Below are positions 1-64,000 of a stretch of 64,000 bases of DNA, one piece after another. Under the pieces are notes generated by a model that was not told where the DNA came from, searched no databases, and saw only the letters and a list, made by a program, of their open reading frames with translations. This DNA comes from Candidatus Latescibacterota bacterium (GTDB taxonomy: Bacteria; Latescibacterota; UBA2968; UBA8231). How positions within the stretch are numbered: position 1 is the stretch's first letter; each line of letters opens with the position of its first letter. Position numbers and translations under genes: made by a program. The stretch is taken from contig OZ242214.1 of assembly GCA_965206595.1 (NCBI GenBank), forward strand, positions 3,680,001 to 3,744,000. Reading direction: 5' to 3'.

Positions 1-2
1 TC

Positions 3-1031
3 GAGGAGTGGGGAAAGATCGTAGGCAACAATCGTCTGGACCCCACCTACGACTGGGAAAACTGGAGCTTCTGGTCACCCCCTTACGATTTCGAATCCGG
101 TCTCCGCGATCCGTCTACAGAGGCCGGTTTGTGGGAAGATGGCATGTCGCTGCAGTCGCCCGGCCCCAGCCGCTACCTCCAGCTCCACATTGTGCTCAAG
201 TCGACCTTCAATGCTACGCCTCGCCTGGACGCGCTATGGATCCAGTTCTCCCAGTTTCCAGCCGCCTCCGAGCTGGTGGGGGAAATCTGGCCGATCGAAG
301 TGGATTCTTTCGAGTCGCGCAACTTCACCTATATCGTCCGTCCGGATTTTTTCGAGGGCGATACCGGCTTCGACCGCCTCGAGATTCTCACCTATACCAC
401 GGTAGAAGAGGTCCACTCCGTCAAAATAGACTCCCGGAAGATTGATCTGTCGGATCCGAATTATACCCCCAAGATCCTGCCCGACCGAATCATCGTGAAG
501 CTGGACAGAAAACTGCAAGACCCGGCCACCGACCGCCTCAAGCAGGTGGAGGTAAATTTCGACGTCGCCGTGCTGCGCTTTGGCACCGAATTCAAGGGAT
601 GGGTATTCAACAGCGACGACCCGGATCGCCTGAAGCAGCAGATCAAGCCGGGCAACGCCACTTTCCGCTTTGCCGGAGACGTACTGTCGGTGCGCACTAC
701 GGTGGGGGGAGATCTGCTCGTGTTCATAGAGACTGCTCCCAGTCCCTTTACCCCCAATGGAGACGGGATCAACGACGATCTGTCCCTGTCCTTCAAGGTG
801 CGAGAGGTGGCCGTGCGTCGATCCATTCAGGTGGAGATTTACGATCTGGCCGGCAACAGGGTCCGGACTTTGACGAACAAAGACGCCACAACGGGTTCGT
901 ACTCTTTTGCCTGGGATGGAACCAACGGCGGTGGCGATAGAGTTTCCCCCGGCCTCTACCTCTACCGCATCACCCTGGAATCTGATGGGAAGAAACACGA
1001 GAAACTGGGCAGCATAGCCGTGGCCTATTGA
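3..1031 (+). CDS. Secreted protein with C-terminal FlgD-Ig/CHU_C-like sorting domain (5'-partial)
   Basis: The frame of ORF 129..1031 is open back to position 3 (EEWGKIVGNNRLDPTYDWENWSFWSPPY...). It has the WSxWS...SPGPSRYLQ...EIWP core and the C-terminal PFTPNGDGINDD...IYDLAGNRVRTL...WDG...PGLYLY...VAY, both shared with 1041-3107 and 8207-11566. Confidence 0.8.
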   Translation, partial: EEWGKIVGNNRLDPTYDWENWSFWSPPYDFESGLRDPSTEAGLWEDGMSLQSPGPSRYLQLHIVLKSTFNATPRLDALWIQFSQFPAASELVGEIWPIEVDSFESRNFTYIVRPDFFEGDTGFDRLEILTYTTVEEVHSVKIDSRKIDLSDPNYTPKILPDRIIVKLDRKLQDPATDRLKQVEVNFDVAVLRFGTEFKGWVFNSDDPDRLKQQIKPGNATFRFAGDVLSVRTTVGGDLLVFIETAPSPFTPNGDGINDDLSLSFKVREVAVRRSIQVEIYDLAGNRVRTLTNKDATTGSYSFAWDGTNGGGDRVSPGLYLYRITLESDGKKHEKLGSIAVAY

Positions 1032-1040
1032 GGTGGGTAA

Positions 1041-3107
1041 ATGCAAAGGAGCCATCGCCGCAAGGCCGGAAGGAACTTCTCGCTTGTGTGCGGCTGGATC
1101 GCGACCGTATGCATGGCGCATGCGGCCGTCGCGCTGGAAACGATCACCATCGGCAAGAATGCCCGAGTCGATTGGGATGGGTCGGGGTCGAGCTTTAGGA
1201 CCATCGATCCGGAATACCGCGCCTTACTAAATCCCAACGAAATCCTCACCGGCAACGTACCGGGCGCTTTGATCTACTTCGACCATCCGGATTCTCCGGG
1301 CAGTCTCATTCCCAGACAGCTCGAGGAGGGCGAGAATGTAGCCCTTGAGGCCGTAGCGCGAGGCGGCAAGATCGAGGCTCCAAACGACAACGCTGCCGTC
1401 AAGAAAACCCTGGAGGAGTTGCTTACCAACGAGGCTGGAGGAGAGCTCTTGGCCTATGAGATAAGGAACGCTAACGCAAACGGGGCGCTGATCGATGGCG
1501 ATCTGGGAGGCCGCTTTGGGGTCAGCCTGATCCGTTTCTACCCCCGCAACACCCTACAGCGTTCTCCATCAACGCCTTTTCATCAGGACTTTATGAGAGC
1601 GTACGAAGTCTACGTCAACGACGGGCTCAATCTCACCAAAGACGGCAATCCCGACTGGGGGGAACCTCTGTCGGAGAACAATGAAAACATCAACCCAGTG
1701 GTCGAGGTGAATCTCGACCCGCCCCAGTATATCCAGTCCTTCCGGCTCAAATCCAAATCGTCAGTCGATTTCGAGATCGACGAGATCGAGGTTTTCGGCA
1801 CCGGTTTTGTGCCCACCGCTCGGTACCTTTCCGATGTGTTCGACCTGGGCCTGGCCGCATGGGGCAACATTCGCTGGACCGAACGTGTCATAGGCGATTC
1901 GTCCCGGGCTCGTCTGCTGATCTCTACCCGCACCGGCAGGGACTCAACGGCGTTCGTGTACACGCGCACGCTGGCCGAGAAAGATGATGCCCCGGAAATC
2001 TCGACGTCGCTGCGCAACCGCGGCCAACCGATGACCCGGAAGGAATATCAAGCACTCCCCGAGAGCGACGCTACGGGCGTGGATTGGAAGGCTGGTTCGG
2101 TCAAGGACGATCTTGAAAGCTGGAGCCCCTGGAGCACGGCCTATCCGCCCGAGGGCAACACCACCGAGGGCACCCCGATACTGTCGCCGGGGCCCCGGCG
2201 CTACATACAGTTTCAGGTACTGGCTCTGAGCGAGAATCTGGCCTCAGCTCGTCGCCTGGACAACGTCTCCTTAGAGTATCTGGTGCCGCCTCTGGCCGAT
2301 CAGCTCGTGGTCGAAATATTCCCGCGCGAAGTAGAGGCCTCTACCATCACGACATTCACCTATGCGGTGCGCCCCACCATAGAGACCGACGGGCTGCTCG
2401 GTTTCGATGCCTTTGAGATCTCCACGCCCCTACGCGTCGAGAGTGTGGACCGCATCGAAATCCTGAATTCCGATGGATCGCTGGCGGCCAAACATGACTT
2501 CATTGCACAAGATCCCGACGCAGGCAGCCCCTTCGAGATCACGGCCATTGAGGACAATAGATTCGCCGTCCGCTTCCCGCTCGTCCTGGATAATAAGAGC
2601 CTCCTTAAGATCACCTTCCGAGCTGCAGTACTGGTTTACAGTACGAGTTTCAGCGGCAGTGCGTCCCTTTCCGCCGAGCCGGACGCCATCCAGACCGCCG
2701 TCCCGGGAGACGCCGCCAACCTGGGGGAAACCGACGACCCTACGCTGTCGGGAAATACAGTTTTCAGTCCCTCCATCCTCGAAGGTCGGCTGATCGATGC
2801 GTTCGAGACCGTCCCCAATATCATTACCCCGAACGGGGACGACATTAATGATGAAGTTGCCGTAGTCTACAATATTCTCAGCCTGACCAAAGCGGGCAGA
2901 GTGACGGTGCAGATCTACGATCTGGCCGGCAGACTGGTCCACACCCTGCTCGACGACGACGAGCGCAGTGGCCGCTACTTCCTTGAGTGGGACGGACTCG
3001 ACGCCGAGGGGAACCGTGCTCTTCCGGGCATCTATCTGCTCTCGGTCTCTGTAGACGGAGACAGTCGCAACGATGCGCAAATAAAACCCATATCCGTAGT
3101 CTACTGA
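1041..3107 (+). CDS. Secreted protein with C-terminal FlgD-Ig/CHU_C-like domain
   Basis: 688 aa; signal peptide (AHA-A); discoidin-like DLG...EIEVFG segment; C-terminal PNIITPNGDDIND...IYDLAGRLV...WDG...PGIY...VVY; GAGGT RBS. Confidence 0.85.
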   Translation: MQRSHRRKAGRNFSLVCGWIATVCMAHAAVALETITIGKNARVDWDGSGSSFRTIDPEYRALLNPNEILTGNVPGALIYFDHPDSPGSLIPRQLEEGENVALEAVARGGKIEAPNDNAAVKKTLEELLTNEAGGELLAYEIRNANANGALIDGDLGGRFGVSLIRFYPRNTLQRSPSTPFHQDFMRAYEVYVNDGLNLTKDGNPDWGEPLSENNENINPVVEVNLDPPQYIQSFRLKSKSSVDFEIDEIEVFGTGFVPTARYLSDVFDLGLAAWGNIRWTERVIGDSSRARLLISTRTGRDSTAFVYTRTLAEKDDAPEISTSLRNRGQPMTRKEYQALPESDATGVDWKAGSVKDDLESWSPWSTAYPPEGNTTEGTPILSPGPRRYIQFQVLALSENLASARRLDNVSLEYLVPPLADQLVVEIFPREVEASTITTFTYAVRPTIETDGLLGFDAFEISTPLRVESVDRIEILNSDGSLAAKHDFIAQDPDAGSPFEITAIEDNRFAVRFPLVLDNKSLLKITFRAAVLVYSTSFSGSASLSAEPDAIQTAVPGDAANLGETDDPTLSGNTVFSPSILEGRLIDAFETVPNIITPNGDDINDEVAVVYNILSLTKAGRVTVQIYDLAGRLVHTLLDDDERSGRYFLEWDGLDAEGNRALPGIYLLSVSVDGDSRNDAQIKPISVVY

Positions 3108-5461
3108 TCAATGGGGGAACGCGGTCTGGAATCGCGTTCCCCCAGGATCTCTTCCACCACCTTGCCCGTCTTCTCCTCTGCAATCTGCCGCATCCGGTGC
3201 CGGCGAGCCCCGCGCTCGAAGTGTTCGAACGCCGCCCTGGCCCGATCCTGTTGTCCGGTCCTCATATATAGTCTTCCCAGTTCCTGGTAGACCATGTAAT
3301 CCTCCGGGGCCAGGCTCGCAACCGTCGAAAGGTGCTGGATAGCGGCCTCATGGCGCCCCCTGCCGCTCTCGAACCTGGCCATGCTCCGCAACGCAGGCAC
3401 AGATTGAGGATCTACTGCCAGCGCCGTATTCAGGTAGCGCTCGGCCTCGGCTTCATGACCTCGCTTCAAGAGCAAGCCAGCCAGCTGGCACAGGCCCTCG
3501 ACATGATCGGGCTGCTGTTCGACCAGTATTCTGTACTCCGCCAGGGCCTGGTCATCCTTCCCCTGGACCTGGTAGAGCTGGGCAAGCTGATATCGCACCA
3601 GCAGGGAATCGGGCTTGAGTTCCAGGACCCTGGAATAGGCTGCCTCGGCTTTGGCCGGAGCGTCGCTCATCAGATACGCATAGGCGAGACGCCCGTGCAG
3701 TGCCGCCCATTCGGAGCGCCGCGGCATGAGATCCTGATAGAAGTCAATGGCCTGCTGGTATTCGGCTTTCTTCAGGAACACATCCGCCAGACGCAAGCGG
3801 ACATCATCTCGATCCGGATAGTAAGCCAGGAGCTGCCGATAGGCCTCTATGGCGTCGTCATAGCGCCGCCGCACCGCGTACATGGTGCCCAGCCCCAGGA
3901 GCGCATCCTCGTGGGCAGGGTCGAGTTTGACAGCGTGTCGGTACTGGCGCTGGGCATTGGCCTGCATCCCCTTTTCCTGGAAAGCCAGGCCCGTCAAGTA
4001 GTGCTGGTAGACGTCGCCTTCTGTGTTCATTGCTCCTACCCCGCGATTCGTCCCGAACAACAGCAACAGGAGGAGTACCCCGGCAAGTGCCAGCCGGGTA
4101 CCGCGCTGATTGAAAAGGGTCAGGAGCCCGTGCGCCGCGAAGAGCAGGAGGAACGGCACCACCGGCATTCGATAGCGGCCGGTTACGAAAAACAGGATGA
4201 CCGAGAAGGCATAGGTCGCGGTGAACAGCAGCACCAGCGCCCCGGCCGGACTCCGTCGTAAGGGTCCCATCAGACAGACGCCCAGACCGAGCAGGGCCAG
4301 CGGGGCAATCACGCCAAAGGGGAAGGCGAGGCCGTACTTCCACAGCAATCCCCGCAGCAGAGAGGAGTGCGTACGGGCGTAGTAGGGATCCAGGTTCCTG
4401 AGTATCTCGTCGCCGCGCCAGAACAGACGAGCTTTATGCAGCAGCAGGCCGAAATACGCCACAGGATCGGATGAGACAAATGACCAGGACTGGGAAAAGA
4501 AATAGCGCGATCCAGCCGACTTGCCGGTGATGCCCGCCTCGCGTTCGGGACGATTGACCAGATCGACCCATTCCCGACCCGGTCTGATGGTCACGGTATG
4601 TTCGTAGTCGGGATTGTTGCCAATAAAGAAATTGACCCCGGCATTATAGGAGACCAGCACCCATTCACTGCCCACAATGCGGTTGCGCAGGGTCACCGGC
4701 GCCAGCACGAGGGCGATGCCAAGGCAAAAGGCGGCCAGTTGCAATAGAAGGCCGCGTCTCGACCTCGGCAGCAATTGGTCGGCCTCTCCATCAAAAGGAC
4801 TTTCACCGCGGCCTCCTCGGCGTGGGCGGCTCCGCGCATCCGGTGGAGAAGCCGGCAGAAAACGGAGAGCCCACAGGAAGACGACGGGGGCGAACAGAAA
4901 TACGTTTGCAACCAGCAGTCCCGAGCATGCCAGCAGCAGACCGGCCAGCAACCAGCGGACCGCACCGGTGCCTCGGGCAGCCCACAGCAAGGTGAGCAGC
5001 AGGACTACGTGGAGGCACGTTGCCAGTCCGACCGGCAGCAGCTCTCCCTCGAAATAGATGAAAGGGCCGTAGAGCGCGGCCATACCGGCCGCCAGCCAGC
5101 CTACAGTCGGGGAGGAGAATGTCCTGCGCCCCAACCAGTAGAGCGAAACGCAGGTGATCGCGCCCGCCACGGCCTGCACAAAGCGGGGCAGGTAGTAATT
5201 TTCGCCGAACAGGGCGAAGAGCAGGCCGAGAAAGTAGGGATACAGCGGCGGCTGCCAGAAAGGCTCAGAGCTACCTGCCCAGGCTCCGCTCGCAAATTGC
5301 AGCGCCTCTTCCACATAGGTCCCGGCATCGACCACGGGGGTGTCGAACAGAGGACTTTCAGACGCATGATACAGGTAGAAAAGCCGCAGGGCCAAGGCCA
5401 GCCCCGCCAGCAGGGCCAGCCTGGCCCCTGTGCTCCGCCATCCTATGCTGCCGTGGCTCAA
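3101..5461 (-). CDS. GT-C (ArnT/PMT-like, GT39-type) membrane glycosyltransferase fused to a C-terminal TPR array
   Basis: TM-rich N-terminal half with DAGTY and PFWQPPLYPYFLG motifs and an RYRMPVVP motif, then multiple TPRs. The likely TTG start at 5461 overlaps the upstream TGA (TTGA); the longer ORF start at 5797 lies inside the upstream gene. Confidence 0.8.
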   Translation of the reverse strand: MSHGSIGWRSTGARLALLAGLALALRLFYLYHASESPLFDTPVVDAGTYVEEALQFASGAWAGSSEPFWQPPLYPYFLGLLFALFGENYYLPRFVQAVAGAITCVSLYWLGRRTFSSPTVGWLAAGMAALYGPFIYFEGELLPVGLATCLHVVLLLTLLWAARGTGAVRWLLAGLLLACSGLLVANVFLFAPVVFLWALRFLPASPPDARSRPRRGGRGESPFDGEADQLLPRSRRGLLLQLAAFCLGIALVLAPVTLRNRIVGSEWVLVSYNAGVNFFIGNNPDYEHTVTIRPGREWVDLVNRPEREAGITGKSAGSRYFFSQSWSFVSSDPVAYFGLLLHKARLFWRGDEILRNLDPYYARTHSSLLRGLLWKYGLAFPFGVIAPLALLGLGVCLMGPLRRSPAGALVLLFTATYAFSVILFFVTGRYRMPVVPFLLLFAAHGLLTLFNQRGTRLALAGVLLLLLLFGTNRGVGAMNTEGDVYQHYLTGLAFQEKGMQANAQRQYRHAVKLDPAHEDALLGLGTMYAVRRRYDDAIEAYRQLLAYYPDRDDVRLRLADVFLKKAEYQQAIDFYQDLMPRRSEWAALHGRLAYAYLMSDAPAKAEAAYSRVLELKPDSLLVRYQLAQLYQVQGKDDQALAEYRILVEQQPDHVEGLCQLAGLLLKRGHEAEAERYLNTALAVDPQSVPALRSMARFESGRGRHEAAIQHLSTVASLAPEDYMVYQELGRLYMRTGQQDRARAAFEHFERGARRHRMRQIAEEKTGKVVEEILGERDSRPRSPIDQ

Positions 5462-8136
5462 TTCCCCAGGCCGGCGTACATGGTGATGAAACCCTCGGTG
5501 GTGGTATCGGCCTCTTGGTCCTTGAAGTCTCTCCTGTCCACCTTCATTCCTATCTGGGTCGTCAGTACATAGCCCAGATATTCGCTGGCATTGGCCAATT
5601 GCACAGCCACAGCCAGGCCGCGGAAGTCCTTTGCGTCCTCCCGGAAATCGTTGGCAAAGGTGTACTCGATCCCGGATTGCACCGTGGTGCGCTTGAGCAC
5701 TGGAAATCCCAGTAGAAGTCCGAGAATCTCCGTCAACACGCGCTCTTTGTCGGTGGAGAGCAATCCTCGGGATTGCCAGCGCCACTCGCTCTTCCATCTC
5801 GGTTCCAGGGTGAAATTCCCGATTGAGTAGCGGTAGCTGACCTTGTTGATAAGGCCGAAGAAAAAGTCGTTTGCCCGCGCCAGGCCGAGAGTCTCCCTTG
5901 TTTCCCTATCCTTGCGCTGATGGTAGAAGTCGTACTTCAGATAGTCGGCAATATCCAGGCCCCCGCGGTCGTAATCATGGCCGACCCAGAACGAATTGAT
6001 CCAGGCATCGCGGGCGAGCAGGGGATCCTCCACCCTCCTCGGCAGTCCGTCCTTCACTGTGACATCCGGAAACCACTGGAGCAGATCGTCGGGAATATCG
6101 TCTTCCGCCCGCTTGACCATCTCCATCAGGCGCAACCGGCCCAACGTCGGGGTTCTTTGATCCAAAGCGAATAGAGCATAAGAGGTGTGGTTCTTTTGAT
6201 CGGACGAGATCAGATCTTCGCGCAGGTGTCCAAAAGTAACCCGGACATCGGGGGTCAGGTGGAAGCCAAAGTAGGCATTGAATCCGCGGTGATCATTCGC
6301 ATAAGGGTAGTCTGGCTCTTCGTCGTTCTCGAACCGGTCGACCCATTGGTTGTTGTTCATATCGACGCCGAACAGTTGTTCGGGACGATCCACTTTGTGC
6401 CTCAGGAAGGCCTCTTCGTAATCCGGAATATCGTTGGTGCGACGGAAGTTGTCGTTCTGGTTGAAGTCGGGGACGAAGTCATTGTTCTCGTCCCACCCGG
6501 GAAATACCCTGCGGTCACCCTGGCGCCAGTCTGCCCGGATTGCATCGGGAAAGCGGTCCTGGTCGTCGTTGTCGTCGACCAGCTCTACAACGTGCTGGCG
6601 AGTGTCTTCATAATCGATGGATCCATCTGGGCGCGTGACAAAGGTCCGCGTACTGTAAAGCGGATCCATGCTGTAGGCTTCGCCGAAGAAGAACCAGGGG
6701 TGGGCGACCTTGGAGAGATTCATCATCCAGGCCGGTGCCGTCCGGCGCCCCGAGATGCCCGAGGAGGTCGAGTGCGACTTGCGGGTGATATTGGGATACT
6801 GGCGGTAGGTCAGACTCAGATCGTACTCGCCGTAGAAATTGAAGCCGCGCACATTGTTCATCTCCACAGTACCGCCCACGATCTGAGTGGCGGTAGGCAG
6901 ACCGTATTCAAACTCGAGCACCCTCAGATTGGTGTTGTCCTGCACATTGCCCTCGGCTTGCGCGACCAGCAGCAGCACCGGTCCCCCCGATTCGTTGGTC
7001 TGGCGGTCGGAGCTCATCCAAACCTGGTAATCGTTGCCAATCGTCATGCTGAATTCCACTCTCTTGATCTCCTCCTTGGCCCCGCTGGAACGATTTACAA
7101 ACGCAGGACTGTCGAAATCGAAGAGGATCTGGATCTCTTCTACGCCATCGGCTGAAAGGAATCCCTCCTGCACGAAGCCCCCCTGGATGACCGGCTCGAG
7201 GCCGATGTCTCTTCCCTTGTCGGTCTTGCCATTTGTGTATGTGATGAAGACGTCCAAGGCGTCCCGGAATAAGGCCGCCCCGCCCTCCCCATCCTCCGGG
7301 GAATCGTCTCTGAGCACGATTTGGATAGAGGAGATCGTGGAGTTCTGGTCGATAGTCAGAGCTCCCGCTACGGGGTTGCCCTTGAACCCGCTGACCAGGG
7401 TGTTCGACTGGTGGGTGTTTACGAACTGCAATCCGACACTGGTGAAATCGCCAATCTGAGCCTTGACGCGGCCTCCGGACAGGGTGGTGAGATTGGTCCT
7501 GACCAATTCCTGGTCGAGTGTGTGGACACCTCCGGGACTGCTGACGCGCGAATAGACCAGAGTCCCTTCGTACTTGTCCATGGCAAAATCGAACTGGGTT
7601 CCATCCCAGAGCGGCTTCGCAAAGGTCATAGGCGTCAGGGTTGTGCGGAGTTGATTCGATACGGTCAGGGCGTAGTGGTACTGACCTATCTGATCCGAAG
7701 CAATCGCCACTCCCGAGAACCAACTGTCAAATTGCTTTGCCTTGGTCAGCGAACTGCCAAACTGGCGCGGCTGCGTCTGGGAGTTGTCAAAAATCAGCCA
7801 ACCTCGGGTGACGAAATTTCCAAAAAGGTCGTAGAAATAGTCCCCTTCCAAGGAGGTAGTGACGTAGCGCTGGAAGTGGTCTCTGGCATAATTGGTATAA
7901 TCCCATTGCCTCCACCTGTACTCGTTGTAGAGTTCCTGCGGAACGTACCACTTCTTCACCGCCGGATCCAAAGCACCGAACAAAACGCCGGGGCCGTACG
8001 GAGCGAAACTAACTTCCCCGCCCCGCTGCGTGCCGAGGCGGGTCCCGTAATCCTGGGCGGTGACCCGATCGACCACCCCGGCAACCAAGCACGCGATAGA
8101 AACGACATGCAGGATATACCTGTTTCTTGGTTTCAT
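5458..8136 (-). CDS. Large secreted/outer-membrane protein of unknown function with acidic Ca-binding-like loops
   Basis: 892 aa; signal peptide (VTA-Q); DDNDDQDRFPD, DENNDFVPD and DMNNNQWVD motifs; C-terminal amphipathic beta-strands similar to the partial ORF at 63702-64000; GGAGG RBS. Confidence 0.75.
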   Translation of the reverse strand: MKPRNRYILHVVSIACLVAGVVDRVTAQDYGTRLGTQRGGEVSFAPYGPGVLFGALDPAVKKWYVPQELYNEYRWRQWDYTNYARDHFQRYVTTSLEGDYFYDLFGNFVTRGWLIFDNSQTQPRQFGSSLTKAKQFDSWFSGVAIASDQIGQYHYALTVSNQLRTTLTPMTFAKPLWDGTQFDFAMDKYEGTLVYSRVSSPGGVHTLDQELVRTNLTTLSGGRVKAQIGDFTSVGLQFVNTHQSNTLVSGFKGNPVAGALTIDQNSTISSIQIVLRDDSPEDGEGGAALFRDALDVFITYTNGKTDKGRDIGLEPVIQGGFVQEGFLSADGVEEIQILFDFDSPAFVNRSSGAKEEIKRVEFSMTIGNDYQVWMSSDRQTNESGGPVLLLVAQAEGNVQDNTNLRVLEFEYGLPTATQIVGGTVEMNNVRGFNFYGEYDLSLTYRQYPNITRKSHSTSSGISGRRTAPAWMMNLSKVAHPWFFFGEAYSMDPLYSTRTFVTRPDGSIDYEDTRQHVVELVDDNDDQDRFPDAIRADWRQGDRRVFPGWDENNDFVPDFNQNDNFRRTNDIPDYEEAFLRHKVDRPEQLFGVDMNNNQWVDRFENDEEPDYPYANDHRGFNAYFGFHLTPDVRVTFGHLREDLISSDQKNHTSYALFALDQRTPTLGRLRLMEMVKRAEDDIPDDLLQWFPDVTVKDGLPRRVEDPLLARDAWINSFWVGHDYDRGGLDIADYLKYDFYHQRKDRETRETLGLARANDFFFGLINKVSYRYSIGNFTLEPRWKSEWRWQSRGLLSTDKERVLTEILGLLLGFPVLKRTTVQSGIEYTFANDFREDAKDFRGLAVAVQLANASEYLGYVLTTQIGMKVDRRDFKDQEADTTTEGFITMYAGLGN

Positions 8137-8206
8137 GATCCCTCCCTATTGCACGAAGGTCCTTCCGCCCTTTTGACTAGAGCGGCTGAAATGCCGCGGT
8201 CTATAC

Positions 8207-11200
8207 TTAATAGGCGACGGCCACGATTCGGGACAAGGTCATATTGGCTGAATCATCTGCATCTACATCCAGGTGGAGCTGGCAGATATAGAGTCCGGGC
8301 GGGACCTTGAGCCCGGCATGGTCGACCCCCGACCAGCGCAACGCGTGCGCCCCCCCCCGCGCCAGCTCAGATCCTTCCCACACCCGTCGACCGTCCAGCC
8401 TGTAGATCCGCAAGCGCACCTGCCGGTCCGCTGTCACCTGAAACACGGAGAACGACACGGTCAGTTCATCGTTGATGCCGTCGCCATTGGGGGTGAAGGG
8501 ATTGGGCGTCAGCACCACGTCGTCGAGCACCTTGCCGCCCACGGGCACGCTGAGGGACAGGCCCCGGCCCTCGGTCAAGGCGGTGGCATCGCCGCCGTCT
8601 ACCTGCTGCCACACAGGTTCGCCCGCCGGCGAGAGCTGGTCGGACTTGCGCACCAGCGCCTGCAGGGTCGTATTGAGAAAGACCGTCGCTGCCACCCGCA
8701 CCTGCAGCAGGCGACCCCCGCCCCGGGTCGTGCCCCGCTCCGAGCGCGGCAGCCGGTCGTAGGCCTCCTTAGTAAGGGTGTCGCCGGGCACCGTGTTAGT
8801 CGGGGAGTCGGCCTGCATCGCGAAGGGGAACTCGGCTCCCGCGCCCGACAGCTTGCGAAAATAGCGGATGGGTCCTTGCTCCCCGGCAGGCAGTTCGTCG
8901 TAGGCAAAGTCGGCAACCTTCTCCAGTCGCACCTGGCCAGAATCGTCGGTGATCCGTTGGAAAAAGAGGATCTGGCCCCGCTCGTCCTCGGGCAAGAGCC
9001 CATAGGCCGCTTCGGACAGCACCTCGCCGTCGTGGCCGACCACGACCTGGTCGCCCTCATCGGTGATGCGGTGGTAGCGTTTGGGCACCAGTTCGGCGGG
9101 GGCGCTCTGCATCAGAGCCGGCATGCGAAACCCCACTGCGCCACCGCCGCGTTCCAGCAACTCCAGGGTGTCGCCGGCCGCGCTGGCAAAGACCTCGCCC
9201 GTGGGTTCAAAGACCTGAAAGGGCTGCTGCTGCAAGAACTCGGCTTCAGTGCCGGAGCGCACCCCTACCAGGCGCAGATCCAACTCGGCCGGTCCCTGCA
9301 GGCGAACCTCGTCGAAGCCGGGCGTCCGAAGGGCGGAGGGGGCGTCGACAAAAGTCGAATTAAGGTAGATATCAAAGGTATCCCGCAGCCCGGCAGTGGC
9401 ATGCTGCGGCCATATCTCGCCAGTGAGGCTGCGGGCGACAGGATCGAACATTTCCACCTCGATCGAGCTCAACGTTGCCGCTTTCTGGCGGTCGTGAGAA
9501 ATCAATCTGGCCTCGATCTGCATGAACTGCCGCAGGCTGGGCGAGGTTACAGGATCGCCCGGCTGCAGGTTTGGGCGACTCCACGCGCTCCAGCCACTAC
9601 CCACGGCAAAGGAGGTATCGATGGGGCCGCGAAACTTGGGAGGCAGCTCATCCCACTCTTCAAAGGTCTTAAGATCGATGCCCGTCGAGCTGAGGTAACG
9701 GATGTTTTCCACCAGCAGATCGCCGGTGCGGGTGCGGATTTCCACTTCGGTGCCGGGGGAGTGCTGCTCGGGACCTGGGCTCCAGCGTATGGCGCCCAGG
9801 TTGCGCTGCCCGGGCAGGCGGATGAATCCCGAGGTTATGCTCGCCTCGGCCACATAACCCGCCGAATACATCAGGAGCTCCCCCAGCTCAAATGAGTAGC
9901 CGCCTGCCCGGTAGTTGGTCGTTGTATTTCTCATCTCCAGGTAGCGCAGCTTGACCGGCGGGTCGTAGATGTCCGAGATGAAGACGAACTGGTTGATCAA
10001 ATTGTCCTCCCGCTCTCGGGGGCTGACCCTGCGCCACTTGAGCGCTCCCGTGGCATCCCGGGACCCGTCCGAGCCCCGCACGATATACCCTTCTATGAAC
10101 GTACCGTCTTTTCTTGAGATACCCATGGCAGATGCGACGCGGATGTTGTCCAGCCACATCAGCGCCCCCAGATCAACGGTCATCACCGCCCGATCACTGA
10201 CGTAGGGAGACCAGACCAGGAACCTGAAGGAGCTGCCAAAGTCGGCGTCGAAGCCGGACCCGGCCTTGTAGGGACCGGTCATGTCCACCGCCCCCCCCGG
10301 GCCCAGCACCCCCGGCGAAAGATTGTCGCCCCAACCCCACACTTCCACCTCGCTAAGCCGGGGCCGCTCGCGAACATAATACTCCTGCCTGCCCTGACGC
10401 TGTGGACCCAGACTCTCGTATATCTCCTGTGCCACCGGCTCCTCGAACCCGGCCTCGTCCCGGATGTAGTAGACGATCTCGCCCCGCTCCCCCGCGGGCA
10501 GCGCCTCCCACGCCGCCGGCGTCACCTGACGCCCCCGAAATCGCTTGCTGTCCGTCACCAACACCCGAATCGTCTCCACCATCCGCCCCGTCCAGGAGGG
10601 GTCCGTTCCCGGCTGGACAAACCGGGGCTCGCCCTGTGCCGTCAACTCGAAAACCCGCTGCTCGGTGTTCGGCGCAATCGTCCCGCCCACCACACTGAAA
10701 TTCCCCCACTGGTATTCGTTGGTCGAGCCAAACTCGCTCTCCTCCGTCAGCAGCACCCGCTGCTCCGGCGAAGCCAGCACCCGAAACTGGCGAAAGGGAT
10801 CCCCCTCGGCCTCGTCGACAAAGTGCAGCACCACCTTTTCGACCACTACCACCCGACCCAGGTCGATCTCCACCCACCAGTTGTCAGAAGTGTCCGCCAG
10901 GTCCGGTTCCCAATACGTCGACGGATCCCCATCGAGAACGTAGGCCGCAGAATCCACATTCGAACCCGCCCGGCTGATCCCCGGACGAACGAAATAGGCG
11001 TACTCGGGAAACTGCTCCTTGGATTTGGTCTCAAACGTCTGCCGCGAGCGAGCACCGGTGCGCTCGTTGCGCAAAGCAAGTGCTACCTCGTCGCCATTCA
11101 TCGTCGTGTCGGTGATGGTGAACACATCCCCGGCCAGGACGATGCGGGTGACATCGCTCGGAATGCGGCCGAAATCCTGGTCCAGGTACTTGCCGATCTT

Positions 11201-11566
11201 CTCCTCCGCCAGCTTGAGTTTCCCCTCCCGGTCAAAAACCGGCGTGCGATCCACCGTCCGGATGGTCCGGTCTGCCCCGCGGATCCTGGGCGCGTCGATG
11301 GGGCGCCGGAAGCTGGCCTGGTCCTCGGCCAGGATGTTGTAGACGTGCCGAAAAAAGTGGGGCCGGACCTGCCCATCGACGAGGTCCAGGACGTGTTCGG
11401 GCCGGCTCCACTGGGCCCAGTGCTCCTGGGTCTCGACGATAATCTGGGTGTCGGTGACGTCGGCCGACTGGGCTCGCGAGTGGAAAATGCCGAACCCCGC
11501 GATTGCCGCCCACGCCAGTCCGATCCGAAGCCATCTCATCGAGGAATTGACCTCTGTCCGCTGCAT
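8207..11566 (-). CDS. Large secreted protein with discoidin-like domains and C-terminal FlgD-Ig/CHU_C-like domain
   Basis: 1119 aa; signal peptide; LDGDPSTYW...WWVEIDLGR (F5/8-type-C-like); C-terminal PNPFTPNGDGINDEL...IYRLDGRRV...WSG...PPGLYIC...VAVAY; AGGAGG RBS. Confidence 0.85.
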   Translation of the reverse strand: MQRTEVNSSMRWLRIGLAWAAIAGFGIFHSRAQSADVTDTQIIVETQEHWAQWSRPEHVLDLVDGQVRPHFFRHVYNILAEDQASFRRPIDAPRIRGADRTIRTVDRTPVFDREGKLKLAEEKIGKYLDQDFGRIPSDVTRIVLAGDVFTITDTTMNGDEVALALRNERTGARSRQTFETKSKEQFPEYAYFVRPGISRAGSNVDSAAYVLDGDPSTYWEPDLADTSDNWWVEIDLGRVVVVEKVVLHFVDEAEGDPFRQFRVLASPEQRVLLTEESEFGSTNEYQWGNFSVVGGTIAPNTEQRVFELTAQGEPRFVQPGTDPSWTGRMVETIRVLVTDSKRFRGRQVTPAAWEALPAGERGEIVYYIRDEAGFEEPVAQEIYESLGPQRQGRQEYYVRERPRLSEVEVWGWGDNLSPGVLGPGGAVDMTGPYKAGSGFDADFGSSFRFLVWSPYVSDRAVMTVDLGALMWLDNIRVASAMGISRKDGTFIEGYIVRGSDGSRDATGALKWRRVSPREREDNLINQFVFISDIYDPPVKLRYLEMRNTTTNYRAGGYSFELGELLMYSAGYVAEASITSGFIRLPGQRNLGAIRWSPGPEQHSPGTEVEIRTRTGDLLVENIRYLSSTGIDLKTFEEWDELPPKFRGPIDTSFAVGSGWSAWSRPNLQPGDPVTSPSLRQFMQIEARLISHDRQKAATLSSIEVEMFDPVARSLTGEIWPQHATAGLRDTFDIYLNSTFVDAPSALRTPGFDEVRLQGPAELDLRLVGVRSGTEAEFLQQQPFQVFEPTGEVFASAAGDTLELLERGGGAVGFRMPALMQSAPAELVPKRYHRITDEGDQVVVGHDGEVLSEAAYGLLPEDERGQILFFQRITDDSGQVRLEKVADFAYDELPAGEQGPIRYFRKLSGAGAEFPFAMQADSPTNTVPGDTLTKEAYDRLPRSERGTTRGGGRLLQVRVAATVFLNTTLQALVRKSDQLSPAGEPVWQQVDGGDATALTEGRGLSLSVPVGGKVLDDVVLTPNPFTPNGDGINDELTVSFSVFQVTADRQVRLRIYRLDGRRVWEGSELARGGAHALRWSGVDHAGLKVPPGLYICQLHLDVDADDSANMTLSRIVAVAY

Positions 11567-11742
11567 GTGAGACCTCCTGAAGTCCTCGCAATTTCAGCCG
11601 GAGACTCTCGATCGGTAGGGCATTGGTTATTCGAGCCGCAAATATAACCCATTGACCGCCTTTCCCGACACGCAGCGCAGCGCGCAGACGAGTGCGCGCC
11701 GTATCGCCGGCCGCATGGCTCCGGGCGTCTCACAAGCGCCTG

Positions 11743-11774
11743 ACGGACAATAGATACGGACAATAGATACGGAC
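11743..11774. repeat. 13-bp tandem repeat ACGGACAATAGAT x2.5
   Basis: Read directly: acggacaatagat acggacaatagat acggac, in the divergent intergenic region. Confidence 0.85.
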
Positions 11775-11815
11775 CCTTATGATACCCATCTTTCGCCATT
11801 CAGCGAGTGTAGGGA

Positions 11816-12807
11816 ATGACCGGAGACAACGAGGTGGGAACCTGGCGGTTCCTGCATGTCAACGACAGCCGCATGGGCACGCCGCGCTCGTACCGATTTC
11901 GTGCGGCAACCAACCAGCGCTGGGCGGCCATCAAGCGCCAGGTGGCGCAAATCGATGCCGAGTTCCTCCTGCACGGCGGCGATCTGACCCGCGACGGCGA
12001 AACGCATGAGTTCGAGTACGCACGGGCGCGCGATGATCTCGACACCTTGCCTTTTCCGGTGTTCGTCATTCCCGGCAATATGGACGTCGGCAACAAGCAC
12101 GCAGCCCGGAGTGGAACCAAACGAAAATGGGAAGAGCTGGGCCTCGGCTGGAATGATCCCGACTTGAATATGACCGAACACCGGCTGCACCTGTTCGCTT
12201 CGTATTTCGGCCCTATCCACTGGGCGTTTCTCCATCGCGGTGTCCGCTTCACGGGCTTCTTCGCCGCAGTCGCCTGTTCGGGCTTGCCGCATGAAGACCG
12301 GCTGTGGCCGCTCTCGAGCGCCTGCCCGACCTGCCGCCTGCCCGCCATCGCGTGGCTGTGATGCATTACTGGCCATTCATGGAGGAGTTGGACGAACCCG
12401 CCTGGGACCTCACGAGCGCGGACCAATACGACAACTGGTATTTCTTCATCGACCCGCCCCATCGCCAGCGACTCTGGCAGCTGCTTCAAGCCGCCGGCGT
12501 CGACATCCTGTTCTGCGGCCACGTGCACACCGGACGCCCCGTTCAGGTTGTCGACGCATCCGCGTATGTCGCACCCAACCCGCCGGCACACGGCTCAACT
12601 CGCCGAGCGCTGGCCCGAAGCGGACACGCGCTTCGGCTTCCACGTTGCGAAGTGACCGATGCCGGCATCGGAATCACCTTCATCCCGGACGACGATCAGT
12701 GCGCCGAGTTCGACAGCTACGGTCCGATGGGACATCCACCTGTCGGCGTGCGCGACTACTCGGCAGCCAGAGAAAGTCCGGCGCTCATCCCGGACGCACA
12801 CGATTGA
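11816..12807 (+). pseudogene. Calcineurin-like metallophosphoesterase, frameshifted (possibly sequencing error)
   Basis: Motifs HVNDS, HGGDL, PGNMD, MHY and GHVH are spread over frames. About four single-base deletions (~12312 and three at ~12555-12645) restore ...LLERLPD... and VDGIRVCRTQPAGNTAQLAERWPEADTRFGFHRCEV. Confidence 0.75.
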
Positions 12808-12852
12808 TGCCGAAACTCCTGACCGTGAACCAGCAAGAAGAGAGGCTCCGAG

Positions 12853-13372
12853 ATGAACTCCTCCAACGGACGACCGACAATCCGTCTCACCACAGCACAG
12901 GCCCTGGTCAAGTATCTGCAAGTTCAGTACAGCGAGCGTGATGGCAAGAGACATCGACTGATAAAAGGGGCATTTGGCATCTTCGGGCACGGCAACGTGG
13001 CCGGCCTGGGTCGGGCGCTGGCAAAGTTTGGTGCAGACCTTCCCTATTTCCAACCCTGCAATGAGCAATCGATGGTGCACACGGCGAGCGGCCATGCCAA
13101 GGCGACCCTGCGGATGTCCACCTTTGCCTGCCTGTCATCGATCGGGCCCGGCTCCACCAATATGTCAAAGGCGGATACAGTCAGGATCAATCGACTGCCG
13201 GTGTTGCTGATACCGGCCGATACTTACGCCACGCGTCACCGGGGGCCGGTGTTGCAGCAGTTTGAACATCCGATTTCCGCCGACGTGAGCGTCAACGACT
13301 GCTTCCGGCCGGTCAGCCGATTCTTCGACCGCATTTCCCGGCCTGAACAACTCCTTACCGCGCTTCCCGAAG
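12853..13372 (+). pseudogene. iolD: Truncated 3D-(3,5/4)-trihydroxycyclohexane-1,2-dione acylhydrolase (N-terminal part only)
   Basis: TIRLTTAQALVKYL, GIFGHGNVAGLG, NEQSMVH, SIGPG, NRLPVLL, PVLQQ and SVNDCFRPVSRFFDRISRPEQL match IolD. Similarity stops after ~170 aa; full-length IolD is roughly 620-640 aa. Confidence 0.85.
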
Positions 13373-13499
13373 GGAGGATGTGGAACGATTCTCGAACGAC
13401 TCCGACCCGAACCCGGTATCGATGTCCTGAATCCGTGAAGTCGAGAGCCTGATTTTTGGTTGCTTACGATTAAATATCAAATTTTATCACTCGCTATAG

Positions 13500-13868
13500 A
13501 AGCGATCACGGATTCAGGGATGTGTCTCGACACCGGCCATCACGCCTACCGCTACGGAGACTCCGTCGAACTGATGAGGAAGCATCACACGCGGATACGC
13601 TACTTGCACTTGAAGAGTGTGGATGCCGATAAGCGGGACGAGGTGAACGAGGGGCGCCGTTTCGTTTGCAGAGGCGATGGGGAACGACCTGTTCGTAGAA
13701 CTTCAGGACGGGGTGGTCGACTTCGAGGCCTTCGGCGATGTGCTGGCGGAGGTCGACTATGAGAGCTTCGGCATCGTCGAACAGGACATTTACCCGGCTC
13801 CGTTCGACAAGCCAATGCCGGTCGCCAAGCGCGCACGCGAATATCTTCGGGAGATCGGCATTGGCTGA
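13500..13868 (+). pseudogene. iolE: C-terminal fragment of myo-inosose-2 dehydratase / TIM-barrel isomerase
   Basis: CLDTGH...YLHLKSVD, then after a +1 shift in a G-run at ~13652, LFVELQDGVVDF...IVEQDIYP...AKRAREYL. N-terminus missing. Confidence 0.7.
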
Positions 13869-13890
13869 GTCGGGCCGGGGCTGAACATTC

Positions 13891-13919
13891 TTGACGGTCT
13901 CGCAGCACGGGGATAGCTT
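13891..13919 (+). promoter_or_regulatory. Sigma70-type promoter upstream of the MFS gene
   Basis: TTGACG (13891-13896), 17-nt spacer, TAGCTT (13914-13919). Confidence 0.55.
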
Positions 13920-13934
13920 AGCGCCAATTGCGCC

Positions 13935-14029
13935 ACAGTAGTTCCCCGAATGAATTACAGTAGTTCCCCGAATGAATTACAGTAGTTCCCCGAATGAATT
14001 ACAGTAGTTCCCCGAATGAAGTGGGGAAC
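13935..14029 (+). repeat. 22-bp tandem repeat (ACAGTAGTTCCCCGAATGAATT, 3 full copies plus 20 nt) ending in a GTTCCCC-N9-GGGGAAC hairpin
   Basis: Units start at 13935, 13957, 13979 and 14001; inverted complement GGGGAAC at 14023-14029. Confidence 0.95.
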
Positions 14030-14053
14030 GTGAGTTCCGAGGAGTGATTGCAG

Positions 14054-15229
14054 ATGAACGAGAGCGGGCGTGGCCTTTTCATCCTGATCGGCGGGTTCGC
14101 GCTGTTCGTGACCGCTCACACCATGCAGCTGAGTGTCGCCAGCCTGATCGGCGCTCAGTACGCCCCCGACAAATCGATGGCCACGCTGCCGCTGTTCACG
14201 GTGATGCTGGGTACGGCTCTGGCTACCGTACCGGCCTCCATGTTGATGAAGTACGTCACCCGTCGGACAGGTTTCACCTGCGGGTCCGTGCTGGCTATCC
14301 TGGGTGCAGGCACAGCCGTCTACGCGGTGCGAGCGGAGAACTTCTGGCTCTTCATCGTGGGGACGGGACTCATCGGCATGTTCAACGCCTTCTGCCAGCT
14401 CTACCGTTTCGCGGGCGCCGAACTGGTTCCACCCGAGCGCAAGGGCAAGGCCATCTCCTTCGTGCTCGCAGGCGGCATCCTCGGAGGACTGCTGGGCCCC
14501 AATCTGGAGGCGTTCTCCAGAGACTGGTTCGAGATCTCCTTTATGGGCCCGTACGTCGTCATCGTCTGTATCGGATTTCTCAACATCATACTCATGAGCT
14601 TTCTCGACATGGGCAAGCCGCCCGGCCAGCTGGACGATCTCTCCCAGCGGCCGCTGGGAGAGATCGTCCGGCAGCCCGTCTTCATCGTGGCGGCGATGAG
14701 CGCGATGGTGGCCTTCGGGGTCATGGCCAGCTTCATGGCAGGATCACCGCTGATCATCCAGAAATTCCACCACAGCCACCACCAGGCTACCTCCGCCATA
14801 TCCATCCACACAATGTTGATGTATACGCCCGCACTCTTCGTCGCAGCCCTCATTGCCCGTTTCGGCATCCTCAATATCATCGGAACCGGAATCGTCTTCC
14901 AAGCGACGGGTTTTATCGTCCTCTATGCGGGCAAGAGTTACACACACTTCATGGCGTTCATGATCCTGCTGGCACTCGGCTGGTCCTTCATGTTCATCGG
15001 CGGCACCGCCCTTGCGACCCGGGCCTACACACCGGTGGAGCGCCCCAAGACGCAGGCCCTCCACGATTGCATGCTCTTCACCTGGGTCGCTGTGTGCGCC
15101 TTGTCCAGCGGCTGGCTGGATCACGCCTTCGGCACCAACGCCCTGCCGGTAGCGGCCATCAGCCTCCTGCTACTGACCACCTTGGTCATCTTGCTGTTGA
15201 GGAAACGGGCGGCGGCTACGCCGGCATGA
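14054..15229 (+). CDS. MFS transporter
   Basis: About 12 hydrophobic segments; YRFAGAELVPPERKGKAISFVLAGGILGGLLGP; GAGGAG RBS at 14039-14044. Confidence 0.9.
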   Translation: MNESGRGLFILIGGFALFVTAHTMQLSVASLIGAQYAPDKSMATLPLFTVMLGTALATVPASMLMKYVTRRTGFTCGSVLAILGAGTAVYAVRAENFWLFIVGTGLIGMFNAFCQLYRFAGAELVPPERKGKAISFVLAGGILGGLLGPNLEAFSRDWFEISFMGPYVVIVCIGFLNIILMSFLDMGKPPGQLDDLSQRPLGEIVRQPVFIVAAMSAMVAFGVMASFMAGSPLIIQKFHHSHHQATSAISIHTMLMYTPALFVAALIARFGILNIIGTGIVFQATGFIVLYAGKSYTHFMAFMILLALGWSFMFIGGTALATRAYTPVERPKTQALHDCMLFTWVAVCALSSGWLDHAFGTNALPVAAISLLLLTTLVILLLRKRAAATPA

Positions 15230-15301
15230 GTGGATCTGCTCGACTCGCCGATCAAGAGCGCGGCCATCGGCTTGTGACCGCGGACACACAGGGTTTTTGA
15301 G

Positions 15302-16618
15302 TCAGCCTATTGTCCCCGGCGTCGACGGCCTGTCCCACAGAGGCTGGTTATGTTGCGCGTCGCCGCCAATGTCGATGGCTTCTTCCACCTGCTGCTCGCT
15401 GAAACGAGACAGGAGGAAGGGTTCGATCGGCACCGGTGGCTCTTTGCCAACAATCAAGGCGGTGAGAATCTCGGCTGTAATCGGGGCATTGAGGATACCT
15501 GTTCTGAAGTGCCCGGTGGCGTTGAGGTAGCCCCCGCAGCCGTCAACCGGTCCCAGGATGGGCAATTCGTCCGGGCTGCCGGGCCGGAATCCCGCCCACG
15601 CACGCTTGACCCCCACATCAATCAGGAAAGGCAGGCATCGCACCGCGCCGCGCACGAGGTCGATCATGGCGGAATGTGTAACGCCGTATTCGAATCCCAC
15701 CTTTTCAGTGGTGCTGCCGACGAGAATCTCGCCGTTACCCTTCTGTACAAGATAGCAGTCGCTGGTGGAAACGCTAGCTTCCAACACATCGGTAGGCAGG
15801 GTCTCCGTGCAGACGATCTGGCCGCGCACGGGGTACACGGGAATCCTTATGCCTGCCGACTCCGAGATCTGATCCGCCCAGGCACCGGCCGCATTTACCA
15901 CCCAGTCAGCGTGCAGGCGCCCGGCGGACGTTTCGGCTCCTACCACTCTTTCTCCATGCCGGATCAGACCGGTCACCTCGGTGTGCGTCAGGATCCTGGC
16001 CCCACGTTTGCCAGCTCCGACACGCAGGGCATCGGCGAACTTGTAGGGGTTGATCTGATTGTCACCTATCATGCGCAAAGCACCGCGGCTGTCTCGATTT
16101 ATCGCCGGTTCTAGTGCCGCGAGGTCGCTGGCTGAGAGTAATTGCATGGACTCTGCGGCGGCGTCATTGCCTGACATCAGCGTCTGGGCAAACATCTCGT
16201 CCGTCTCGTCGAACATGACGAACAGCAGGGAGTTTTCCTCATACTCCACATCGATTCCCGTCACTTGCTCGAGCTCTTCTGCCAGGGGCTTCAACCGGGT
16301 GTTGCTCTCGAGAGAAAAATTCAGGAAGCATTGCGGCAGCGGATCGAGGCCGTGCATGCCATCGCGCTCCATCTTTCCCTCGGCGACGAGGGCTTTGAAG
16401 AAGATCACTCCGCAGCCTAGGCCCATCGACTCGCCCACGGGCCACAGACCGCCGGCAGAGGCCGAGGTGGCGCGGCCTCGCCTGGGTTGGTCCACGAGCG
16501 TAACGGCCAGTCCCCGACGGGAGGCGTAGTAGGCCACGGCGCTGCCGATGACGCCTCCCCCCACGACGAGGACGCTCTGTGAGTCACTCATGACCACCCC
16601 CGTATCTCGTCTCGTCAA
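15302..16618 (-). CDS. hcnC: Hydrogen cyanide synthase subunit C-like FAD-dependent oxidoreductase
   Basis: GGGVIG FAD motif, the HcnC-typical ASAGGLWPVGESMGLGCGVIFF insert, TSDCYLVQKGNGEILVGSTTE, WAGFRPGSPDELPILGP and GHFRTGIL. Alternative start ATG at 16591. Confidence 0.85.
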   Translation of the reverse strand: MTRRDTGVVMSDSQSVLVVGGGVIGSAVAYYASRRGLAVTLVDQPRRGRATSASAGGLWPVGESMGLGCGVIFFKALVAEGKMERDGMHGLDPLPQCFLNFSLESNTRLKPLAEELEQVTGIDVEYEENSLLFVMFDETDEMFAQTLMSGNDAAAESMQLLSASDLAALEPAINRDSRGALRMIGDNQINPYKFADALRVGAGKRGARILTHTEVTGLIRHGERVVGAETSAGRLHADWVVNAAGAWADQISESAGIRIPVYPVRGQIVCTETLPTDVLEASVSTSDCYLVQKGNGEILVGSTTEKVGFEYGVTHSAMIDLVRGAVRCLPFLIDVGVKRAWAGFRPGSPDELPILGPVDGCGGYLNATGHFRTGILNAPITAEILTALIVGKEPPVPIEPFLLSRFSEQQVEEAIDIGGDAQHNQPLWDRPSTPGTIG

Positions 16619-18444
16619 CCAGCGGGGGAGGGCGGGGGGTCAGGGTCGCCGAGTTCGATCGGCGGCAGTCGACATCGGGCCAGTTCCCCCATGGTCACCG
16701 GCTTGACCGGGGGTTGCGGGTTGGCGCGCCCGCAAGTTTCAGGGGGACTGGATAGCTTGCCACTCATGTAGAGGGCGCAGGCAGGCCCGCAGTAGCGTCC
16801 CTGGCAGGGCCCCATGCCAAGACGGGTCGCCAGTTTGACCGATTGCAAATCGCGCGCGCCCCTGCCATCCACGGCCACATCCACATCGCTGCGACGTACC
16901 TCCTCGCAGCGGCACATGACGGTCCCCTCGTCTGCCAGCTTGGCCAGTCCGAAACGCAACCGGGACAGCTCGTCCAGGTAGCGCCTGGGCCGAGCGAGCG
17001 AGCGAAGCTTCTTCATTGGCTTCGCAAGGCGAGCGGCGGCCTCCGCATGTTCGAGCGCGCCCAGTTGTTCAGCTGCGATGATGCCGGCCACGCGTCCCTC
17101 CTGCTCAGCTACCAGCGACCCGGCAACGCCGCTGCTGTCGCCAGCCGCAAGAACACCAGGCACCGTCGTACACATGAGCTCATCTCTGACCGGAACCCAC
17201 CCGCCCAGCGCTTCGTCGTAGCGGTGCTGGCAGCCCGCGAGAGTGGTCAGCTCGGTGTTGGGTACGAAGCCATAGCCGACGACGAGCAAGTCCACATCAA
17301 CACGGTTGGATTTCTCGAAGTCAGGCGTCCAATCGGGCAAGTTGACCGGGCCGTAAGCGACGCTTTCGACCGCCCCGGCCCCATCGGCTTTGAAGACGAC
17401 GTGGTTGTACAACAATGGGATACCGTGGCGGCGCAGACCACTGAAGTAACCCCAGGCGTCTCTCATTAGATTGCCGTGGCCGAGCAAGGCACCCGCAGCC
17501 CTCACCTTGCCAGGCCGTCGACCAGCTTCCAGGACCGCCACGACTTCCACACCGGAATCCGCGAGCTGGTTGGCGACCACCAGAAGCAATGGACCGGTCC
17601 CGGCAACAAGGGCGCGCTTGCCCGGACGGATCCCCATGGTCTTGACGAGGCTCTGCACACCGCCTGCCGCCATCACCCCCGGTAGTGTCCAGCCTGGAAA
17701 GGCCACCGGTCGGTCATACGCTCCCGTGGCGATGATCAACTTGCTCGTGGCGAGAATCTCGCAGCCGTCGTCGCCACCACACAGAATCCTCGGGGTTGGA
17801 TCGATCCACACCCCGAGCACCGCTGTGTTCGACATGCGTTCCACCCCGTCGGCACTGGCCTCGAATTCATCGCGCAGGGCCTCGCCTCTGACGAAGTCCT
17901 TGCTTTCTCGGTGTTTTTCCCCAGGGCTGAATTCGCCGGGCATGCAGCGATAGATCTGTCCTCCAAGCGCCGGGGCCTCGTCGACGAGTGTGCATTCCCG
18001 CACGCCGGACTTCGCTGCTTCAACTGCCGCGCACATTCCCGCAGGACCGCCGCCGATGATGACGAGCTGTCTCTCGCGGGACGCGGGACCCATCCCGGAC
18101 GGCTCCTCTTGGTCGCCGCTCATGCGGCTGCCGGTGCCGAGCCCAAATACTTCGTTGTTGTCGTTACGGAGTGCCATGCCGTCTCGCACCGGAAGATTGC
18201 ATGTACGCACGTTGGGCCGACCGTCCACCGTGAGGACGCAATCGAAACAGTTGCCGATTCCGCAGTACGGACCGCGGGCTTCACCCAGCCGGCTCTTCCT
18301 GAAAGCTCTGACCCCGGCTGCCATGAGCGCCGCGGCGACGCTCTCGCCGCTGAAAGCGCGTATCGGCCTGTCGTCGAGATAGATCGTCATCTCAACGCCG
18401 CGAGTTGCGGACCCGTGGATTCGGCTGTTGCGATCCTCATTCAC
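16615..18444 (-). CDS. hcnAB: Fused HcnA-HcnB-like protein (2Fe-2S domain + NAD(P)/FAD oxidoreductase + BFD-like 2Fe-2S)
   Basis: N-terminal GESVAAAL...CGIGNCFDC...RTC (HcnA-type); GGGPAG...DEAPALGGQIYR and ATGAYDRPVAFPGWTLPGVM; C-terminal CRCEEV...TRLGMGPCQGRYC (HcnB-type). Single open frame; stop overlaps the hcnC TTG. Confidence 0.8.
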   Translation of the reverse strand: MNEDRNSRIHGSATRGVEMTIYLDDRPIRAFSGESVAAALMAAGVRAFRKSRLGEARGPYCGIGNCFDCVLTVDGRPNVRTCNLPVRDGMALRNDNNEVFGLGTGSRMSGDQEEPSGMGPASRERQLVIIGGGPAGMCAAVEAAKSGVRECTLVDEAPALGGQIYRCMPGEFSPGEKHRESKDFVRGEALRDEFEASADGVERMSNTAVLGVWIDPTPRILCGGDDGCEILATSKLIIATGAYDRPVAFPGWTLPGVMAAGGVQSLVKTMGIRPGKRALVAGTGPLLLVVANQLADSGVEVVAVLEAGRRPGKVRAAGALLGHGNLMRDAWGYFSGLRRHGIPLLYNHVVFKADGAGAVESVAYGPVNLPDWTPDFEKSNRVDVDLLVVGYGFVPNTELTTLAGCQHRYDEALGGWVPVRDELMCTTVPGVLAAGDSSGVAGSLVAEQEGRVAGIIAAEQLGALEHAEAAARLAKPMKKLRSLARPRRYLDELSRLRFGLAKLADEGTVMCRCEEVRRSDVDVAVDGRGARDLQSVKLATRLGMGPCQGRYCGPACALYMSGKLSSPPETCGRANPQPPVKPVTMGELARCRLPPIELGDPDPPPSPAG

Positions 18445-18780
18445 CGCTCGGTGCGACTCCCGCCTGCCTGCCGGCTTTGGAAGGGGGATGTAACAGAACT
18501 CGGTCGATTTCCGAGTGCCGGCAACATCCCGTTACTGTGGTGGCGATCGGGAACGCATACGCGCCATGGCATCGCCTCATTGTCCTTCTACAGGATAATT
18601 CATGGCACCGTGGGAAGTCCAGAAATTGGACCGCGCACCGCCGGCAATTCGGAGTCGGAAACGCGGGGCAACTGCCGGGGCTCTAATTGAGACCGGCTGC
18701 CAACCTTGGTATTATGGTTGTATGCTCTGAGCTTTTCCTCAAATCCATCAGGGTCGTTGTCGATCGCGAGGGATGAGCCT

Positions 18781-20460
18781 GTGAAATTATTAAGCGGCTG
18801 TTTTACCCTGTCAGTATTCGCGTTTAGCGGATGCGGCGAACCGCCGGATGCCATCGTTGCCGATGTGGGTGAGGAAGCCATCAGGGCGTCCTCTCTTCTC
18901 GACTTGGTGGCCGCTCTGCTGCCCGGACAGCGGACGGATAAAACCGGGGACGAGGCCCGGCGGCACTATCTGCAGATTCTGGTAGACGGTCGCCTGCTCA
19001 TTCTGGAGGCAAGCAATCGCGGGATCGACACGACACAGCCCGTGGAGAAGGCGGTGAGAGAAGCGGTCGACGAAAAGGTTCGCGCCCTGTACCGTTCGAA
19101 AATGCCGGCCGGAGCCCCGGTAACCGAGGCAGAGATGCGCCAATTTTTCGAGCGCGAGGAATTCGACAGGGAGCGGAACCTGAGCAGGATCGTGGCGCGG
19201 GACCGCGCAAGCATGGACAGGTTGGTCGAGAAGCTCAAGTCCGGAGAGCCTTTCGAGGAGGTCGCCCGGTTCCATTCCATCGACCGACAGGCGGCGCAGC
19301 AGGGGGGGGAGCTGGGATACGTCACGCGCCCCGCGCTTGACATGCACCCCGTCCTGGCCAGGCTGCAAATTCCACCCGACCTGTTCCAGTCGCTGGCCGA
19401 AGGCGAGGTGTCCGTGCCGGTACCGACTACCGGGGGAGCCTGGCAGGTGGTTCGCTTCACGGATAGCAGGCCCGCCGAGTTCGAGAAATACGCAGGGTTG
19501 ATCAAAAAGCAAATGAGTAAACAGCGGCGATTTTGGGCCTACGAGGAACACCTGGAGGTGCTCGAAAACACTTACCGTGTGCGCCTGGACTGGACCGGTC
19601 TGACGGAACTGACAAAGGCCTTCCCTGCGCGAAATTCCGGCGCCCTGGCGGCCAGTTCCACTCCCTTGTACCACTACGATCGAGGCAGGGTCACCGTGGC
19701 CGAGGCCAATGAGGCTCTGCGGGCTTCCAACCTCAGGCGGGCCTTCGCTGACACCGCAGAAGCCGGGCAGGTGATTCGAACCTATGTAATGGGTCCGCGC
19801 CTCATCGAGCTTGCGGCGAGGGATGAGGGGCTGTATGAAACCACGGACATCCGCAAGTTCCGAAAGCAGAAGCGGGAAGCGCTACTGGCCGAACATATAA
19901 GGAGCCATGCCATAGCGGACATCGAGGTAACCGAGGAGGAAGTCCGGCAGTACTACAACGCCAACCCCGAACTGTTCCTCGACGAGGGATATGCTCATGT
20001 AGAGGAATTGCTGCTGTCGTCCAAAGCCGCAGCCGCGAAAATTCGAGCCCGGATCGCGTCAGGAGAAACATTCACCGATCTTGCAGCCCACAGCCTGCGC
20101 CCCGACCCGCATGGCGACGCCAAGTTTCACCTCCACCCGAAACACAGGCGGGTCTATCCCAAGTTATGGACCGCCATCGAGGCAGCGACCGACGGCGAGT
20201 TGACGGGGCCTGTCGAGGTAAGTGGCGGATACACCCTTTTCCGTGTGCTGGAGCGAGTGCCCGAAAGCAAGCAGCCGTATGCCCAGGCGCACCCCAGAGC
20301 GCGCGCCCTGCAGCTGCGGCTGCGGCAGGGCGAAGAGTTTGAGGGGCTGATCTCCCGGCTGCGGGAGAAGTACAGGGCCCAGGTGGTGGTGCATGAGGAA
20401 AAGTTGACCGAGGCGCTGCCGGACAGCTTGCTTCAGGTTTGGTCGGGGAATGGGCAGTAG
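18781..20460 (+). CDS. PpiC/SurA/PrsA-type peptidyl-prolyl isomerase lipoprotein (two rotamase domains)
   Basis: Lipobox FSGC; GEPFEEVARFHSID...GGELGY and VTEEEVRQYY...GETFTDLA...GPVE. GTG start at 18781 is in frame. Confidence 0.85.
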   Translation: MKLLSGCFTLSVFAFSGCGEPPDAIVADVGEEAIRASSLLDLVAALLPGQRTDKTGDEARRHYLQILVDGRLLILEASNRGIDTTQPVEKAVREAVDEKVRALYRSKMPAGAPVTEAEMRQFFEREEFDRERNLSRIVARDRASMDRLVEKLKSGEPFEEVARFHSIDRQAAQQGGELGYVTRPALDMHPVLARLQIPPDLFQSLAEGEVSVPVPTTGGAWQVVRFTDSRPAEFEKYAGLIKKQMSKQRRFWAYEEHLEVLENTYRVRLDWTGLTELTKAFPARNSGALAASSTPLYHYDRGRVTVAEANEALRASNLRRAFADTAEAGQVIRTYVMGPRLIELAARDEGLYETTDIRKFRKQKREALLAEHIRSHAIADIEVTEEEVRQYYNANPELFLDEGYAHVEELLLSSKAAAAKIRARIASGETFTDLAAHSLRPDPHGDAKFHLHPKHRRVYPKLWTAIEAATDGELTGPVEVSGGYTLFRVLERVPESKQPYAQAHPRARALQLRLRQGEEFEGLISRLREKYRAQVVVHEEKLTEALPDSLLQVWSGNGQ

Positions 20461-20699
20461 TGCCGTGTACATTGGACCAATCCTCCGCAAGGGTTCTCAG
20501 CCGAGCGCACCCGAACCGGCCGCCGCACCTGTGGCCAAGACCATTTCGGCGCCTACGGCGGGGGGCTATTTCAATTAGATTGGCGGCGGGAGGGTTCAGG
20601 ACAATCAGCGGCAAACAGCCAAACAGGTGGCCGCCGGCCAATTCAACCGAGTTGGGGCGGCGGCGCCCTGGCGAACCCCGAGGAAGGCCGAACGAGAAC

Positions 20700-21305
20700 G
20701 CACCCGCAGGATTTGTTTTTCGCGAGATTGTGGCCAATCCCGTGGTGATTCAGGTCACCACCGCACTCTTGGACGAGGGAATCTTCAACAGCTTTTACAA
20801 CGGAAACACCAATTGTCCCGGCAGCGGCACCCAGCCGTTGCACCGGGACGGACCCCATCTACGGCCGGGTCACGAGCCCCACCCGACCGCGTGCGTGGAG
20901 GTGAGTATCTCTCCGCTCGATGTGACGGAAGAGAACGGGGCAGTGGAGCTGTGGCCGGGCACGCATCTGCACAGCTTCCCGGAAACCGTGATCGACAAGG
21001 AAACCGAAAAGGCGCAAAGAGAGGTTTCTCCCCCGGTAAGCGGGTGCGCGAAAAAGGGAAGCGTGCTCATCCGGGAGGTGCGGCTCTGGCATAGAGGGGC
21101 TCCGAATCGCTCGGGTCGGCCCGCGGCATACGATTGCCTGGTCCACTGCATCTCCTGGTACCGGAATCGCGGACCGCTGATGTTCAATACCGGTTGTGAA
21201 GATGCCTTTCCCGATGATTGCGGTTTGAATCACACAGCGGAATTCACCGAGGATTCGATCGACTTTCTGTTTCGGAATCGGGCTGAAAGTGGAAAGAAAA
21301 GATGA
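20700..21305 (+). pseudogene. Phytanoyl-CoA dioxygenase (PhyH) family, N-terminus missing or scrambled
   Basis: IVANP...NTNCPGSGTQPLHRD, EENGAVELWPGTH, KGSVLIR...WHRG. The ORF segment upstream of ~20700 has no family-like sequence; compensating indels near 21120-21140. Confidence 0.7.
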
Positions 21306-21352
21306 AGGGTTGAGGGAGGAAGGCGATGGACTCACAGGATGGGAACTGAACG

Positions 21353-22183
21353 ATGACGGCTCCAAATGGGTGGATTCCCGCCGAGGGCAGTCTGACTGGG
21401 ATTTCGGAAAAATTCCCGCGGCCTCTCGAGGCGCTGGTGGCGGGCGAAACACCTGGAATCGTACTGCGCGAGGCCTTCGATCCCGATCACTGCGCCGGCC
21501 TCGTGAAGCGGCTCTACCAACGCGGCCTGGCATACGACCCCCGTCCTGCCGGGGACGGAGGGCGCCCCGTTTACGTCGGTCCCCATCTGGCCGGGCTGAA
21601 TGCCGACCCGGAGGAGTTCTTCGCCCGCGCCGCCGACACTCACCGGCTGTTCAAGAGCCTGTTCAACGGGTACGACGATCCGGTGAAGACCTTTTACGAT
21701 GCCCTGTCAGGCCTGGCGCCCGACAAGCGGGTGATGACCGCCCGCGAGCCGGATGGACGCCTCTACGGACCGGCGGTCTTCCGCATTTACTATTCCGGCG
21801 CCGGACACGGACCGCACTTCGACTCCGTGGCAAAGCGGCAGAAGTTGTACGACTACCAGGTGTCGAGGTTCCGGAACCAGTTGGCCGGGGTGATGTGCTT
21901 TCAGAACTCCGGGCAGGAAGGGGAGTGCGGAGAGCCTTTCCTCTACAACTGCCCCTGGACTCCCGCGGTGCAGAGATACATAACTGATGGCACGTTCGGG
22001 AAGTACGCCGCGGAGCGGGAAATCCCCCGGGTTCAGATCCAGCTCGAGCCGGGCGACCTGTACTTCTTCTTCTCCGAAAACATCCACGAAGTACCTCCGG
22101 TCACGGGGGAGAGGCCGCGTATCGTGCTTGCGGCTTTCTTCGGCATGTCCCCCGACGACGAGGAGATTTTCGTCTGGTCGTAA
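21353..22183 (+). CDS. 2OG-Fe(II) oxygenase-like protein
   Basis: HFD (HxD) ... GDLYFF...HEV...R facial-triad pattern. Confidence 0.7.
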   Translation: MTAPNGWIPAEGSLTGISEKFPRPLEALVAGETPGIVLREAFDPDHCAGLVKRLYQRGLAYDPRPAGDGGRPVYVGPHLAGLNADPEEFFARAADTHRLFKSLFNGYDDPVKTFYDALSGLAPDKRVMTAREPDGRLYGPAVFRIYYSGAGHGPHFDSVAKRQKLYDYQVSRFRNQLAGVMCFQNSGQEGECGEPFLYNCPWTPAVQRYITDGTFGKYAAEREIPRVQIQLEPGDLYFFFSENIHEVPPVTGERPRIVLAAFFGMSPDDEEIFVWS

Positions 22184-22237
22184 TGATGCAGTTGCCGCGT
22201 GCCCAAGGCGGAACGCGCGCACCGAAAGGAACGACAA

Positions 22238-23335
22238 ATGAAAATTGCGAAAGTCGAAACGTTCCAGATCGAAACCCCGCGCCATTACCAGGAACACCCG
22301 GTCAAAACTGGGGAATCGACCGGCCACGTCATTGTCAAGCTCCACGTCGACGACGGGCTCGTAGGACTGGGGGAGGCGCCGGACAGCCGGGCCGACGACC
22401 TGGGCGCCATTGCAGTGCGTTACAACGACCTGCTGGTCGGACGCGACGCCACCCGTATTACCGAAATCAACGAATTCCTGAGGACGCAGGACTTTGCCAG
22501 CACGGTGAGCAACCCGCACCTGACCGCGGCCATCGACCTGGCGCTCTACGACCTCAACGGCAAACTGCAGGGGGTGCCGGCCTATCATTTACTGGGCGGA
22601 AAAATGCGGGAGAATGTGTACTTCTGTTATCCGATCATCGGGGAACACCTGCAGGGAGGTTTCGAGCGGAACGCCAGCTACCTGCAGCGGCTGGTCGATC
22701 TGGGGCACCACCTGTTTCGCTACTACATCTCGGGCGACAGCGATCTGGACGACCGTTTTTTAAGCGAGATGAAAGCACGCTTCGGTGAGAAAATCCGCCT
22801 CAAAGCCATCGATTTCAGCGGGAGTTTCCCGGATTGGGAGACCGCCCTGCGCTACGCCGATGCCCTGCGTCATCACGATCCGTACAACTTCGAGCAGCCG
22901 TCGAACGACCTGCGGGTGTGCGCCGATTTCGTCAAGCGGGTGGACGTGCCGGTGAGTCAGCATATCCGCAGCCTGGAAGAAGGCTACGAGGCGATCCAGC
23001 GGGGAGCCTGCACCGTCCTCAACCTGGCGTGGATCTGGTGGGGGCCGACCTACGTCCGCCGCATGTTCGCGCTGGCGGAAGCCGCTGGTTTCAAGACCTT
23101 CCTTTCCACCGATCAGGATTCGACCGTCGGGACGGCTGGGGCCGTTCACCTCGGGGTTTCGGTTCCCAACCTCGACCTTCCCTCGGATCCGGCCGGCCCC
23201 CTGCTGTATACGGTTTCGCCTGCCAGGGAGCGGATCCGCACCGAGAACAGCCACCTGTATCCGCCGCAAGGCCCCGGGCTGGGGGTCGAGCTGGACGAGG
23301 ACAGGATGAGAGAGCTGACGGTGGCCTCAGCGTGA
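22238..23335 (+). CDS. Mandelate racemase/muconate lactonizing (enolase superfamily) enzyme
   Basis: MKIAKVE, GLGEA, AIDLALYDLNGKLQGVPAYHLLGG, FEQP, GPGLGVELD; AAGGA RBS. Confidence 0.9.
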   Translation: MKIAKVETFQIETPRHYQEHPVKTGESTGHVIVKLHVDDGLVGLGEAPDSRADDLGAIAVRYNDLLVGRDATRITEINEFLRTQDFASTVSNPHLTAAIDLALYDLNGKLQGVPAYHLLGGKMRENVYFCYPIIGEHLQGGFERNASYLQRLVDLGHHLFRYYISGDSDLDDRFLSEMKARFGEKIRLKAIDFSGSFPDWETALRYADALRHHDPYNFEQPSNDLRVCADFVKRVDVPVSQHIRSLEEGYEAIQRGACTVLNLAWIWWGPTYVRRMFALAEAAGFKTFLSTDQDSTVGTAGAVHLGVSVPNLDLPSDPAGPLLYTVSPARERIRTENSHLYPPQGPGLGVELDEDRMRELTVASA

Positions 23336-23432
23336 CCAGGCGTACGTTTTGGTCACTGCCATGCCGCCGGGTACGGAAAGATTCCGGAAGTGAGAGTCGG
23401 CCGGTAGTTATTTACCAGGAAGGTTCGGGACG

Positions 23433-24329
23433 ATGGTAAAGCTGGCTCGAGGTATCTGGCCGGCGCTCTGCACGGCGTTCGACGACCGTGGAGAGCGCGT
23501 CGACGGCGATCGTCAAAGGGCCCTGGTCAGGGCGCTGATCGACACCGGGATCCAGGGATTCTTCGTCTGCGGTGGAACCGGCGAGGGCAGGGCGATGTCC
23601 TTGCCGGAGCGCCAGGAGGTGGCCGAGGTCGTCGCCCGTGAAGTGGCCGGCGAGGTGAGAATCATCCTGCAGGCAGGCGGCACGTCCACGGATAACGCCG
23701 TCGAGCTGGCGCGGCACGCCGCGCGCCTTAAGGGAGTCGATGCGGTCGCCTCGGTGGCGCCTGTGGATGCTCCAAACGACCTCGGCGCCGCGGTCTCCCA
23801 CTACGCCGCCGTCGGGGCCGCGACCGACCTGCCGTTCTACGTGTATTGGCTGAAGCACGAGGCCGATACCAGGGCCACGGCCGATAACTTTCTCGAAGCA
23901 ATGCAGGAAGTCCCGAACTTCGCGGGGGTGAAGTTCACCGACCACAACCTCTATCTCTTCGGACAGCTCATCGACCGCTCAGGCGGCGGTATAAACGCCG
24001 TTTCCGGGCCGGATGAAATGGCCTTGCCGGCGATGGTAATGGGCGCGGACGCCGCCATCGGAACCACCTACAACGTCATGCCGGAGATTTTTCTGCAAAT
24101 GCGCCGCGCTTTCGATTCAGGCGATCTGGCCGCCGCCCGGTGCTGCCAGGTGCAGGCTAATCGCGTTATCCGACTGCTGCTCGAAGTCGGTGCGCTGCCG
24201 GGAGTAAAGCAGATGCTCGCGGACCGCGGCACCCCGGTGGGACCGACGCGGATCGTCCCGCCGCTCGACGGCGCCGCGAAGATCGCGCTGCGTGCCGGTC
24301 TCGAGCAGCTGGACATCGACATTCGCTGA
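23433..24329 (+). CDS. DHDPS/N-acetylneuraminate lyase-family class I aldolase
   Basis: CGGTGEG, Schiff-base GVKFTD, GPDE and AIGTTYN (NanA-like pattern). Confidence 0.88.
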   Translation: MVKLARGIWPALCTAFDDRGERVDGDRQRALVRALIDTGIQGFFVCGGTGEGRAMSLPERQEVAEVVAREVAGEVRIILQAGGTSTDNAVELARHAARLKGVDAVASVAPVDAPNDLGAAVSHYAAVGAATDLPFYVYWLKHEADTRATADNFLEAMQEVPNFAGVKFTDHNLYLFGQLIDRSGGGINAVSGPDEMALPAMVMGADAAIGTTYNVMPEIFLQMRRAFDSGDLAAARCCQVQANRVIRLLLEVGALPGVKQMLADRGTPVGPTRIVPPLDGAAKIALRAGLEQLDIDIR

Positions 24330-24482
24330 ACCACGCAGGGGCCGCTGACGGTGGCGACTCGAGGTTCTGCCTGTCGACGGAACACCCCTGACAACCCGAT
24401 CTTCAGAAATGCTCGAACTGTCGGACGCAACCGAGATCGAGGGAGAAACGAGAGCAGTGGAACTTCGAACTGGAGGGAAAAA

Positions 24483-26423
24483 ATGGCGGATGCAGGCTCT
24501 TCAAGGCAGGTGACTGTCCCCGGGGTGGTCGAGGTCGTAGCGACGCAGGTTTCCCCTCCTCCGGGATGGGCGCTCCTGGAACGCCGGTTGATGGCACTCA
24601 TGGAGAAAGCCGTTCGGCCCATGGTCGACAAGTACGCGGAAAAGGGCGGTGCCTTCTACTTCGCCGACGATGTGGACGACCTCTACGAACGGGTATACAA
24701 CTGGGGCCTGTTCTACGCCATGGGGGCAGATAGACAGGTGCTCGACCTGGCGCTCCAGCAGTGGAATGCAACCACCCGTTTCTTCGCCGACGATATCGTC
24801 AGCAGGGTGCACCCCCGCTTCAGTCCCCAGATTCACAACGAGTACTACAACCAGGGTTCTCCCGGCGCCAACGAGTGGCACCACCAGGGCGAGGGCAACA
24901 TGGCCTTCTACTATTTCGGCCTGGCCGACCCCACCATCTCGGAGAACGTGCGCCGCTCCAGGCGGTTTGCCGCGATGTTCCTCAACGAAGATCCGGAGGC
25001 CCCCAACTACGATCCCCGGCACAAGATCTTCCGCAGCCCCATGCAGACCAGCGTCGGCCCCATGCGCCACGCCAGTGTCGATAATGCGATCATGTGGCTT
25101 CAGGGGGGAATAGCGAGCATCGGGGAGATATCCCGCTATTACGGCGTGCGGGCCACCCTGTATCCGGCGGTGGAAAACCTGGAACCGGACTGGTTCGAAA
25201 CCCCCGAACGCAGGGACGAGATTCTGAAGCTGTTCGACGATATCGTCCTCAACGGCGACGTGGCCAACAGCCTGGGTGCCACCGCCCTCGTCACCAACGC
25301 CTACCTGTACACCGGCGAGGACAAGTACAGGCAGTGGGTGCTGGAGTATACGGAAGCCTGGATGGAACGGATGCGGCGCAACGGCGGCATCATGCCCGAC
25401 AACGTCGGACCGACGGGCAGGATCGGCGAAAACCGCCGGGGCCAGTGGTGGGGCGGGCTCTACGGCTGGAACAGCTTCGTCGGCTACAACATCATGTTCA
25501 ACTCGCTGACCATCGCGGCCGAATGCGCCGTCCTGTTAACCGGCGACTTCGGCTACCTGGAGCTGCTGCGCTCGCAGATCAGGATCCTCATGGAGAATGC
25601 CGTCACGCGGGAGGACGGCCAGCTCCTGCTTCCGGCCCGCTACGGTCCCGGCGGCTGGGAGTACGCCCTGGGAGACCCCGGCAAGCGGCCGCCGGCTCCG
25701 TTCCGCATGCAGGAACTCGCCCACCTGTACCACATATCCATGGCGGCCGAGGACTACGACCTCATCGCCAGAATCCGGGAGACCGACAAAGAGCGCGATT
25801 GGAATCACGTGCCTGTCGTCGGAGAAAAGAACTACGGCGACACCGAACTTGCCCGCTTCCAGTACTACGACGGCAAGAACCCCGACTGGCCCACCAGGAT
25901 CCTGCAGGCCGAGTACGAGAACGCCCAGACCGCTTTCGAGTCGATCCGGAACGAAACCCGCGATGCCCGGGCCCTGATCGCCGACAACTACTGTCCTCCC
26001 AATCCGGTCTACACCAAGGGGTTGACGCAGGTGACCATGGGGGCGCCGCACTCCGTGTACACCGGCGGCCTCTTGCGCGCGACCCTGCGCTACTTCGATT
26101 CGGACCGCGCCCGTCCCGGACTGCCGCCCGACGTCGCCGCCCTGGTCGACAAGCTGGGGGCTGGGAATGCAGGGGTTCATCTGGTCAACTTGAACACCAG
26201 CGAGACGCGAAACCTCATCGTGCAGGCCGGGGCCTTCGCCGAGCACCGGTTCGTCGAACTGACCTGTGGGGATCGGACCATCCCGGTGGAGTCGAAATAC
26301 TTCGCGGTCCGGCTTCCGCCTGCTGCATCCATCCGCCTGGACATGGTCATGCGCCGCTTTGTACACCGACCCACCTACGCCTTTCCCTGGCACGGGGAGG
26401 AGATCCCGGTGCCCTACCACTGA
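24483..26423 (+). CDS. Conserved hypothetical protein (Trp/Tyr-rich, possibly an alpha/alpha-barrel enzyme)
   Basis: 646-aa open frame with strong GC3 bias; motifs DDLYE..YNWGLFY, HHQGEG, PDNVGPTG...WWGGLYGW, RPGLPPDVAALV; GGAGG RBS. Confidence 0.75.
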   Translation: MADAGSSRQVTVPGVVEVVATQVSPPPGWALLERRLMALMEKAVRPMVDKYAEKGGAFYFADDVDDLYERVYNWGLFYAMGADRQVLDLALQQWNATTRFFADDIVSRVHPRFSPQIHNEYYNQGSPGANEWHHQGEGNMAFYYFGLADPTISENVRRSRRFAAMFLNEDPEAPNYDPRHKIFRSPMQTSVGPMRHASVDNAIMWLQGGIASIGEISRYYGVRATLYPAVENLEPDWFETPERRDEILKLFDDIVLNGDVANSLGATALVTNAYLYTGEDKYRQWVLEYTEAWMERMRRNGGIMPDNVGPTGRIGENRRGQWWGGLYGWNSFVGYNIMFNSLTIAAECAVLLTGDFGYLELLRSQIRILMENAVTREDGQLLLPARYGPGGWEYALGDPGKRPPAPFRMQELAHLYHISMAAEDYDLIARIRETDKERDWNHVPVVGEKNYGDTELARFQYYDGKNPDWPTRILQAEYENAQTAFESIRNETRDARALIADNYCPPNPVYTKGLTQVTMGAPHSVYTGGLLRATLRYFDSDRARPGLPPDVAALVDKLGAGNAGVHLVNLNTSETRNLIVQAGAFAEHRFVELTCGDRTIPVESKYFAVRLPPAASIRLDMVMRRFVHRPTYAFPWHGEEIPVPYH

Positions 26424-26588
26424 CCGAAAGACAATGATGACGCCGGCGCGAAAGCTGGCGTCGGGTTTGTGCCAGGCGAGTCCATTCCCAACAGAAGTGA
26501 TCCGAGGCTATATGCAAACATCCTGGAAGGCCATCATGTCACGACGAGGCCGGGAAATCCCGGGGCGCGGCTTGGACGGTGAAAATCC

Positions 26589-28186
26589 GTGAGCCCCTCA
26601 GGAGAGCTCGAGCACTATACCTCCTCCGTCGACGGCGAGCCGATTCCGTATGCCGTCTGCGCTACCAGCGCATCCGACGAACCCAAACCACTCATCCTCG
26701 AGGTCAGCCCCGGCGCCATCAGAGATCTCGACGGTAGCCTCCGTCTGACCGAAGAGATCGCCGGGATTGCCGCGAGGAACGGGCGCGACTGCGTCGTCCT
26801 GCGTCCCACCGGACGCGGACCGGGTTCCCTCTACCAGAACTACGGCGAAGTCGACGTGCTCGAAGCGATCGAAGCGGTGGCGAGGCGCTACGCCATCGAT
26901 CGCGATCGCATCACCATCACCGGCGCCTCGATGGGTGGCGCCGCCACGTGGTACCTGATTTCCCACTACCCCGATCTCTTCGCCGCCGCCGCCCCTTTCT
27001 GCGGCTACTGCGACTACCGCCTATGGGAAAAACCGGGGGGGCTCACCTTTCCCATGCACGACTGGGAGGAGCCTTCCTGGCGGGCCCGGTCGGCGGCCTT
27101 CCTGGTCGAGAACCTGCGCCATACGCCGGTCTGGATCGTGCACGGCGAGTGGGACCGCGGCGTGGGTGGCGGGGTACCGGTAGCGCATTCCCGGCAGATG
27201 GCGGAACGACTCGACGCGCTGGGCTTCGAGTTCATATACACCGAGGTGCCGGCGACCGGCCACGGCTGCCGTCTCGATGATATCTGGGAGCAAGTGATCC
27301 TGTGGTTGCTCGCCCGGCGCAAGAAGCGCCATCCCGGCATCGTTTCCCTCGTCACCTGCGATCTGCGGCACAACCGCTCGCACTGGGTGGCCATCGAGCA
27401 GCTGGATCGATACGGGGGCGGTGCGGCTCCGTCGACGCCAGACTGGGCGAAGGGGAGATCGCGGTGAAGGCAGAAGGTGTGCGCACCTTGACGCTGGGTC
27501 CCCTGCCGGGGGACGGCTTTGTGCTGTTTTCGGGCAAGCCCGCGGGAAACCTGCCGGCGGGGGAAACGAGGACCTTTCGACGGGACCCGGACGGCAACTG
27601 GAACCCGATTCTTCCCGACGCTCTCGCGAGGGAAAAACGGCACGGCTGTTCCGGGCCGGTAGGCGACCTGTTCCATGATCCGCTGCTGCTCGTGCCCGGC
27701 ACCGCCGGCACCCAGGAGGAAACCTTCTTCAACAGCTGGGTCGCCTCGGATGCACGCGGCTACTATCGAAGCCGCAACGGCGGCGTCCATCGCGGCGGTA
27801 TAATGGGGGAAAACAGCGTCGACCTGCGCCTAGTCAACGATGTCGATGTCGGCGAGGAATCGATGCGAGCGAACAATCTCCTCCTGTACGGAACGCCCTC
27901 TACCAACCGTCTGCTGGCGCGTTATCGCGACTGCGTGCCGGTGGCTTTTGACCGCAATGAAATCCGCCTGGCCGGCGAATCGTTCAGCGCCAACGGAGTG
28001 GCCGTGTTCGCAATCTTTCCCCACCCGGAGAACTCGAACAGGTGCCTTGCCGTTCATGGCGGCTCGACGCCCGATGCCATCTGCTGGGGCAGCCATCTCG
28101 ACATGCACCTCCTTCCGGATTACCTGGTCTACGCCAGAGGAGAGGTGTTGGAGTGGGGATTCTGGAATAACGAGTGGAAGCGCTGA
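26589..28186 (+). pseudogene. Alpha/beta-hydrolase (prolyl oligopeptidase/esterase-like) with one frameshift
   Basis: GEVDVLEA...IDRDRITITGASMGG nucleophile motif, VHGEWD and GH. The reading frame shifts in a G-run at ~27414-27420 into ORF 27302..28186. May be a sequencing error. Confidence 0.75.
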
Positions 28187-28331
28187 GTCGCCAGGGAATC
28201 TGCGCACAGTGCAAGCGGAATGGATCGGGTCCAGGCCTGGGCCTGGAATTCGACCGAGTCGAAGGCGAGCGCTCGGCTGGCGGGCAAGGCCGCGCGACGC
28301 AGATGGATTACCCGGACAGGCTCCTGGTTGG

Positions 28332-28466
28332 TCAGTGCTCGTTGCGGGCATTCCAGCCCGGGTAGAGCTCCTCCAGTGCGGCCAGGGTCCGGTCCGTGCA
28401 ATTGGGATTGCCCGGCGGCGGGAACCAGAAGATCTCTCGCTCTTCTCTGGTGCAGCGCAATCGCAT
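28332..28466 (-). pseudogene. Remnant C-terminus of a PhyH-like dioxygenase
   Basis: TREEREIFWFPPPGNPNCTDRTLAALEELYPG resembles the FPPPGHPYW...TL...YPG tail of a PhyH subfamily, recalled from memory. Confidence 0.4.
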
Positions 28467-28501
28467 CGGTTCTCTTGCCGGGCCGGACTTCCCCTGTTGC
28501 G

Positions 28502-29599
28502 CTATCCCTTGAACTTGGGGAACAGGGGATGCTCCAGGGCCTCCGTGTAGGTCTGGAATCGTCCCGACCAGTCGCCGCCGAGCCATCGGTATGGGGTCGG
28601 GTAGAGCGTCAGAGAGCGGTCCTCGAGCGGCAGCTTCAGCGGCACGCTGCCCCGGAGGGCCGAGTACTTGGCGGCAATCGCCACTTCGAGTGACTGCCGC
28701 AGGTCGTGTCCGGATACTGCCAGCTCGCCGCCATTGGTCACCACGTCGAGAAACGACAGGATCGAGGTGCCCAGGTAAGAGAACCGGGGATACTGTTCCG
28801 GTGTGTATGCCCGGTCCACCTGGATGCGGGCGCCGCTGCGGTCGAAGCCCCGGTAGATTTCCGGAGTCGCCCAGTTCCAGCGGATCAGCGCGTCGTCGGT
28901 CCATACTTCGACGCCGCGAAAAGGGGTTTCCCATCCGAACACCGGGCACACGAGGCCGTTGCTCAAGCGGAACTGTCCGTTGATGATCAGGCCCTCGTCG
29001 CTGTCGCTTCGCAGAGCTTCTTCCGGAGTGCCCCAGGCGATGACCTCGGTCACCTCGGCCTTGGCGAGGAGCCGCAGCACGGCGATATGCTGGCAGCCCC
29101 CGCCGGAGATCTCGCCGCCCCCCCACCGGTGCACGCTGGCGCCGCGCAGCTCCCCGTAGTCGCCGGCGCGCAGCCATCCGGCGACGTCCTGGAGGTCCGA
29201 TAGCGCCCGCTTGAGGTTGCCTCCGGCAAAGACGACGCCGCGCTCGGCGCACACGTCGACCATCTCGTCGGCATCGGCGAGGCAGGCCTCGATCGGTTTG
29301 TCGGTTGAGACCCCCTTGACCCCCGCCTGGGCGCTGGCGATCACGGCATCCTTTATGTACTTGCCGGGCAGCACGACGGCGGCGATGTCGGGCACGATTT
29401 CCCGGTACATGGCCTCGGCGTCCGGGTAGAGGGCCGCGATGCCGAAGCGTTCCCCGACCGCCCGGCGCCGCTCCGAGTTGCGTTCGGCGATGGCGACCAG
29501 CTCGGTCCCGGGAAGCGTCTGGTAAACCTCGGCGTAGTGCTGGCCGAGACGTCCGCACCCGATGATCGCAACGGTGTACCTGGGTTCAGTCTCGCTCAT
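28502..29599 (-). CDS. Gfo/Idh/MocA oxidoreductase
   Basis: IIGCGRLG Rossmann motif and TDKP (EKP-like); GGAGGAG RBS before ATG 29599. Confidence 0.88.
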   Translation of the reverse strand: MSETEPRYTVAIIGCGRLGQHYAEVYQTLPGTELVAIAERNSERRRAVGERFGIAALYPDAEAMYREIVPDIAAVVLPGKYIKDAVIASAQAGVKGVSTDKPIEACLADADEMVDVCAERGVVFAGGNLKRALSDLQDVAGWLRAGDYGELRGASVHRWGGGEISGGGCQHIAVLRLLAKAEVTEVIAWGTPEEALRSDSDEGLIINGQFRLSNGLVCPVFGWETPFRGVEVWTDDALIRWNWATPEIYRGFDRSGARIQVDRAYTPEQYPRFSYLGTSILSFLDVVTNGGELAVSGHDLRQSLEVAIAAKYSALRGSVPLKLPLEDRSLTLYPTPYRWLGGDWSGRFQTYTEALEHPLFPKFKG

Positions 29600-29729
29600 G
29601 TGTGACTCCTCCTCCTTTGCAAAGAACCGCCTGCCGTACACCGGCTGTGTCCACAGGCTGGTCCCTGTTTCGCTGTGTGCCCGAACCCCCATATCCACCG
29701 AATTGCTCCTCGTCCCCGCATCCCCGGCG

Positions 29730-29860
29730 CCGCGAAGTGGTCGCCGGTCTCCTTGCGCCATTCCCGAAGACGGGAACGCATGCTCGCCAGCGCCTCGACC
29801 GCCTCAGGGGCGATCGGGAGCCGGTTCGTCACCAATTCGATGTTCGACATCATGTGGGCG
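29730..29860 (-). pseudogene. Possible sulfatase C-terminal remnant
   Basis: PEAVEALASMRSRLREWRKETGDHF resembles a typical sulfatase C-terminal helix; the rest of the gene is absent. Confidence 0.35.
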
Positions 29861-29966
29861 TGCCGATGATCGCCACCCACCATTCGATCCAGCCAAAAAA
29901 AGTTTGTTGGAGGACGATCCTGGTGTGTTACTGACCGGATCTGACTCTCATGGCTCGTGCTGCAAA

Positions 29967-32726
29967 CTATTCACCTTCTTCCGTGTTTCCCATCTCGCGC
30001 CGGAGTTCAGCCAGGCTTTTCAAGGTTTCGGCGACCCCGGGGTGCCCGGGCCCGAAGGACTTCTCCAACAAATCCAGCACCTGCCTGTAAAGGGTCTCTG
30101 CCTCGGCATACCTTCCTTGCCCGCTGAGACGCTGCGCCTGCTGGTTCAGGCTCCTCACGGTGCAGAAGGTCTCGTGATCCGGCAGCCTGCCATCCGGGAA
30201 TCCCCGAGACAGGAAATACCGGACATTGCCGTTCCAGGGCATCAGGCAATACGCGTTGAACAGGTCCTGCTGCGTCCGGTAGAAACCGTACCTGGCCAGC
30301 AGTTGCGCCACCACCTGTTCCTTGCGGATGTCTTCGCGCAGCCTGTCGTCTGCCCGCTCGATATGAGGAAGGGCAGCAGCCTGGAATCGCGGCAGGCGCA
30401 ATTGCGCCGGTGCCGGCTCCAGGGCTGACTGCTTGTCGAAGTAGTGGAGATCGTCGGTATTGACCCGCGTCTCATCGCCGATCATCCTGGCCATGGCCGC
30501 GCCGTCCAGCCAGAAAAACCCGGCGATACGTGCGACCGTGTCGATCTGGTACTCGCGCGCGCGAAACCATCCGGGCAAGCGGTCCAGCTGTTCCTGCAGG
30601 TATTCGGCATCGAGCCTGAAGGGTTCGGGAGTTGCCACCAGAAACGCCTGGTCGGAGCCGTAGACATACCAGAAGGTGGAGTTGGGAAACACGCTCCGGA
30701 ACGTTTTAAGGTGTATCCTGAACAGATCGCCCTGCATATTGCCGAGAACCGGTACCCACTGCGCGAAGATGCCCCCGGGAAGCAGACGCTCGGCGACCGC
30801 CCGGTAAAACTCTTCCGTGTACAGGACCCAGCTGTCGTAGGCGCGCGGATGAGTCGAATCGCTGATGATCACGTCGTAGCGCTTGCTGCTGGTCACCAGG
30901 TAATTGCGGCCGTCATCATGGTGAAAATGGAATCTCGGCCTGTGAAACACATCCCCGTTCACATCCGCAAACAGGTCGTTGATACCTTCCACATCGGGAT
31001 TCAGGTCGACGACATCGAGGGAGGAGACCCGGTCCGAAGCCAGTACCGAGCCCGCCGTGATACCGGCCCCGAAGGCGATCACCAACGCCTGTTTGGGTTC
31101 CTCCGCCTCATGGATCAGCACTGGAAAACTTCCCAGCAGCTTGAACAACTGGGTGTGCCAGTAGCGGGTTGACGCTTCCTCGACCCCGTTCAGGTACATA
31201 TCGCGGTACGTGCCTCTTCTGGGATCCACCTGGTCGAGGACGGTAACGGTGGCGACCCGTCCCTCCTGAATAAGTCGAACTTCGGTCGACCGCGCCTCGG
31301 TAAACTCCCCGATCTTCCCGGCGTACAGGTCCATCATCTTCGGGAGCGCCGCGGCAAGAACACCCGCCAGGGCGGCAACGCCGAGCACGGTGGCTGACCA
31401 ACGCCGGAAACCCCGGTCCGGAGGAAGCAGATTGAAGACGCCCACAGCCGCGCAGGCGGATGCCAGGCCGATGAGAACGCCCTGCACTCCGATCAGGGGG
31501 ACGAGATAGTGGTTCGCGAGGCCGGCGCCGAGCAGACCCCCAGCCGTATTGAGCGCATACAGGGTGGCGGCTTCCCGCGTCGCCGCGTCGCGTTCCTGCG
31601 GCTGGAGCATCCTGATCGCCAGCGGCAACAGCGCCCCGATCAGAATCGTCGGAGCGATTATGATCGCGATGACAGGGATCAGAATCCCGAAACTGGCGGG
31701 GCCGAACTGCGCCGACTGGTCCGTGCCGAGCACCCAATCGGTCAGCAGGAGATAAGGAGTCAGCAGCACGAAGGCCCCCGCGGCGAGCGCGGTGAAACCG
31801 AAGAGGCGGTCGCTTCTGCGCCTGTTGCGTCGCAATACCCCGTAGAGCCATGTCCCCGAAACGGCGCTGATTCCGGTTCCCAGGAGAAAACCTGTGAGCA
31901 CGACCGGGAATACTGGCGCGCTGTTCCCCAGGTAGAGAATACCCAGCCTGGTCAACAGAACCTGGTAAGCCAGGGCGACGAAACCCACCGCGAAGGTTGC
32001 GAGGTTGAGAAAACGCCGCGTGCCATCGTCGACCGGCAGACCGGCACTGGCGGCAGCGGGAGATACGGCGGCCCGAGGGAGGGTGTGCCGGGCGGCCTTC
32101 CTCGCCGCGAACGCACACAGGACGGCAACGATGTACAGGCCCAGGGCGCACGTCAGGGTGCTCTGAACCCCGAACTCGCCCAGCAGGTAATACCCCGCCA
32201 CGAAACAGCCCACGGCAGCACCCAGAGTGTTCGTGCTGTACAGGTAGCCTGTCCGTGCTGTTCGCTGCAATGACGAATCGGGTGCGACCCCGGAGATCAT
32301 CGCCGGAAAGGTCGAACCCATCAGAAATGCGGGTAGCAGAAGCGCCGCAAGGCTGACCACGCTGCGGGCGACGGTCAGGATGGCCCGATCGTCGAAGCTC
32401 TCCGCCAATGAGGTGAAGAGCTGTGCCAGGAGATCGAACAGCGACGGCGACAGAAAAACATAGGCGCCGATACCGATCTCCAGCAGGATGTAGGGAACGA
32501 GGGAAGGGCGGCGCTTGCTGAAGTATTCCCCTCCGACATAGCTGCCCAGCCCAAGTCCGCCCATGAACGCGGCCAGGATCATGGCGGTCGCGCTCATCGA
32601 GTTGCCGACCACTGTGATCAGCATCCGATTCCATGTGACCTCGGCGATCAGACTGCCGGCGCCGGACGCGAAGAAAGCGCCGTACACGGTGAGCAGGAAA
32701 ACGAGGGAACGGAGGTCAATGGTCAC
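29967..32726 (-). CDS. Fused membrane (MFS-like)/spermidine-synthase-like SAM-binding protein with C-terminal TPR
   Basis: FMGGLGLGS, LMGSTFP and LYSTNTLGA TM repeats; LVIAFGAGIT, VDLNP, DDGRNYL, YDVIISD, LYTEEFY, GGIFAQW; kinesin-light-chain-type TPR tail (GPGHPGVAETLKSLA). Confidence 0.88.
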   Translation of the reverse strand: MTIDLRSLVFLLTVYGAFFASGAGSLIAEVTWNRMLITVVGNSMSATAMILAAFMGGLGLGSYVGGEYFSKRRPSLVPYILLEIGIGAYVFLSPSLFDLLAQLFTSLAESFDDRAILTVARSVVSLAALLLPAFLMGSTFPAMISGVAPDSSLQRTARTGYLYSTNTLGAAVGCFVAGYYLLGEFGVQSTLTCALGLYIVAVLCAFAARKAARHTLPRAAVSPAAASAGLPVDDGTRRFLNLATFAVGFVALAYQVLLTRLGILYLGNSAPVFPVVLTGFLLGTGISAVSGTWLYGVLRRNRRRSDRLFGFTALAAGAFVLLTPYLLLTDWVLGTDQSAQFGPASFGILIPVIAIIIAPTILIGALLPLAIRMLQPQERDAATREAATLYALNTAGGLLGAGLANHYLVPLIGVQGVLIGLASACAAVGVFNLLPPDRGFRRWSATVLGVAALAGVLAAALPKMMDLYAGKIGEFTEARSTEVRLIQEGRVATVTVLDQVDPRRGTYRDMYLNGVEEASTRYWHTQLFKLLGSFPVLIHEAEEPKQALVIAFGAGITAGSVLASDRVSSLDVVDLNPDVEGINDLFADVNGDVFHRPRFHFHHDDGRNYLVTSSKRYDVIISDSTHPRAYDSWVLYTEEFYRAVAERLLPGGIFAQWVPVLGNMQGDLFRIHLKTFRSVFPNSTFWYVYGSDQAFLVATPEPFRLDAEYLQEQLDRLPGWFRAREYQIDTVARIAGFFWLDGAAMARMIGDETRVNTDDLHYFDKQSALEPAPAQLRLPRFQAAALPHIERADDRLREDIRKEQVVAQLLARYGFYRTQQDLFNAYCLMPWNGNVRYFLSRGFPDGRLPDHETFCTVRSLNQQAQRLSGQGRYAEAETLYRQVLDLLEKSFGPGHPGVAETLKSLAELRREMGNTEEGE

Positions 32727-32784
32727 GTATCAACCTTCCTGCCGATCGCCAACAGGCATTGGGGATATTCGGGCAAAGAGCAAG

Positions 32785-35382
32785 TTATGTCTTTGAGAAT
32801 AGGGATTTTAGAAACGGATGGCGTTCGATGGTCCTGATCAAGTTCGGATTGTCAATTTTCAGCGTAAAGCGTGGTGCACCAGGGCCTTTCGCTTTTTCTA
32901 TGAATACAGTCTGTATCAGACGCAGATAAAGATCGAGGTCCCCGAACTCCGGGATGGGATTTCCATTTTCATAGCAGTTGCGGCACCATGATCTGGCTCT
33001 CGCGGGATTCATCAAGTCCATTGCAGGGGTTGGATCATGAAAAAAAATCATGCCGTATTCCATGATCGGAAAATCGTCGGTAACCGGCGCATGATCTTTG
33101 ACTGCACTCAACAGAGTCTGATAATCCGCTACGAACATACCGGCGATGTCGGTAAGGGAATTGATCCGAATCTTGACAAGGTCTTCCTGCAACTCGGGGC
33201 TTTGAACCAATTTTCTCTCTGTTGAAACTGGATCGAGGATTATTTCTGCGTCTTTCCGCCCGACCAGAATACACTCGGTTTTGACACCCGAAAGCATGAT
33301 GGTATTGGGAAACACATCGATGAAAGAACGGATCATCGATTTAACGATTGGCGCAGGCTGTTGCGTCAGCGGTAGCCACTGGGTCAAGAAGCCCCCGGAT
33401 TTGAGGCGTCTTCTGACCAGCTCATAGAAGTCACGGGAATACAATGAGGCAATACCTGCCTGCTTGATTGGCGGGGGCTCCAGAGTTACGAGGTCGTAGC
33501 GGTTGTGTTCTTGCATCCTTAAATGCTGTCGCCCGTCGTTTACAAAAACCGAAACGCCAGGATCGTTCAGGATATCTTGATTGGATTCCTTGAAATATCC
33601 CGCGTGCTCGAGAATATGCTTCGATAGATCTACCACCTCGATATTTCTCACCGAGGAATGCAGTGCTGCCGCATGTGCGGTGTTTCCAACGCCAAAACAG
33701 ATGACCAAGACGTCTGTGGGATCACGCAGGTGAAGCAGGGGAATGTGTGAAAAGGCCCTCATGTAACGCTGGGCCTGCCAGTAGGTGCTGGACATTCGGT
33801 GTCCATTGGTTATCAATGCTTTTTCATTTTCGGGAAGATCCAGTATGACGATCGTTTCGAGGATTCCTTCGCTGGTTTTTACGACGTTGGAACCCTCGAA
33901 ATATAATTTGCCTTCCCTGGTCCAAGAGCCTTCGTGCAGAAGCGCGTTTGGGGGAAGCAGAAACCATTGTGTCAGACCGGCGATTAGCATCAGAGAAACA
34001 ATGACGAAGGCCGGTTTGTGAAGTCTGCCTCCAATCTCTGTTGTCCTTGCCTGGGATTTGGAGAGCAGGAGAAGTGGAATTGTGACCAGAAGGGCGACTG
34101 TCAGGAGTGTCACGATGCTCCATTTCAGCCCCAATAGAGGCAACAGAACAAAACCCGACAACATGCTTCCTCCCAGAGCACCAAGGGTATTAGCCAGATA
34201 GAGGATTCCGGCTCTTCTGCCGACGTTGTGCTCCCTTGTTTGAACAATAGCATTCGCGAGAGGAAACGCGAATCCCATAAAAACCGATGGAACGAATATC
34301 AATACCAGCGTCGGATGCAATATCACCCAAATATTGACTAGTGTGCCTGAAAAGGCACTTAGCTGCACAGGGTCGGGGGGTTCATCGAACGTGTACAGGC
34401 CATGCTCATTGAAAATCAAAAAGGCAGTCAAACAGGTCGATGTAAACAGTAGCTGTGAGAGGATATACAGATCTGCGGGCCGCCTGAAGAATCGTGCAAA
34501 ATACCCTCCTCCCACTGACCCGATCCATATTCCGACTAGTATGACCATTAGCAGAATTGAATACACGGAGCGGAGGTGTCCGACAGCGCTGGTCAGGAAG
34601 CGGATCCAGACGATTTCCATTCCCATTGCCGCAAAGCCGGACAGGACAATGGCCAGAATGACAAAACTGAACGACCGATTTTGAAAATCCCGGGTTGTGT
34701 GTTTGTCTTGAACAACGGGGGTTGGATCCAGGCGGGGTCTACGTACTTCGATGTTCAATATCCAAAAGGCACCAACAGCCGCGAGCAGATTGAGCAGAAC
34801 GGCCATAACCTGAGCCTGAAACAGGCCCAGGTTGGGAATGGCAAAGAAATCAACCAGAATACAGCCCAGGGCTGCACCAGCCGTATTTAATCCATAAAGC
34901 AGACCGATGTGCCATCCGGCGCTGGAAAGATTTGTCCTCACCAGGTAGCGGATCAGAAGGGTTAAGGTTCCTCCCATAAGGAAGGTAATCGGAAAAATGG
35001 TGAAAATTGCGATGACATACCTGACCAGGTAGGACGAGAAAGTGATATAGTGCCAACCGTATTCCCCGGTACGATAGGAAGTGATTGTGCTCGATATGCC
35101 TTCCAGGTGAACCAGTAAAAGGGCTATGCCCAAGCCCAGAGCTGCTATCAAGACCTCTGAAACGGCGTAAAGCTTCAATGCTGTTGTGGGATTCTTTCGG
35201 TATTTGTTGTCGGAAAAGGAGCCGATGACATAGCTCCCAAGCCCGAGGCCCAGCATGAAAACGCCGATTACGATTGAGGACGAGTAGATGGTATTTCCAA
35301 AAACGAGCCCAAACTGGCGGATCCATATGACTTGATAAACAAGACCGCTGATACCGGAGATGAAAAAAATCAGATATACCAT
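32785..35382 (-). CDS. Fused membrane (MFS-like)/spermidine-synthase-like SAM-binding protein
   Basis: SGISGLVYQVIW, FMLGLGLGS, LYGLNTAGA; VICFGVGNT, VDLS, NDGRQHL, YDLVTLEPPP, LYSRDFY, GGFLTQW. Confidence 0.88.
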   Translation of the reverse strand: MVYLIFFISGISGLVYQVIWIRQFGLVFGNTIYSSSIVIGVFMLGLGLGSYVIGSFSDNKYRKNPTTALKLYAVSEVLIAALGLGIALLLVHLEGISSTITSYRTGEYGWHYITFSSYLVRYVIAIFTIFPITFLMGGTLTLLIRYLVRTNLSSAGWHIGLLYGLNTAGAALGCILVDFFAIPNLGLFQAQVMAVLLNLLAAVGAFWILNIEVRRPRLDPTPVVQDKHTTRDFQNRSFSFVILAIVLSGFAAMGMEIVWIRFLTSAVGHLRSVYSILLMVILVGIWIGSVGGGYFARFFRRPADLYILSQLLFTSTCLTAFLIFNEHGLYTFDEPPDPVQLSAFSGTLVNIWVILHPTLVLIFVPSVFMGFAFPLANAIVQTREHNVGRRAGILYLANTLGALGGSMLSGFVLLPLLGLKWSIVTLLTVALLVTIPLLLLSKSQARTTEIGGRLHKPAFVIVSLMLIAGLTQWFLLPPNALLHEGSWTREGKLYFEGSNVVKTSEGILETIVILDLPENEKALITNGHRMSSTYWQAQRYMRAFSHIPLLHLRDPTDVLVICFGVGNTAHAAALHSSVRNIEVVDLSKHILEHAGYFKESNQDILNDPGVSVFVNDGRQHLRMQEHNRYDLVTLEPPPIKQAGIASLYSRDFYELVRRRLKSGGFLTQWLPLTQQPAPIVKSMIRSFIDVFPNTIMLSGVKTECILVGRKDAEIILDPVSTERKLVQSPELQEDLVKIRINSLTDIAGMFVADYQTLLSAVKDHAPVTDDFPIMEYGMIFFHDPTPAMDLMNPARARSWCRNCYENGNPIPEFGDLDLYLRLIQTVFIEKAKGPGAPRFTLKIDNPNLIRTIERHPFLKSLFSKT

Positions 35383-35412
35383 GTATGCCGCAAATATCTG
35401 CGCCGTGAGGTA

Positions 35413-37089
35413 CTAGTTTCGCTGCAGGACGTGGACCCGATCGATATCGAGGGGTCCGAATTCCGTCGTTGTGCCGTCCTCCCAGTACACCGTGACCTTG
35501 TCCACCGTGGTCGCGGATCCCAACCCGCAGTGGACGCGAGGGTCGTTGCTCCCGCAGTAGCTGTACGCCCGCTGCACGCGCCGCCAGCGCGACACCCCCC
35601 CGGCGTCGATGCGCACGCGGGCGTGCAGGGCGTAACGCGCCTCGCTGTCGCGGATGGCGAGCTGCACCCAATGGCCCAGTGAACCGACCGTGTTGCGCAA
35701 AACCGTGGCCTTCGCATCGCGGTTGCCGACGACGATGTCGACGGCGCCGTCGTTGTCGAGGTCTCCGAAGGCTGCGGCGCGGCTTGTCTCGACGATCGGG
35801 CTCGCGGTACCTCCCCGGGGCGCGACTTCCTCGAACTTCAGCGCGCCGACACCGCGGAAGAGTTGATTCGATTCCGCGTAGATGTCCTCCGGGTCATTGA
35901 CCGGATCCCAGTAGTTTATACGGCCGTTGGCCACGTAGATGTCGAGGAGGCCGTCGTGGTCGAAGTCGATGATGCCGAGCCCGAACCCGGTGAACTCATA
36001 GCTCGTTGAGCCCAGCCCGGTTCGATTCGTGATGTCCTCGAAAAAGCGGTCCGTATCCCGGAGATAGAACGTGTTCGTTTCTTCCCTGAGGTGTGAGACG
36101 AACAGGTCGAGATCCCCATCGCTGTCGACGTCCGTGGCGGCGATACCCATACCGGCCTCCGCCTCTCCGACGGCGTTGAAAGCCGTCCCCGAGGAAAGTC
36201 CCTCATCGACGAACTTCAGACCGCCCCGGTTGATCCACAGTTGGTTGGCCATACCGTCGTTGGCGACGTATAGATCGATGCGGTCGTCGCCACCGAAATC
36301 GCCGGCGACGACACCGAGTCCGTTGCCGCGCGCCTGGTGGATTCCAGCCTCGACGCTGATGTCGGTGAAGCGCCCGTTGCCGTCGTTGCGGTAGAGTACA
36401 TCCGGCTGCGACGCCTGGAAGTTGTTCGGGTTGCAGTAGACGCGCCGCCCGGATCCGGAGAAACACTCGACGTCGGTAGCGATCGACCAGCGTAGATAGT
36501 CCGCTACGTAGAGATCCAGATCTCCATCGCGGTCGGCGTCGAAAAAGACGCTGCTCGTGCTCCAGTTCACATCGCCGACTCCGGCGTCGGCGGTGACGTC
36601 CGTGAACTGGCCGTTGCCTTCGTTTCGGTAGAGGACGTTCGCCCCCAGATTGGTGACGTAGATATCGATGTCTCCGTCGCCGTCGTAGTCCGCAACGGAG
36701 CCCCCCATTCCATAGCCCCTGTCTCCGACTCCGGCGCTCTCCGTCACATCCTGGAAGCGAAAGTCCCCGAGGTTCCGGTACAGACGATTCCCGGGTGGAT
36801 CTCCTCCCTCAGCGGCGATCTCACCGCCCTGCACCAGATAGACGTCTAGGAGCCCGTCCCCGTCGTAATCGAGGAGGAGAACGCCGCCGGCGAAAATCTC
36901 CGGATACCAGAATCGCTTCTTTCCTGACTTGTGGAGGAAGTCGATACCCGAACCCGCGGTTCGGTCCTCGAACCACGGGGATCCGCCGGGCTCGGCGGTC
37001 CCGTTCGTGTTCGTGGTGGTCGGCGTTCGCTCACAGCCGAGGCTCGCGACGAACAGAAGGGCGGCGGCGGACACTCTCCGCGCCCGCAT
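35413..37089 (-). CDS. CRTAC1-family lipoprotein (FG-GAP/VCBS repeats + ASPIC/UnbV domain)
   Basis: Lipobox SLGC; repeated DYDGDGxxDxY and NRLYRN motifs; SRAAAFGDLDNDGAVDIVV; C-terminal SYCGSNDPRVHCGLG. ATG 37089 overlaps the upstream TGA. Confidence 0.9.
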   Translation of the reverse strand: MRARRVSAAALLFVASLGCERTPTTTNTNGTAEPGGSPWFEDRTAGSGIDFLHKSGKKRFWYPEIFAGGVLLLDYDGDGLLDVYLVQGGEIAAEGGDPPGNRLYRNLGDFRFQDVTESAGVGDRGYGMGGSVADYDGDGDIDIYVTNLGANVLYRNEGNGQFTDVTADAGVGDVNWSTSSVFFDADRDGDLDLYVADYLRWSIATDVECFSGSGRRVYCNPNNFQASQPDVLYRNDGNGRFTDISVEAGIHQARGNGLGVVAGDFGGDDRIDLYVANDGMANQLWINRGGLKFVDEGLSSGTAFNAVGEAEAGMGIAATDVDSDGDLDLFVSHLREETNTFYLRDTDRFFEDITNRTGLGSTSYEFTGFGLGIIDFDHDGLLDIYVANGRINYWDPVNDPEDIYAESNQLFRGVGALKFEEVAPRGGTASPIVETSRAAAFGDLDNDGAVDIVVGNRDAKATVLRNTVGSLGHWVQLAIRDSEARYALHARVRIDAGGVSRWRRVQRAYSYCGSNDPRVHCGLGSATTVDKVTVYWEDGTTTEFGPLDIDRVHVLQRN

Positions 37090-38507
37090 CACGGTTTCCG
37101 CTGCTCGTAGTACTGCTCGAGTTGCTTCACGGCTCTGTGATTCGGCTTGAGTCTGCGCGCGGCCTCGAGGGCTCGCTTCGCGCACGTCCAGTCCTCGAGA
37201 TCTACGCAGAGGGTCCCGAGGCTGACGTGGATGGGGAGGGTGTAATTTTGCGGAGTGAGCCGGAGAAGATCTTCTAGTGCAGCTCGCGCCCCGGTTCGGT
37301 CTTCGAGCCGGAGGCACGCCTGGGCGAGGAACTGATGGAAACCGGGGCGGCTGTTGTCGAGACCGATGGCGGTTTCCAGAGACTCGCGCGCCGGGGCGAA
37401 CTCTCCCATGAACAGGAGCGCCTTGCCACGCTCGAAGTGAGCTTGCGCGATCTGGGGCGCTCTGTCGATGGCGGCGTCCGCGGCTGCGAGCGCCTGCGGA
37501 TACAGCTTCAGCGAGCTGAGGCAATCCGCCTTGTTGATGTATATCCCGAACGCGCCCGGGTGAAACTCAAGGCCCGCATCGAGGATGGCGAGGGCCTCTC
37601 GAGGGCGTTTCACCCGGCGATACGCCACCGCGAGGTTGTTCATGACCATCAAGTCCTGCGGCCGCTCCTGGTACATTCTCTCCAGGACGACGATGGCCTC
37701 TGCGGGTTTGCCGGCGCGGAGGAGTCCCACCGCGTGATCGAGCCGTGTGCTGTAGCCGCGGGAATAGCGCTCCAGGTCGCTGCTCGTGCGGTCGGGTATG
37801 TAGGACTTCTCGGCATCCTCGCCTCGAGCCTGGGCGCGATCCGCATCCTCGGTGCGACCCATGCGCCGGTAAGCGCGCCCGACGAGAAACGCCGCCATTT
37901 TGTGGCCTGGTTGGAGGGAGAGGGCGTGCTCCAGAGCAGTGATGGCAGCGGCATAGTCGCGACGCTCGAGAGCGACACGGCCGAGACCGACATGACCCTC
38001 CGGGGACTTCCCGTGCAGCGCTACGGCGCGCCGGAACGCTGCATCCGCCCCATCGATGTCGCCAGACTCGATCAGCAGGTCCCCGAGATGGTGCTGGGCG
38101 GGAGCAAAGCCTGGGAATCTCTTCACCACCGCATGCATGGCGGCTACGGCGCCGTCGAAATCGCCCAGATTCTGCGTGGCGCGGGCGGCATGGTAAGCCC
38201 AGACGGATTCCCGGGGGGCGAGCAACGCCGCCGCTTCGAAACACTGACGGGCCTGTTGCCAGAGCACGTTTGCCTCGAAAACCAGGCCGAGCTGGCCCAA
38301 CTTCTCCGCATCCGATGGGTCTTCGCGTACCCTCTCGAGGTGATCATCCACCAGGGAACGGATCTCGGCATCGAGATTCCGGGGAATCGCGAGGTCCGGA
38401 AGCGTTGGCTGAGGCCCGCAGCTGCAGCACGCCAGGACCCAGCAGAGCGCCCAGCGCGCCACCAGCGGGCTCGTGACACGTTGCTCGTCCATTTCTCCGG
38501 CGTTCAT
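37089..38507 (-). CDS. TPR-repeat (lipo)protein
   Basis: Signal/lipobox ACCSC followed by many tandem TPR helical hairpins; translationally coupled to the CRTAC1 gene. Confidence 0.85.
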   Translation of the reverse strand: MNAGEMDEQRVTSPLVARWALCWVLACCSCGPQPTLPDLAIPRNLDAEIRSLVDDHLERVREDPSDAEKLGQLGLVFEANVLWQQARQCFEAAALLAPRESVWAYHAARATQNLGDFDGAVAAMHAVVKRFPGFAPAQHHLGDLLIESGDIDGADAAFRRAVALHGKSPEGHVGLGRVALERRDYAAAITALEHALSLQPGHKMAAFLVGRAYRRMGRTEDADRAQARGEDAEKSYIPDRTSSDLERYSRGYSTRLDHAVGLLRAGKPAEAIVVLERMYQERPQDLMVMNNLAVAYRRVKRPREALAILDAGLEFHPGAFGIYINKADCLSSLKLYPQALAAADAAIDRAPQIAQAHFERGKALLFMGEFAPARESLETAIGLDNSRPGFHQFLAQACLRLEDRTGARAALEDLLRLTPQNYTLPIHVSLGTLCVDLEDWTCAKRALEAARRLKPNHRAVKQLEQYYEQRKP

Positions 38508-39034
38508 TCTCAATGTCTGAAGGATCGGACAACCTCGCAGGCTGGAGAAATAGTACACAGATATGACAGCCCGACCAACAGCACCTGATGGACAGAGTGC
38601 AGCCGCCAGCGTATTGCACCTGCCGGCCGACGACTGTGTAAAGTCACCTCAAACCTGGACTTGCGGCCGCAAGTGTTCGTCAGCGTGGTGGCGGCCTTTA
38701 GGAAGCCGACGGCTGCACAGGGGACCGACATGAAAAAATGGGCTACTTTCGTCAGCGTCCTTCCCGCATGGTTTGCGCGCAAAATGGCATAGTCCAAGGC
38801 GCTGGTCCCGTGGTTCTGAGGAGTCTGTCAGACTATAAAGGCTACTAAAGTGGTAACACGAGGCTACGCCCATAACAGCCCCTTGAAAAAGCCCATCCGG
38901 GCTGCGGCCGGCTTTGGCGTTCGAATACGGCGTTGCGCCTTGTCTTCGACCGCCATGACTCGGCCTCGCCTGCAGAGCAACTTCATCAGCGGGCTTATAT
39001 GCAGCGACGGAGGTCAGGGGGGAGACCACTGAGT

Positions 39035-41002
39035 TTGTCAAGGGGAACAGAGAAGCGGTCGACGCCGGGGGTGACGCCGCGCTCGTTGGTCATCGGAGCA
39101 GGACTCAGTCTGTTGATCGGTGTGGGCGAACCCTACGGTGCGCGTGTCATAGTGGGCAGCCATTTGAGCTCATTGAATGGCCCCGCCGCTTTCTTTCTGT
39201 TCTTCCTGTGGGTGGGTGTTGTCCAGGTACTGTTGGGGGTCATTCACCGGAGGCTGGTCCTGGGCAAGGGGGAGTTGTTGACCATTTACATCATGATGGT
39301 CATCGCTACGGCTTTCTCGGGGGGAGAGCGCAACGGATTCTGCTTCATGCTGTTGGGGTCCGCTGCCGGGGTATTTTACCTGGCCACGCCGGAGAACGGG
39401 TGGGCGGAGCGGGTTCATCCCTACGTGGCGGAATGGATGGTCCCTCGCGATGAGACGGGGATCCGGTGGTTCTTCGAAGGCTTGCCGGTTGGCGAGTCCA
39501 TTCCCTGGGGCATGTGGTTGCCGCCGCTGTTCTGGTGGTTCGTGTTCATGGTGGCGTTGTGGATGACAAGCATCTGCACGATGGTGATTCTCCGTCGCCA
39601 GTGGGTGGAACACGAACATCTGATCTACCCGATCACCAAAGTCCCCCTGGCGATGGTAGAGCCACCATCCGGCGGTTCGTTGGTGGCGCCTTTTTTCAAG
39701 AGCCCCCTGATGTGGGTGGGACTGCTGCTGACGTTTGGCCGCGAAAGCCTCAATGCCTTGAACCATTACTACCCCTTCGTTCCCGTGATTCCGAGACACC
39801 TGGGAACCGTGACACTGTTACGGGGCGTCGCGAGTGTAGGCTTCTCGCTGAATCTGATGATCCTGGGGTTTGCGTATTTCCTCAAACCGGACGTGACGTT
39901 CGGGATGTGGGTATTCACTCTGCTGCGGCGCCTGGAGGAGGGTGTGCTCATCTTCACGGGACAGGGCATTGGGGAATCTCTTTCCAACTATGGCGGCGGC
40001 GGCGGCGTAACGGGATTGCTGGCGCATCAGAGCATAGGTGCCATGACCGCGCTGGTGCTCTTCGGGCTCTGGATTGCCCGGGAGCACCTGCGGAAGGTGT
40101 TCCGCAAGGCGTTCAGGGGGGACCCGTCGGTGGACGATTCCGACGAGATCATTTCCTACCGCACCGCCGTCTGGGGGGTGATCCTCGGAGTGGTCGGGAT
40201 GAGCGTGTGGCTGTGGCGTGCGGGCTTGCCCTTGTGGGTAGGGCCGCTGTTTCTGTTCGGAGCGCTGGTAACCTTCATCAGCCTGACGCGCATCATCGCC
40301 GAGGCGGGCTTGCCGATGGTGTTTCCGCGCAATATCCCCCTGGACTTCGTGATCTCGGGGATCGGGGCGCGGTATATAGGGCCTGCCGGGATAGCGGCGT
40401 TGGGTCCGACGGTGATCTGGACGGAATCCCTGGCGAGCACGATGATGGCGCATAGCGCCACGGGATTGAAGTTGACCGGGGAGATCGGGCATCGCAAGCG
40501 CTGGTTGTTGCTTGCGATTGCGATCGCTATTGGGGTTTCTGCGGTCAGTACGTTCTGGATGTCGATGTCGATAGCCTATCGGGAGGGGAGCATCAATGTA
40601 GATGGTCCCGTGCGCTATCTGCCCCAGTATACCTGGGAGTATGTGGGGAGCAGGATCGACGAGAATGCGGGACCGAACGGGCTGGGCTGGCTCATCCGGC
40701 TGATGGGAGGCGGAGTGATGGCTGGTCTGCTGATCTTGCAACGTCGCTTTCTGTGGTGGCCGTTACATCCCCTGGGCTTCGTGGTCAGCATGGACAGGGT
40801 GATGGACACGGCCTGGTTTCCGGTCTTTGTGGCCTGGTTGATCAAGTCGGTCCTCCTGAAGTATGGTGGCCTCAAAGTTTATCGCTCGCTCATCCCTCTT
40901 TTCTACGGGTTGATCCTGGGTCAGTTCGTGTCCGGGGGATTCTGGCTTATCGTGGATTATTTCACCGGGATGAAGGGTAATCAAATAGCGATGGACTTCT
41001 AG
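39035..41002 (+). CDS. DUF6785/DUF6784-type polytopic membrane protein (putative transporter), copy 1
   Basis: ELLTIYIMM, PWGMWLPPL..W, ILRRQWVEHEHLIYP, RIIAEAG, WWPLHPLG and LKYGG motifs. TTG start aligned to the paralog at 51578-53545. Confidence 0.8.
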   Translation: MSRGTEKRSTPGVTPRSLVIGAGLSLLIGVGEPYGARVIVGSHLSSLNGPAAFFLFFLWVGVVQVLLGVIHRRLVLGKGELLTIYIMMVIATAFSGGERNGFCFMLLGSAAGVFYLATPENGWAERVHPYVAEWMVPRDETGIRWFFEGLPVGESIPWGMWLPPLFWWFVFMVALWMTSICTMVILRRQWVEHEHLIYPITKVPLAMVEPPSGGSLVAPFFKSPLMWVGLLLTFGRESLNALNHYYPFVPVIPRHLGTVTLLRGVASVGFSLNLMILGFAYFLKPDVTFGMWVFTLLRRLEEGVLIFTGQGIGESLSNYGGGGGVTGLLAHQSIGAMTALVLFGLWIAREHLRKVFRKAFRGDPSVDDSDEIISYRTAVWGVILGVVGMSVWLWRAGLPLWVGPLFLFGALVTFISLTRIIAEAGLPMVFPRNIPLDFVISGIGARYIGPAGIAALGPTVIWTESLASTMMAHSATGLKLTGEIGHRKRWLLLAIAIAIGVSAVSTFWMSMSIAYREGSINVDGPVRYLPQYTWEYVGSRIDENAGPNGLGWLIRLMGGGVMAGLLILQRRFLWWPLHPLGFVVSMDRVMDTAWFPVFVAWLIKSVLLKYGGLKVYRSLIPLFYGLILGQFVSGGFWLIVDYFTGMKGNQIAMDF

Positions 41003-41101
41003 GGGCTCGAGCAAGCCAGGTGAGGAAAGTCACTTCAACGTCCACATAGCATGCGCATCGACTGCAATTGACCATAATGTGCCTGTGAGGAGACACCCCC
41101 C

Positions 41102-42272
41102 ATGAAAATCGAATCGATCGACTTCCAGATCCTCGAAAGCGATCCCGTTGAACCGGAGTGGCGTCCACTGCGGACGATGCGGGAGTATCCGGGGTCAACC
41201 AAGGTGCGGTTCGGGCATCGGCTGTTCAGCGGGGACGGGATCCGCTTGGAGCCCAGGCCGGCTTACACGTGTCTGCTCCGGATCCGAACCGATGCGAATC
41301 TCGAGACCATCGGATCCTTCTCCTCGGGCTGGGGGAAAGAGGATCTGGAGTGGAAGGCGCGTACGTTCAAGGTCCAGTGGGAGTCGGAGCTCGTCGGGCA
41401 GGATGCACTGAATCGCGAGTACATGTGGCACAAAATGTGGATGGCCCGCCGGTACTTTCATATGACATCGACAGATCCTCTCGCTTTGATCGACACCCTT
41501 TTGTGGGATCTGGCGGGGCTCCACGCCAGGTTGCCTGTCCACAAGCTGCTCGGTGGATTTCGCGACCGTGTCCCGGCCTATCTCACCGAAACGGGCCATC
41601 CCCTACGAAGACACGCTGAAGTCGGCTCAACGGGCAGTGGACGAGGGTTACAAGGGGTTCAAGGACCACTCGATGCTGGGCGTCGAAACAAACCTCGCCC
41701 TCGCCAGGGACATCCGCAGTCTGGTCGGCAACGAGATGGCATTAATGCACGATCCCGTCCAGCAATACACCGTTGAAGATGCCATCAAAGTGTCGCGCGG
41801 GTTGGAAGAGCTGGGGTACATATGGATCGAAGAGCCCCTGCAGGAGTTCGACATCAACGGGCTGAAACGTCTTTCCGACGCGGTTGATCTACCGGTGATG
41901 GCGCTCGAATCGATACATGGAAATCCCTACCTGGCGACGCCCTATCTTGTGGCGGGAGCGATCGATATCGTGCGGAATACCGGGCTCGGGATCACCGGCA
42001 AGATGAAGCTCGCGAATCTTGCAGAGATGTTCGGACTGAATGTCCACGGTGGAGGGGCGCAGGTTGTGGCCGCGACTCGAAACGACGACTGGTGGGAAGT
42101 GGGGGCGTGGCTGCCGACGGTTGCTGACCGGTCGATTTCTGCGGCATTTGCTGGCCTGATACGGGAAACTACGGAGGTCAGGGACGGCTATATGTATGTG
42201 CCGCAGACGCCTGGTTTGGGGCGGGAGATAGACTGGGCGCAGATTGAGGCGAGGACCATCATGAAGGTTTGA
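41102..42272 (+). pseudogene. Mandelate racemase-like enolase, one frameshift (possibly sequencing error)
   Basis: IDTLLWDLAG...PVHKLLGGFRDRVPAY, then a +1 base at ~41593-41598 and GFKDH, MHDP, IEEP, LES, PGLG. Confidence 0.8.
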
Positions 42273-42356
42273 AGGTAGGGAATCAGCAGATCGTTTCTGA
42301 TGGGTCCATGGCTGTAGTTCGGGCCTGCTGCCCATCAAGTCATATGAGAGCCGTCA

Positions 42357-43361
42357 ATGAACCAAAATGGCTTAAGGATCGGAATTGTCGGTGCCGGCAA
42401 CATGGGACGTGCGCATGGGCGAGCCGTTGCTGCTTATGGAGCGCAGGTCGTCGCGGTTCACAGCACTCGCCTGGATGCCGCACAACAGCTGGCGACGGCA
42501 AGCGGTGCAGAGATCGCCACTGATGAACTCGACCCGTTTTTCGAGCACGAAATCGATGGCGTAGTTATCACTGCGCCTCCTCCGGTACGCCTTCAACCGG
42601 TGCGAATGGCTTGTGAACGGGGTATCCATCTGATGATCGAAAAGCCCCCTGCGCTGAACATGGACGAGGGACGGGACTGTCTGGAGCAAATCGAAAAAGC
42701 CGGGGTAATTGCCGCCGTTGGTTTTCAATTGCGTTACGCCCCGCTCTACGAGAGGCTGAAACATCTGCTGGCCAATGAGACAGTCCATCTGATGCAGACC
42801 GTCTGTACAGTTAATTACTACCTGAGCTTTAACATGGCGCCCTGGTTCCTGCAACAGCAGATCAGCGGTGGGCCTGTTGCCGAGCAGGCCATCCACCTGC
42901 TCGATTGTGGACGTTTCGTCCTGGGCAATCCCAAACCGGTTCAGGCACATGCGCTGGCAGTCAAAAACATGGCACACGACCGCTCCGAATTCGACGCCGA
43001 GAATGCCATCCAGATGACTTACGCGCTTGACAACGGTGTCTTGGGCACACATACCAATCACTGTGGCACTGAAGGGTTCAGCTTTGATCTCGAGGTTATC
43101 GGCCCTCACCTGCGTCTTCGCGCAAACGTGACCCAAAACCGGATTACTGGGTACCTCAATGGACAGGAGTTGGACAAATCGGTGCCTGAAGAGAACAGCC
43201 TGGGCATGGATAAGACCGGTGCCTGGTTGCGCGCTATAGAAACAGGCGAACGGTCGCTGGTCCGCTCGGAATATGCCGATGCGATCCACACTCTGGCGCT
43301 GGTGGAGGCGGCCGTCAGAAGTCGTGGCACGGGCAGATTTGTAGGAGTTGAGGAGCTGTAG
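42357..43361 (+). CDS. Gfo/Idh/MocA oxidoreductase
   Basis: IVGAGNMG, IEKPPA, VGFQLRY, SGGPVAEQAIHLLD. Confidence 0.92.
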   Translation: MNQNGLRIGIVGAGNMGRAHGRAVAAYGAQVVAVHSTRLDAAQQLATASGAEIATDELDPFFEHEIDGVVITAPPPVRLQPVRMACERGIHLMIEKPPALNMDEGRDCLEQIEKAGVIAAVGFQLRYAPLYERLKHLLANETVHLMQTVCTVNYYLSFNMAPWFLQQQISGGPVAEQAIHLLDCGRFVLGNPKPVQAHALAVKNMAHDRSEFDAENAIQMTYALDNGVLGTHTNHCGTEGFSFDLEVIGPHLRLRANVTQNRITGYLNGQELDKSVPEENSLGMDKTGAWLRAIETGERSLVRSEYADAIHTLALVEAAVRSRGTGRFVGVEEL

Positions 43362-43389
43362 ATGGCAACTTCGGGCTCACTGATTCTGA

Positions 43390-44469
43390 TCACGCTGACG
43401 CAACCGTGAGCGCGGCCATTTTATCATCGTCGAGCTCGATCCCCAGACCGGGGCCATCTGGAACGGTGAGGCAGGATCCTTCGGCGTGGATGCGTTCCAC
43501 AGCCGGAGACGCAGTGTAGAGCATCGGACCCATGGGGTCGCACGGGAGGCTGAGGTTGGGCATGGAGGCGCCCAGATGGAGTTGACCTGCGGTGCCGAGG
43601 GTGGATTCCTGGTCGGTGCCGATGGTGCAGTAGATGCCTGCGGATTCGGCCAGGGCATAGAGGCGACGGATGTAGGTTGGGCCGCAGAAGACATTGCACA
43701 GGTTGAAGGCGGTACAGGCGCCGCGCTCGATCGATTCCAGACCGCGTTCGAGGGTGGCGGTATGGAGACTGACGGGGAGGTCCATACGCCTGGTGAATTC
43801 TGCGCAGACCCGGAGGTCCCAGGATGGCTGCTCGAAATGAACCGGGTTGTGGTGACGGAGGACGTCGGCGTAGCGGAGAGCGGTCTGCCAATCCGAGAAT
43901 CGGCCTGAGAAATCGATCTGCTTGAGCCGGATCTTGTCCCCGAATCGGCAGAACATGTCGGTGAGAAAGCGGTTATCGAATTCGGCGTCGTCCCCCGAGA
44001 TGTAAAAGCGGAAGAGATGATGGCCGTGGTCGACGAGACGCTGAAGGTAACCCGCAGTGGCCTCGTAGTCCTCTTTGACGAGGACGCCCCAGGTCGGAAA
44101 ACAGCAGTAGATCTTGTCGCGGAACTTGCCGCCGAGGAGACGGTAGGCGGGAACCCCTAGCGCCTTTCCGTTGAGGTCGTAGAGGGCGAGGTCGATGGCG
44201 GAGACGAGATGATGGTTCGAGACGGTGCTCTCGAAATTGTGCGTGCGCAGGAATTCGTTGGTTTCGGTGATGCGGGTGGGGTCACGACCGACAAGGAGTT
44301 CGTTGTACTGGCGGACTACAGCGGCAACGTCGCTGCACTTGCTGTCAGAGGCTTCGCCCAGGCCGATGGGACCGTCGTCGACGTGGACTTTGACGATGAG
44401 GTGACCGGAGATGTGTCCGGTGACGCGCGGTGTTTCGATCTGATGGGCTTCAATCTTCGTGATTTTCAT
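43390..44469 (-). CDS. Enolase-superfamily enzyme, paralog of 22238-23335
   Basis: Colinear with 22238-23335 (HLIVKVHVDDG, AIDLALYDLNGK, YLQRLVD.GHHLFR, TDQESTLGTAG, LTVASA end). Confidence 0.9.
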   Translation of the reverse strand: MKITKIEAHQIETPRVTGHISGHLIVKVHVDDGPIGLGEASDSKCSDVAAVVRQYNELLVGRDPTRITETNEFLRTHNFESTVSNHHLVSAIDLALYDLNGKALGVPAYRLLGGKFRDKIYCCFPTWGVLVKEDYEATAGYLQRLVDHGHHLFRFYISGDDAEFDNRFLTDMFCRFGDKIRLKQIDFSGRFSDWQTALRYADVLRHHNPVHFEQPSWDLRVCAEFTRRMDLPVSLHTATLERGLESIERGACTAFNLCNVFCGPTYIRRLYALAESAGIYCTIGTDQESTLGTAGQLHLGASMPNLSLPCDPMGPMLYTASPAVERIHAEGSCLTVPDGPGLGIELDDDKMAALTVASA

Positions 44470-44593
44470 GGGACCTCCAATGGAGTCAGCGGTCAGCCGA
44501 TTCGGACAAATCCCGAAAATCCGGATTTTATCAGTATGTCAGCGAGGAACTCGAGGAGCCGTTGCCGCCCGGATGCCCATGGTGAACCGGATC

Positions 44594-46765
44594 TCAGCGC
44601 GGCAGTCGCTCTATACTGTCCTGGCCCTCCGTGATGAGGATCGACTGATCCACCGCCACATCGCGGAAGGTCTGTAACCGATCGCTCGTCGGCCAGTACA
44701 CCTCCAGCACCTCCACCTGCGTCGCCTTTCCGAGCCCGATCATCTGCATGAACGGGTTGCCCCCGAAGCTGCTGCCGCTGTTCACGTGCCGGTAGACTGA
44801 GCGACGCTTCCCGCCCTCCCGGATCTCGCAGCGGATACGCGCCCCGATCCCGGGCCGATTTGACTGTACGCCCCGCAGCCTGACCCTGATCCAGTGGTTG
44901 TCGAAGCCTGGATTCTCGAACAACGCGTTGCCGTACATGTCGCCGGGATAGGCGCCCCCCAATTGCATGTAGACGTCCTGGTCACCGTCGTAGTCGAGGT
45001 CTGCGAAGGCCACCCCATGGCCCTTCTGCAGGTGGCCGAACCCGCCCGCCATCGTCACGTCCGCAAAGCCCCTCCCGCCGAGGTTGCGGTACATCACATT
45101 CGGCATCAGGGCCTCGTATCCCGGGTAGCCCGTGCCCTGGTAGAAGTCCAGGTACCCGTCGTTGTCCAGATCGCCGAAGTTGCAGCCCATCGTCAGCGTC
45201 AGCAAGGTCAGGCCCTGCTCGGCCGCAACCTCCCGAAAGCCCCCCTTGCCGTCACCGCGGTAAAGGCACGCCAGCTCCCCTCCGTGCTCCAACCCGAGGT
45301 AGCTGGCCGCGAGGAAGTCCAGGGACTCTGCGTAGGTCGCGACCCAAAGATCCAGGGCGCCGTCGTTGTCGAAGTCCCAGAACCAGGGCATGAAGCTGGT
45401 GTGGCGTGCCAAGACGTTCAGCTTCCCGGCGACGTCCGTGAAGGTCCCATCGCCGTTGTTGTGATAGAGCCTGTTCACTCCGAACATGTTTGAGACGTAA
45501 AGATCCGGGAAGCGATCGCCATCGTAATCGCCCCAGATCACGCCCTTGGTGTAGCGCTCGTTCAGCACGCCCGCTTCTCTGGCCACGTCGACGAACGTTC
45601 CATCGCCTTCGTTGCGGAAGAGCTGGCACGGAGCGGAGAAATCCGGGTCGGTCTCGTTGCCCACGTACAGATCCAGGTCGCCATCGTTGTCGTAATCGGC
45701 CCACGACGCGGTCTGGGTGGGATAGTTGACCGCGGCCAGACCGGCGTCGAAGGTCACGTCGGTGAAAGTGCCGTCGCCGTTGTTCCTCAACAGGGAGTTG
45801 GGTGTCGCGCCCGCCCTGCCCAGCCAGGCTCCGCGCAGAACCAGGATGTCCGGGAACCCGTCGTTGTTGTAATCGGTGTGGTTCAGGTTGAGACCGCCGA
45901 ACAGACCCACCAGGCCGGCTTCTTGCGTGCGCTCGGTGAACGTCTTGTCCGGGTTGCCTTCGAAGTAGCGCATCTGTCCGGAAGGATCAGAGGTCGAGCA
46001 CACGATGTCGAGCCAGCCGTCGCCATTGAAGTCGTCGACGGCGCTGCCTCCGGCGAGGTCGAATGCGTTCAACCCGAGCCCGGGCGCGATGTCCGTGAAG
46101 CGTGGAAAAGGCTCATCGGAGGCAAAGGTATCGGGCGAAATCAGAAACTGCTCGGGAACCCCGTCGGGGTACTCCCCGATCGTCATGTTGGCAATGTTTA
46201 GCAGCCAGCGAGCCCCGTGCGCCCCCGGGAACCTCCCGAGATACTCCTCCAGGAGCTCGATCGCCTTGCGGGAGCTTTCCTGGTTTTGGTACACCCCCTT
46301 CCCGCGGATGGGAAGGATGCAGCTGTCGCTCGTATGCATACCCACGCAGTTCTGGGTCTCCCCCAGGCGCAGGTAGACGATGGCGAGCTCCAGGATGTTC
46401 AGGTAGAGCGCCTTGTTCTTGATACTACGGGCGCGGATCAACTCGAGAGCCTCGCTATAGAGCCTTATCGCCGCATCGATATTCCCGAGCCGTGACTCCT
46501 CGCTGGCCAGGCCCCGCAACACCGGCCAGCGAAGACGCGGCTCCGCGCCAGCCAGGCGAGCGAGCTGACGGCGCAACGCCGGCGCCTGGAACTGTCCAAC
46601 CCTGTTGTCGAGCAGCGACCTCCTGTCGGCCTCCCTGGCCAGGAGCGCAATCATCTTCTCATGCCCGGCGACTCCGGATTTCTCGCACGACACCACCAGC
46701 GTGGCGCAGGCGAGAATCAGCAGAGCACCGGCAAGATTTGGGAGCTGTTGAAGAAGAGCGATCAT
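44594..46765 (-). CDS. CRTAC1-family lipoprotein with N-terminal TPR-like region
   Basis: Lipobox VVSC; LGETQNC...SCILPI; FG-GAP repeats (DFNGDGWLD, DYDNDGDLD); GFGHLQKGHGV; ASPIC/UnbV end (SGSSFGGNP...GLG). Confidence 0.88.
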   Translation of the reverse strand: MIALLQQLPNLAGALLILACATLVVSCEKSGVAGHEKMIALLAREADRRSLLDNRVGQFQAPALRRQLARLAGAEPRLRWPVLRGLASEESRLGNIDAAIRLYSEALELIRARSIKNKALYLNILELAIVYLRLGETQNCVGMHTSDSCILPIRGKGVYQNQESSRKAIELLEEYLGRFPGAHGARWLLNIANMTIGEYPDGVPEQFLISPDTFASDEPFPRFTDIAPGLGLNAFDLAGGSAVDDFNGDGWLDIVCSTSDPSGQMRYFEGNPDKTFTERTQEAGLVGLFGGLNLNHTDYNNDGFPDILVLRGAWLGRAGATPNSLLRNNGDGTFTDVTFDAGLAAVNYPTQTASWADYDNDGDLDLYVGNETDPDFSAPCQLFRNEGDGTFVDVAREAGVLNERYTKGVIWGDYDGDRFPDLYVSNMFGVNRLYHNNGDGTFTDVAGKLNVLARHTSFMPWFWDFDNDGALDLWVATYAESLDFLAASYLGLEHGGELACLYRGDGKGGFREVAAEQGLTLLTLTMGCNFGDLDNDGYLDFYQGTGYPGYEALMPNVMYRNLGGRGFADVTMAGGFGHLQKGHGVAFADLDYDGDQDVYMQLGGAYPGDMYGNALFENPGFDNHWIRVRLRGVQSNRPGIGARIRCEIREGGKRRSVYRHVNSGSSFGGNPFMQMIGLGKATQVEVLEVYWPTSDRLQTFRDVAVDQSILITEGQDSIERLPR

Positions 46766-47039
46766 GTCAAGGGCTATCCAATCGCCGCCCGACGACGTTC
46801 CTCGACGACGAACTACGAGCTCCGGAGAGTCATGGGAAACGCGGACGTGAACGACGTCCTCACCCCGAAAAGTTAGAGTGCGAGTAATTACGCGAACAGC
46901 TCTATGGAGGCACAGTACACCCGGGATGGTTGTGCACGAGGCGTTGGGGAAGCGACACCGTTCGATCTCTACCCGTCGAAGATGCGCCAGTTGGGCAGTC
47001 TTGCCGAGATGCTCTACCAATCTCTCGACGCTGCAACAG

Positions 47040-48698
47040 TCATTGCTGATTGCCACTGATTGTCACCCTGCCCGTGAACCCACTTGCCACCAGTTTATCG
47101 GCGAAAGCCCGAGCTGACGAATCGGTCAGCCCTCCGCTGCCGTGGATGGACAAGTCGCCGCCGATGTGGGTGAGATTCTCAAGGCCTGCCAAGCTGGCCA
47201 GGGCGGTGTTGCCGGTACGGCGATCGCCGATAGATAGACTACCGCCGATGTCTGTGAGACTTTCGAGCCCTGCCAGGCTGATCAGTGCATCATTGCCGCC
47301 AATCGACAGGTCTGCGCCAATGTTGGTGAGGTTCCCGAGCCCTTCCAGGCTCGTCAGATCGGTGTACCAGATGGACAGACCCCCGCCGATGCTGGTGACG
47401 CTCTCGAACCCTGCCAGGTTGGTCAGCAAGTAATTTCCGCTGATTTTCAAATCGCCGGCGACTCGGGCGACATTCCCGAGCGGTGCCAAGCTGGCCAGCG
47501 CATTGTTGTGCAATATCTGCAGCAACCCGTCGATGCGGGTGATATTGTCGAGTCCTGTCAGACTGCTCAGGGCGGAGTTGTTGGCGAGAGACAGGAATCC
47601 GCCGACGCTGGTGAGGGTCTCGAGCCCTGCCAGGCTGGTCAGCGCGGGATTGCCGGTAAGCCAGACTCCACCGATGCCGGCGACGTTCTCGAGCCCTGAA
47701 AGGCTGGTCAGCGCGGCGCTGCTGAATACAGACAGGAATCCGCCGATGCGGGTTAGATTCTCGAGCCCTGACAGGCTGGCCAATGCGGGGTTGTGGGAGA
47801 TGGTCAAACTCCCGCCGACGTCAGTGAGATTCCCGAGCCCTGACAGGCTGGTCAACGCAGTGTTGCCGTCACGCACCTTGCCGATGCACAAGTCCCCGCC
47901 GATGCGGGTGAGATTTTCGAACCCCGCCAAGTTGGCAAGTGCATCATTGTCCAGGATCGAAACGCCTGGACCCGTCCGGGATGCTCGGTCAAACGCGTCC
48001 CCGTCGATGCTCGTGATCTTTTCGAGCCCTGACAGGCTGGTCAGCGCGGGGTTGTAGTGGATTATCAGGTCGCCCCCGAAGCCGGTGAGGTTCTTGAGCC
48101 CTGTCAGGCTGGTCAGGGAATCATTGCCGACGATGGACAGGAATCCGCCGATGCGGGTCAGATTGTCGAGCCCCGCCAGGCTGGTCAGGGCATCATTGTT
48201 GACGGCGTTAACAGCCCCGCCGATGCTGGAGGCATTTTCGAGCCCTGACAGGCTGGTCAGGGAGGTGTTCCTGATGAACAAACCCCCGCCGATGCTGGTG
48301 ACACCCTCGAGCCCTGACAGGCTGGTCAAAGCGGCGTTGCCGAATACGGACAGGTACCCGCCGATGCGGGTGAGATTCTGGAGACCAGCCAGACTGGTCA
48401 GCTCCGCGTTGCCGGCACCGAAGCTGCCTATGGACAGGTTCCCGCCGATGCGGGTGAGATTCTCGAGGGCTTCAAGTGTGGTGAAGGGAGAATCCTCGAC
48501 CGAGAGATCGCCGGTGATGCGGAACGAACCCCCTCCGAGGGCCACGGGGAGGTCCAGATCCTCCTGGGAACGGAGGGAAAAATCTCCCTCCAGGACCGTG
48601 GAGTCAGAGCCGGATTGAGTTGGGCTTTTGTTGTCACAGCCGGCCAACCCCAACACCGACAACACCACACAGGGCAAGAGCCGTTTCGGACATTTCAT
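47040..48698 (-). CDS. Receptor L-domain-type leucine-rich repeat lipoprotein
   Basis: Lipobox LAGC; about 19 repeats of ~25 aa, consensus NxALTSLxGLENLTxIGGxLxI, visible as ~75-bp DNA repeats. Confidence 0.85.
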   Translation of the reverse strand: MKCPKRLLPCVVLSVLGLAGCDNKSPTQSGSDSTVLEGDFSLRSQEDLDLPVALGGGSFRITGDLSVEDSPFTTLEALENLTRIGGNLSIGSFGAGNAELTSLAGLQNLTRIGGYLSVFGNAALTSLSGLEGVTSIGGGLFIRNTSLTSLSGLENASSIGGAVNAVNNDALTSLAGLDNLTRIGGFLSIVGNDSLTSLTGLKNLTGFGGDLIIHYNPALTSLSGLEKITSIDGDAFDRASRTGPGVSILDNDALANLAGFENLTRIGGDLCIGKVRDGNTALTSLSGLGNLTDVGGSLTISHNPALASLSGLENLTRIGGFLSVFSSAALTSLSGLENVAGIGGVWLTGNPALTSLAGLETLTSVGGFLSLANNSALSSLTGLDNITRIDGLLQILHNNALASLAPLGNVARVAGDLKISGNYLLTNLAGFESVTSIGGGLSIWYTDLTSLEGLGNLTNIGADLSIGGNDALISLAGLESLTDIGGSLSIGDRRTGNTALASLAGLENLTHIGGDLSIHGSGGLTDSSARAFADKLVASGFTGRVTISGNQQ

Positions 48699-48815
48699 GG
48701 CTCAGCACCTCATCGCGAGATAAATCCGGGTTTGCTGGCCGGTGAAGCAATCATGCTAACCAGCGCATCGCCGTCACACACTCGAAGGCCGAACTCCGCG
48801 GCAAGCTGTCAATGC

Positions 48816-48849
48816 CGATAGTGTCGTGTCCCTGAGAACGACACTATCG
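48816..48849. terminator. Perfect 12-bp inverted repeat downstream of DUF3179 copy 1
   Basis: CGATAGTGTCGT-N10-ACGACACTATCG. No clear U-tract, so it may be a MITE remnant rather than a terminator. Confidence 0.5.
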
Positions 48850-48866
48850 CGCTGTTCAGTAGCGCA

Positions 48867-49559
48867 CTACGGGATCGTGAGAACCTTTGAATCCGGAAAC
48901 TCCGCTTTCCAAAGGTTCCAGCGGGTGAGGACGGAGTGGAGTTCCGTCAGCTTCCGGTCGGCGTAGGTGCCGCTGATACAGGTCAGGCCGTCCTCGCCGG
49001 GCAGGTGGTACCACAGGCTTTCGGTCTCGTAGTCGTACAGCACGAACGTGGATCGATAGGTCCATCCACTGGCGCTCAGGGTCAGGATCTCTCCGTCGAT
49101 TTCTCGGCTGTACACGGCAGCCAGGTTGACCAGCGGTCAGTAGGCCACGGCCACGTGCGCCTCCCCGAATTGCTCGTTGGCGACTTCGAACCGGCTCAGG
49201 ATTTCGATGGGGTACGCGCGGGTGAAACCGTTCAGGCTCGTCCCGATCACGAGAATACCCTGGCTGTCGAGCGGGTAATTCAGGTCGCCGGGGGACAGCA
49301 TCCTGGCGTTGATTATCGGTTTGATGGCAAAAGGCCCCAGACCGTTCCCGAACATGGATGGCTCCATGCCGTATTTCCGCGCAGCGTGGGTCACGTCCCA
49401 GGACTTGCCGGTTACGTCGTGGATGAAAACCTCACCTTCCTCCCCCTGCCCCTGGTCGACCGAAGAAGGCGGCGGGGAGGTGTGGACCACATCGCTGCCG
49501 CAACCACTCGAAAGCAGGGCCCAGAACCCGAAAAGAACGGCTGTGATCGCAAGTCTCAT
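48867..49559 (-). CDS. DUF3179-domain selenoprotein (lipoprotein; Sec at TGA 49139-49137)
   Basis: ORFs 49137..49586 and 48867..49115 are in one frame separated only by TGA: RAYPIEILSRFEVANEQFGEAHVAVAY-U-PLVNLAAVYSR...SGW...VLYDYETESLW...WKAEFPDSKVL. The TGA sits at the DUF3179 Y-C-P-L cysteine. Lipobox SSGC. Confidence 0.82.
49103..49124 (-). promoter_or_regulatory. Putative bacterial SECIS hairpin (copy 1)
   Basis: CUGGCUG-CCGUGUA-CAGCCGAG starts 12 nt after the UGA and is identical in the paralog. Confidence 0.6.
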
Positions 49560-49679
49560 CACGCAAATCTCTTCACATTGTCCCAAGGTGAAACAGTCAG
49601 AACGCTTACTGGTCTCACTGGTTCGGTTCTGCGCATGAACCTGGTGTCCGCAGTGCTGTCCTCTTGCCGTGGCAGGGCG

Positions 49680-50594
49680 CTAAGAGCGCACCAAGACGAA
49701 ACCCAGAGCGAACGTGGTGCCGCTGAGCGTGTTCTTGCCCGCAAGGACATGAAAGACATCCGCCTGCAATAGCAGGCCCGGCTTCAAAGAGTAGATGAGG
49801 GCCGGATTGACCTTGGCGATATGCTGGTCGCCGACGACGAGAGAAGGCAACACTCCGCCACCGCCGGGCAGAGGGGTCACCACGGTCCGGCCGTAAATAT
49901 CCGGCGGAGCGCTCCTGTTCTCTACCCCGTCGAGCCCCACCTTGAAAAGGAGCCGGTCGGCTGTGTACCCCGCTTCGACCGCGTAGAGGATCTCGTCGTG
50001 CAGTCGCCCGCCGCGACCACGGTATCCCAGAGCGGCGGAGAGATAGAGCGGCAAGGGGTAGAGGCTTTTTCCAGCCAGTACGTGGAGTTCGCCATCCACT
50101 TCGCCAGTGCCCAGGGGAGGGCCGTCGTTCGACGGCGAATTGTCGTAACCCAGGGGCATCTTAGTGCCGCCCTGCAGGGAGAGAGCCAGAGGAGAAACGA
50201 GCAGTGCATAACGCAGGGACAGGCTCAGATCGGCAAAACCGTTGGTGTGAACGATTTCTCTGAATCGCACAACGCCGCCGCCGATGAGCCCGGTGCGTGA
50301 CGAGCGCAGGGCTTTGTACTGCAGGTTGGATACGACGGTGACGCGGTCGCCCAAGCCGTATTCCAGATAGGTGGTCAGATTTAAGTCGAGGAAAGAGCCG
50401 TCGGTGAAACCCGCGTGCTCCTCGAACAGGTCCATGCGCACGCCGCGGTAGTTGAATTCCCTGGTGGTGGACAGGTAACTGGACGAGAGCTTGAGGTAGT
50501 ATGCTCTTTTACTCTGCACCCAGGCGCCGGACCGCACACTGTCGCTGCTGCCTATGAGAATCAGGAGAACGACAGAGGCTCTTGCCCTGAGCAT
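49680..50594 (-). CDS. Putative outer-membrane beta-barrel protein
   Basis: Signal peptide followed by GAW; YLEYGL, GFADLSLSLRY, PLGY, LGTGEVD; alternating hydrophobic strands to the C-terminus. Confidence 0.65.
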   Translation of the reverse strand: MLRARASVVLLILIGSSDSVRSGAWVQSKRAYYLKLSSSYLSTTREFNYRGVRMDLFEEHAGFTDGSFLDLNLTTYLEYGLGDRVTVVSNLQYKALRSSRTGLIGGGVVRFREIVHTNGFADLSLSLRYALLVSPLALSLQGGTKMPLGYDNSPSNDGPPLGTGEVDGELHVLAGKSLYPLPLYLSAALGYRGRGGRLHDEILYAVEAGYTADRLLFKVGLDGVENRSAPPDIYGRTVVTPLPGGGGVLPSLVVGDQHIAKVNPALIYSLKPGLLLQADVFHVLAGKNTLSGTTFALGFVLVRS

Positions 50595-50600
50595 TACGGA

Positions 50601-50768
50601 CTAGTGTCCCTTCGCAGAGATGGATTGACAAAATCGGGACGCCGAGGCGCCCGGCTCACAAGGCGCCTGAGCGAGTCGTACCGAGGGTGTACGGCGAGCG
50701 AAGGCAACGCCGTGAGCCGGGATGGATCGGCGTTCCGATGGCGACATATTTCTGCGACGGGACACTAG
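50601..50768. mobile_element. 168-bp palindromic MITE/REP-like element
   Basis: Terminal inverted repeats CTAGTGTCCC(T/G)TCGCAGA(G/A)AT; nested internal arms ATCGGGACGCCGA/TCGGCGTTCCGAT, CCGGCTCAC/GTGAGCCGG and CGTAC/GTACG; no coding capacity. Confidence 0.7.
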
Positions 50769-51443
50769 AGCTCGAGGATCTTTGAAGCCGGAAAGTCCGC
50801 CTTCCAGCGGTTCCAGCGCGTAAGGGTGCTCCCGAATTGTGGCAGCCTCCGGTCGGCGTAGGTACCGCTGATGCAGGTCAGCCCGTCACTGCCCTGCAGA
50901 TGGTACCACATGCTTTCGGTCTCGAAGTCGTAGAGCACGAAGGTGTTGCGATAGGTCCACCCGCTGGCGCCCAGGGTCAGGATCTCTTCGTCGATTTCTC
51001 GGCTGTACACGGCAGCCAGGTTGGCCAGCGGTCAGTAGGCCACAGCCACGTGCGCGTCCCCGAATTGCTCGTTGGCCACTTCCTTCCAGCGCATGATGTA
51101 GATGGGGTAGGCGCGGGTGAAACCGTTGAGGTTGACCCCTATCACGAGAAAATCGTCGTCGTCGGACGGGTAGCCCTCATCGCCGGGCGAAAGCATCCGT
51201 GGGTTCAGGATGGGCCTGATGAAATGTATCCCCAAACCGTGTGCAAAACGCTCGGGAACCATGCCGTATTTCTACGCGTGGGTCACGTCCCAGGTCTTGG
51301 CCTCGAAGTCCGGTGATGGAGGCCTTTGGAAACTCGGTCCCGTCTCCATCCTGATCGTTCGAAGAAACCGGCTCGGTGGTTGGGTTGTACACGACATCGT
51401 CGCCTCAACCGGTTGAGAACAAGGTCCATAGCCCGAAAAGCAT
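50765..51443 (-). pseudogene. DUF3179-domain selenoprotein copy 2 (Sec TGA 51034-51032), N-terminus disrupted
   Basis: AHVAVAY-U-PLANLAAVYSR as in copy 1. Additional TGA at the lipobox Cys (51407-51405), a frameshift near 51310 and an in-frame TAG (51274-51272). Confidence 0.75.
50998..51019 (-). promoter_or_regulatory. Putative bacterial SECIS hairpin (copy 2)
   Basis: Same 22-nt hairpin and same 12-nt spacing from the UGA as copy 1. Confidence 0.6.
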
Positions 51444-51577
51444 TGTCTTCAGAGAGAATTCACCCTCATCAGTGGCGGACGCGAAAGAGACTAGGCGCGT
51501 AATGCTTTGAAGTATGAATATATGGACCGCAAGTAAAAATCCAGCCCCATGGTGAAGAATACACCTCACCGCCTCGC

Positions 51578-53545
51578 TTAATACATCATGCTCAATCCGT
51601 TGCCCATCATCCCGGTGAAATAGTCGACGATCAACCAGAATCCCCCAGCGACGAACTGACCCAGGATCAACCCGTAGAAAACGGGGATGAGCGCCTGATA
51701 CGCTTTGAGGCCGCCGTACTTCAAGATGACCGTCTTGAGCAACCAGGCCAGGAAGACCGGAAACCAGGCCGTGTCCATCACCCGGTCCATGCTGACCACA
51801 AATCCCAGTGGGTGCAAGGGCCACCACAGGAATCGGCGCTGCATGAGAAGCAGACCAGTCATCACCCCTCCCCCTATCAACCGGATGAGCCAACCCAGCC
51901 CGTTCGGTCCCGCGTCCTCCTCGACCCGGCTCCCCACGTACGCCCAGGTGAAGTCGGGCAGGTACCCAACGGAACGCGCTACGTTGATGCCTCCCTCGCG
52001 ATAGGCTATCGACAGCGACATCCAGAAGGTGCTGACTACAGAAATCAGGATGGCTATCGCCAGCGCCAGCAGCAGCCAGCGCTTGCGATAGGCGATTTCA
52101 CCGGTCAGCTTCAACCCGGTGGCGGTGTGCGCCATCATCGTGCTCGCCAGGGACTCCGTCCATATCACCGTCGGACCCAGCGCCGCCATCCCCGCCGGCC
52201 CTATGTAGCGCACCCCGATTCCGGAGACCACGAAGTCCAGGGGGATGTTGCGGGGAAACACCATGGGCAGTCCCGCCTCGGCGATGATGCGCGTCAGGCT
52301 GACGAAAGTCACCAGCGCCCCGAACAGAAACAGCAGACCCGCCCACAGGGGCAAACCTGCCCGCCACAACCACAGGTTCATAACGATCACGCCGAGAATC
52401 ACCCCCCATACGGCGCTGCGGTAGGACATGATCTCGTCGGAATCGTCCACGGACGCGTCGCCTCTGAAGGCCTTGCGGAACACCGCACGCAGATGCCCCC
52501 GGGCTATCCACAGTCCAAAGAGGACCAGCGCCACCATCGCACCGATGCTCTGATGGGCCAGCAAGCCCCTCACACCGCCGCCACCGCCATAGTTGGACAG
52601 AGCTTCCCCGATGCCCGCTCCCGTCAGGTGCAGGACACCCTCCTCCAGGCGCCTCAGGAAATAGAACACCCACATCCCGAACATGACGTCTGCCTTGAGG
52701 AAATACGCGAACCCCAGGATCATCAGGTTCACCGAGAATCCGACATTCGCGAATCGCGGTATCAGCGTGAGTTGCCCGAAGTGGGTCGGAATCACGGGAA
52801 CGATGGGGAAGTAGTGGTGCAAGGCGTTGAGGCTCTCGCGACCGAACGACAGCGACATACCCACCCACATCAGACCGCTCTTGAAGAAAGGAGCCACCAG
52901 CGAACCGCCCGACGGCGGCTGCACTATGGCAAGCGGCACTTTGGTGATTGGATAGATGAGATGCTCGTGCTCCACCCACTGGCGGCGAAGGATGACCATG
53001 GCGCAGATGCTCGCCATCCACAACGCCACCATGAACACCAACCACCACAACAGCGGCGGCAACCACATGCCCCAGGGGATGGACTCGCCCTCCGGTATGC
53101 CCTCGAAAAACCACCGGATCCCCAGCTCGTCCTGCGGGACCATCCACTCCGCCACGTAGGGATGGACCCGCTCTGCCCAGTTGTTTTCCGGAGTGGCCAG
53201 GTAGTACACCCCGGCCGCGGATCCCAGCAGCATCATGCAGAACCCGTTGCGTTCGCCACCCGAGAAGGCCGTGGATACGACCATCATGATGTAGATGGTC
53301 AGCAGCTCTCCCTTGTCCAGGACCAGCCTCCGGTGGATGAGTGCCAACACAACCTGGACGACACCCACCCACAGGAAGAACAGGAAGAACGCGGCGGGAC
53401 CATTCAACCCGCTCATGCGGGTGCCCATGATGACGAAGGCACCGAAGGGCTCTCCCACGCCGATCGCCAGACTGAGTGCGGCGCCGATGACGAGCGCGCG
53501 CAGCGAAACCCCAGAGGCTGACCGGTCCTCTATACTCCCTGACAA
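51578..53545 (-). CDS. DUF6785/DUF6784-type polytopic membrane protein, copy 2
   Basis: Colinear and highly similar to 39035-41002, with long identical peptides such as AGLPMVFPRNIPLDFV and GPTVIWTESLASTMMAH. Confidence 0.85.
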   Translation of the reverse strand: MSGSIEDRSASGVSLRALVIGAALSLAIGVGEPFGAFVIMGTRMSGLNGPAAFFLFFLWVGVVQVVLALIHRRLVLDKGELLTIYIMMVVSTAFSGGERNGFCMMLLGSAAGVYYLATPENNWAERVHPYVAEWMVPQDELGIRWFFEGIPEGESIPWGMWLPPLLWWLVFMVALWMASICAMVILRRQWVEHEHLIYPITKVPLAIVQPPSGGSLVAPFFKSGLMWVGMSLSFGRESLNALHHYFPIVPVIPTHFGQLTLIPRFANVGFSVNLMILGFAYFLKADVMFGMWVFYFLRRLEEGVLHLTGAGIGEALSNYGGGGGVRGLLAHQSIGAMVALVLFGLWIARGHLRAVFRKAFRGDASVDDSDEIMSYRSAVWGVILGVIVMNLWLWRAGLPLWAGLLFLFGALVTFVSLTRIIAEAGLPMVFPRNIPLDFVVSGIGVRYIGPAGMAALGPTVIWTESLASTMMAHTATGLKLTGEIAYRKRWLLLALAIAILISVVSTFWMSLSIAYREGGINVARSVGYLPDFTWAYVGSRVEEDAGPNGLGWLIRLIGGGVMTGLLLMQRRFLWWPLHPLGFVVSMDRVMDTAWFPVFLAWLLKTVILKYGGLKAYQALIPVFYGLILGQFVAGGFWLIVDYFTGMMGNGLSMMY

Positions 53546-53683
53546 ACCGGGCAGTCCTTCCCTTGAGTGTCGCCGGGAAACCTCGACGACCTACTCAATT
53601 CCAACTGTCGACAAGAATGAAACGGTAGCGGAGGGATGGAGAGATGGAGATGGGGGGATGGTGATGGGCGAAGAGGAGTACTG

Positions 53684-54919
53684 CTACTCTATCTCCTCGA
53701 AAGTGAACGGATACACCACCACTACATCGGTCAACGGGGGACGTCGCTGAGGTCTTGAGGGTTCCTCCCGGCGCGATTCAGCCCCCGATCCTGGCTCGCC
53801 AGCCCGCGCGGTGCTCTGTTGAGAGGGCCCGGCCTGCTGTGCGTACTGTCCGGCGGGTTGGAACTGCCAGCGCTGCACTTCTGCCACAATACAGACGCCC
53901 ACCTGCGCATTCATTACCGTGGACTTGGTCACGCTCACCGCCTCGACCACGCCGTTCACACGAATCGTGAATTGAACCTCCACCACGCCCTCGACTGCCT
54001 CTCCCTGGTCAAACGCCTCGGAAAAACATCGCCGCAGATCCGCGAGGTTGTGATCGACGATCGAATTGATCGCGCCCGTGTTCCGGGCAAGATCCCCCTG
54101 CTGGTTGCCGCGGATCTGGCGGGGGCCCCGGATAACCACCCGCGTCGTCTCCGTGGGCACTCGCTCTTCCAACTCCTCCTCCGCGATCACTTCCTTGCTG
54201 ACCATACGGCTGAAGTCAAACGGGAGGTCTATGGTCTCGATCGGGTGCCCCGACGCGTCGAACTTGAGCGCGAATTCCTTGAGAATCAGACGCACGTTGC
54301 GCACCTTGGGATGGAGGGGATCGAACACGACAAGCCCGCTGTAGTTCTCCCCTTTGAAAATCACCTCGTCTTCTCCATAGGCGGTCGCGCGCACGATCCC
54401 TATCCGTTTGGAAAAGCGATAGTGCTCGTTCCCGCTGATGCCGCGCAAGCCCCGGTAGTACCCCTCCAAGCTTTTGCGATCAGCCACCGGGGCGATCGTG
54501 TACGATTCCAGATAGCCTCCCCGGTCCGTCAACAGGATGACCTTCAGTGGATCCAACTGCATCTTGGCGTAGGTGTAGTTGTACACCGCGATGTTGAACA
54601 CGGTGAATCGATTCCGCACATACCCCACGTTCGGATCCATCCAATCCCCGTAGGTGTAGGGGTTGGTCGAAAGCTCTCCTCCTTTCGAATCGTCGGGAAA
54701 CATCTCGTTCAGCGCCGGATCGGTCATGTACTGCACATCTATCCGGGAGCCTTCCAGGTGGTAGGAGACTACTCCGTCATCCCCTATCGAATATTCCTCC
54801 CGCTCCGACTCCTTCGGGTCGAGGACGGAACGGTACTCGACTCGCGGCACCGAAAGGCACGCGGCCAGAAAAATCGGGGCCATCAGCATTGCGAAACGCA
54901 GGACACGGTTATTTAGCAT
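53684..54919 (-). CDS. Lipoprotein with C-terminal AgmX/PglI (TonB_C-like) domain
   Basis: Lipobox LAAC; C-terminal LRRCF...EGVVEVQFTIRVNGVV...STVMNAQVGVCIVAEVQRWQF...VVYPFTF. Confidence 0.8.
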   Translation of the reverse strand: MLNNRVLRFAMLMAPIFLAACLSVPRVEYRSVLDPKESEREEYSIGDDGVVSYHLEGSRIDVQYMTDPALNEMFPDDSKGGELSTNPYTYGDWMDPNVGYVRNRFTVFNIAVYNYTYAKMQLDPLKVILLTDRGGYLESYTIAPVADRKSLEGYYRGLRGISGNEHYRFSKRIGIVRATAYGEDEVIFKGENYSGLVVFDPLHPKVRNVRLILKEFALKFDASGHPIETIDLPFDFSRMVSKEVIAEEELEERVPTETTRVVIRGPRQIRGNQQGDLARNTGAINSIVDHNLADLRRCFSEAFDQGEAVEGVVEVQFTIRVNGVVEAVSVTKSTVMNAQVGVCIVAEVQRWQFQPAGQYAQQAGPSQQSTARAGEPGSGAESRREEPSRPQRRPPLTDVVVVYPFTFEEIE

Positions 54920-54997
54920 CAGTTCCAACTCCTCCAGCAATCGACTCGCGCCGCCGCATTCCCCGTATACGCGCAGCGTGGAGAGCTATGATCAGGA

Positions 54998-56767
54998 CTA
55001 CCGAAGTCGCAGTCGGCGCCCCCCAGGGCCCCAACCTTCGGTGAAAGGCCCTACCGGGACCTCCTCTTCGGGATACGGACGACCGAAGTAGTCGAGACTC
55101 AACAGTTCGTCACGGATCACCTTGGGGGCCGCATCGCACGGTGACGACCAGGCCAGGTGTTGTTCCTCGGTGTCGATCACCATGTCGAGCTCTACCATGC
55201 GGCTGTGGGCATCCAGACCGGTAGCCTGCCAGTCATCCAGACTGAAGTCCTCGTCCATCCCAGCGAGTACGTTGTAGTCCGATACGTTGTCCATGACCAC
55301 GTATTCGAACCCTTTCGGGCATCCCACGATGACGTTGTTGACGATGCGGTTGTCTTTGCACACGCCTACCCGGTCGCGGGTCGGACACTTCCGCATATGG
55401 ACTCCGGCATAGTCGCAATTCAGCACCAGGTTGTGGGCGATCAGAAGCTGGTCACAATCCTGCTGATAGACGCCGCTGCCCGCTTCCACGTTGCAGATGA
55501 CATTGTGGTCGATCAGGTTCGGGACATTCGATGCCTCGAAGAAGATCCCCCCGGTTGTCGCCGCGATGTCGTGCAGCAGGTTTCGCGTCACCCGTGAATT
55601 CTTGTTGGCGAAATCGATCCAGATTCCGGGGGCTGCATGACAATGGTGGATGTGGTTGCACTGGACAACGGTATCGCTGAGGATGAGGATCTTGATGCCA
55701 GCCGTCTCCCAGTAGCGCTCTACTTCCTGCCAGCCGCAGTCGTGGATGTGGTTGTCGGCCACCAGGCTCCGCGGGACGACGGTTCCCTGAATGCCGCCGG
55801 TGCCGCAGTCGTAGACGTGATTGCCGAGTACCAGATGGCCGCCCGTCGTCTCTTCCAGTTCGTTGCGGTTTTCATCCTCCAGACTCTCGTCGGTGAAGCC
55901 GCCGATCTCGATGCCCACGGAATTGATGTGACGAACGGTGTTCTCCTCGATGATCCAGTGGTGCCCGCCCCAGGTCGTTACGGCACCGTTTCCCGAACGG
56001 ATGAAACCGTTGCCGGCGTGCTCGAATGCCAAACCTTTGATGCGGATATACCCCAGCCCCCTCACCTGCGGATTAAACAGGAACTGCAGAGTGGTGGCCT
56101 CGATTTCGCAAGTGTTGGGATTGCTGCGATCGAAGGGATGCACGACCAGAGTGCGGTTCTCCGCATCGATCCAGAACGCCCCGGGAACCCGGGGCAGGTC
56201 GTCGCGCGTTCCGAGCTGGGTCAGGCGGCGGCCCCCCTGAAAAACCATGGCCCGGGGAAAGGTGTGTGGAGCCCGTCCGCGCTCGGCGTGGGCCCAGTGC
56301 ATGAGCTCGAAGTCCGCTTCGGTGGTATTGACGACGGAGAAGGGATGGTCCTCTTCGAAGAATGCTTCGGGCAGCTCCGCCGTCCACACGCTCAACGATC
56401 GCGCCAAACCGGTGTGTGACCACGTGGCGTCGATCACCTGGGAACCGCGGATGACGACCTCGGCACCAGGCGCCGCCTCATAGCTGATCATCGAATCCGG
56501 GCCGGTGCCGCCGCGCCGGGGCTGGACGAGCTCGCGGTAGACACCCGACTTGATCAAAACCTTCCCGCCCGGCTCGACGAGTTCAGCGGCGCGCTGAATC
56601 GTTAGAAAGGGCGCCTCTTCCGTGCCCGGATTGTTGTCGGCCGCCCCAGGGTGCTGCTGATCCACGTAGTAGATATGCCCGTAGGCAGTGCCATCCCGCC
56701 AGAACTGGAACGCCGTCCCGTCCGGCAGGGGGATCGGTGGACCTTGACCGTTGGATCGTGCCATCAT
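54998..56767 (-). CDS. Right-handed parallel beta-helix protein (DUF1565/pectate-lyase-like fold)
   Basis: YYVDQQHPGAADNNPGTEEAPFLTIQRAA...PG..VLIKSGVYRE; repeated N-x-I/V...GI beta-helix coils. Confidence 0.85.
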   Translation of the reverse strand: MMARSNGQGPPIPLPDGTAFQFWRDGTAYGHIYYVDQQHPGAADNNPGTEEAPFLTIQRAAELVEPGGKVLIKSGVYRELVQPRRGGTGPDSMISYEAAPGAEVVIRGSQVIDATWSHTGLARSLSVWTAELPEAFFEEDHPFSVVNTTEADFELMHWAHAERGRAPHTFPRAMVFQGGRRLTQLGTRDDLPRVPGAFWIDAENRTLVVHPFDRSNPNTCEIEATTLQFLFNPQVRGLGYIRIKGLAFEHAGNGFIRSGNGAVTTWGGHHWIIEENTVRHINSVGIEIGGFTDESLEDENRNELEETTGGHLVLGNHVYDCGTGGIQGTVVPRSLVADNHIHDCGWQEVERYWETAGIKILILSDTVVQCNHIHHCHAAPGIWIDFANKNSRVTRNLLHDIAATTGGIFFEASNVPNLIDHNVICNVEAGSGVYQQDCDQLLIAHNLVLNCDYAGVHMRKCPTRDRVGVCKDNRIVNNVIVGCPKGFEYVVMDNVSDYNVLAGMDEDFSLDDWQATGLDAHSRMVELDMVIDTEEQHLAWSSPCDAAPKVIRDELLSLDYFGRPYPEEEVPVGPFTEGWGPGGRRLRLR

Positions 56768-56777
56768 TTCCTGCACG

Positions 56778-57971
56778 CTATTTCTGGCTGTAGAAATCGA
56801 TCTGCTGCTGCGCAATCGAGCCCTGTTGCGTCAGGGCGAATACCACCAGGTTCAACCCCATCTTCAACTGCGGTTCATTCGAAAACTCTCTCTCCCAGAT
56901 GCTCCCGTACGCCTTGTCCGAATAAACCGCCACCAGCCGTCCTTCCAGGAAAATCCCCTCCAGATGCGGCGCCGGAACCTTACTGCCCCCTGTTGCGCTC
57001 AAGATCTCTCCACCGGGTGGCGGTCCATCGTTGAAGTCAAAAAAGCTGTGATGGATGGGGTGGTCGTACGAGAGCATTATGAACCGCGCATCCTTCTTGA
57101 GCACATCCTTGAACATCTTCCGCAACGAGGCTTCAGCCGGGCCGTATTCCAGGGATGGGACCCCGTTCTCCGCGAACACGAACCCCCCCACCCTCATATA
57201 CTCCCCCAAGTTGCGGACCTCCTGGGCGGTGAGATTGAATCCCTTGTTCGCCGTGATATACACGAAGGGCGCCTTGAACAGATCCCGCGAATCCAGCTTC
57301 AGGCGATCCTCTACTTTGGCGTTTATCATGGTATACTTGTTGACAGCCCTCGCCAGTTGCGGAATCGCCCTGGGCGTTGGCGGATCCAACTCTTCTCCCA
57401 CCGCAAGTGCCAGATACACGAACCCCTGGATGTCCTGCTTGTTTGTCGGATCCTGGATCACGAGCCCTTTGTACTTCCCCGTATCCAACGCGTCCAGATC
57501 GAGAAACTCCTCCTGCATGCTGAGCCGTTTCTCGGGCTCCTTGGTGCTGGCCAATCGCGCGAAAGCCGCGATCTCCGGGACGACTGCCTGCCCGCCCACA
57601 GTCGCCCCGCTCTCGATCGCATAATTGAACGTGGTCACGGTTCCGAATACGTCCGGACGATTTATGCGCTCGCTGATGGCGATCTCGGGAACGATCTCTG
57701 CCTGGACCCGCCTGCGCGTCATCTTTCGCTGCACCCGCTTCTTCTTCAACTCGAAGGGTTTGGTAAGCCTCGGGGTCCGCATCACAAACTCGAGCGTGGG
57801 CGGTTGAGCTTCCCGGATCTCCGACTTGGAGATCACCAGATAGGAGAACAGGCCCGCGTGTACCAACAAGGCGATGACCAGGCCCGCGACCGCATGCCGC
57901 CGGGTGTCGGCCAGCAGCCGGTTCAGCTTCAGGGCATCGGCAGGTGTTTCGAATCGTCCGTGCTGCGCCAT
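56778..57971 (-). CDS. DUF4159-domain protein with N-terminal TonB-like membrane anchor
   Basis: TM segment IALLVHAGLF, basic linker, then PFVYIT...LGEYMRVGGFVF...HPIHHSFFDF...GRLVAVYS...KMGLNLVVFALT. Confidence 0.8.
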   Translation of the reverse strand: MAQHGRFETPADALKLNRLLADTRRHAVAGLVIALLVHAGLFSYLVISKSEIREAQPPTLEFVMRTPRLTKPFELKKKRVQRKMTRRRVQAEIVPEIAISERINRPDVFGTVTTFNYAIESGATVGGQAVVPEIAAFARLASTKEPEKRLSMQEEFLDLDALDTGKYKGLVIQDPTNKQDIQGFVYLALAVGEELDPPTPRAIPQLARAVNKYTMINAKVEDRLKLDSRDLFKAPFVYITANKGFNLTAQEVRNLGEYMRVGGFVFAENGVPSLEYGPAEASLRKMFKDVLKKDARFIMLSYDHPIHHSFFDFNDGPPPGGEILSATGGSKVPAPHLEGIFLEGRLVAVYSDKAYGSIWEREFSNEPQLKMGLNLVVFALTQQGSIAQQQIDFYSQK

Positions 57972-57993
57972 CGCTCTTTCCCCCAAGTGCTTC

Positions 57994-58443
57994 TTACTGG
58001 AACACAAACACTGTATCCAGACGGGCAGCGGGCCCTCGGAACAGGGAGTCGTCCACCGCGCTGACCAGGAAGAAAAACCAGGTCGAATCAGCAAACCCGT
58101 CCTCTGATAAACTGGACTCTTCGATGCTGTAGGCAGTCTCCTTCACGAGCGCCTCCCTCCGGAGTCCCAAGGTATCGGACAACGAGACGACAAACCCCGC
58201 CACGTTCGTGTCGTCGGCCATCCTCCACGTCAGGACGACCCGCTGCCCGTCTTCGACCTGCGCCTGCAGGTCGCTGGGAGAACCCAGCAAGGTTTCGTGG
58301 AACGCAACGGGAGCGTCGTGCTGTTTGCTGCAGAAGACCAGGCCTGCCGAAAGAATACCGAACCAAAGGATGTGCCATACGTTCAAATGACCGATCCTCC
58401 GATGCGTAGACCCCGCCGTCGCTATCTCTTTATTCCGTAACAC
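57994..58443 (-). CDS. Small putative lipoprotein with FN3-like domain
   Basis: LVFC lipobox-like; PSDLQA...VVLTW...GFVV...FLVSAVD; GGAGGA RBS. Confidence 0.6.
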   Translation of the reverse strand: MLRNKEIATAGSTHRRIGHLNVWHILWFGILSAGLVFCSKQHDAPVAFHETLLGSPSDLQAQVEDGQRVVLTWRMADDTNVAGFVVSLSDTLGLRREALVKETAYSIEESSLSEDGFADSTWFFFLVSAVDDSLFRGPAARLDTVFVFQ

Positions 58444-58474
58444 GATCCTCCTCCATCCTCCGCTGGTCAGCCAT

Positions 58475-59026
58475 TCAGAACCCCTTCGATATCACGATCC
58501 CCGTCGTGCCACCTACGGGACCTACTGACACCCGCGGCCGGCGGTCGACCTCTTGGGAAGCGGTCGCATCCCCCGATTGCCAGAACAGGATATCTACCAG
58601 ATTCAAGGCGTAGATCGCCGCCGCTGCATACCCGAAGATCTGCCGGCGACTATGCAGGTTGTCCAGGTCATCGTTCAGATCCACCAGACGCCGCCACTTG
58701 GCCTCCGCCTCCTGGTGGTTGCCGCCCACACGCAGAGCTTCGTACTCGCTCCGGGAGGTCGCGTATACATCCCGACGTGTGCTGTAGGACTCGTGCCCGT
58801 CTACCGCCACGATCAATGAGACCAGCTCGCCCAGAAAGAGCGCCCCGCCCTTCTGCTTCTGCCCGGAAGCCATCTGTCCCAGACCGGGAAACAGCACGGA
58901 CAGAACCACTGCCGTATTCCGCGACACCCGGACCTCTTCGGCAAACATCTCTTCCTCGCCTTCGGCCTCCCGCGCCGTCCCGCAGACAAACGCCGCACAC
59001 AACAGAACGCAGATCACGTGTTTCAC
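58475..59026 (-). CDS. DUF5683-like membrane/secreted protein
   Basis: LSVLFPGLGQ...KG and IYALNLVD motifs; GGAGGAG RBS. Confidence 0.65.
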   Translation of the reverse strand: MKHVICVLLCAAFVCGTAREAEGEEEMFAEEVRVSRNTAVVLSVLFPGLGQMASGQKQKGGALFLGELVSLIVAVDGHESYSTRRDVYATSRSEYEALRVGGNHQEAEAKWRRLVDLNDDLDNLHSRRQIFGYAAAAIYALNLVDILFWQSGDATASQEVDRRPRVSVGPVGGTTGIVISKGF

Positions 59027-59047
59027 GAGCTCTCCTCCCAGGGCTTT

Positions 59048-62000
59048 CTACAGCCGATTGGCGACGATCCAATCCCTGTGCTGCTTGGCGAACTGATACG
59101 CATCAGGAGTGCCTGTCCCCTCTTCATGCCGGGCTATCACACGGTCATACACACCCACCGCCTCATTCCACTCATTGAGGGACTCGTAGGTGATACCCAT
59201 GTTGTTCAGAACGCCGAGCTCTGTTTCCGTGCCCGGATACTCCTCGACGAGTTCCCCCATGTGGGAGAGGATACGCCGAAACGACTCCTCATCCTCGTTG
59301 GCCATGGCCTGGCGGAAGTCCACGGCGATCTTCTGATACCTGGTGAAAGCCACCGCCTCTCTCAAATCCTCGATCAACTTCGGCACCTCGGCCACGAGCT
59401 TATCGTCCGGATGATCGTTTACGAGCCCGACGTAGGCTTCCAGGGCCTCCTCGTACTGCCCTTCGTTGTAGCGGTAATCCCCGACGGTGAATTTGGCGCT
59501 GGCAGCCAGTTCACTGTCGGGGAACTCCGCGATCAGCCGGCCCAGACTCGCCATCGCTTCTTCTCCGCGCCCCAGTTCCATATAAACCCATGCGCCGCTG
59601 TACAAGGCGTCATCCTGCTCCGCTCCGGGCCAGTCGTCGGCGACCGTTCTGTACGCGTTCAGCGCCTCCTCGTACTTCCCCAGGTTGAAATAACTCTCCC
59701 CTATCCTGAACCAGGCATCGCCCGCGGCCTCGTGTTCGGGGAACTCTGCGACCAGCCGCTCGAACGCAACTATGGCGAGCCCGAATTCCCTCTGGCCCGA
59801 CCGGATGTGCCCCAGGTAGTAAAGCGCATTCGAGGTGTTCGCATCCCCCTCATGGCGCTCGAGGAATCGATCGAACTCGGACGCCGCCTCTTGCGGCCGC
59901 CCCATTTGCATGTAACCCAGCCCCAACGCGAAGGTCATATCCGGGGCGTATATGGAGTCCGGGTAGCGCCGCAGGGCTTCCCTGTAGGTTTCTATGACCG
60001 AGGCATAATCCTCCAGGCGATTGCAGGCGTCCCCCAGGAGGAAGAGAGCCTTCTCTTCGATCGAATCGCCTCCCCCCGGTTTCCCGCCCGAAACCTCCAC
60101 GATCTCGCGAGAGATGCGCACTACCTGATCGTAGCTCTTCAGCCCGTGATACAGCTCGGCCAGAAGAAGCAGGTATTCGGCCTTCTCCTGCAAATCCGTG
60201 GCCTGGGCAGCCAGGGCCTCGTAGTTCCTGCTTGCCTCCAGCTCCCGACCCTGCTGGATCAGGGACAAACCCAGCATCCGGCGGCCGGCACGCTGAAGCA
60301 CCGGATCATCCGCCTCCTCCACCACACGCTCGAAGTCCCTGTCGGCTTCCCCATGCCGCCCCAGGCTCAACAGGGCGGTTCCCCTGGCATAGAGCGAACT
60401 CACCAGCAACCGGGGCCGGTCCCGGGCGCCGTCGATAACCCCCGTGAAATCCTTTGCAGCCTCCTCGTGCGACTTTTCCCCGGTGTGGGCTTTGGCCTTG
60501 ATGTACAGATAGCGTGTCCGCACCTCGGAGGTCACCGTAAAGGCCAGCGCTTCATCCATGATGTCCAGGGTCCGGGAATAGGCCTCCTTGCGGATCAGAA
60601 TCTCCCCTGCCGCCACCCGTGCATCGGCAAACAGGGGCGACTCAGCCTGCACAATCAGGAAGGCCTCGACGGCCTCATCCTCCTGCCCCTGGTCGCGATG
60701 ACAGACCCCCCGTTCGAAATGCGCCATCGACGCCTGTGGCGAATCGGGGAAGCGGCGGAGCAGTTCTCCATAAGTCTTCAGGGCTTCGGCATACGCCTGC
60801 TGGTCGTAGAAGATGCGGGCGACCTGGAACAGCGAGCTTTCGACGAGCGGGTCGTCCGGGAAATCCGAGATAATGCCCCGGAACCCCTCCAGGGCCCGGG
60901 CCGTTGAGGATTCATCGCCCATGAACTGCCGGCAGAGGGCGATATTGAACTGCAGGCCCACCTGCAGGCGCGTGTCGGGCCAGGCGTTCAGCGTACTCTC
61001 ATACCGGGCTACGGCCTCACGGAAAAGGGATACGGCCACTGGCCGTTGACTCGCGGCCAGCGCCTGCTGTCCCTTGTCGTAGTATGCCCGGCCGATGTTG
61101 TATTCCGCCTCGTCCACGGGAAAGCCCGCACGAGCCGCCACATCGTCATATCCCTTGATGTAGACTTCATATTCCTCGATGGCTTCATCGAAACGTCCGC
61201 TTTCCGAATAACGGCGGGCAATCTGGGCCTGCATGCGCGCCTGAAAGTACCTGTCGCGCACCCGGTCGATGGCATCCTTGTACGTCTGGATGGACTGCTC
61301 GATTTTCCCCTTTTCGTAGTACATATCCGCCAGACGGCGATAACCCTCTTCGACAAAGCCCCTTTCCGTCGAAAACAGGGTGATCACCCGCTCGAACGCC
61401 TCCGCCGCCCTGTCGAGCTTCCCCAGCCTCGAATACCCGTCCCCGATCTTCAGCTGGGCCTTGGCGGCCAGCTCAAGGGCCGTCTCGTCCACCAGCCCGG
61501 CCAGCTTTTCCCGCCGCATCCTCATCAGATCCCGCTCTGTCAGGCCGTACACGTTTGCCCGGGCAACGAGCTGTTCGTAGTAGCCGATGGCCTTCTCATA
61601 GTCGCCCTGGAGGTAGTAGCATTCCGCGATCTGAAACAGCGCCCGGTCCGCCCGGAAGCCCGTTTGGGAATGCCGGATCAGCGCCTCGAACGCCCGGATG
61701 CTGGACTCGTAATCGCCTTGCTCGAAGTGCGACCAGGCGATGTCGTACATCGCGTTTTCCACGAACTTGCTTTCGGGGTACTTCGATATGAGCGTTTGCG
61801 CTTCAACTATGGTCTGTTCGTAGTCCTTCGCTTCGTACCACGTCGTCACCAGACGGCTCTGCGCCAGCACTCCCAATCCTTGAGCCGTCGCCTCGGATTC
61901 CACTCGCTCGAAGAATTCCACCGCCCGCTCCAGGAACGTCTGTGCCTCGCGTTCGGCTTTTTCCCGGTCCGTCGCGCTCTCCCCCCATCCCGCTATTCGC

Positions 62001-62290
62001 AGCGCCTCCAGAGCCATCTTGAAGTAGGCGTTGCCCGACTGGTAAAGCGCCGCTTCGGTGACCGGTGCCGTGATATCTCCTACAGTCACCGTGACCTCTT
62101 CGACGTGGAGAAGGGCACTGTTCACCTGGCCGACCTTCTCGTACTGTTCGACCGCCTGGTCGTATGCTTCGGCCCCGTAGAAGCGCTGCGCCTCTTGAAA
62201 AGAGGCCAGCAAATCCTCCGCGGTGGGCACATACCGGGTCCAGGCTGTAACCCCCAGGCCCAAGGTCACCATGATCCACGCAAGAGGCAT
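59048..62290 (-). CDS. Giant TPR protein (CpoB/BamD-like repeats)
   Basis: Signal peptide; over 20 repeats of A.Y..G..Y...G.Y..A...F..L...YP.S. Confidence 0.9.
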   Translation of the reverse strand: MPLAWIMVTLGLGVTAWTRYVPTAEDLLASFQEAQRFYGAEAYDQAVEQYEKVGQVNSALLHVEEVTVTVGDITAPVTEAALYQSGNAYFKMALEALRIAGWGESATDREKAEREAQTFLERAVEFFERVESEATAQGLGVLAQSRLVTTWYEAKDYEQTIVEAQTLISKYPESKFVENAMYDIAWSHFEQGDYESSIRAFEALIRHSQTGFRADRALFQIAECYYLQGDYEKAIGYYEQLVARANVYGLTERDLMRMRREKLAGLVDETALELAAKAQLKIGDGYSRLGKLDRAAEAFERVITLFSTERGFVEEGYRRLADMYYEKGKIEQSIQTYKDAIDRVRDRYFQARMQAQIARRYSESGRFDEAIEEYEVYIKGYDDVAARAGFPVDEAEYNIGRAYYDKGQQALAASQRPVAVSLFREAVARYESTLNAWPDTRLQVGLQFNIALCRQFMGDESSTARALEGFRGIISDFPDDPLVESSLFQVARIFYDQQAYAEALKTYGELLRRFPDSPQASMAHFERGVCHRDQGQEDEAVEAFLIVQAESPLFADARVAAGEILIRKEAYSRTLDIMDEALAFTVTSEVRTRYLYIKAKAHTGEKSHEEAAKDFTGVIDGARDRPRLLVSSLYARGTALLSLGRHGEADRDFERVVEEADDPVLQRAGRRMLGLSLIQQGRELEASRNYEALAAQATDLQEKAEYLLLLAELYHGLKSYDQVVRISREIVEVSGGKPGGGDSIEEKALFLLGDACNRLEDYASVIETYREALRRYPDSIYAPDMTFALGLGYMQMGRPQEAASEFDRFLERHEGDANTSNALYYLGHIRSGQREFGLAIVAFERLVAEFPEHEAAGDAWFRIGESYFNLGKYEEALNAYRTVADDWPGAEQDDALYSGAWVYMELGRGEEAMASLGRLIAEFPDSELAASAKFTVGDYRYNEGQYEEALEAYVGLVNDHPDDKLVAEVPKLIEDLREAVAFTRYQKIAVDFRQAMANEDEESFRRILSHMGELVEEYPGTETELGVLNNMGITYESLNEWNEAVGVYDRVIARHEEGTGTPDAYQFAKQHRDWIVANRL

Positions 62291-62372
62291 CACAGACTCC
62301 TGTCCATAACAGGCCGCACAGACCCGCGCCCCGTCACCGGCTGCAAATCCCGGACATGATCGGGCGGGGCGG

Positions 62373-63701
62373 TCACGTAAGCCATCTCGGCCAGACCGCC
62401 TCTGCCAGGAAGAGCTGGGACTGCTTCTTCTCCCCGGCGCAATACGCAATCCACCGGTCATCCGGCGAAAAAACGGGGTGCGGATGCGGCCCCCCCGCCC
62501 ACGTGGTGTTGTGCCGGACCAACGGGCGCACCTCGAGATAGGAGCCGCGTTTGCGGAACACCCCTATCCACTCATGAGCGGGAAAGCCCGGTGCGCTGGC
62601 CTCGGGCCAGTAGTGCAGCCAGTAGTCGAAATCCACCGAGTCATCTCGACGGTAGCCGCTGCCGTTCACACCGCGGCCTTCCAGCCACAGGAAACCGGGG
62701 TCCGCCCGGTCGCCGGCCCACATGTCGTCGGCGTTGTTGCACTTGAAGTGGGTGGGTGCCAGTCCCGGGAACACCCACCGGCTGGTCGTGCGCCGCGCCA
62801 AGTCGACATCGAGCAGCATCGCCAGCTTTTGCTCCTGAGCGATGGGGATTCCGTCCCGGTCGTAGGCCGTATGGCGGTAGTGGAACGACTCGACGTGGGC
62901 GTCTGGCGCTGAATAGTAGTGGTTCACGTAGTCGTACGGCTGCTGGTCGAATAGCGGCATCGGGTCGTGTATCGGTCTGAGACGCTCGAGATCGACTTTC
63001 ATGAACCAGGCGGTCTTGACGCCCGTTGGCTGCAACCTCGAGTAGCTGCCGAACCACACGTAGGACGGGTCGCCGCGACTGATGAAGAGGTGGCTGTCGG
63101 GGGCTGCCCGGTTGTCCGCGCTCGGTCCGTGATAGACCACTTCCTGCCGCTTGTCCTGTACGTCGACCAGGAGCACCATCGCTTCTCTGCCGTAGCGGTA
63201 GGCATAACTGGTGCGCCTGGACTCCGGGCCGCAGCCGAGGACGAGATAGCGCCCGCACGACGACAGGTCCGGACCGTGCAGGGCTCCGCAGCCCTCAGGC
63301 GACTCGGCGACCGCCTCTTCGCGCAGCGTCTCCACATCCAGGGCGAGGAACTGCCTGTCGCGTCCGAAGTAGACGATGCCGCGCTGGGGATCGACGGTGA
63401 AGCCGCCCGACGGCGCATCGTCCGTGAGTTGCACGATCTTGCCAGAAGCCACCTCCACCGTGTAGAGCTGTTGCGTGCCGGTGCGGTTGGACGTGAATAC
63501 GAATCGCTCTGAACCACCGATGAACTGCTCCTGATTGTAATAGGCGTTCGTGTTGGCACACGGCTGGTCCGTCAGTTGGAGCACTCGCACATCCGTCGCC
63601 GGGTCTGAGAATTCCCGCTTCTCAGAAGGATATGTGTCACCCTTTGCCACGCCTACACGCTCCCAGTCTTCGTCATGAATGCTCGCAACCATTTCCTGCA
63701 A
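62373..63701 (-). CDS. Oligogalacturonate lyase (Ogl/PL22)-like beta-propeller protein
   Basis: DPATDVRVLQLT...YYNQ...FVFTSNRTG...IVQLTD and C-terminal HPHPVFSPD. Confidence 0.7.
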   Translation of the reverse strand: MQEMVASIHDEDWERVGVAKGDTYPSEKREFSDPATDVRVLQLTDQPCANTNAYYNQEQFIGGSERFVFTSNRTGTQQLYTVEVASGKIVQLTDDAPSGGFTVDPQRGIVYFGRDRQFLALDVETLREEAVAESPEGCGALHGPDLSSCGRYLVLGCGPESRRTSYAYRYGREAMVLLVDVQDKRQEVVYHGPSADNRAAPDSHLFISRGDPSYVWFGSYSRLQPTGVKTAWFMKVDLERLRPIHDPMPLFDQQPYDYVNHYYSAPDAHVESFHYRHTAYDRDGIPIAQEQKLAMLLDVDLARRTTSRWVFPGLAPTHFKCNNADDMWAGDRADPGFLWLEGRGVNGSGYRRDDSVDFDYWLHYWPEASAPGFPAHEWIGVFRKRGSYLEVRPLVRHNTTWAGGPHPHPVFSPDDRWIAYCAGEKKQSQLFLAEAVWPRWLT

Positions 63702-63998
63702 TCAATACAGCACGTTCTGCCCATACCCCATGAACAGGCGCACGAAGATCTCCGTCGTGTCGAAGCTCTCGAGGAAGCGGAATTCGTCTGCGTACTCCAG
63801 CCTGTCCTGCTTGACCCCCAGATTGGTGGAAATCCTGTACCCCGAGTAATCAGAGATGTTGGAGAGGAAAACCATCGTCGTCCGCCGTTTGAAGCTGTTG
63901 CGCGGCTCGGCCAGGTGGGTTTCCTCGAACCACCAGCCCGGGAGCCCCTGGAGACCCGCCTTCACCTCCGTCGCCGGAGACAGTTCATAGCGAGCCTT
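63702..63998 (-). CDS. C-terminus of a large putative outer-membrane protein (5'-partial), similar to 5458-8136
   Basis: Frame open to the window end (KARYELSPATEVKAGLQG...). SDYSGYRISTNLG...FVRLFMGYG parallels SEYLGYVLTTQIG...FITMYAGLG. Confidence 0.65.
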   Translation of the reverse strand, partial: KARYELSPATEVKAGLQGLPGWWFEETHLAEPRNSFKRRTTMVFLSNISDYSGYRISTNLGVKQDRLEYADEFRFLESFDTTEIFVRLFMGYGQNVLY

Positions 63999-64000
63999 GA

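Follow-up and report, generated by a model that had tools for sequence, protein, structure and literature searches.

The locus and its genes

The 64-kb stretch of DNA analysed here (the window) holds two copies of a short gene of the DUF3179 family which bracket, as the initial annotation had described, a gene whose product was modelled as an outer-membrane barrel (Table 1). In both copies a TGA follows the residues VAVAY and is itself followed in frame by PL(V/A)NLAAVYSREID, and both read-through proteins match the Pfam family PF11376 (DUF3179) against a cut-off of 27 bits, copy 1 with 116.3 bits (E 2e-33) and copy 2 with 127.8 bits, a score above that of copy 1. The window short forms cover positions 7-148 of the 292 in this profile. 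A promoter/terminator scan returned no promoter-like sites, and four terminator-like sites versus 2.8 expected.

Table 1. Features of the DUF3179 locus, with window coordinates and the basis of each assignment
Feature	Position	Strand	Details or basis
Copy 1, intact short-form DUF3179 gene	48867..49559	minus	230 codons, predicted Sec at codon 141; read-through translation
Stop codon of copy 1 (TAG)	48867-48869	minus	
SECIS-like hairpin, copy 1	49105..49123	minus	Covariation, RNAalifold, codon entropy
In-frame TGA of copy 1, predicted Sec141 codon	49137-49139	minus	TGA/Cys column in homologs
Predicted signal peptide and lipobox of copy 1, MRLAITAVLFGFWALLSSG-C	49500..49559	minus	Cys column conservation and model
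Cys20 codon (TGC) of copy 1	49500-49502	minus	
Outer-membrane beta-barrel gene (predicted), 304 aa, signal peptide	49680..50594	minus	Model and fold comparison
Copy 2, short-form DUF3179 gene, best read as a pseudogene	50765..51443	minus	Comparison with intact orthologs
SECIS-like hairpin, copy 2, identical to copy 1	51000..51018	minus	
In-frame TGA of copy 2, same column as copy 1	51032-51034	minus	
5' lesion region of copy 2 versus intact orthologs	51272..51443	minus	Three-frame translation and DNA alignment

The N-terminus of the copy 1 product is of the lipoprotein type that had been proposed for it. The cysteine of its lipobox is shared by 55 of 57 aligned sequences that have a residue in that column, and in the AlphaFold2 model a helix (residues 2-16) leads into a flexible, low-confidence tether (residues 17-43). 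Judged by the lipobox and the lipidation it predicts, the protein is presumably lipid-anchored in the cell envelope. The model as a whole has a pLDDT of 91.2 and is continuous across the TGA position, with values of 97-98 over residues 130-150, where a strand formed by residues 134-141 stops at the Sec. The modelled fold is all-beta and not thioredoxin-like; no solved relative was found in the PDB by sequence, profile or fold (best Foldseek E 0.18), and a search of the ESM Atlas with the Cys homolog P0023 returned DUF3179 clusters only.

The barrel protein was modelled with a pLDDT of 83.8 and resembles, in fold comparison, two 12-strand outer-membrane barrels, FapF of amyloid secretion (5o65/5o67; E 1e-9, TM 0.62-0.66) and the COG4313 channel (4rl8; E 1e-8, TM 0.61-0.69). 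While the predicted fold is shared with these barrels (TM 0.6-0.69), sequence identity to them is 13-15%, and a Gly-rich loop conserved in the protein from the window, PLPGGGGV, was modelled at low confidence. No Pfam family, PF13557 included, matched the protein at E up to 0.001, and no NCBIfam model did; PF13557 is precomputed in 2 of the 120 barrel homologs listed. The literature and database searches made found no lipoprotein partner for either 4rl8 or FapF.

Where the initial annotation had counted two selenoproteins, copy 2 is best read as a pseudogene, a decayed duplicate. Three-frame translation against the orthologs P0040, P0042 and P0044, and DNA alignment against the first, intact copy at locus L003, located four lesions in its 5' part, upstream of the region on which the earlier comparison had been based: a 26-nt gap in which the ortholog ATG and first codons are gone (junction at about 51442/51443), a TGA at the lipobox Cys codon (51405-51407), an extra G in ACC-G-GAC (about 51311-51314) that produces a +1 frameshift, and a CAG to TAG change (51272-51274). 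From MVPERF (51262) on, the 3' two-thirds of the copy are intact, including the TGA and the hairpin. This good conservation, the Pfam score and the retention of the TGA with an identical hairpin would suit a copy 2 that is also a working selenoprotein, its lesions being assembly errors or its expression starting at the internal ATG of MVPERF to give a signal-less protein; an enolase-superfamily gene of the window (41102-42272) is likewise split by a frameshift, so that assembly indel errors are possible. We consider such a working copy improbable, however, as the four lesions are independent and fall within about 170 nt, two of them being substitutions to stop codons and one a deletion that removes the start, while a product starting at MVPERF would be devoid of signal peptide, lipobox and the conserved N-terminal strand-helix (D48, W54, H58). 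The second copy is, moreover, dispensable in close relatives, with a single copy in L001 and L002.

The TGA column and the hairpin behind it

The codon at the TGA column was compared across 81 captured genes, comprising 79 from 80 related loci and the two in the window. It is TGA in 80 of them and TGT in one, the second copy in locus L028, and in none is it TAA or TAG. Among the tblastn matches, 52 of 54 have exactly one in-frame stop, which is always the column TGA, and in 52 of 54 genes the 89 codons downstream stay in frame and are free of stops and indels; R152, W166, Y168, D176, W183, W214 and W217 are invariant across phyla in this downstream part. The UGA and the reading frame behind it are conserved in at least five phylum-level groups. 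The homolog alignment also contains the Cys/TGA pairs that the initial annotation had pointed to as a test of its reading, as the column holds Cys in nine of the 15 database homologs of full length (the others being four W, one T and one Q), in addition to the gene with TGT. One close homolog with Thr and one with Gln indicate that Sec or Cys at this position is not indispensable.

TGA serves as the stop codon of 16 of the 33 Pfam-supported genes in the window, and thus the genetic code is not reassigned. Coding potential is high to either side of the TGA in both copies (0.73/0.74 and 0.63/0.66), which ranks them as the top two among all in-frame TGAs in the window, and the comparative data far exceed chance. 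Other selenoprotein candidates among the in-frame TGAs of the window proved to be antisense frames of known genes or, at 63702, two genes abutting in frame. Pairwise comparison of copies 1 and 2 with L001-L003 gave dN/dS values of about 0.4-0.6 on either side of the TGA; these pairs are too closely related to be discriminating, and the downstream comparison for L003b is out of register through a one-codon indel.

Both copies carry the same SECIS-like hairpin, UGGCUG-CCGUGUA-CAGCCG, within a stretch after the TGA that is near-identical between them (one difference in 44 nt). It begins 14 nt past the A of the UGA, the initial annotation having drawn a 22-nt version that begins 12 nt past the TGA, and is made up of a 6-bp stem (U.G, G-C, G-C, C-G, U-A, G-C) and the loop CCGUGUA, which is almost invariant across phyla. 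In a gapless alignment of 80 sequences, 98.3% of 480 cells are paired, versus 17-55% in slid controls, and none of 500 shuffles reached the observed values. Changes occur on both sides of four of the six pairs, with compensatory switches from G-C to A-U in 14 sequences, from C-G to G-C in three, and from U-A to C-G and G-C to U-A in one each. The same helix was found independently by RNAalifold, with no lower stem detectable in the consensus. The freeze in synonymous codon choice coincides exactly with the hairpin, where codon entropy is about 0.1 bit versus 1.6-1.9 bits elsewhere and codons +5 to +10 after the TGA are restricted to about one codon each (GCU 60/61, GCC 69/70, GUG 79/80, UAC 73/75). 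Together with the compensatory changes, this bears out the earlier suggestion of selection at the RNA level.

Folding of the post-UGA region as a single sequence gave z-scores of -0.39 and -0.60, no better than shuffles, indicating that the hairpin is too small for a thermodynamic signal and is visible by comparative data alone. No Rfam family reached its gathering threshold anywhere in the window, and the 301 nt from 48950 to 49250 stayed unmatched even when hits up to E 10 were admitted. SECIS elements of the E. coli fdhF type are hairpins within the coding sequence, 3' of the UGA, with G/U in the apical loop. The window hairpin shares with them its location in the coding sequence, a short fixed distance from the UGA and the G/U of the loop, but is much smaller, with 6 bp, a 7-nt loop and no lower stem. 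Its unusually small size, near-invariant loop and clean compensatory changes make it a test case for minimal SelB recognition outside Proteobacteria and Firmicutes.

A short-form DUF3179 subfamily and its gene neighbourhood

DUF3179 comprises more than 8,000 cluster representatives and is, to our knowledge, without a known role. The two copies were called hidden selenoproteins in the initial annotation, but the family is not new in this respect, being tabulated as a prokaryotic selenoprotein family with the motif UxxC/T in PMC9312934 and PMC13188914, both of which cite Zhang and Gladyshev 2007 (PMC1976440). With the tabulated selenoproteins the window protein shares the Pfam family, a predicted Sec at the first position of a CxxC-type motif, Cys homologs and a stem-loop after the UGA. 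By its sequence, it is a member of a half-size, single-module lipoprotein subfamily with the motif U-P-L-V/A/I that is found in Latescibacterota, Calditrichota, KSB1 and relatives. This motif sets it apart from the tabulated UxxC/T, although the members in those tables might include short forms, as do its predicted lipoprotein nature and its frequent pairing with a barrel gene.

In canonical long DUF3179 proteins, the column does hold the CxxC that the initial annotation had given for the family, which is present in 53 of 132 domain matches from proteins of at least 280 residues. These relatives (300-450 aa) have two modules, seen as two stretches per protein against PF11376, with the CxxC in the first, whereas the short form, at about 230 aa, has one module and a 45-residue N-terminal extension. 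The second Cys of the CxxC is lost in the short form, which reads U/C-P-L-V/A/I (UPLV and UPLA in the window copies), as had been observed. The cysteine of the GLTC motif (Cys194), proposed as partner of the Sec, is kept in 55 of 64 aligned members but is G or S in the other nine, all of which have Sec; it is thus not an obligate partner, and a selenenylsulfide cycle is not a universal mechanism in the subfamily.

Exported selenoproteins of the thiol:disulfide type are represented in Table 1 of PMC1976440 by the 'thiol-disulfide isomerase-like protein'. The window protein would share with these an extracytoplasmic location and Sec in place of a redox Cys, but they have a thioredoxin fold with CxxU or UxxC, while the window protein is all-beta in its model, has no solved relative and carries a single predicted Sec with no CxxC partner. 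Lipobox-bearing, presumably exported and lipid-anchored selenoproteins are uncommon, and our literature search turned up neither a lipoprotein among described selenoproteins nor a Sec-dependent accessory of an outer-membrane channel.

Of 120 short-form protein matches listed, 103 end exactly at a VAVA[YFW]-type motif and two more, P0036 and P0056, stop at it or a residue earlier; NCBIfam has no model for the DUF3179 short form. With about 105 of these 120 matches ending at the predicted Sec codon, annotation systematically halves the protein and under-counts selenoproteomes, in Latescibacterota, Calditrichota, KSB1, Krumholzibacteriia and neighbouring groups.

The association with the barrel gene proved to be real and conserved. 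A barrel homolog is present in 24 of the 80 related loci and is the immediate neighbour of the DUF3179 gene in 20, in both gene orientations and across phyla; in L001, the locus closest in synteny, both the barrel and a second copy are absent. ArsS (TIGR04167; 437 bits, cut-off 300), encoded by the arsenosugar gene arsS, was found near short DUF3179 genes in eight of 80 loci. Two of these loci have arsS immediately next to the DUF3179 gene, with ArsS fused to an ArsM-type methyltransferase in one of the two; there is no arsS in the window. Five loci encode a DUF255-thioredoxin/DsbD_N protein and a sixth holds a partial match to it; in some loci pyridine-nucleotide-disulfide oxidoreductase genes are found near the short DUF3179 gene. 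We discarded one apparently recurrent neighbour family, as its 17 ORFs lie antisense to the DUF3179 gene itself. The barrel (24/80) and ArsS (8/80) are each minority neighbours of the short DUF3179 genes.

Decoding, function and competing explanations

Taken together, the TGA column, the hairpin, the Cys homologs and the use of TGA as a stop elsewhere in the window support Sec decoding well, and the UGA at codon 141 of copy 1 is most likely decoded as selenocysteine. We think it probable that copy 1 encodes a 230-residue lipoprotein of the short, single-module DUF3179 branch in which UGA141 is read as Sec by means of the hairpin. SelB and Sec-tRNA(Sec) would be recruited by this minimal element 14 nt downstream of the UGA to decode codon 141, and the product would be made as one chain before being exported and lipid-anchored in the envelope. 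Sec141 would then stand at the end of a beta-strand, in the position held by the first Cys of the CxxC in canonical DUF3179.

If the TGAs were instead genuine stops, the genes would be truncated or split, giving a 140-residue lipoprotein and a stretch of 89 codons that is translated on its own or left untranslated, or would be pseudogenes. Most database gene calls do end at the TGA, copy 2 is indeed best read as a pseudogene, and the hairpin loop contains a GTG eight codons past the TGA; even so, this account is scarcely credible in view of the frame and invariant residues preserved downstream across phyla, the restriction of the column stop to TGA with Cys codons and Cys proteins in its place, and an AlphaFold2 model in which the site lies within a single compact domain. 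The GTG has no purine-rich ribosome-binding sequence upstream of it, and the conserved bases there covary as a helix. It is also very unlikely that the UGA is read as a standard amino acid (Trp, Cys or Gly), whether by near-cognate decoding or by hairpin-stimulated read-through without SelB. Such read-through would be compatible with the lack of selA, selB and selD domains among the 46 window ORFs scanned and of any tRNA in the 64-kb window, and with the lack of a tRNA-Sec in the 80 loci, as expected of small genome samples; a literature search for Sec usage by Latescibacteria, Calditrichota and Caldithrix, passages of PMC8318568 included, gave nothing on the Sec trait. A hairpin shorter than the E. 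coli fdhF element and unmatched in Rfam, and the W found at the column in four database homologs, could be taken in the same sense. These W forms, however, come from short metagenomic contigs for which the gene caller may have used table 4, and the replacements are mostly Cys (nine of 15 proteins plus the TGT gene), which is the signature of a Sec/Cys family. A loop so nearly invariant across phyla points to recognition by a specific protein and not to a generic roadblock, and DUF3179 is listed as an accepted selenoprotein family in PMC9312934 and PMC13188914.

The initial annotation had proposed a selenol redox or metal-handling module; for a copy 1 protein with selenocysteine at position 141, we too propose a function tentatively and with considerable doubt. 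Its lone selenol would be the reactive centre, could be backed by Cys194 in most members, and may act on a small soft electrophile that crosses the outer membrane via the neighbouring 12-strand channel, by reducing it, binding it or passing it on. We lean towards the handling of metalloids (arsenic or selenium species), fed by an envelope reducing pathway, because some lineages place the pair beside arsS/arsM and thioredoxin-like/DsbD_N genes. The protein might instead be a plain envelope thiol/selenol oxidoreductase of the peroxide, disulfide or methionine-sulfoxide type, with no metalloid role and with the barrel as a mere frequent neighbour. This would sit well with a Sec at a former CxxC position, with the Cys194 kept in most members, with the thioredoxin-like/DsbD_N and pyridine-nucleotide-disulfide oxidoreductase genes near some loci, and with the statement in PMC1976440 that most bacterial selenoproteins are redox enzymes, yet we hold it to be rather unlikely. 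The modelled fold, which has no solved relative, is unlike that of thioredoxin, nine Sec forms do without Cys194, the barrel adjacency recurs in both orientations across phyla, and ArsS abuts the DUF3179 gene in at least three different arrangements.

A more specific form of the metalloid proposal would be a two-part outer-membrane module, in which a lipid-anchored selenol 'gatekeeper', paired with a FapF/COG4313-like channel, captures or transforms arsenic or selenium species in passage, such as the methylated arsenicals of ArsS/ArsM, with the selenol recharged by an envelope DsbD_N/thioredoxin-like pathway; we regard a module of this kind as unlikely. That short DUF3179 genes recur beside an outer-membrane channel, and beside arsenosugar genes in some lineages, is a concrete, testable lead to the function of DUF3179.

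Conservation of the in-frame TGA

The locus consists of three minus-strand genes in the window, in which two short-form DUF3179 (PF11376) paralogs, copy 1 and copy 2, enclose a gene for a predicted outer-membrane barrel. The read-through products of both copies exceed the Pfam DUF3179 cut-off by a wide margin, with the match limited to profile positions 7-148 of 292. TGA terminates 16 of the 33 Pfam-supported genes of the window (G+C 60.8%) and is thus an ordinary stop codon there. The initial annotation had described an in-frame TGA shared by the two copies and followed by an identical hairpin. This was confirmed: the alignment of the copies is gapless around the TGA, a single base differs over the 44 nt counted from it, and the hairpin (UGGCUG-CCGUGUA-CAGCCG) is the same in both. 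When every in-frame TGA of the window with an open frame on both sides was given a codon-usage score trained on the window's own genes, these two ranked first and second. An inverted repeat, possibly serving as terminator or operator, lies 18 nt beyond the copy 1 stop on the coding strand; it is perfect over 12 bp, with a 10-nt spacer and no T-run.

Features of the window and, where a locus handle is given, of related genomic loci
Feature	Position	Strand	Remark
Copy 1	49559 to 48867	-	230-residue product if TGA is read through
Copy 1 in-frame TGA	49137-49139	-	codon 141
Copy 2 in-frame TGA	51032-51034	-	read-through frame
Copy 2 lesion: 26-nt gap			start codon and first codons lost
Copy 2 lesion: stop	51405-51407	-	lipobox Cys codon to TGA
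Copy 2 lesion: additional G	about 51311-51314	-	frameshift
Copy 2 lesion: stop	51272-51274	-	CAG to TAG
Barrel gene	49680-50594	-	304 codons, between copies
DUF6785/DUF6784 membrane protein	51578-53545	-	flanks locus
DUF6785/DUF6784 paralog	38933-41002	+
LRR lipoprotein	47040-48698		flanks locus, other side
Inverted repeat	48816-48849
AgmX/PglI-domain protein	53684-54940	-	418 aa
MR_MLE gene	41102-42272	+	N domain 41102-41776, C domain 41553-42272
FG-GAP/ASPIC-UnbV proteins	35413-37524, 44594-47056	-
Spermidine-synthase-like pair	29967-32726, 32785-35382	-	about 900 aa each
PhyH-type and WelO5-like genes	20439-22183	+
CHU_C proteins	3-1031, 1041-3107, 8207-11566
L019 DUF3179 gene	8001-8672		additional TAG
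L028 Cys form	9353-9412 region		TGT
824-aa protein beside arsS (L006, L009, L010, L016, L032)	about 11.5-14.1 kb

With the read-through protein as query, a database search listed 120 matches. Of these, 103 have the VAVA[YFW]-type motif as their exact end, and 2 more terminate there or one residue before. The 15 full-length matches carry Cys (9), Trp (4), Thr (1) or Gln (1) at the TGA column, giving the Cys/TGA pairs that the initial annotation had proposed to look for; the Trp forms may reflect TGA translated under table 4 by depositors' gene callers. When 185,579 species genomes were scanned, 108 relatives were obtained; 80 loci were kept and grouped by record title as Calditrichota-type (27), Latescibacterota (12), KSB1 (9), Bacteroidota/Cytophagia-labelled (5), Deferribacteres-labelled (4), Krumholzibacteria-type (3), Gemmatimonadota-type (3), Handelsmanbacteria (1) and unclassified (16). 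Among the 81 genes recovered by a motif-anchored scan (79 from these loci, 2 from the window), the column held TGA in 80, TGT in 1 and TAA or TAG in none; three matches were missed by the motif pattern, among them those of L057 and L064, which have a stop at the site. In 52 of 54 tblastn matches examined there was one in-frame stop each, always the conserved TGA, the exceptions being L019, with an additional TAG, and L072, whose match is out of frame. Within the 89 codons 3' of the TGA, R152, W166, Y168, D176, W183, W214 and W217 are invariant in 64 of 64 aligned sequences. Taken together, these comparisons show, at the level of sequence, that the UGA of short-form DUF3179 genes is translated, and that Cys is the usual natural substitute at the Sec column. 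The additional TAG of L019 (Handelsmanbacteria-labelled) lies in frame 18 codons upstream of the conserved TGA, and this gene is probably another pseudogene of the family.

A SECIS-like hairpin 3' of the UGA

The 80 TGA-bearing sequences, with the single TGT gene excluded, aligned without gaps over positions -6 to +51 relative to the TGA. This revealed a 6-bp helix (columns 23-28 with 36-41) with standard pairs in 98.3% of 480 cells and two-sided changes in four pairs (G-C to A-U, n=14; C-G to G-C, n=3; U-A to C-G, n=1; G-C to U-A, n=1). None of 500 column shuffles matched any of five helix measures, and pairing fell to 17-55% when the partner was slid by 1-3 columns. For a given amino acid, codon choice is nearly free at fourfold sites elsewhere (1.6-1.9 of 2 bits); its entropy drops to about 0.1 bit over codons +6 to +9 (GCU 60/61, GCC 69/70, GUG 79/80, UAC 73/75) and is also lowered at the flanking +5 (Leu) and +10 (Ser), and these six codons coincide exactly with the helix and loop. 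Directly 5' of the UGA, 71 of 73 Tyr codons are UAC. The RNA-level selection suspected from the two copies was thereby borne out, and codon and hairpin are shown to be kept by selection in many lineages.

The folding check suggested in the initial annotation succeeded in part: RNAalifold independently predicted the identical helix, although in single-sequence folding the hairpin was thermodynamically unexceptional. As it also matched no Rfam family, we regard it as a lineage-specific, minimal SECIS-like element, as judged by sequence comparison. We take it to resemble the E. coli-type SECIS in its distance from the UGA and in the G/U of its loop. We hold with high confidence that UGA141 would be decoded as Sec via SelB, with the hairpin serving as the predicted SECIS. 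In L028, the one fetched gene with Cys (TGT) still has a 5-bp hairpin at the equivalent place, a single case that may represent a SECIS left over from before a Sec-to-Cys change.

The short-form protein, the neighbouring barrel gene and arsenic-related genes

Copy 1 begins with a signal peptide and lipobox, whose Cys20 is kept in 55 of the 57 sequences with a residue at that column, and we consider it moderately well supported that the read-through protein would be exported and lipid-anchored. AlphaFold2 with a 64-row alignment gave a confident all-beta model (pLDDT 91.2, pTM 0.80), in which residues 2-16 are helical and followed by a floppy tether, strand 134-141 terminates at Sec141 and Cys194 lies within strand 191-196; no similar solved structure came up in searches by sequence, by profile and by fold. 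Among 1.84 billion cluster representatives, a profile search found 8,291 relatives (E <= 0.001). In long relatives (300-450 aa) the match is split over two stretches, a first module bearing CxxC (53 of 132 domain hits) and a second bearing D/N-xx-S/T, and in short proteins a single module is preceded by a conserved N-terminal extension (D48, W54, D55, H58); 65 of 86 domain hits in short representatives end ahead of the Sec column. CxxC modules alternate with non-Cys modules in two giant DUF3179 proteins, P0124 (1587 aa, six modules) and P0130 (1004 aa, four), a pattern in favour of a repeat unit of two modules in canonical DUF3179. The GLTC cysteine, Cys194, described earlier as conserved, occurs in 55 of the 64 aligned members, with Gly or Ser in its place in nine, all nine of them Sec forms; canonical proteins have Ala or Gly at this column.

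The initial annotation had presented these selenoproteins as hidden, yet DUF3179 is tabulated as a selenoprotein family with the motif UxxC/T in the accessible parts of PMC9312934 and PMC13188914. Both cite the Olavius-symbiont study (PMC1976440), the accessible part of which does not use the name DUF3179, and in that of PMC13188914 the terms 'lipoprotein', 'periplasm', 'extracytoplasmic' and 'signal peptide' are absent. We regard the present form as belonging to a known family, with variant features: it is single-module, with U-P-L-V/A/I, a lipobox and a barrel neighbour. Supplements of the earlier papers could include short forms.

The proposed outer-membrane barrel between the copies agrees with the predicted fold (pLDDT 83.8), which most closely matches FapF (5o65, 5o67) and the COG4313 channel 4rl8 (E 1e-8 to 1e-9, TM 0.6-0.69); the gene is unmatched in Pfam and NCBIfam. 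Among 120 listed of its 191 database relatives (E <= 1e-5), the few source names are all hypothetical and PF13557 is on 2. A homolog occurs in at least 24 of the 80 loci, a lower bound as many loci are short contigs, and is the immediate neighbour of the DUF3179 gene (gap < 400 nt) in 20. It usually lies directly downstream in the same orientation, and in 7 cases it is on the opposite strand and convergent. Clustering of all neighbouring ORFs gave no further broadly recurrent family.

An arsenosugar radical-SAM protein meeting the NCBIfam ArsS model TIGR04167 (437 bits versus a cut-off of 300) is encoded in 8 of 80 loci (L006, L009, L010, L016, L018, L032, L061, L067), downstream of the barrel in five. 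It directly adjoins the DUF3179 gene in two, convergently in L067 and immediately after it in L061, where it is fused to an arsenite-methyltransferase (ArsM-type) domain. The arsS-bearing Latescibacterota and Gemmatimonadota-type loci also encode a protein of 824 aa that combines a DUF255 thioredoxin-like domain with a GH76-like region and, at its C-terminus, a DsbD_N domain. Upstream in L006, L009 and L018 is a gene for a pyridine-nucleotide-disulfide oxidoreductase with fused NapH-like ferredoxin domains; the window has none of these genes. We tentatively propose, with more doubt than conviction, that the selenol might be a reactive or ligand-binding centre for a small molecule crossing the predicted partner channel. 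An envelope thiol-reducing pathway would be a possible electron source, and arsenic or selenium species are the best substrate lead, held with low confidence.

Probable decay of copy 2 and fluidity of the locus

Of the two selenoproteins originally proposed, copy 1 is intact and copy 2 is not: comparison with the intact orthologs P0040, P0042 and P0044, and at the DNA level with the first copy in L003, revealed four 5' lesions, and copy 2 is best read as a pseudogene. It is intact from 51262 on and retains the TGA and hairpin there, so its decay looks recent. The MR_MLE enolase-superfamily gene is likewise divided, into two overlapping ORFs in different frames, reflecting either a frameshift in a pseudogene or an indel in the assembly; this bears on trust in single-base lesions and makes assembly error conceivable for copy 2. 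Two substitutions to stops together with a deletion make such an error unlikely, and we retain the pseudogene reading.

The locus is fluid among the close relatives L001-L003. The order is DUF6785, one DUF3179 gene and LRR in L001; DUF6785, barrel, one DUF3179 gene and LRR in L002; and DUF6785, an FG-GAP/ASPIC gene, two DUF3179 copies and LRR in L003, with no barrel in L001 or L003. The DUF6785/DUF6784 gene, one of two large membrane-protein paralogs in the window, directly precedes the DUF3179 locus, an arrangement kept in L001-L003 and L024. Also kept in L001-L003 is the protein with a C-terminal AgmX/PglI (GltG/GltJ, TonB-C-like) domain, comparable to gliding-motility proteins, and more copies of the FG-GAP/ASPIC-UnbV repeat proteins flank the locus in L002 and L003. 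Elsewhere in the window, three proteins with CHU_C type IX secretion sorting domains fit an FCB-group organism. One of the tandem spermidine-synthase-like proteins has additional MFS-like membrane segments and the other C-terminal TPR repeats, and a PhyH-type dioxygenase gene adjoins one for a WelO5-like 2OG-Fe(II) halogenase/oxygenase.
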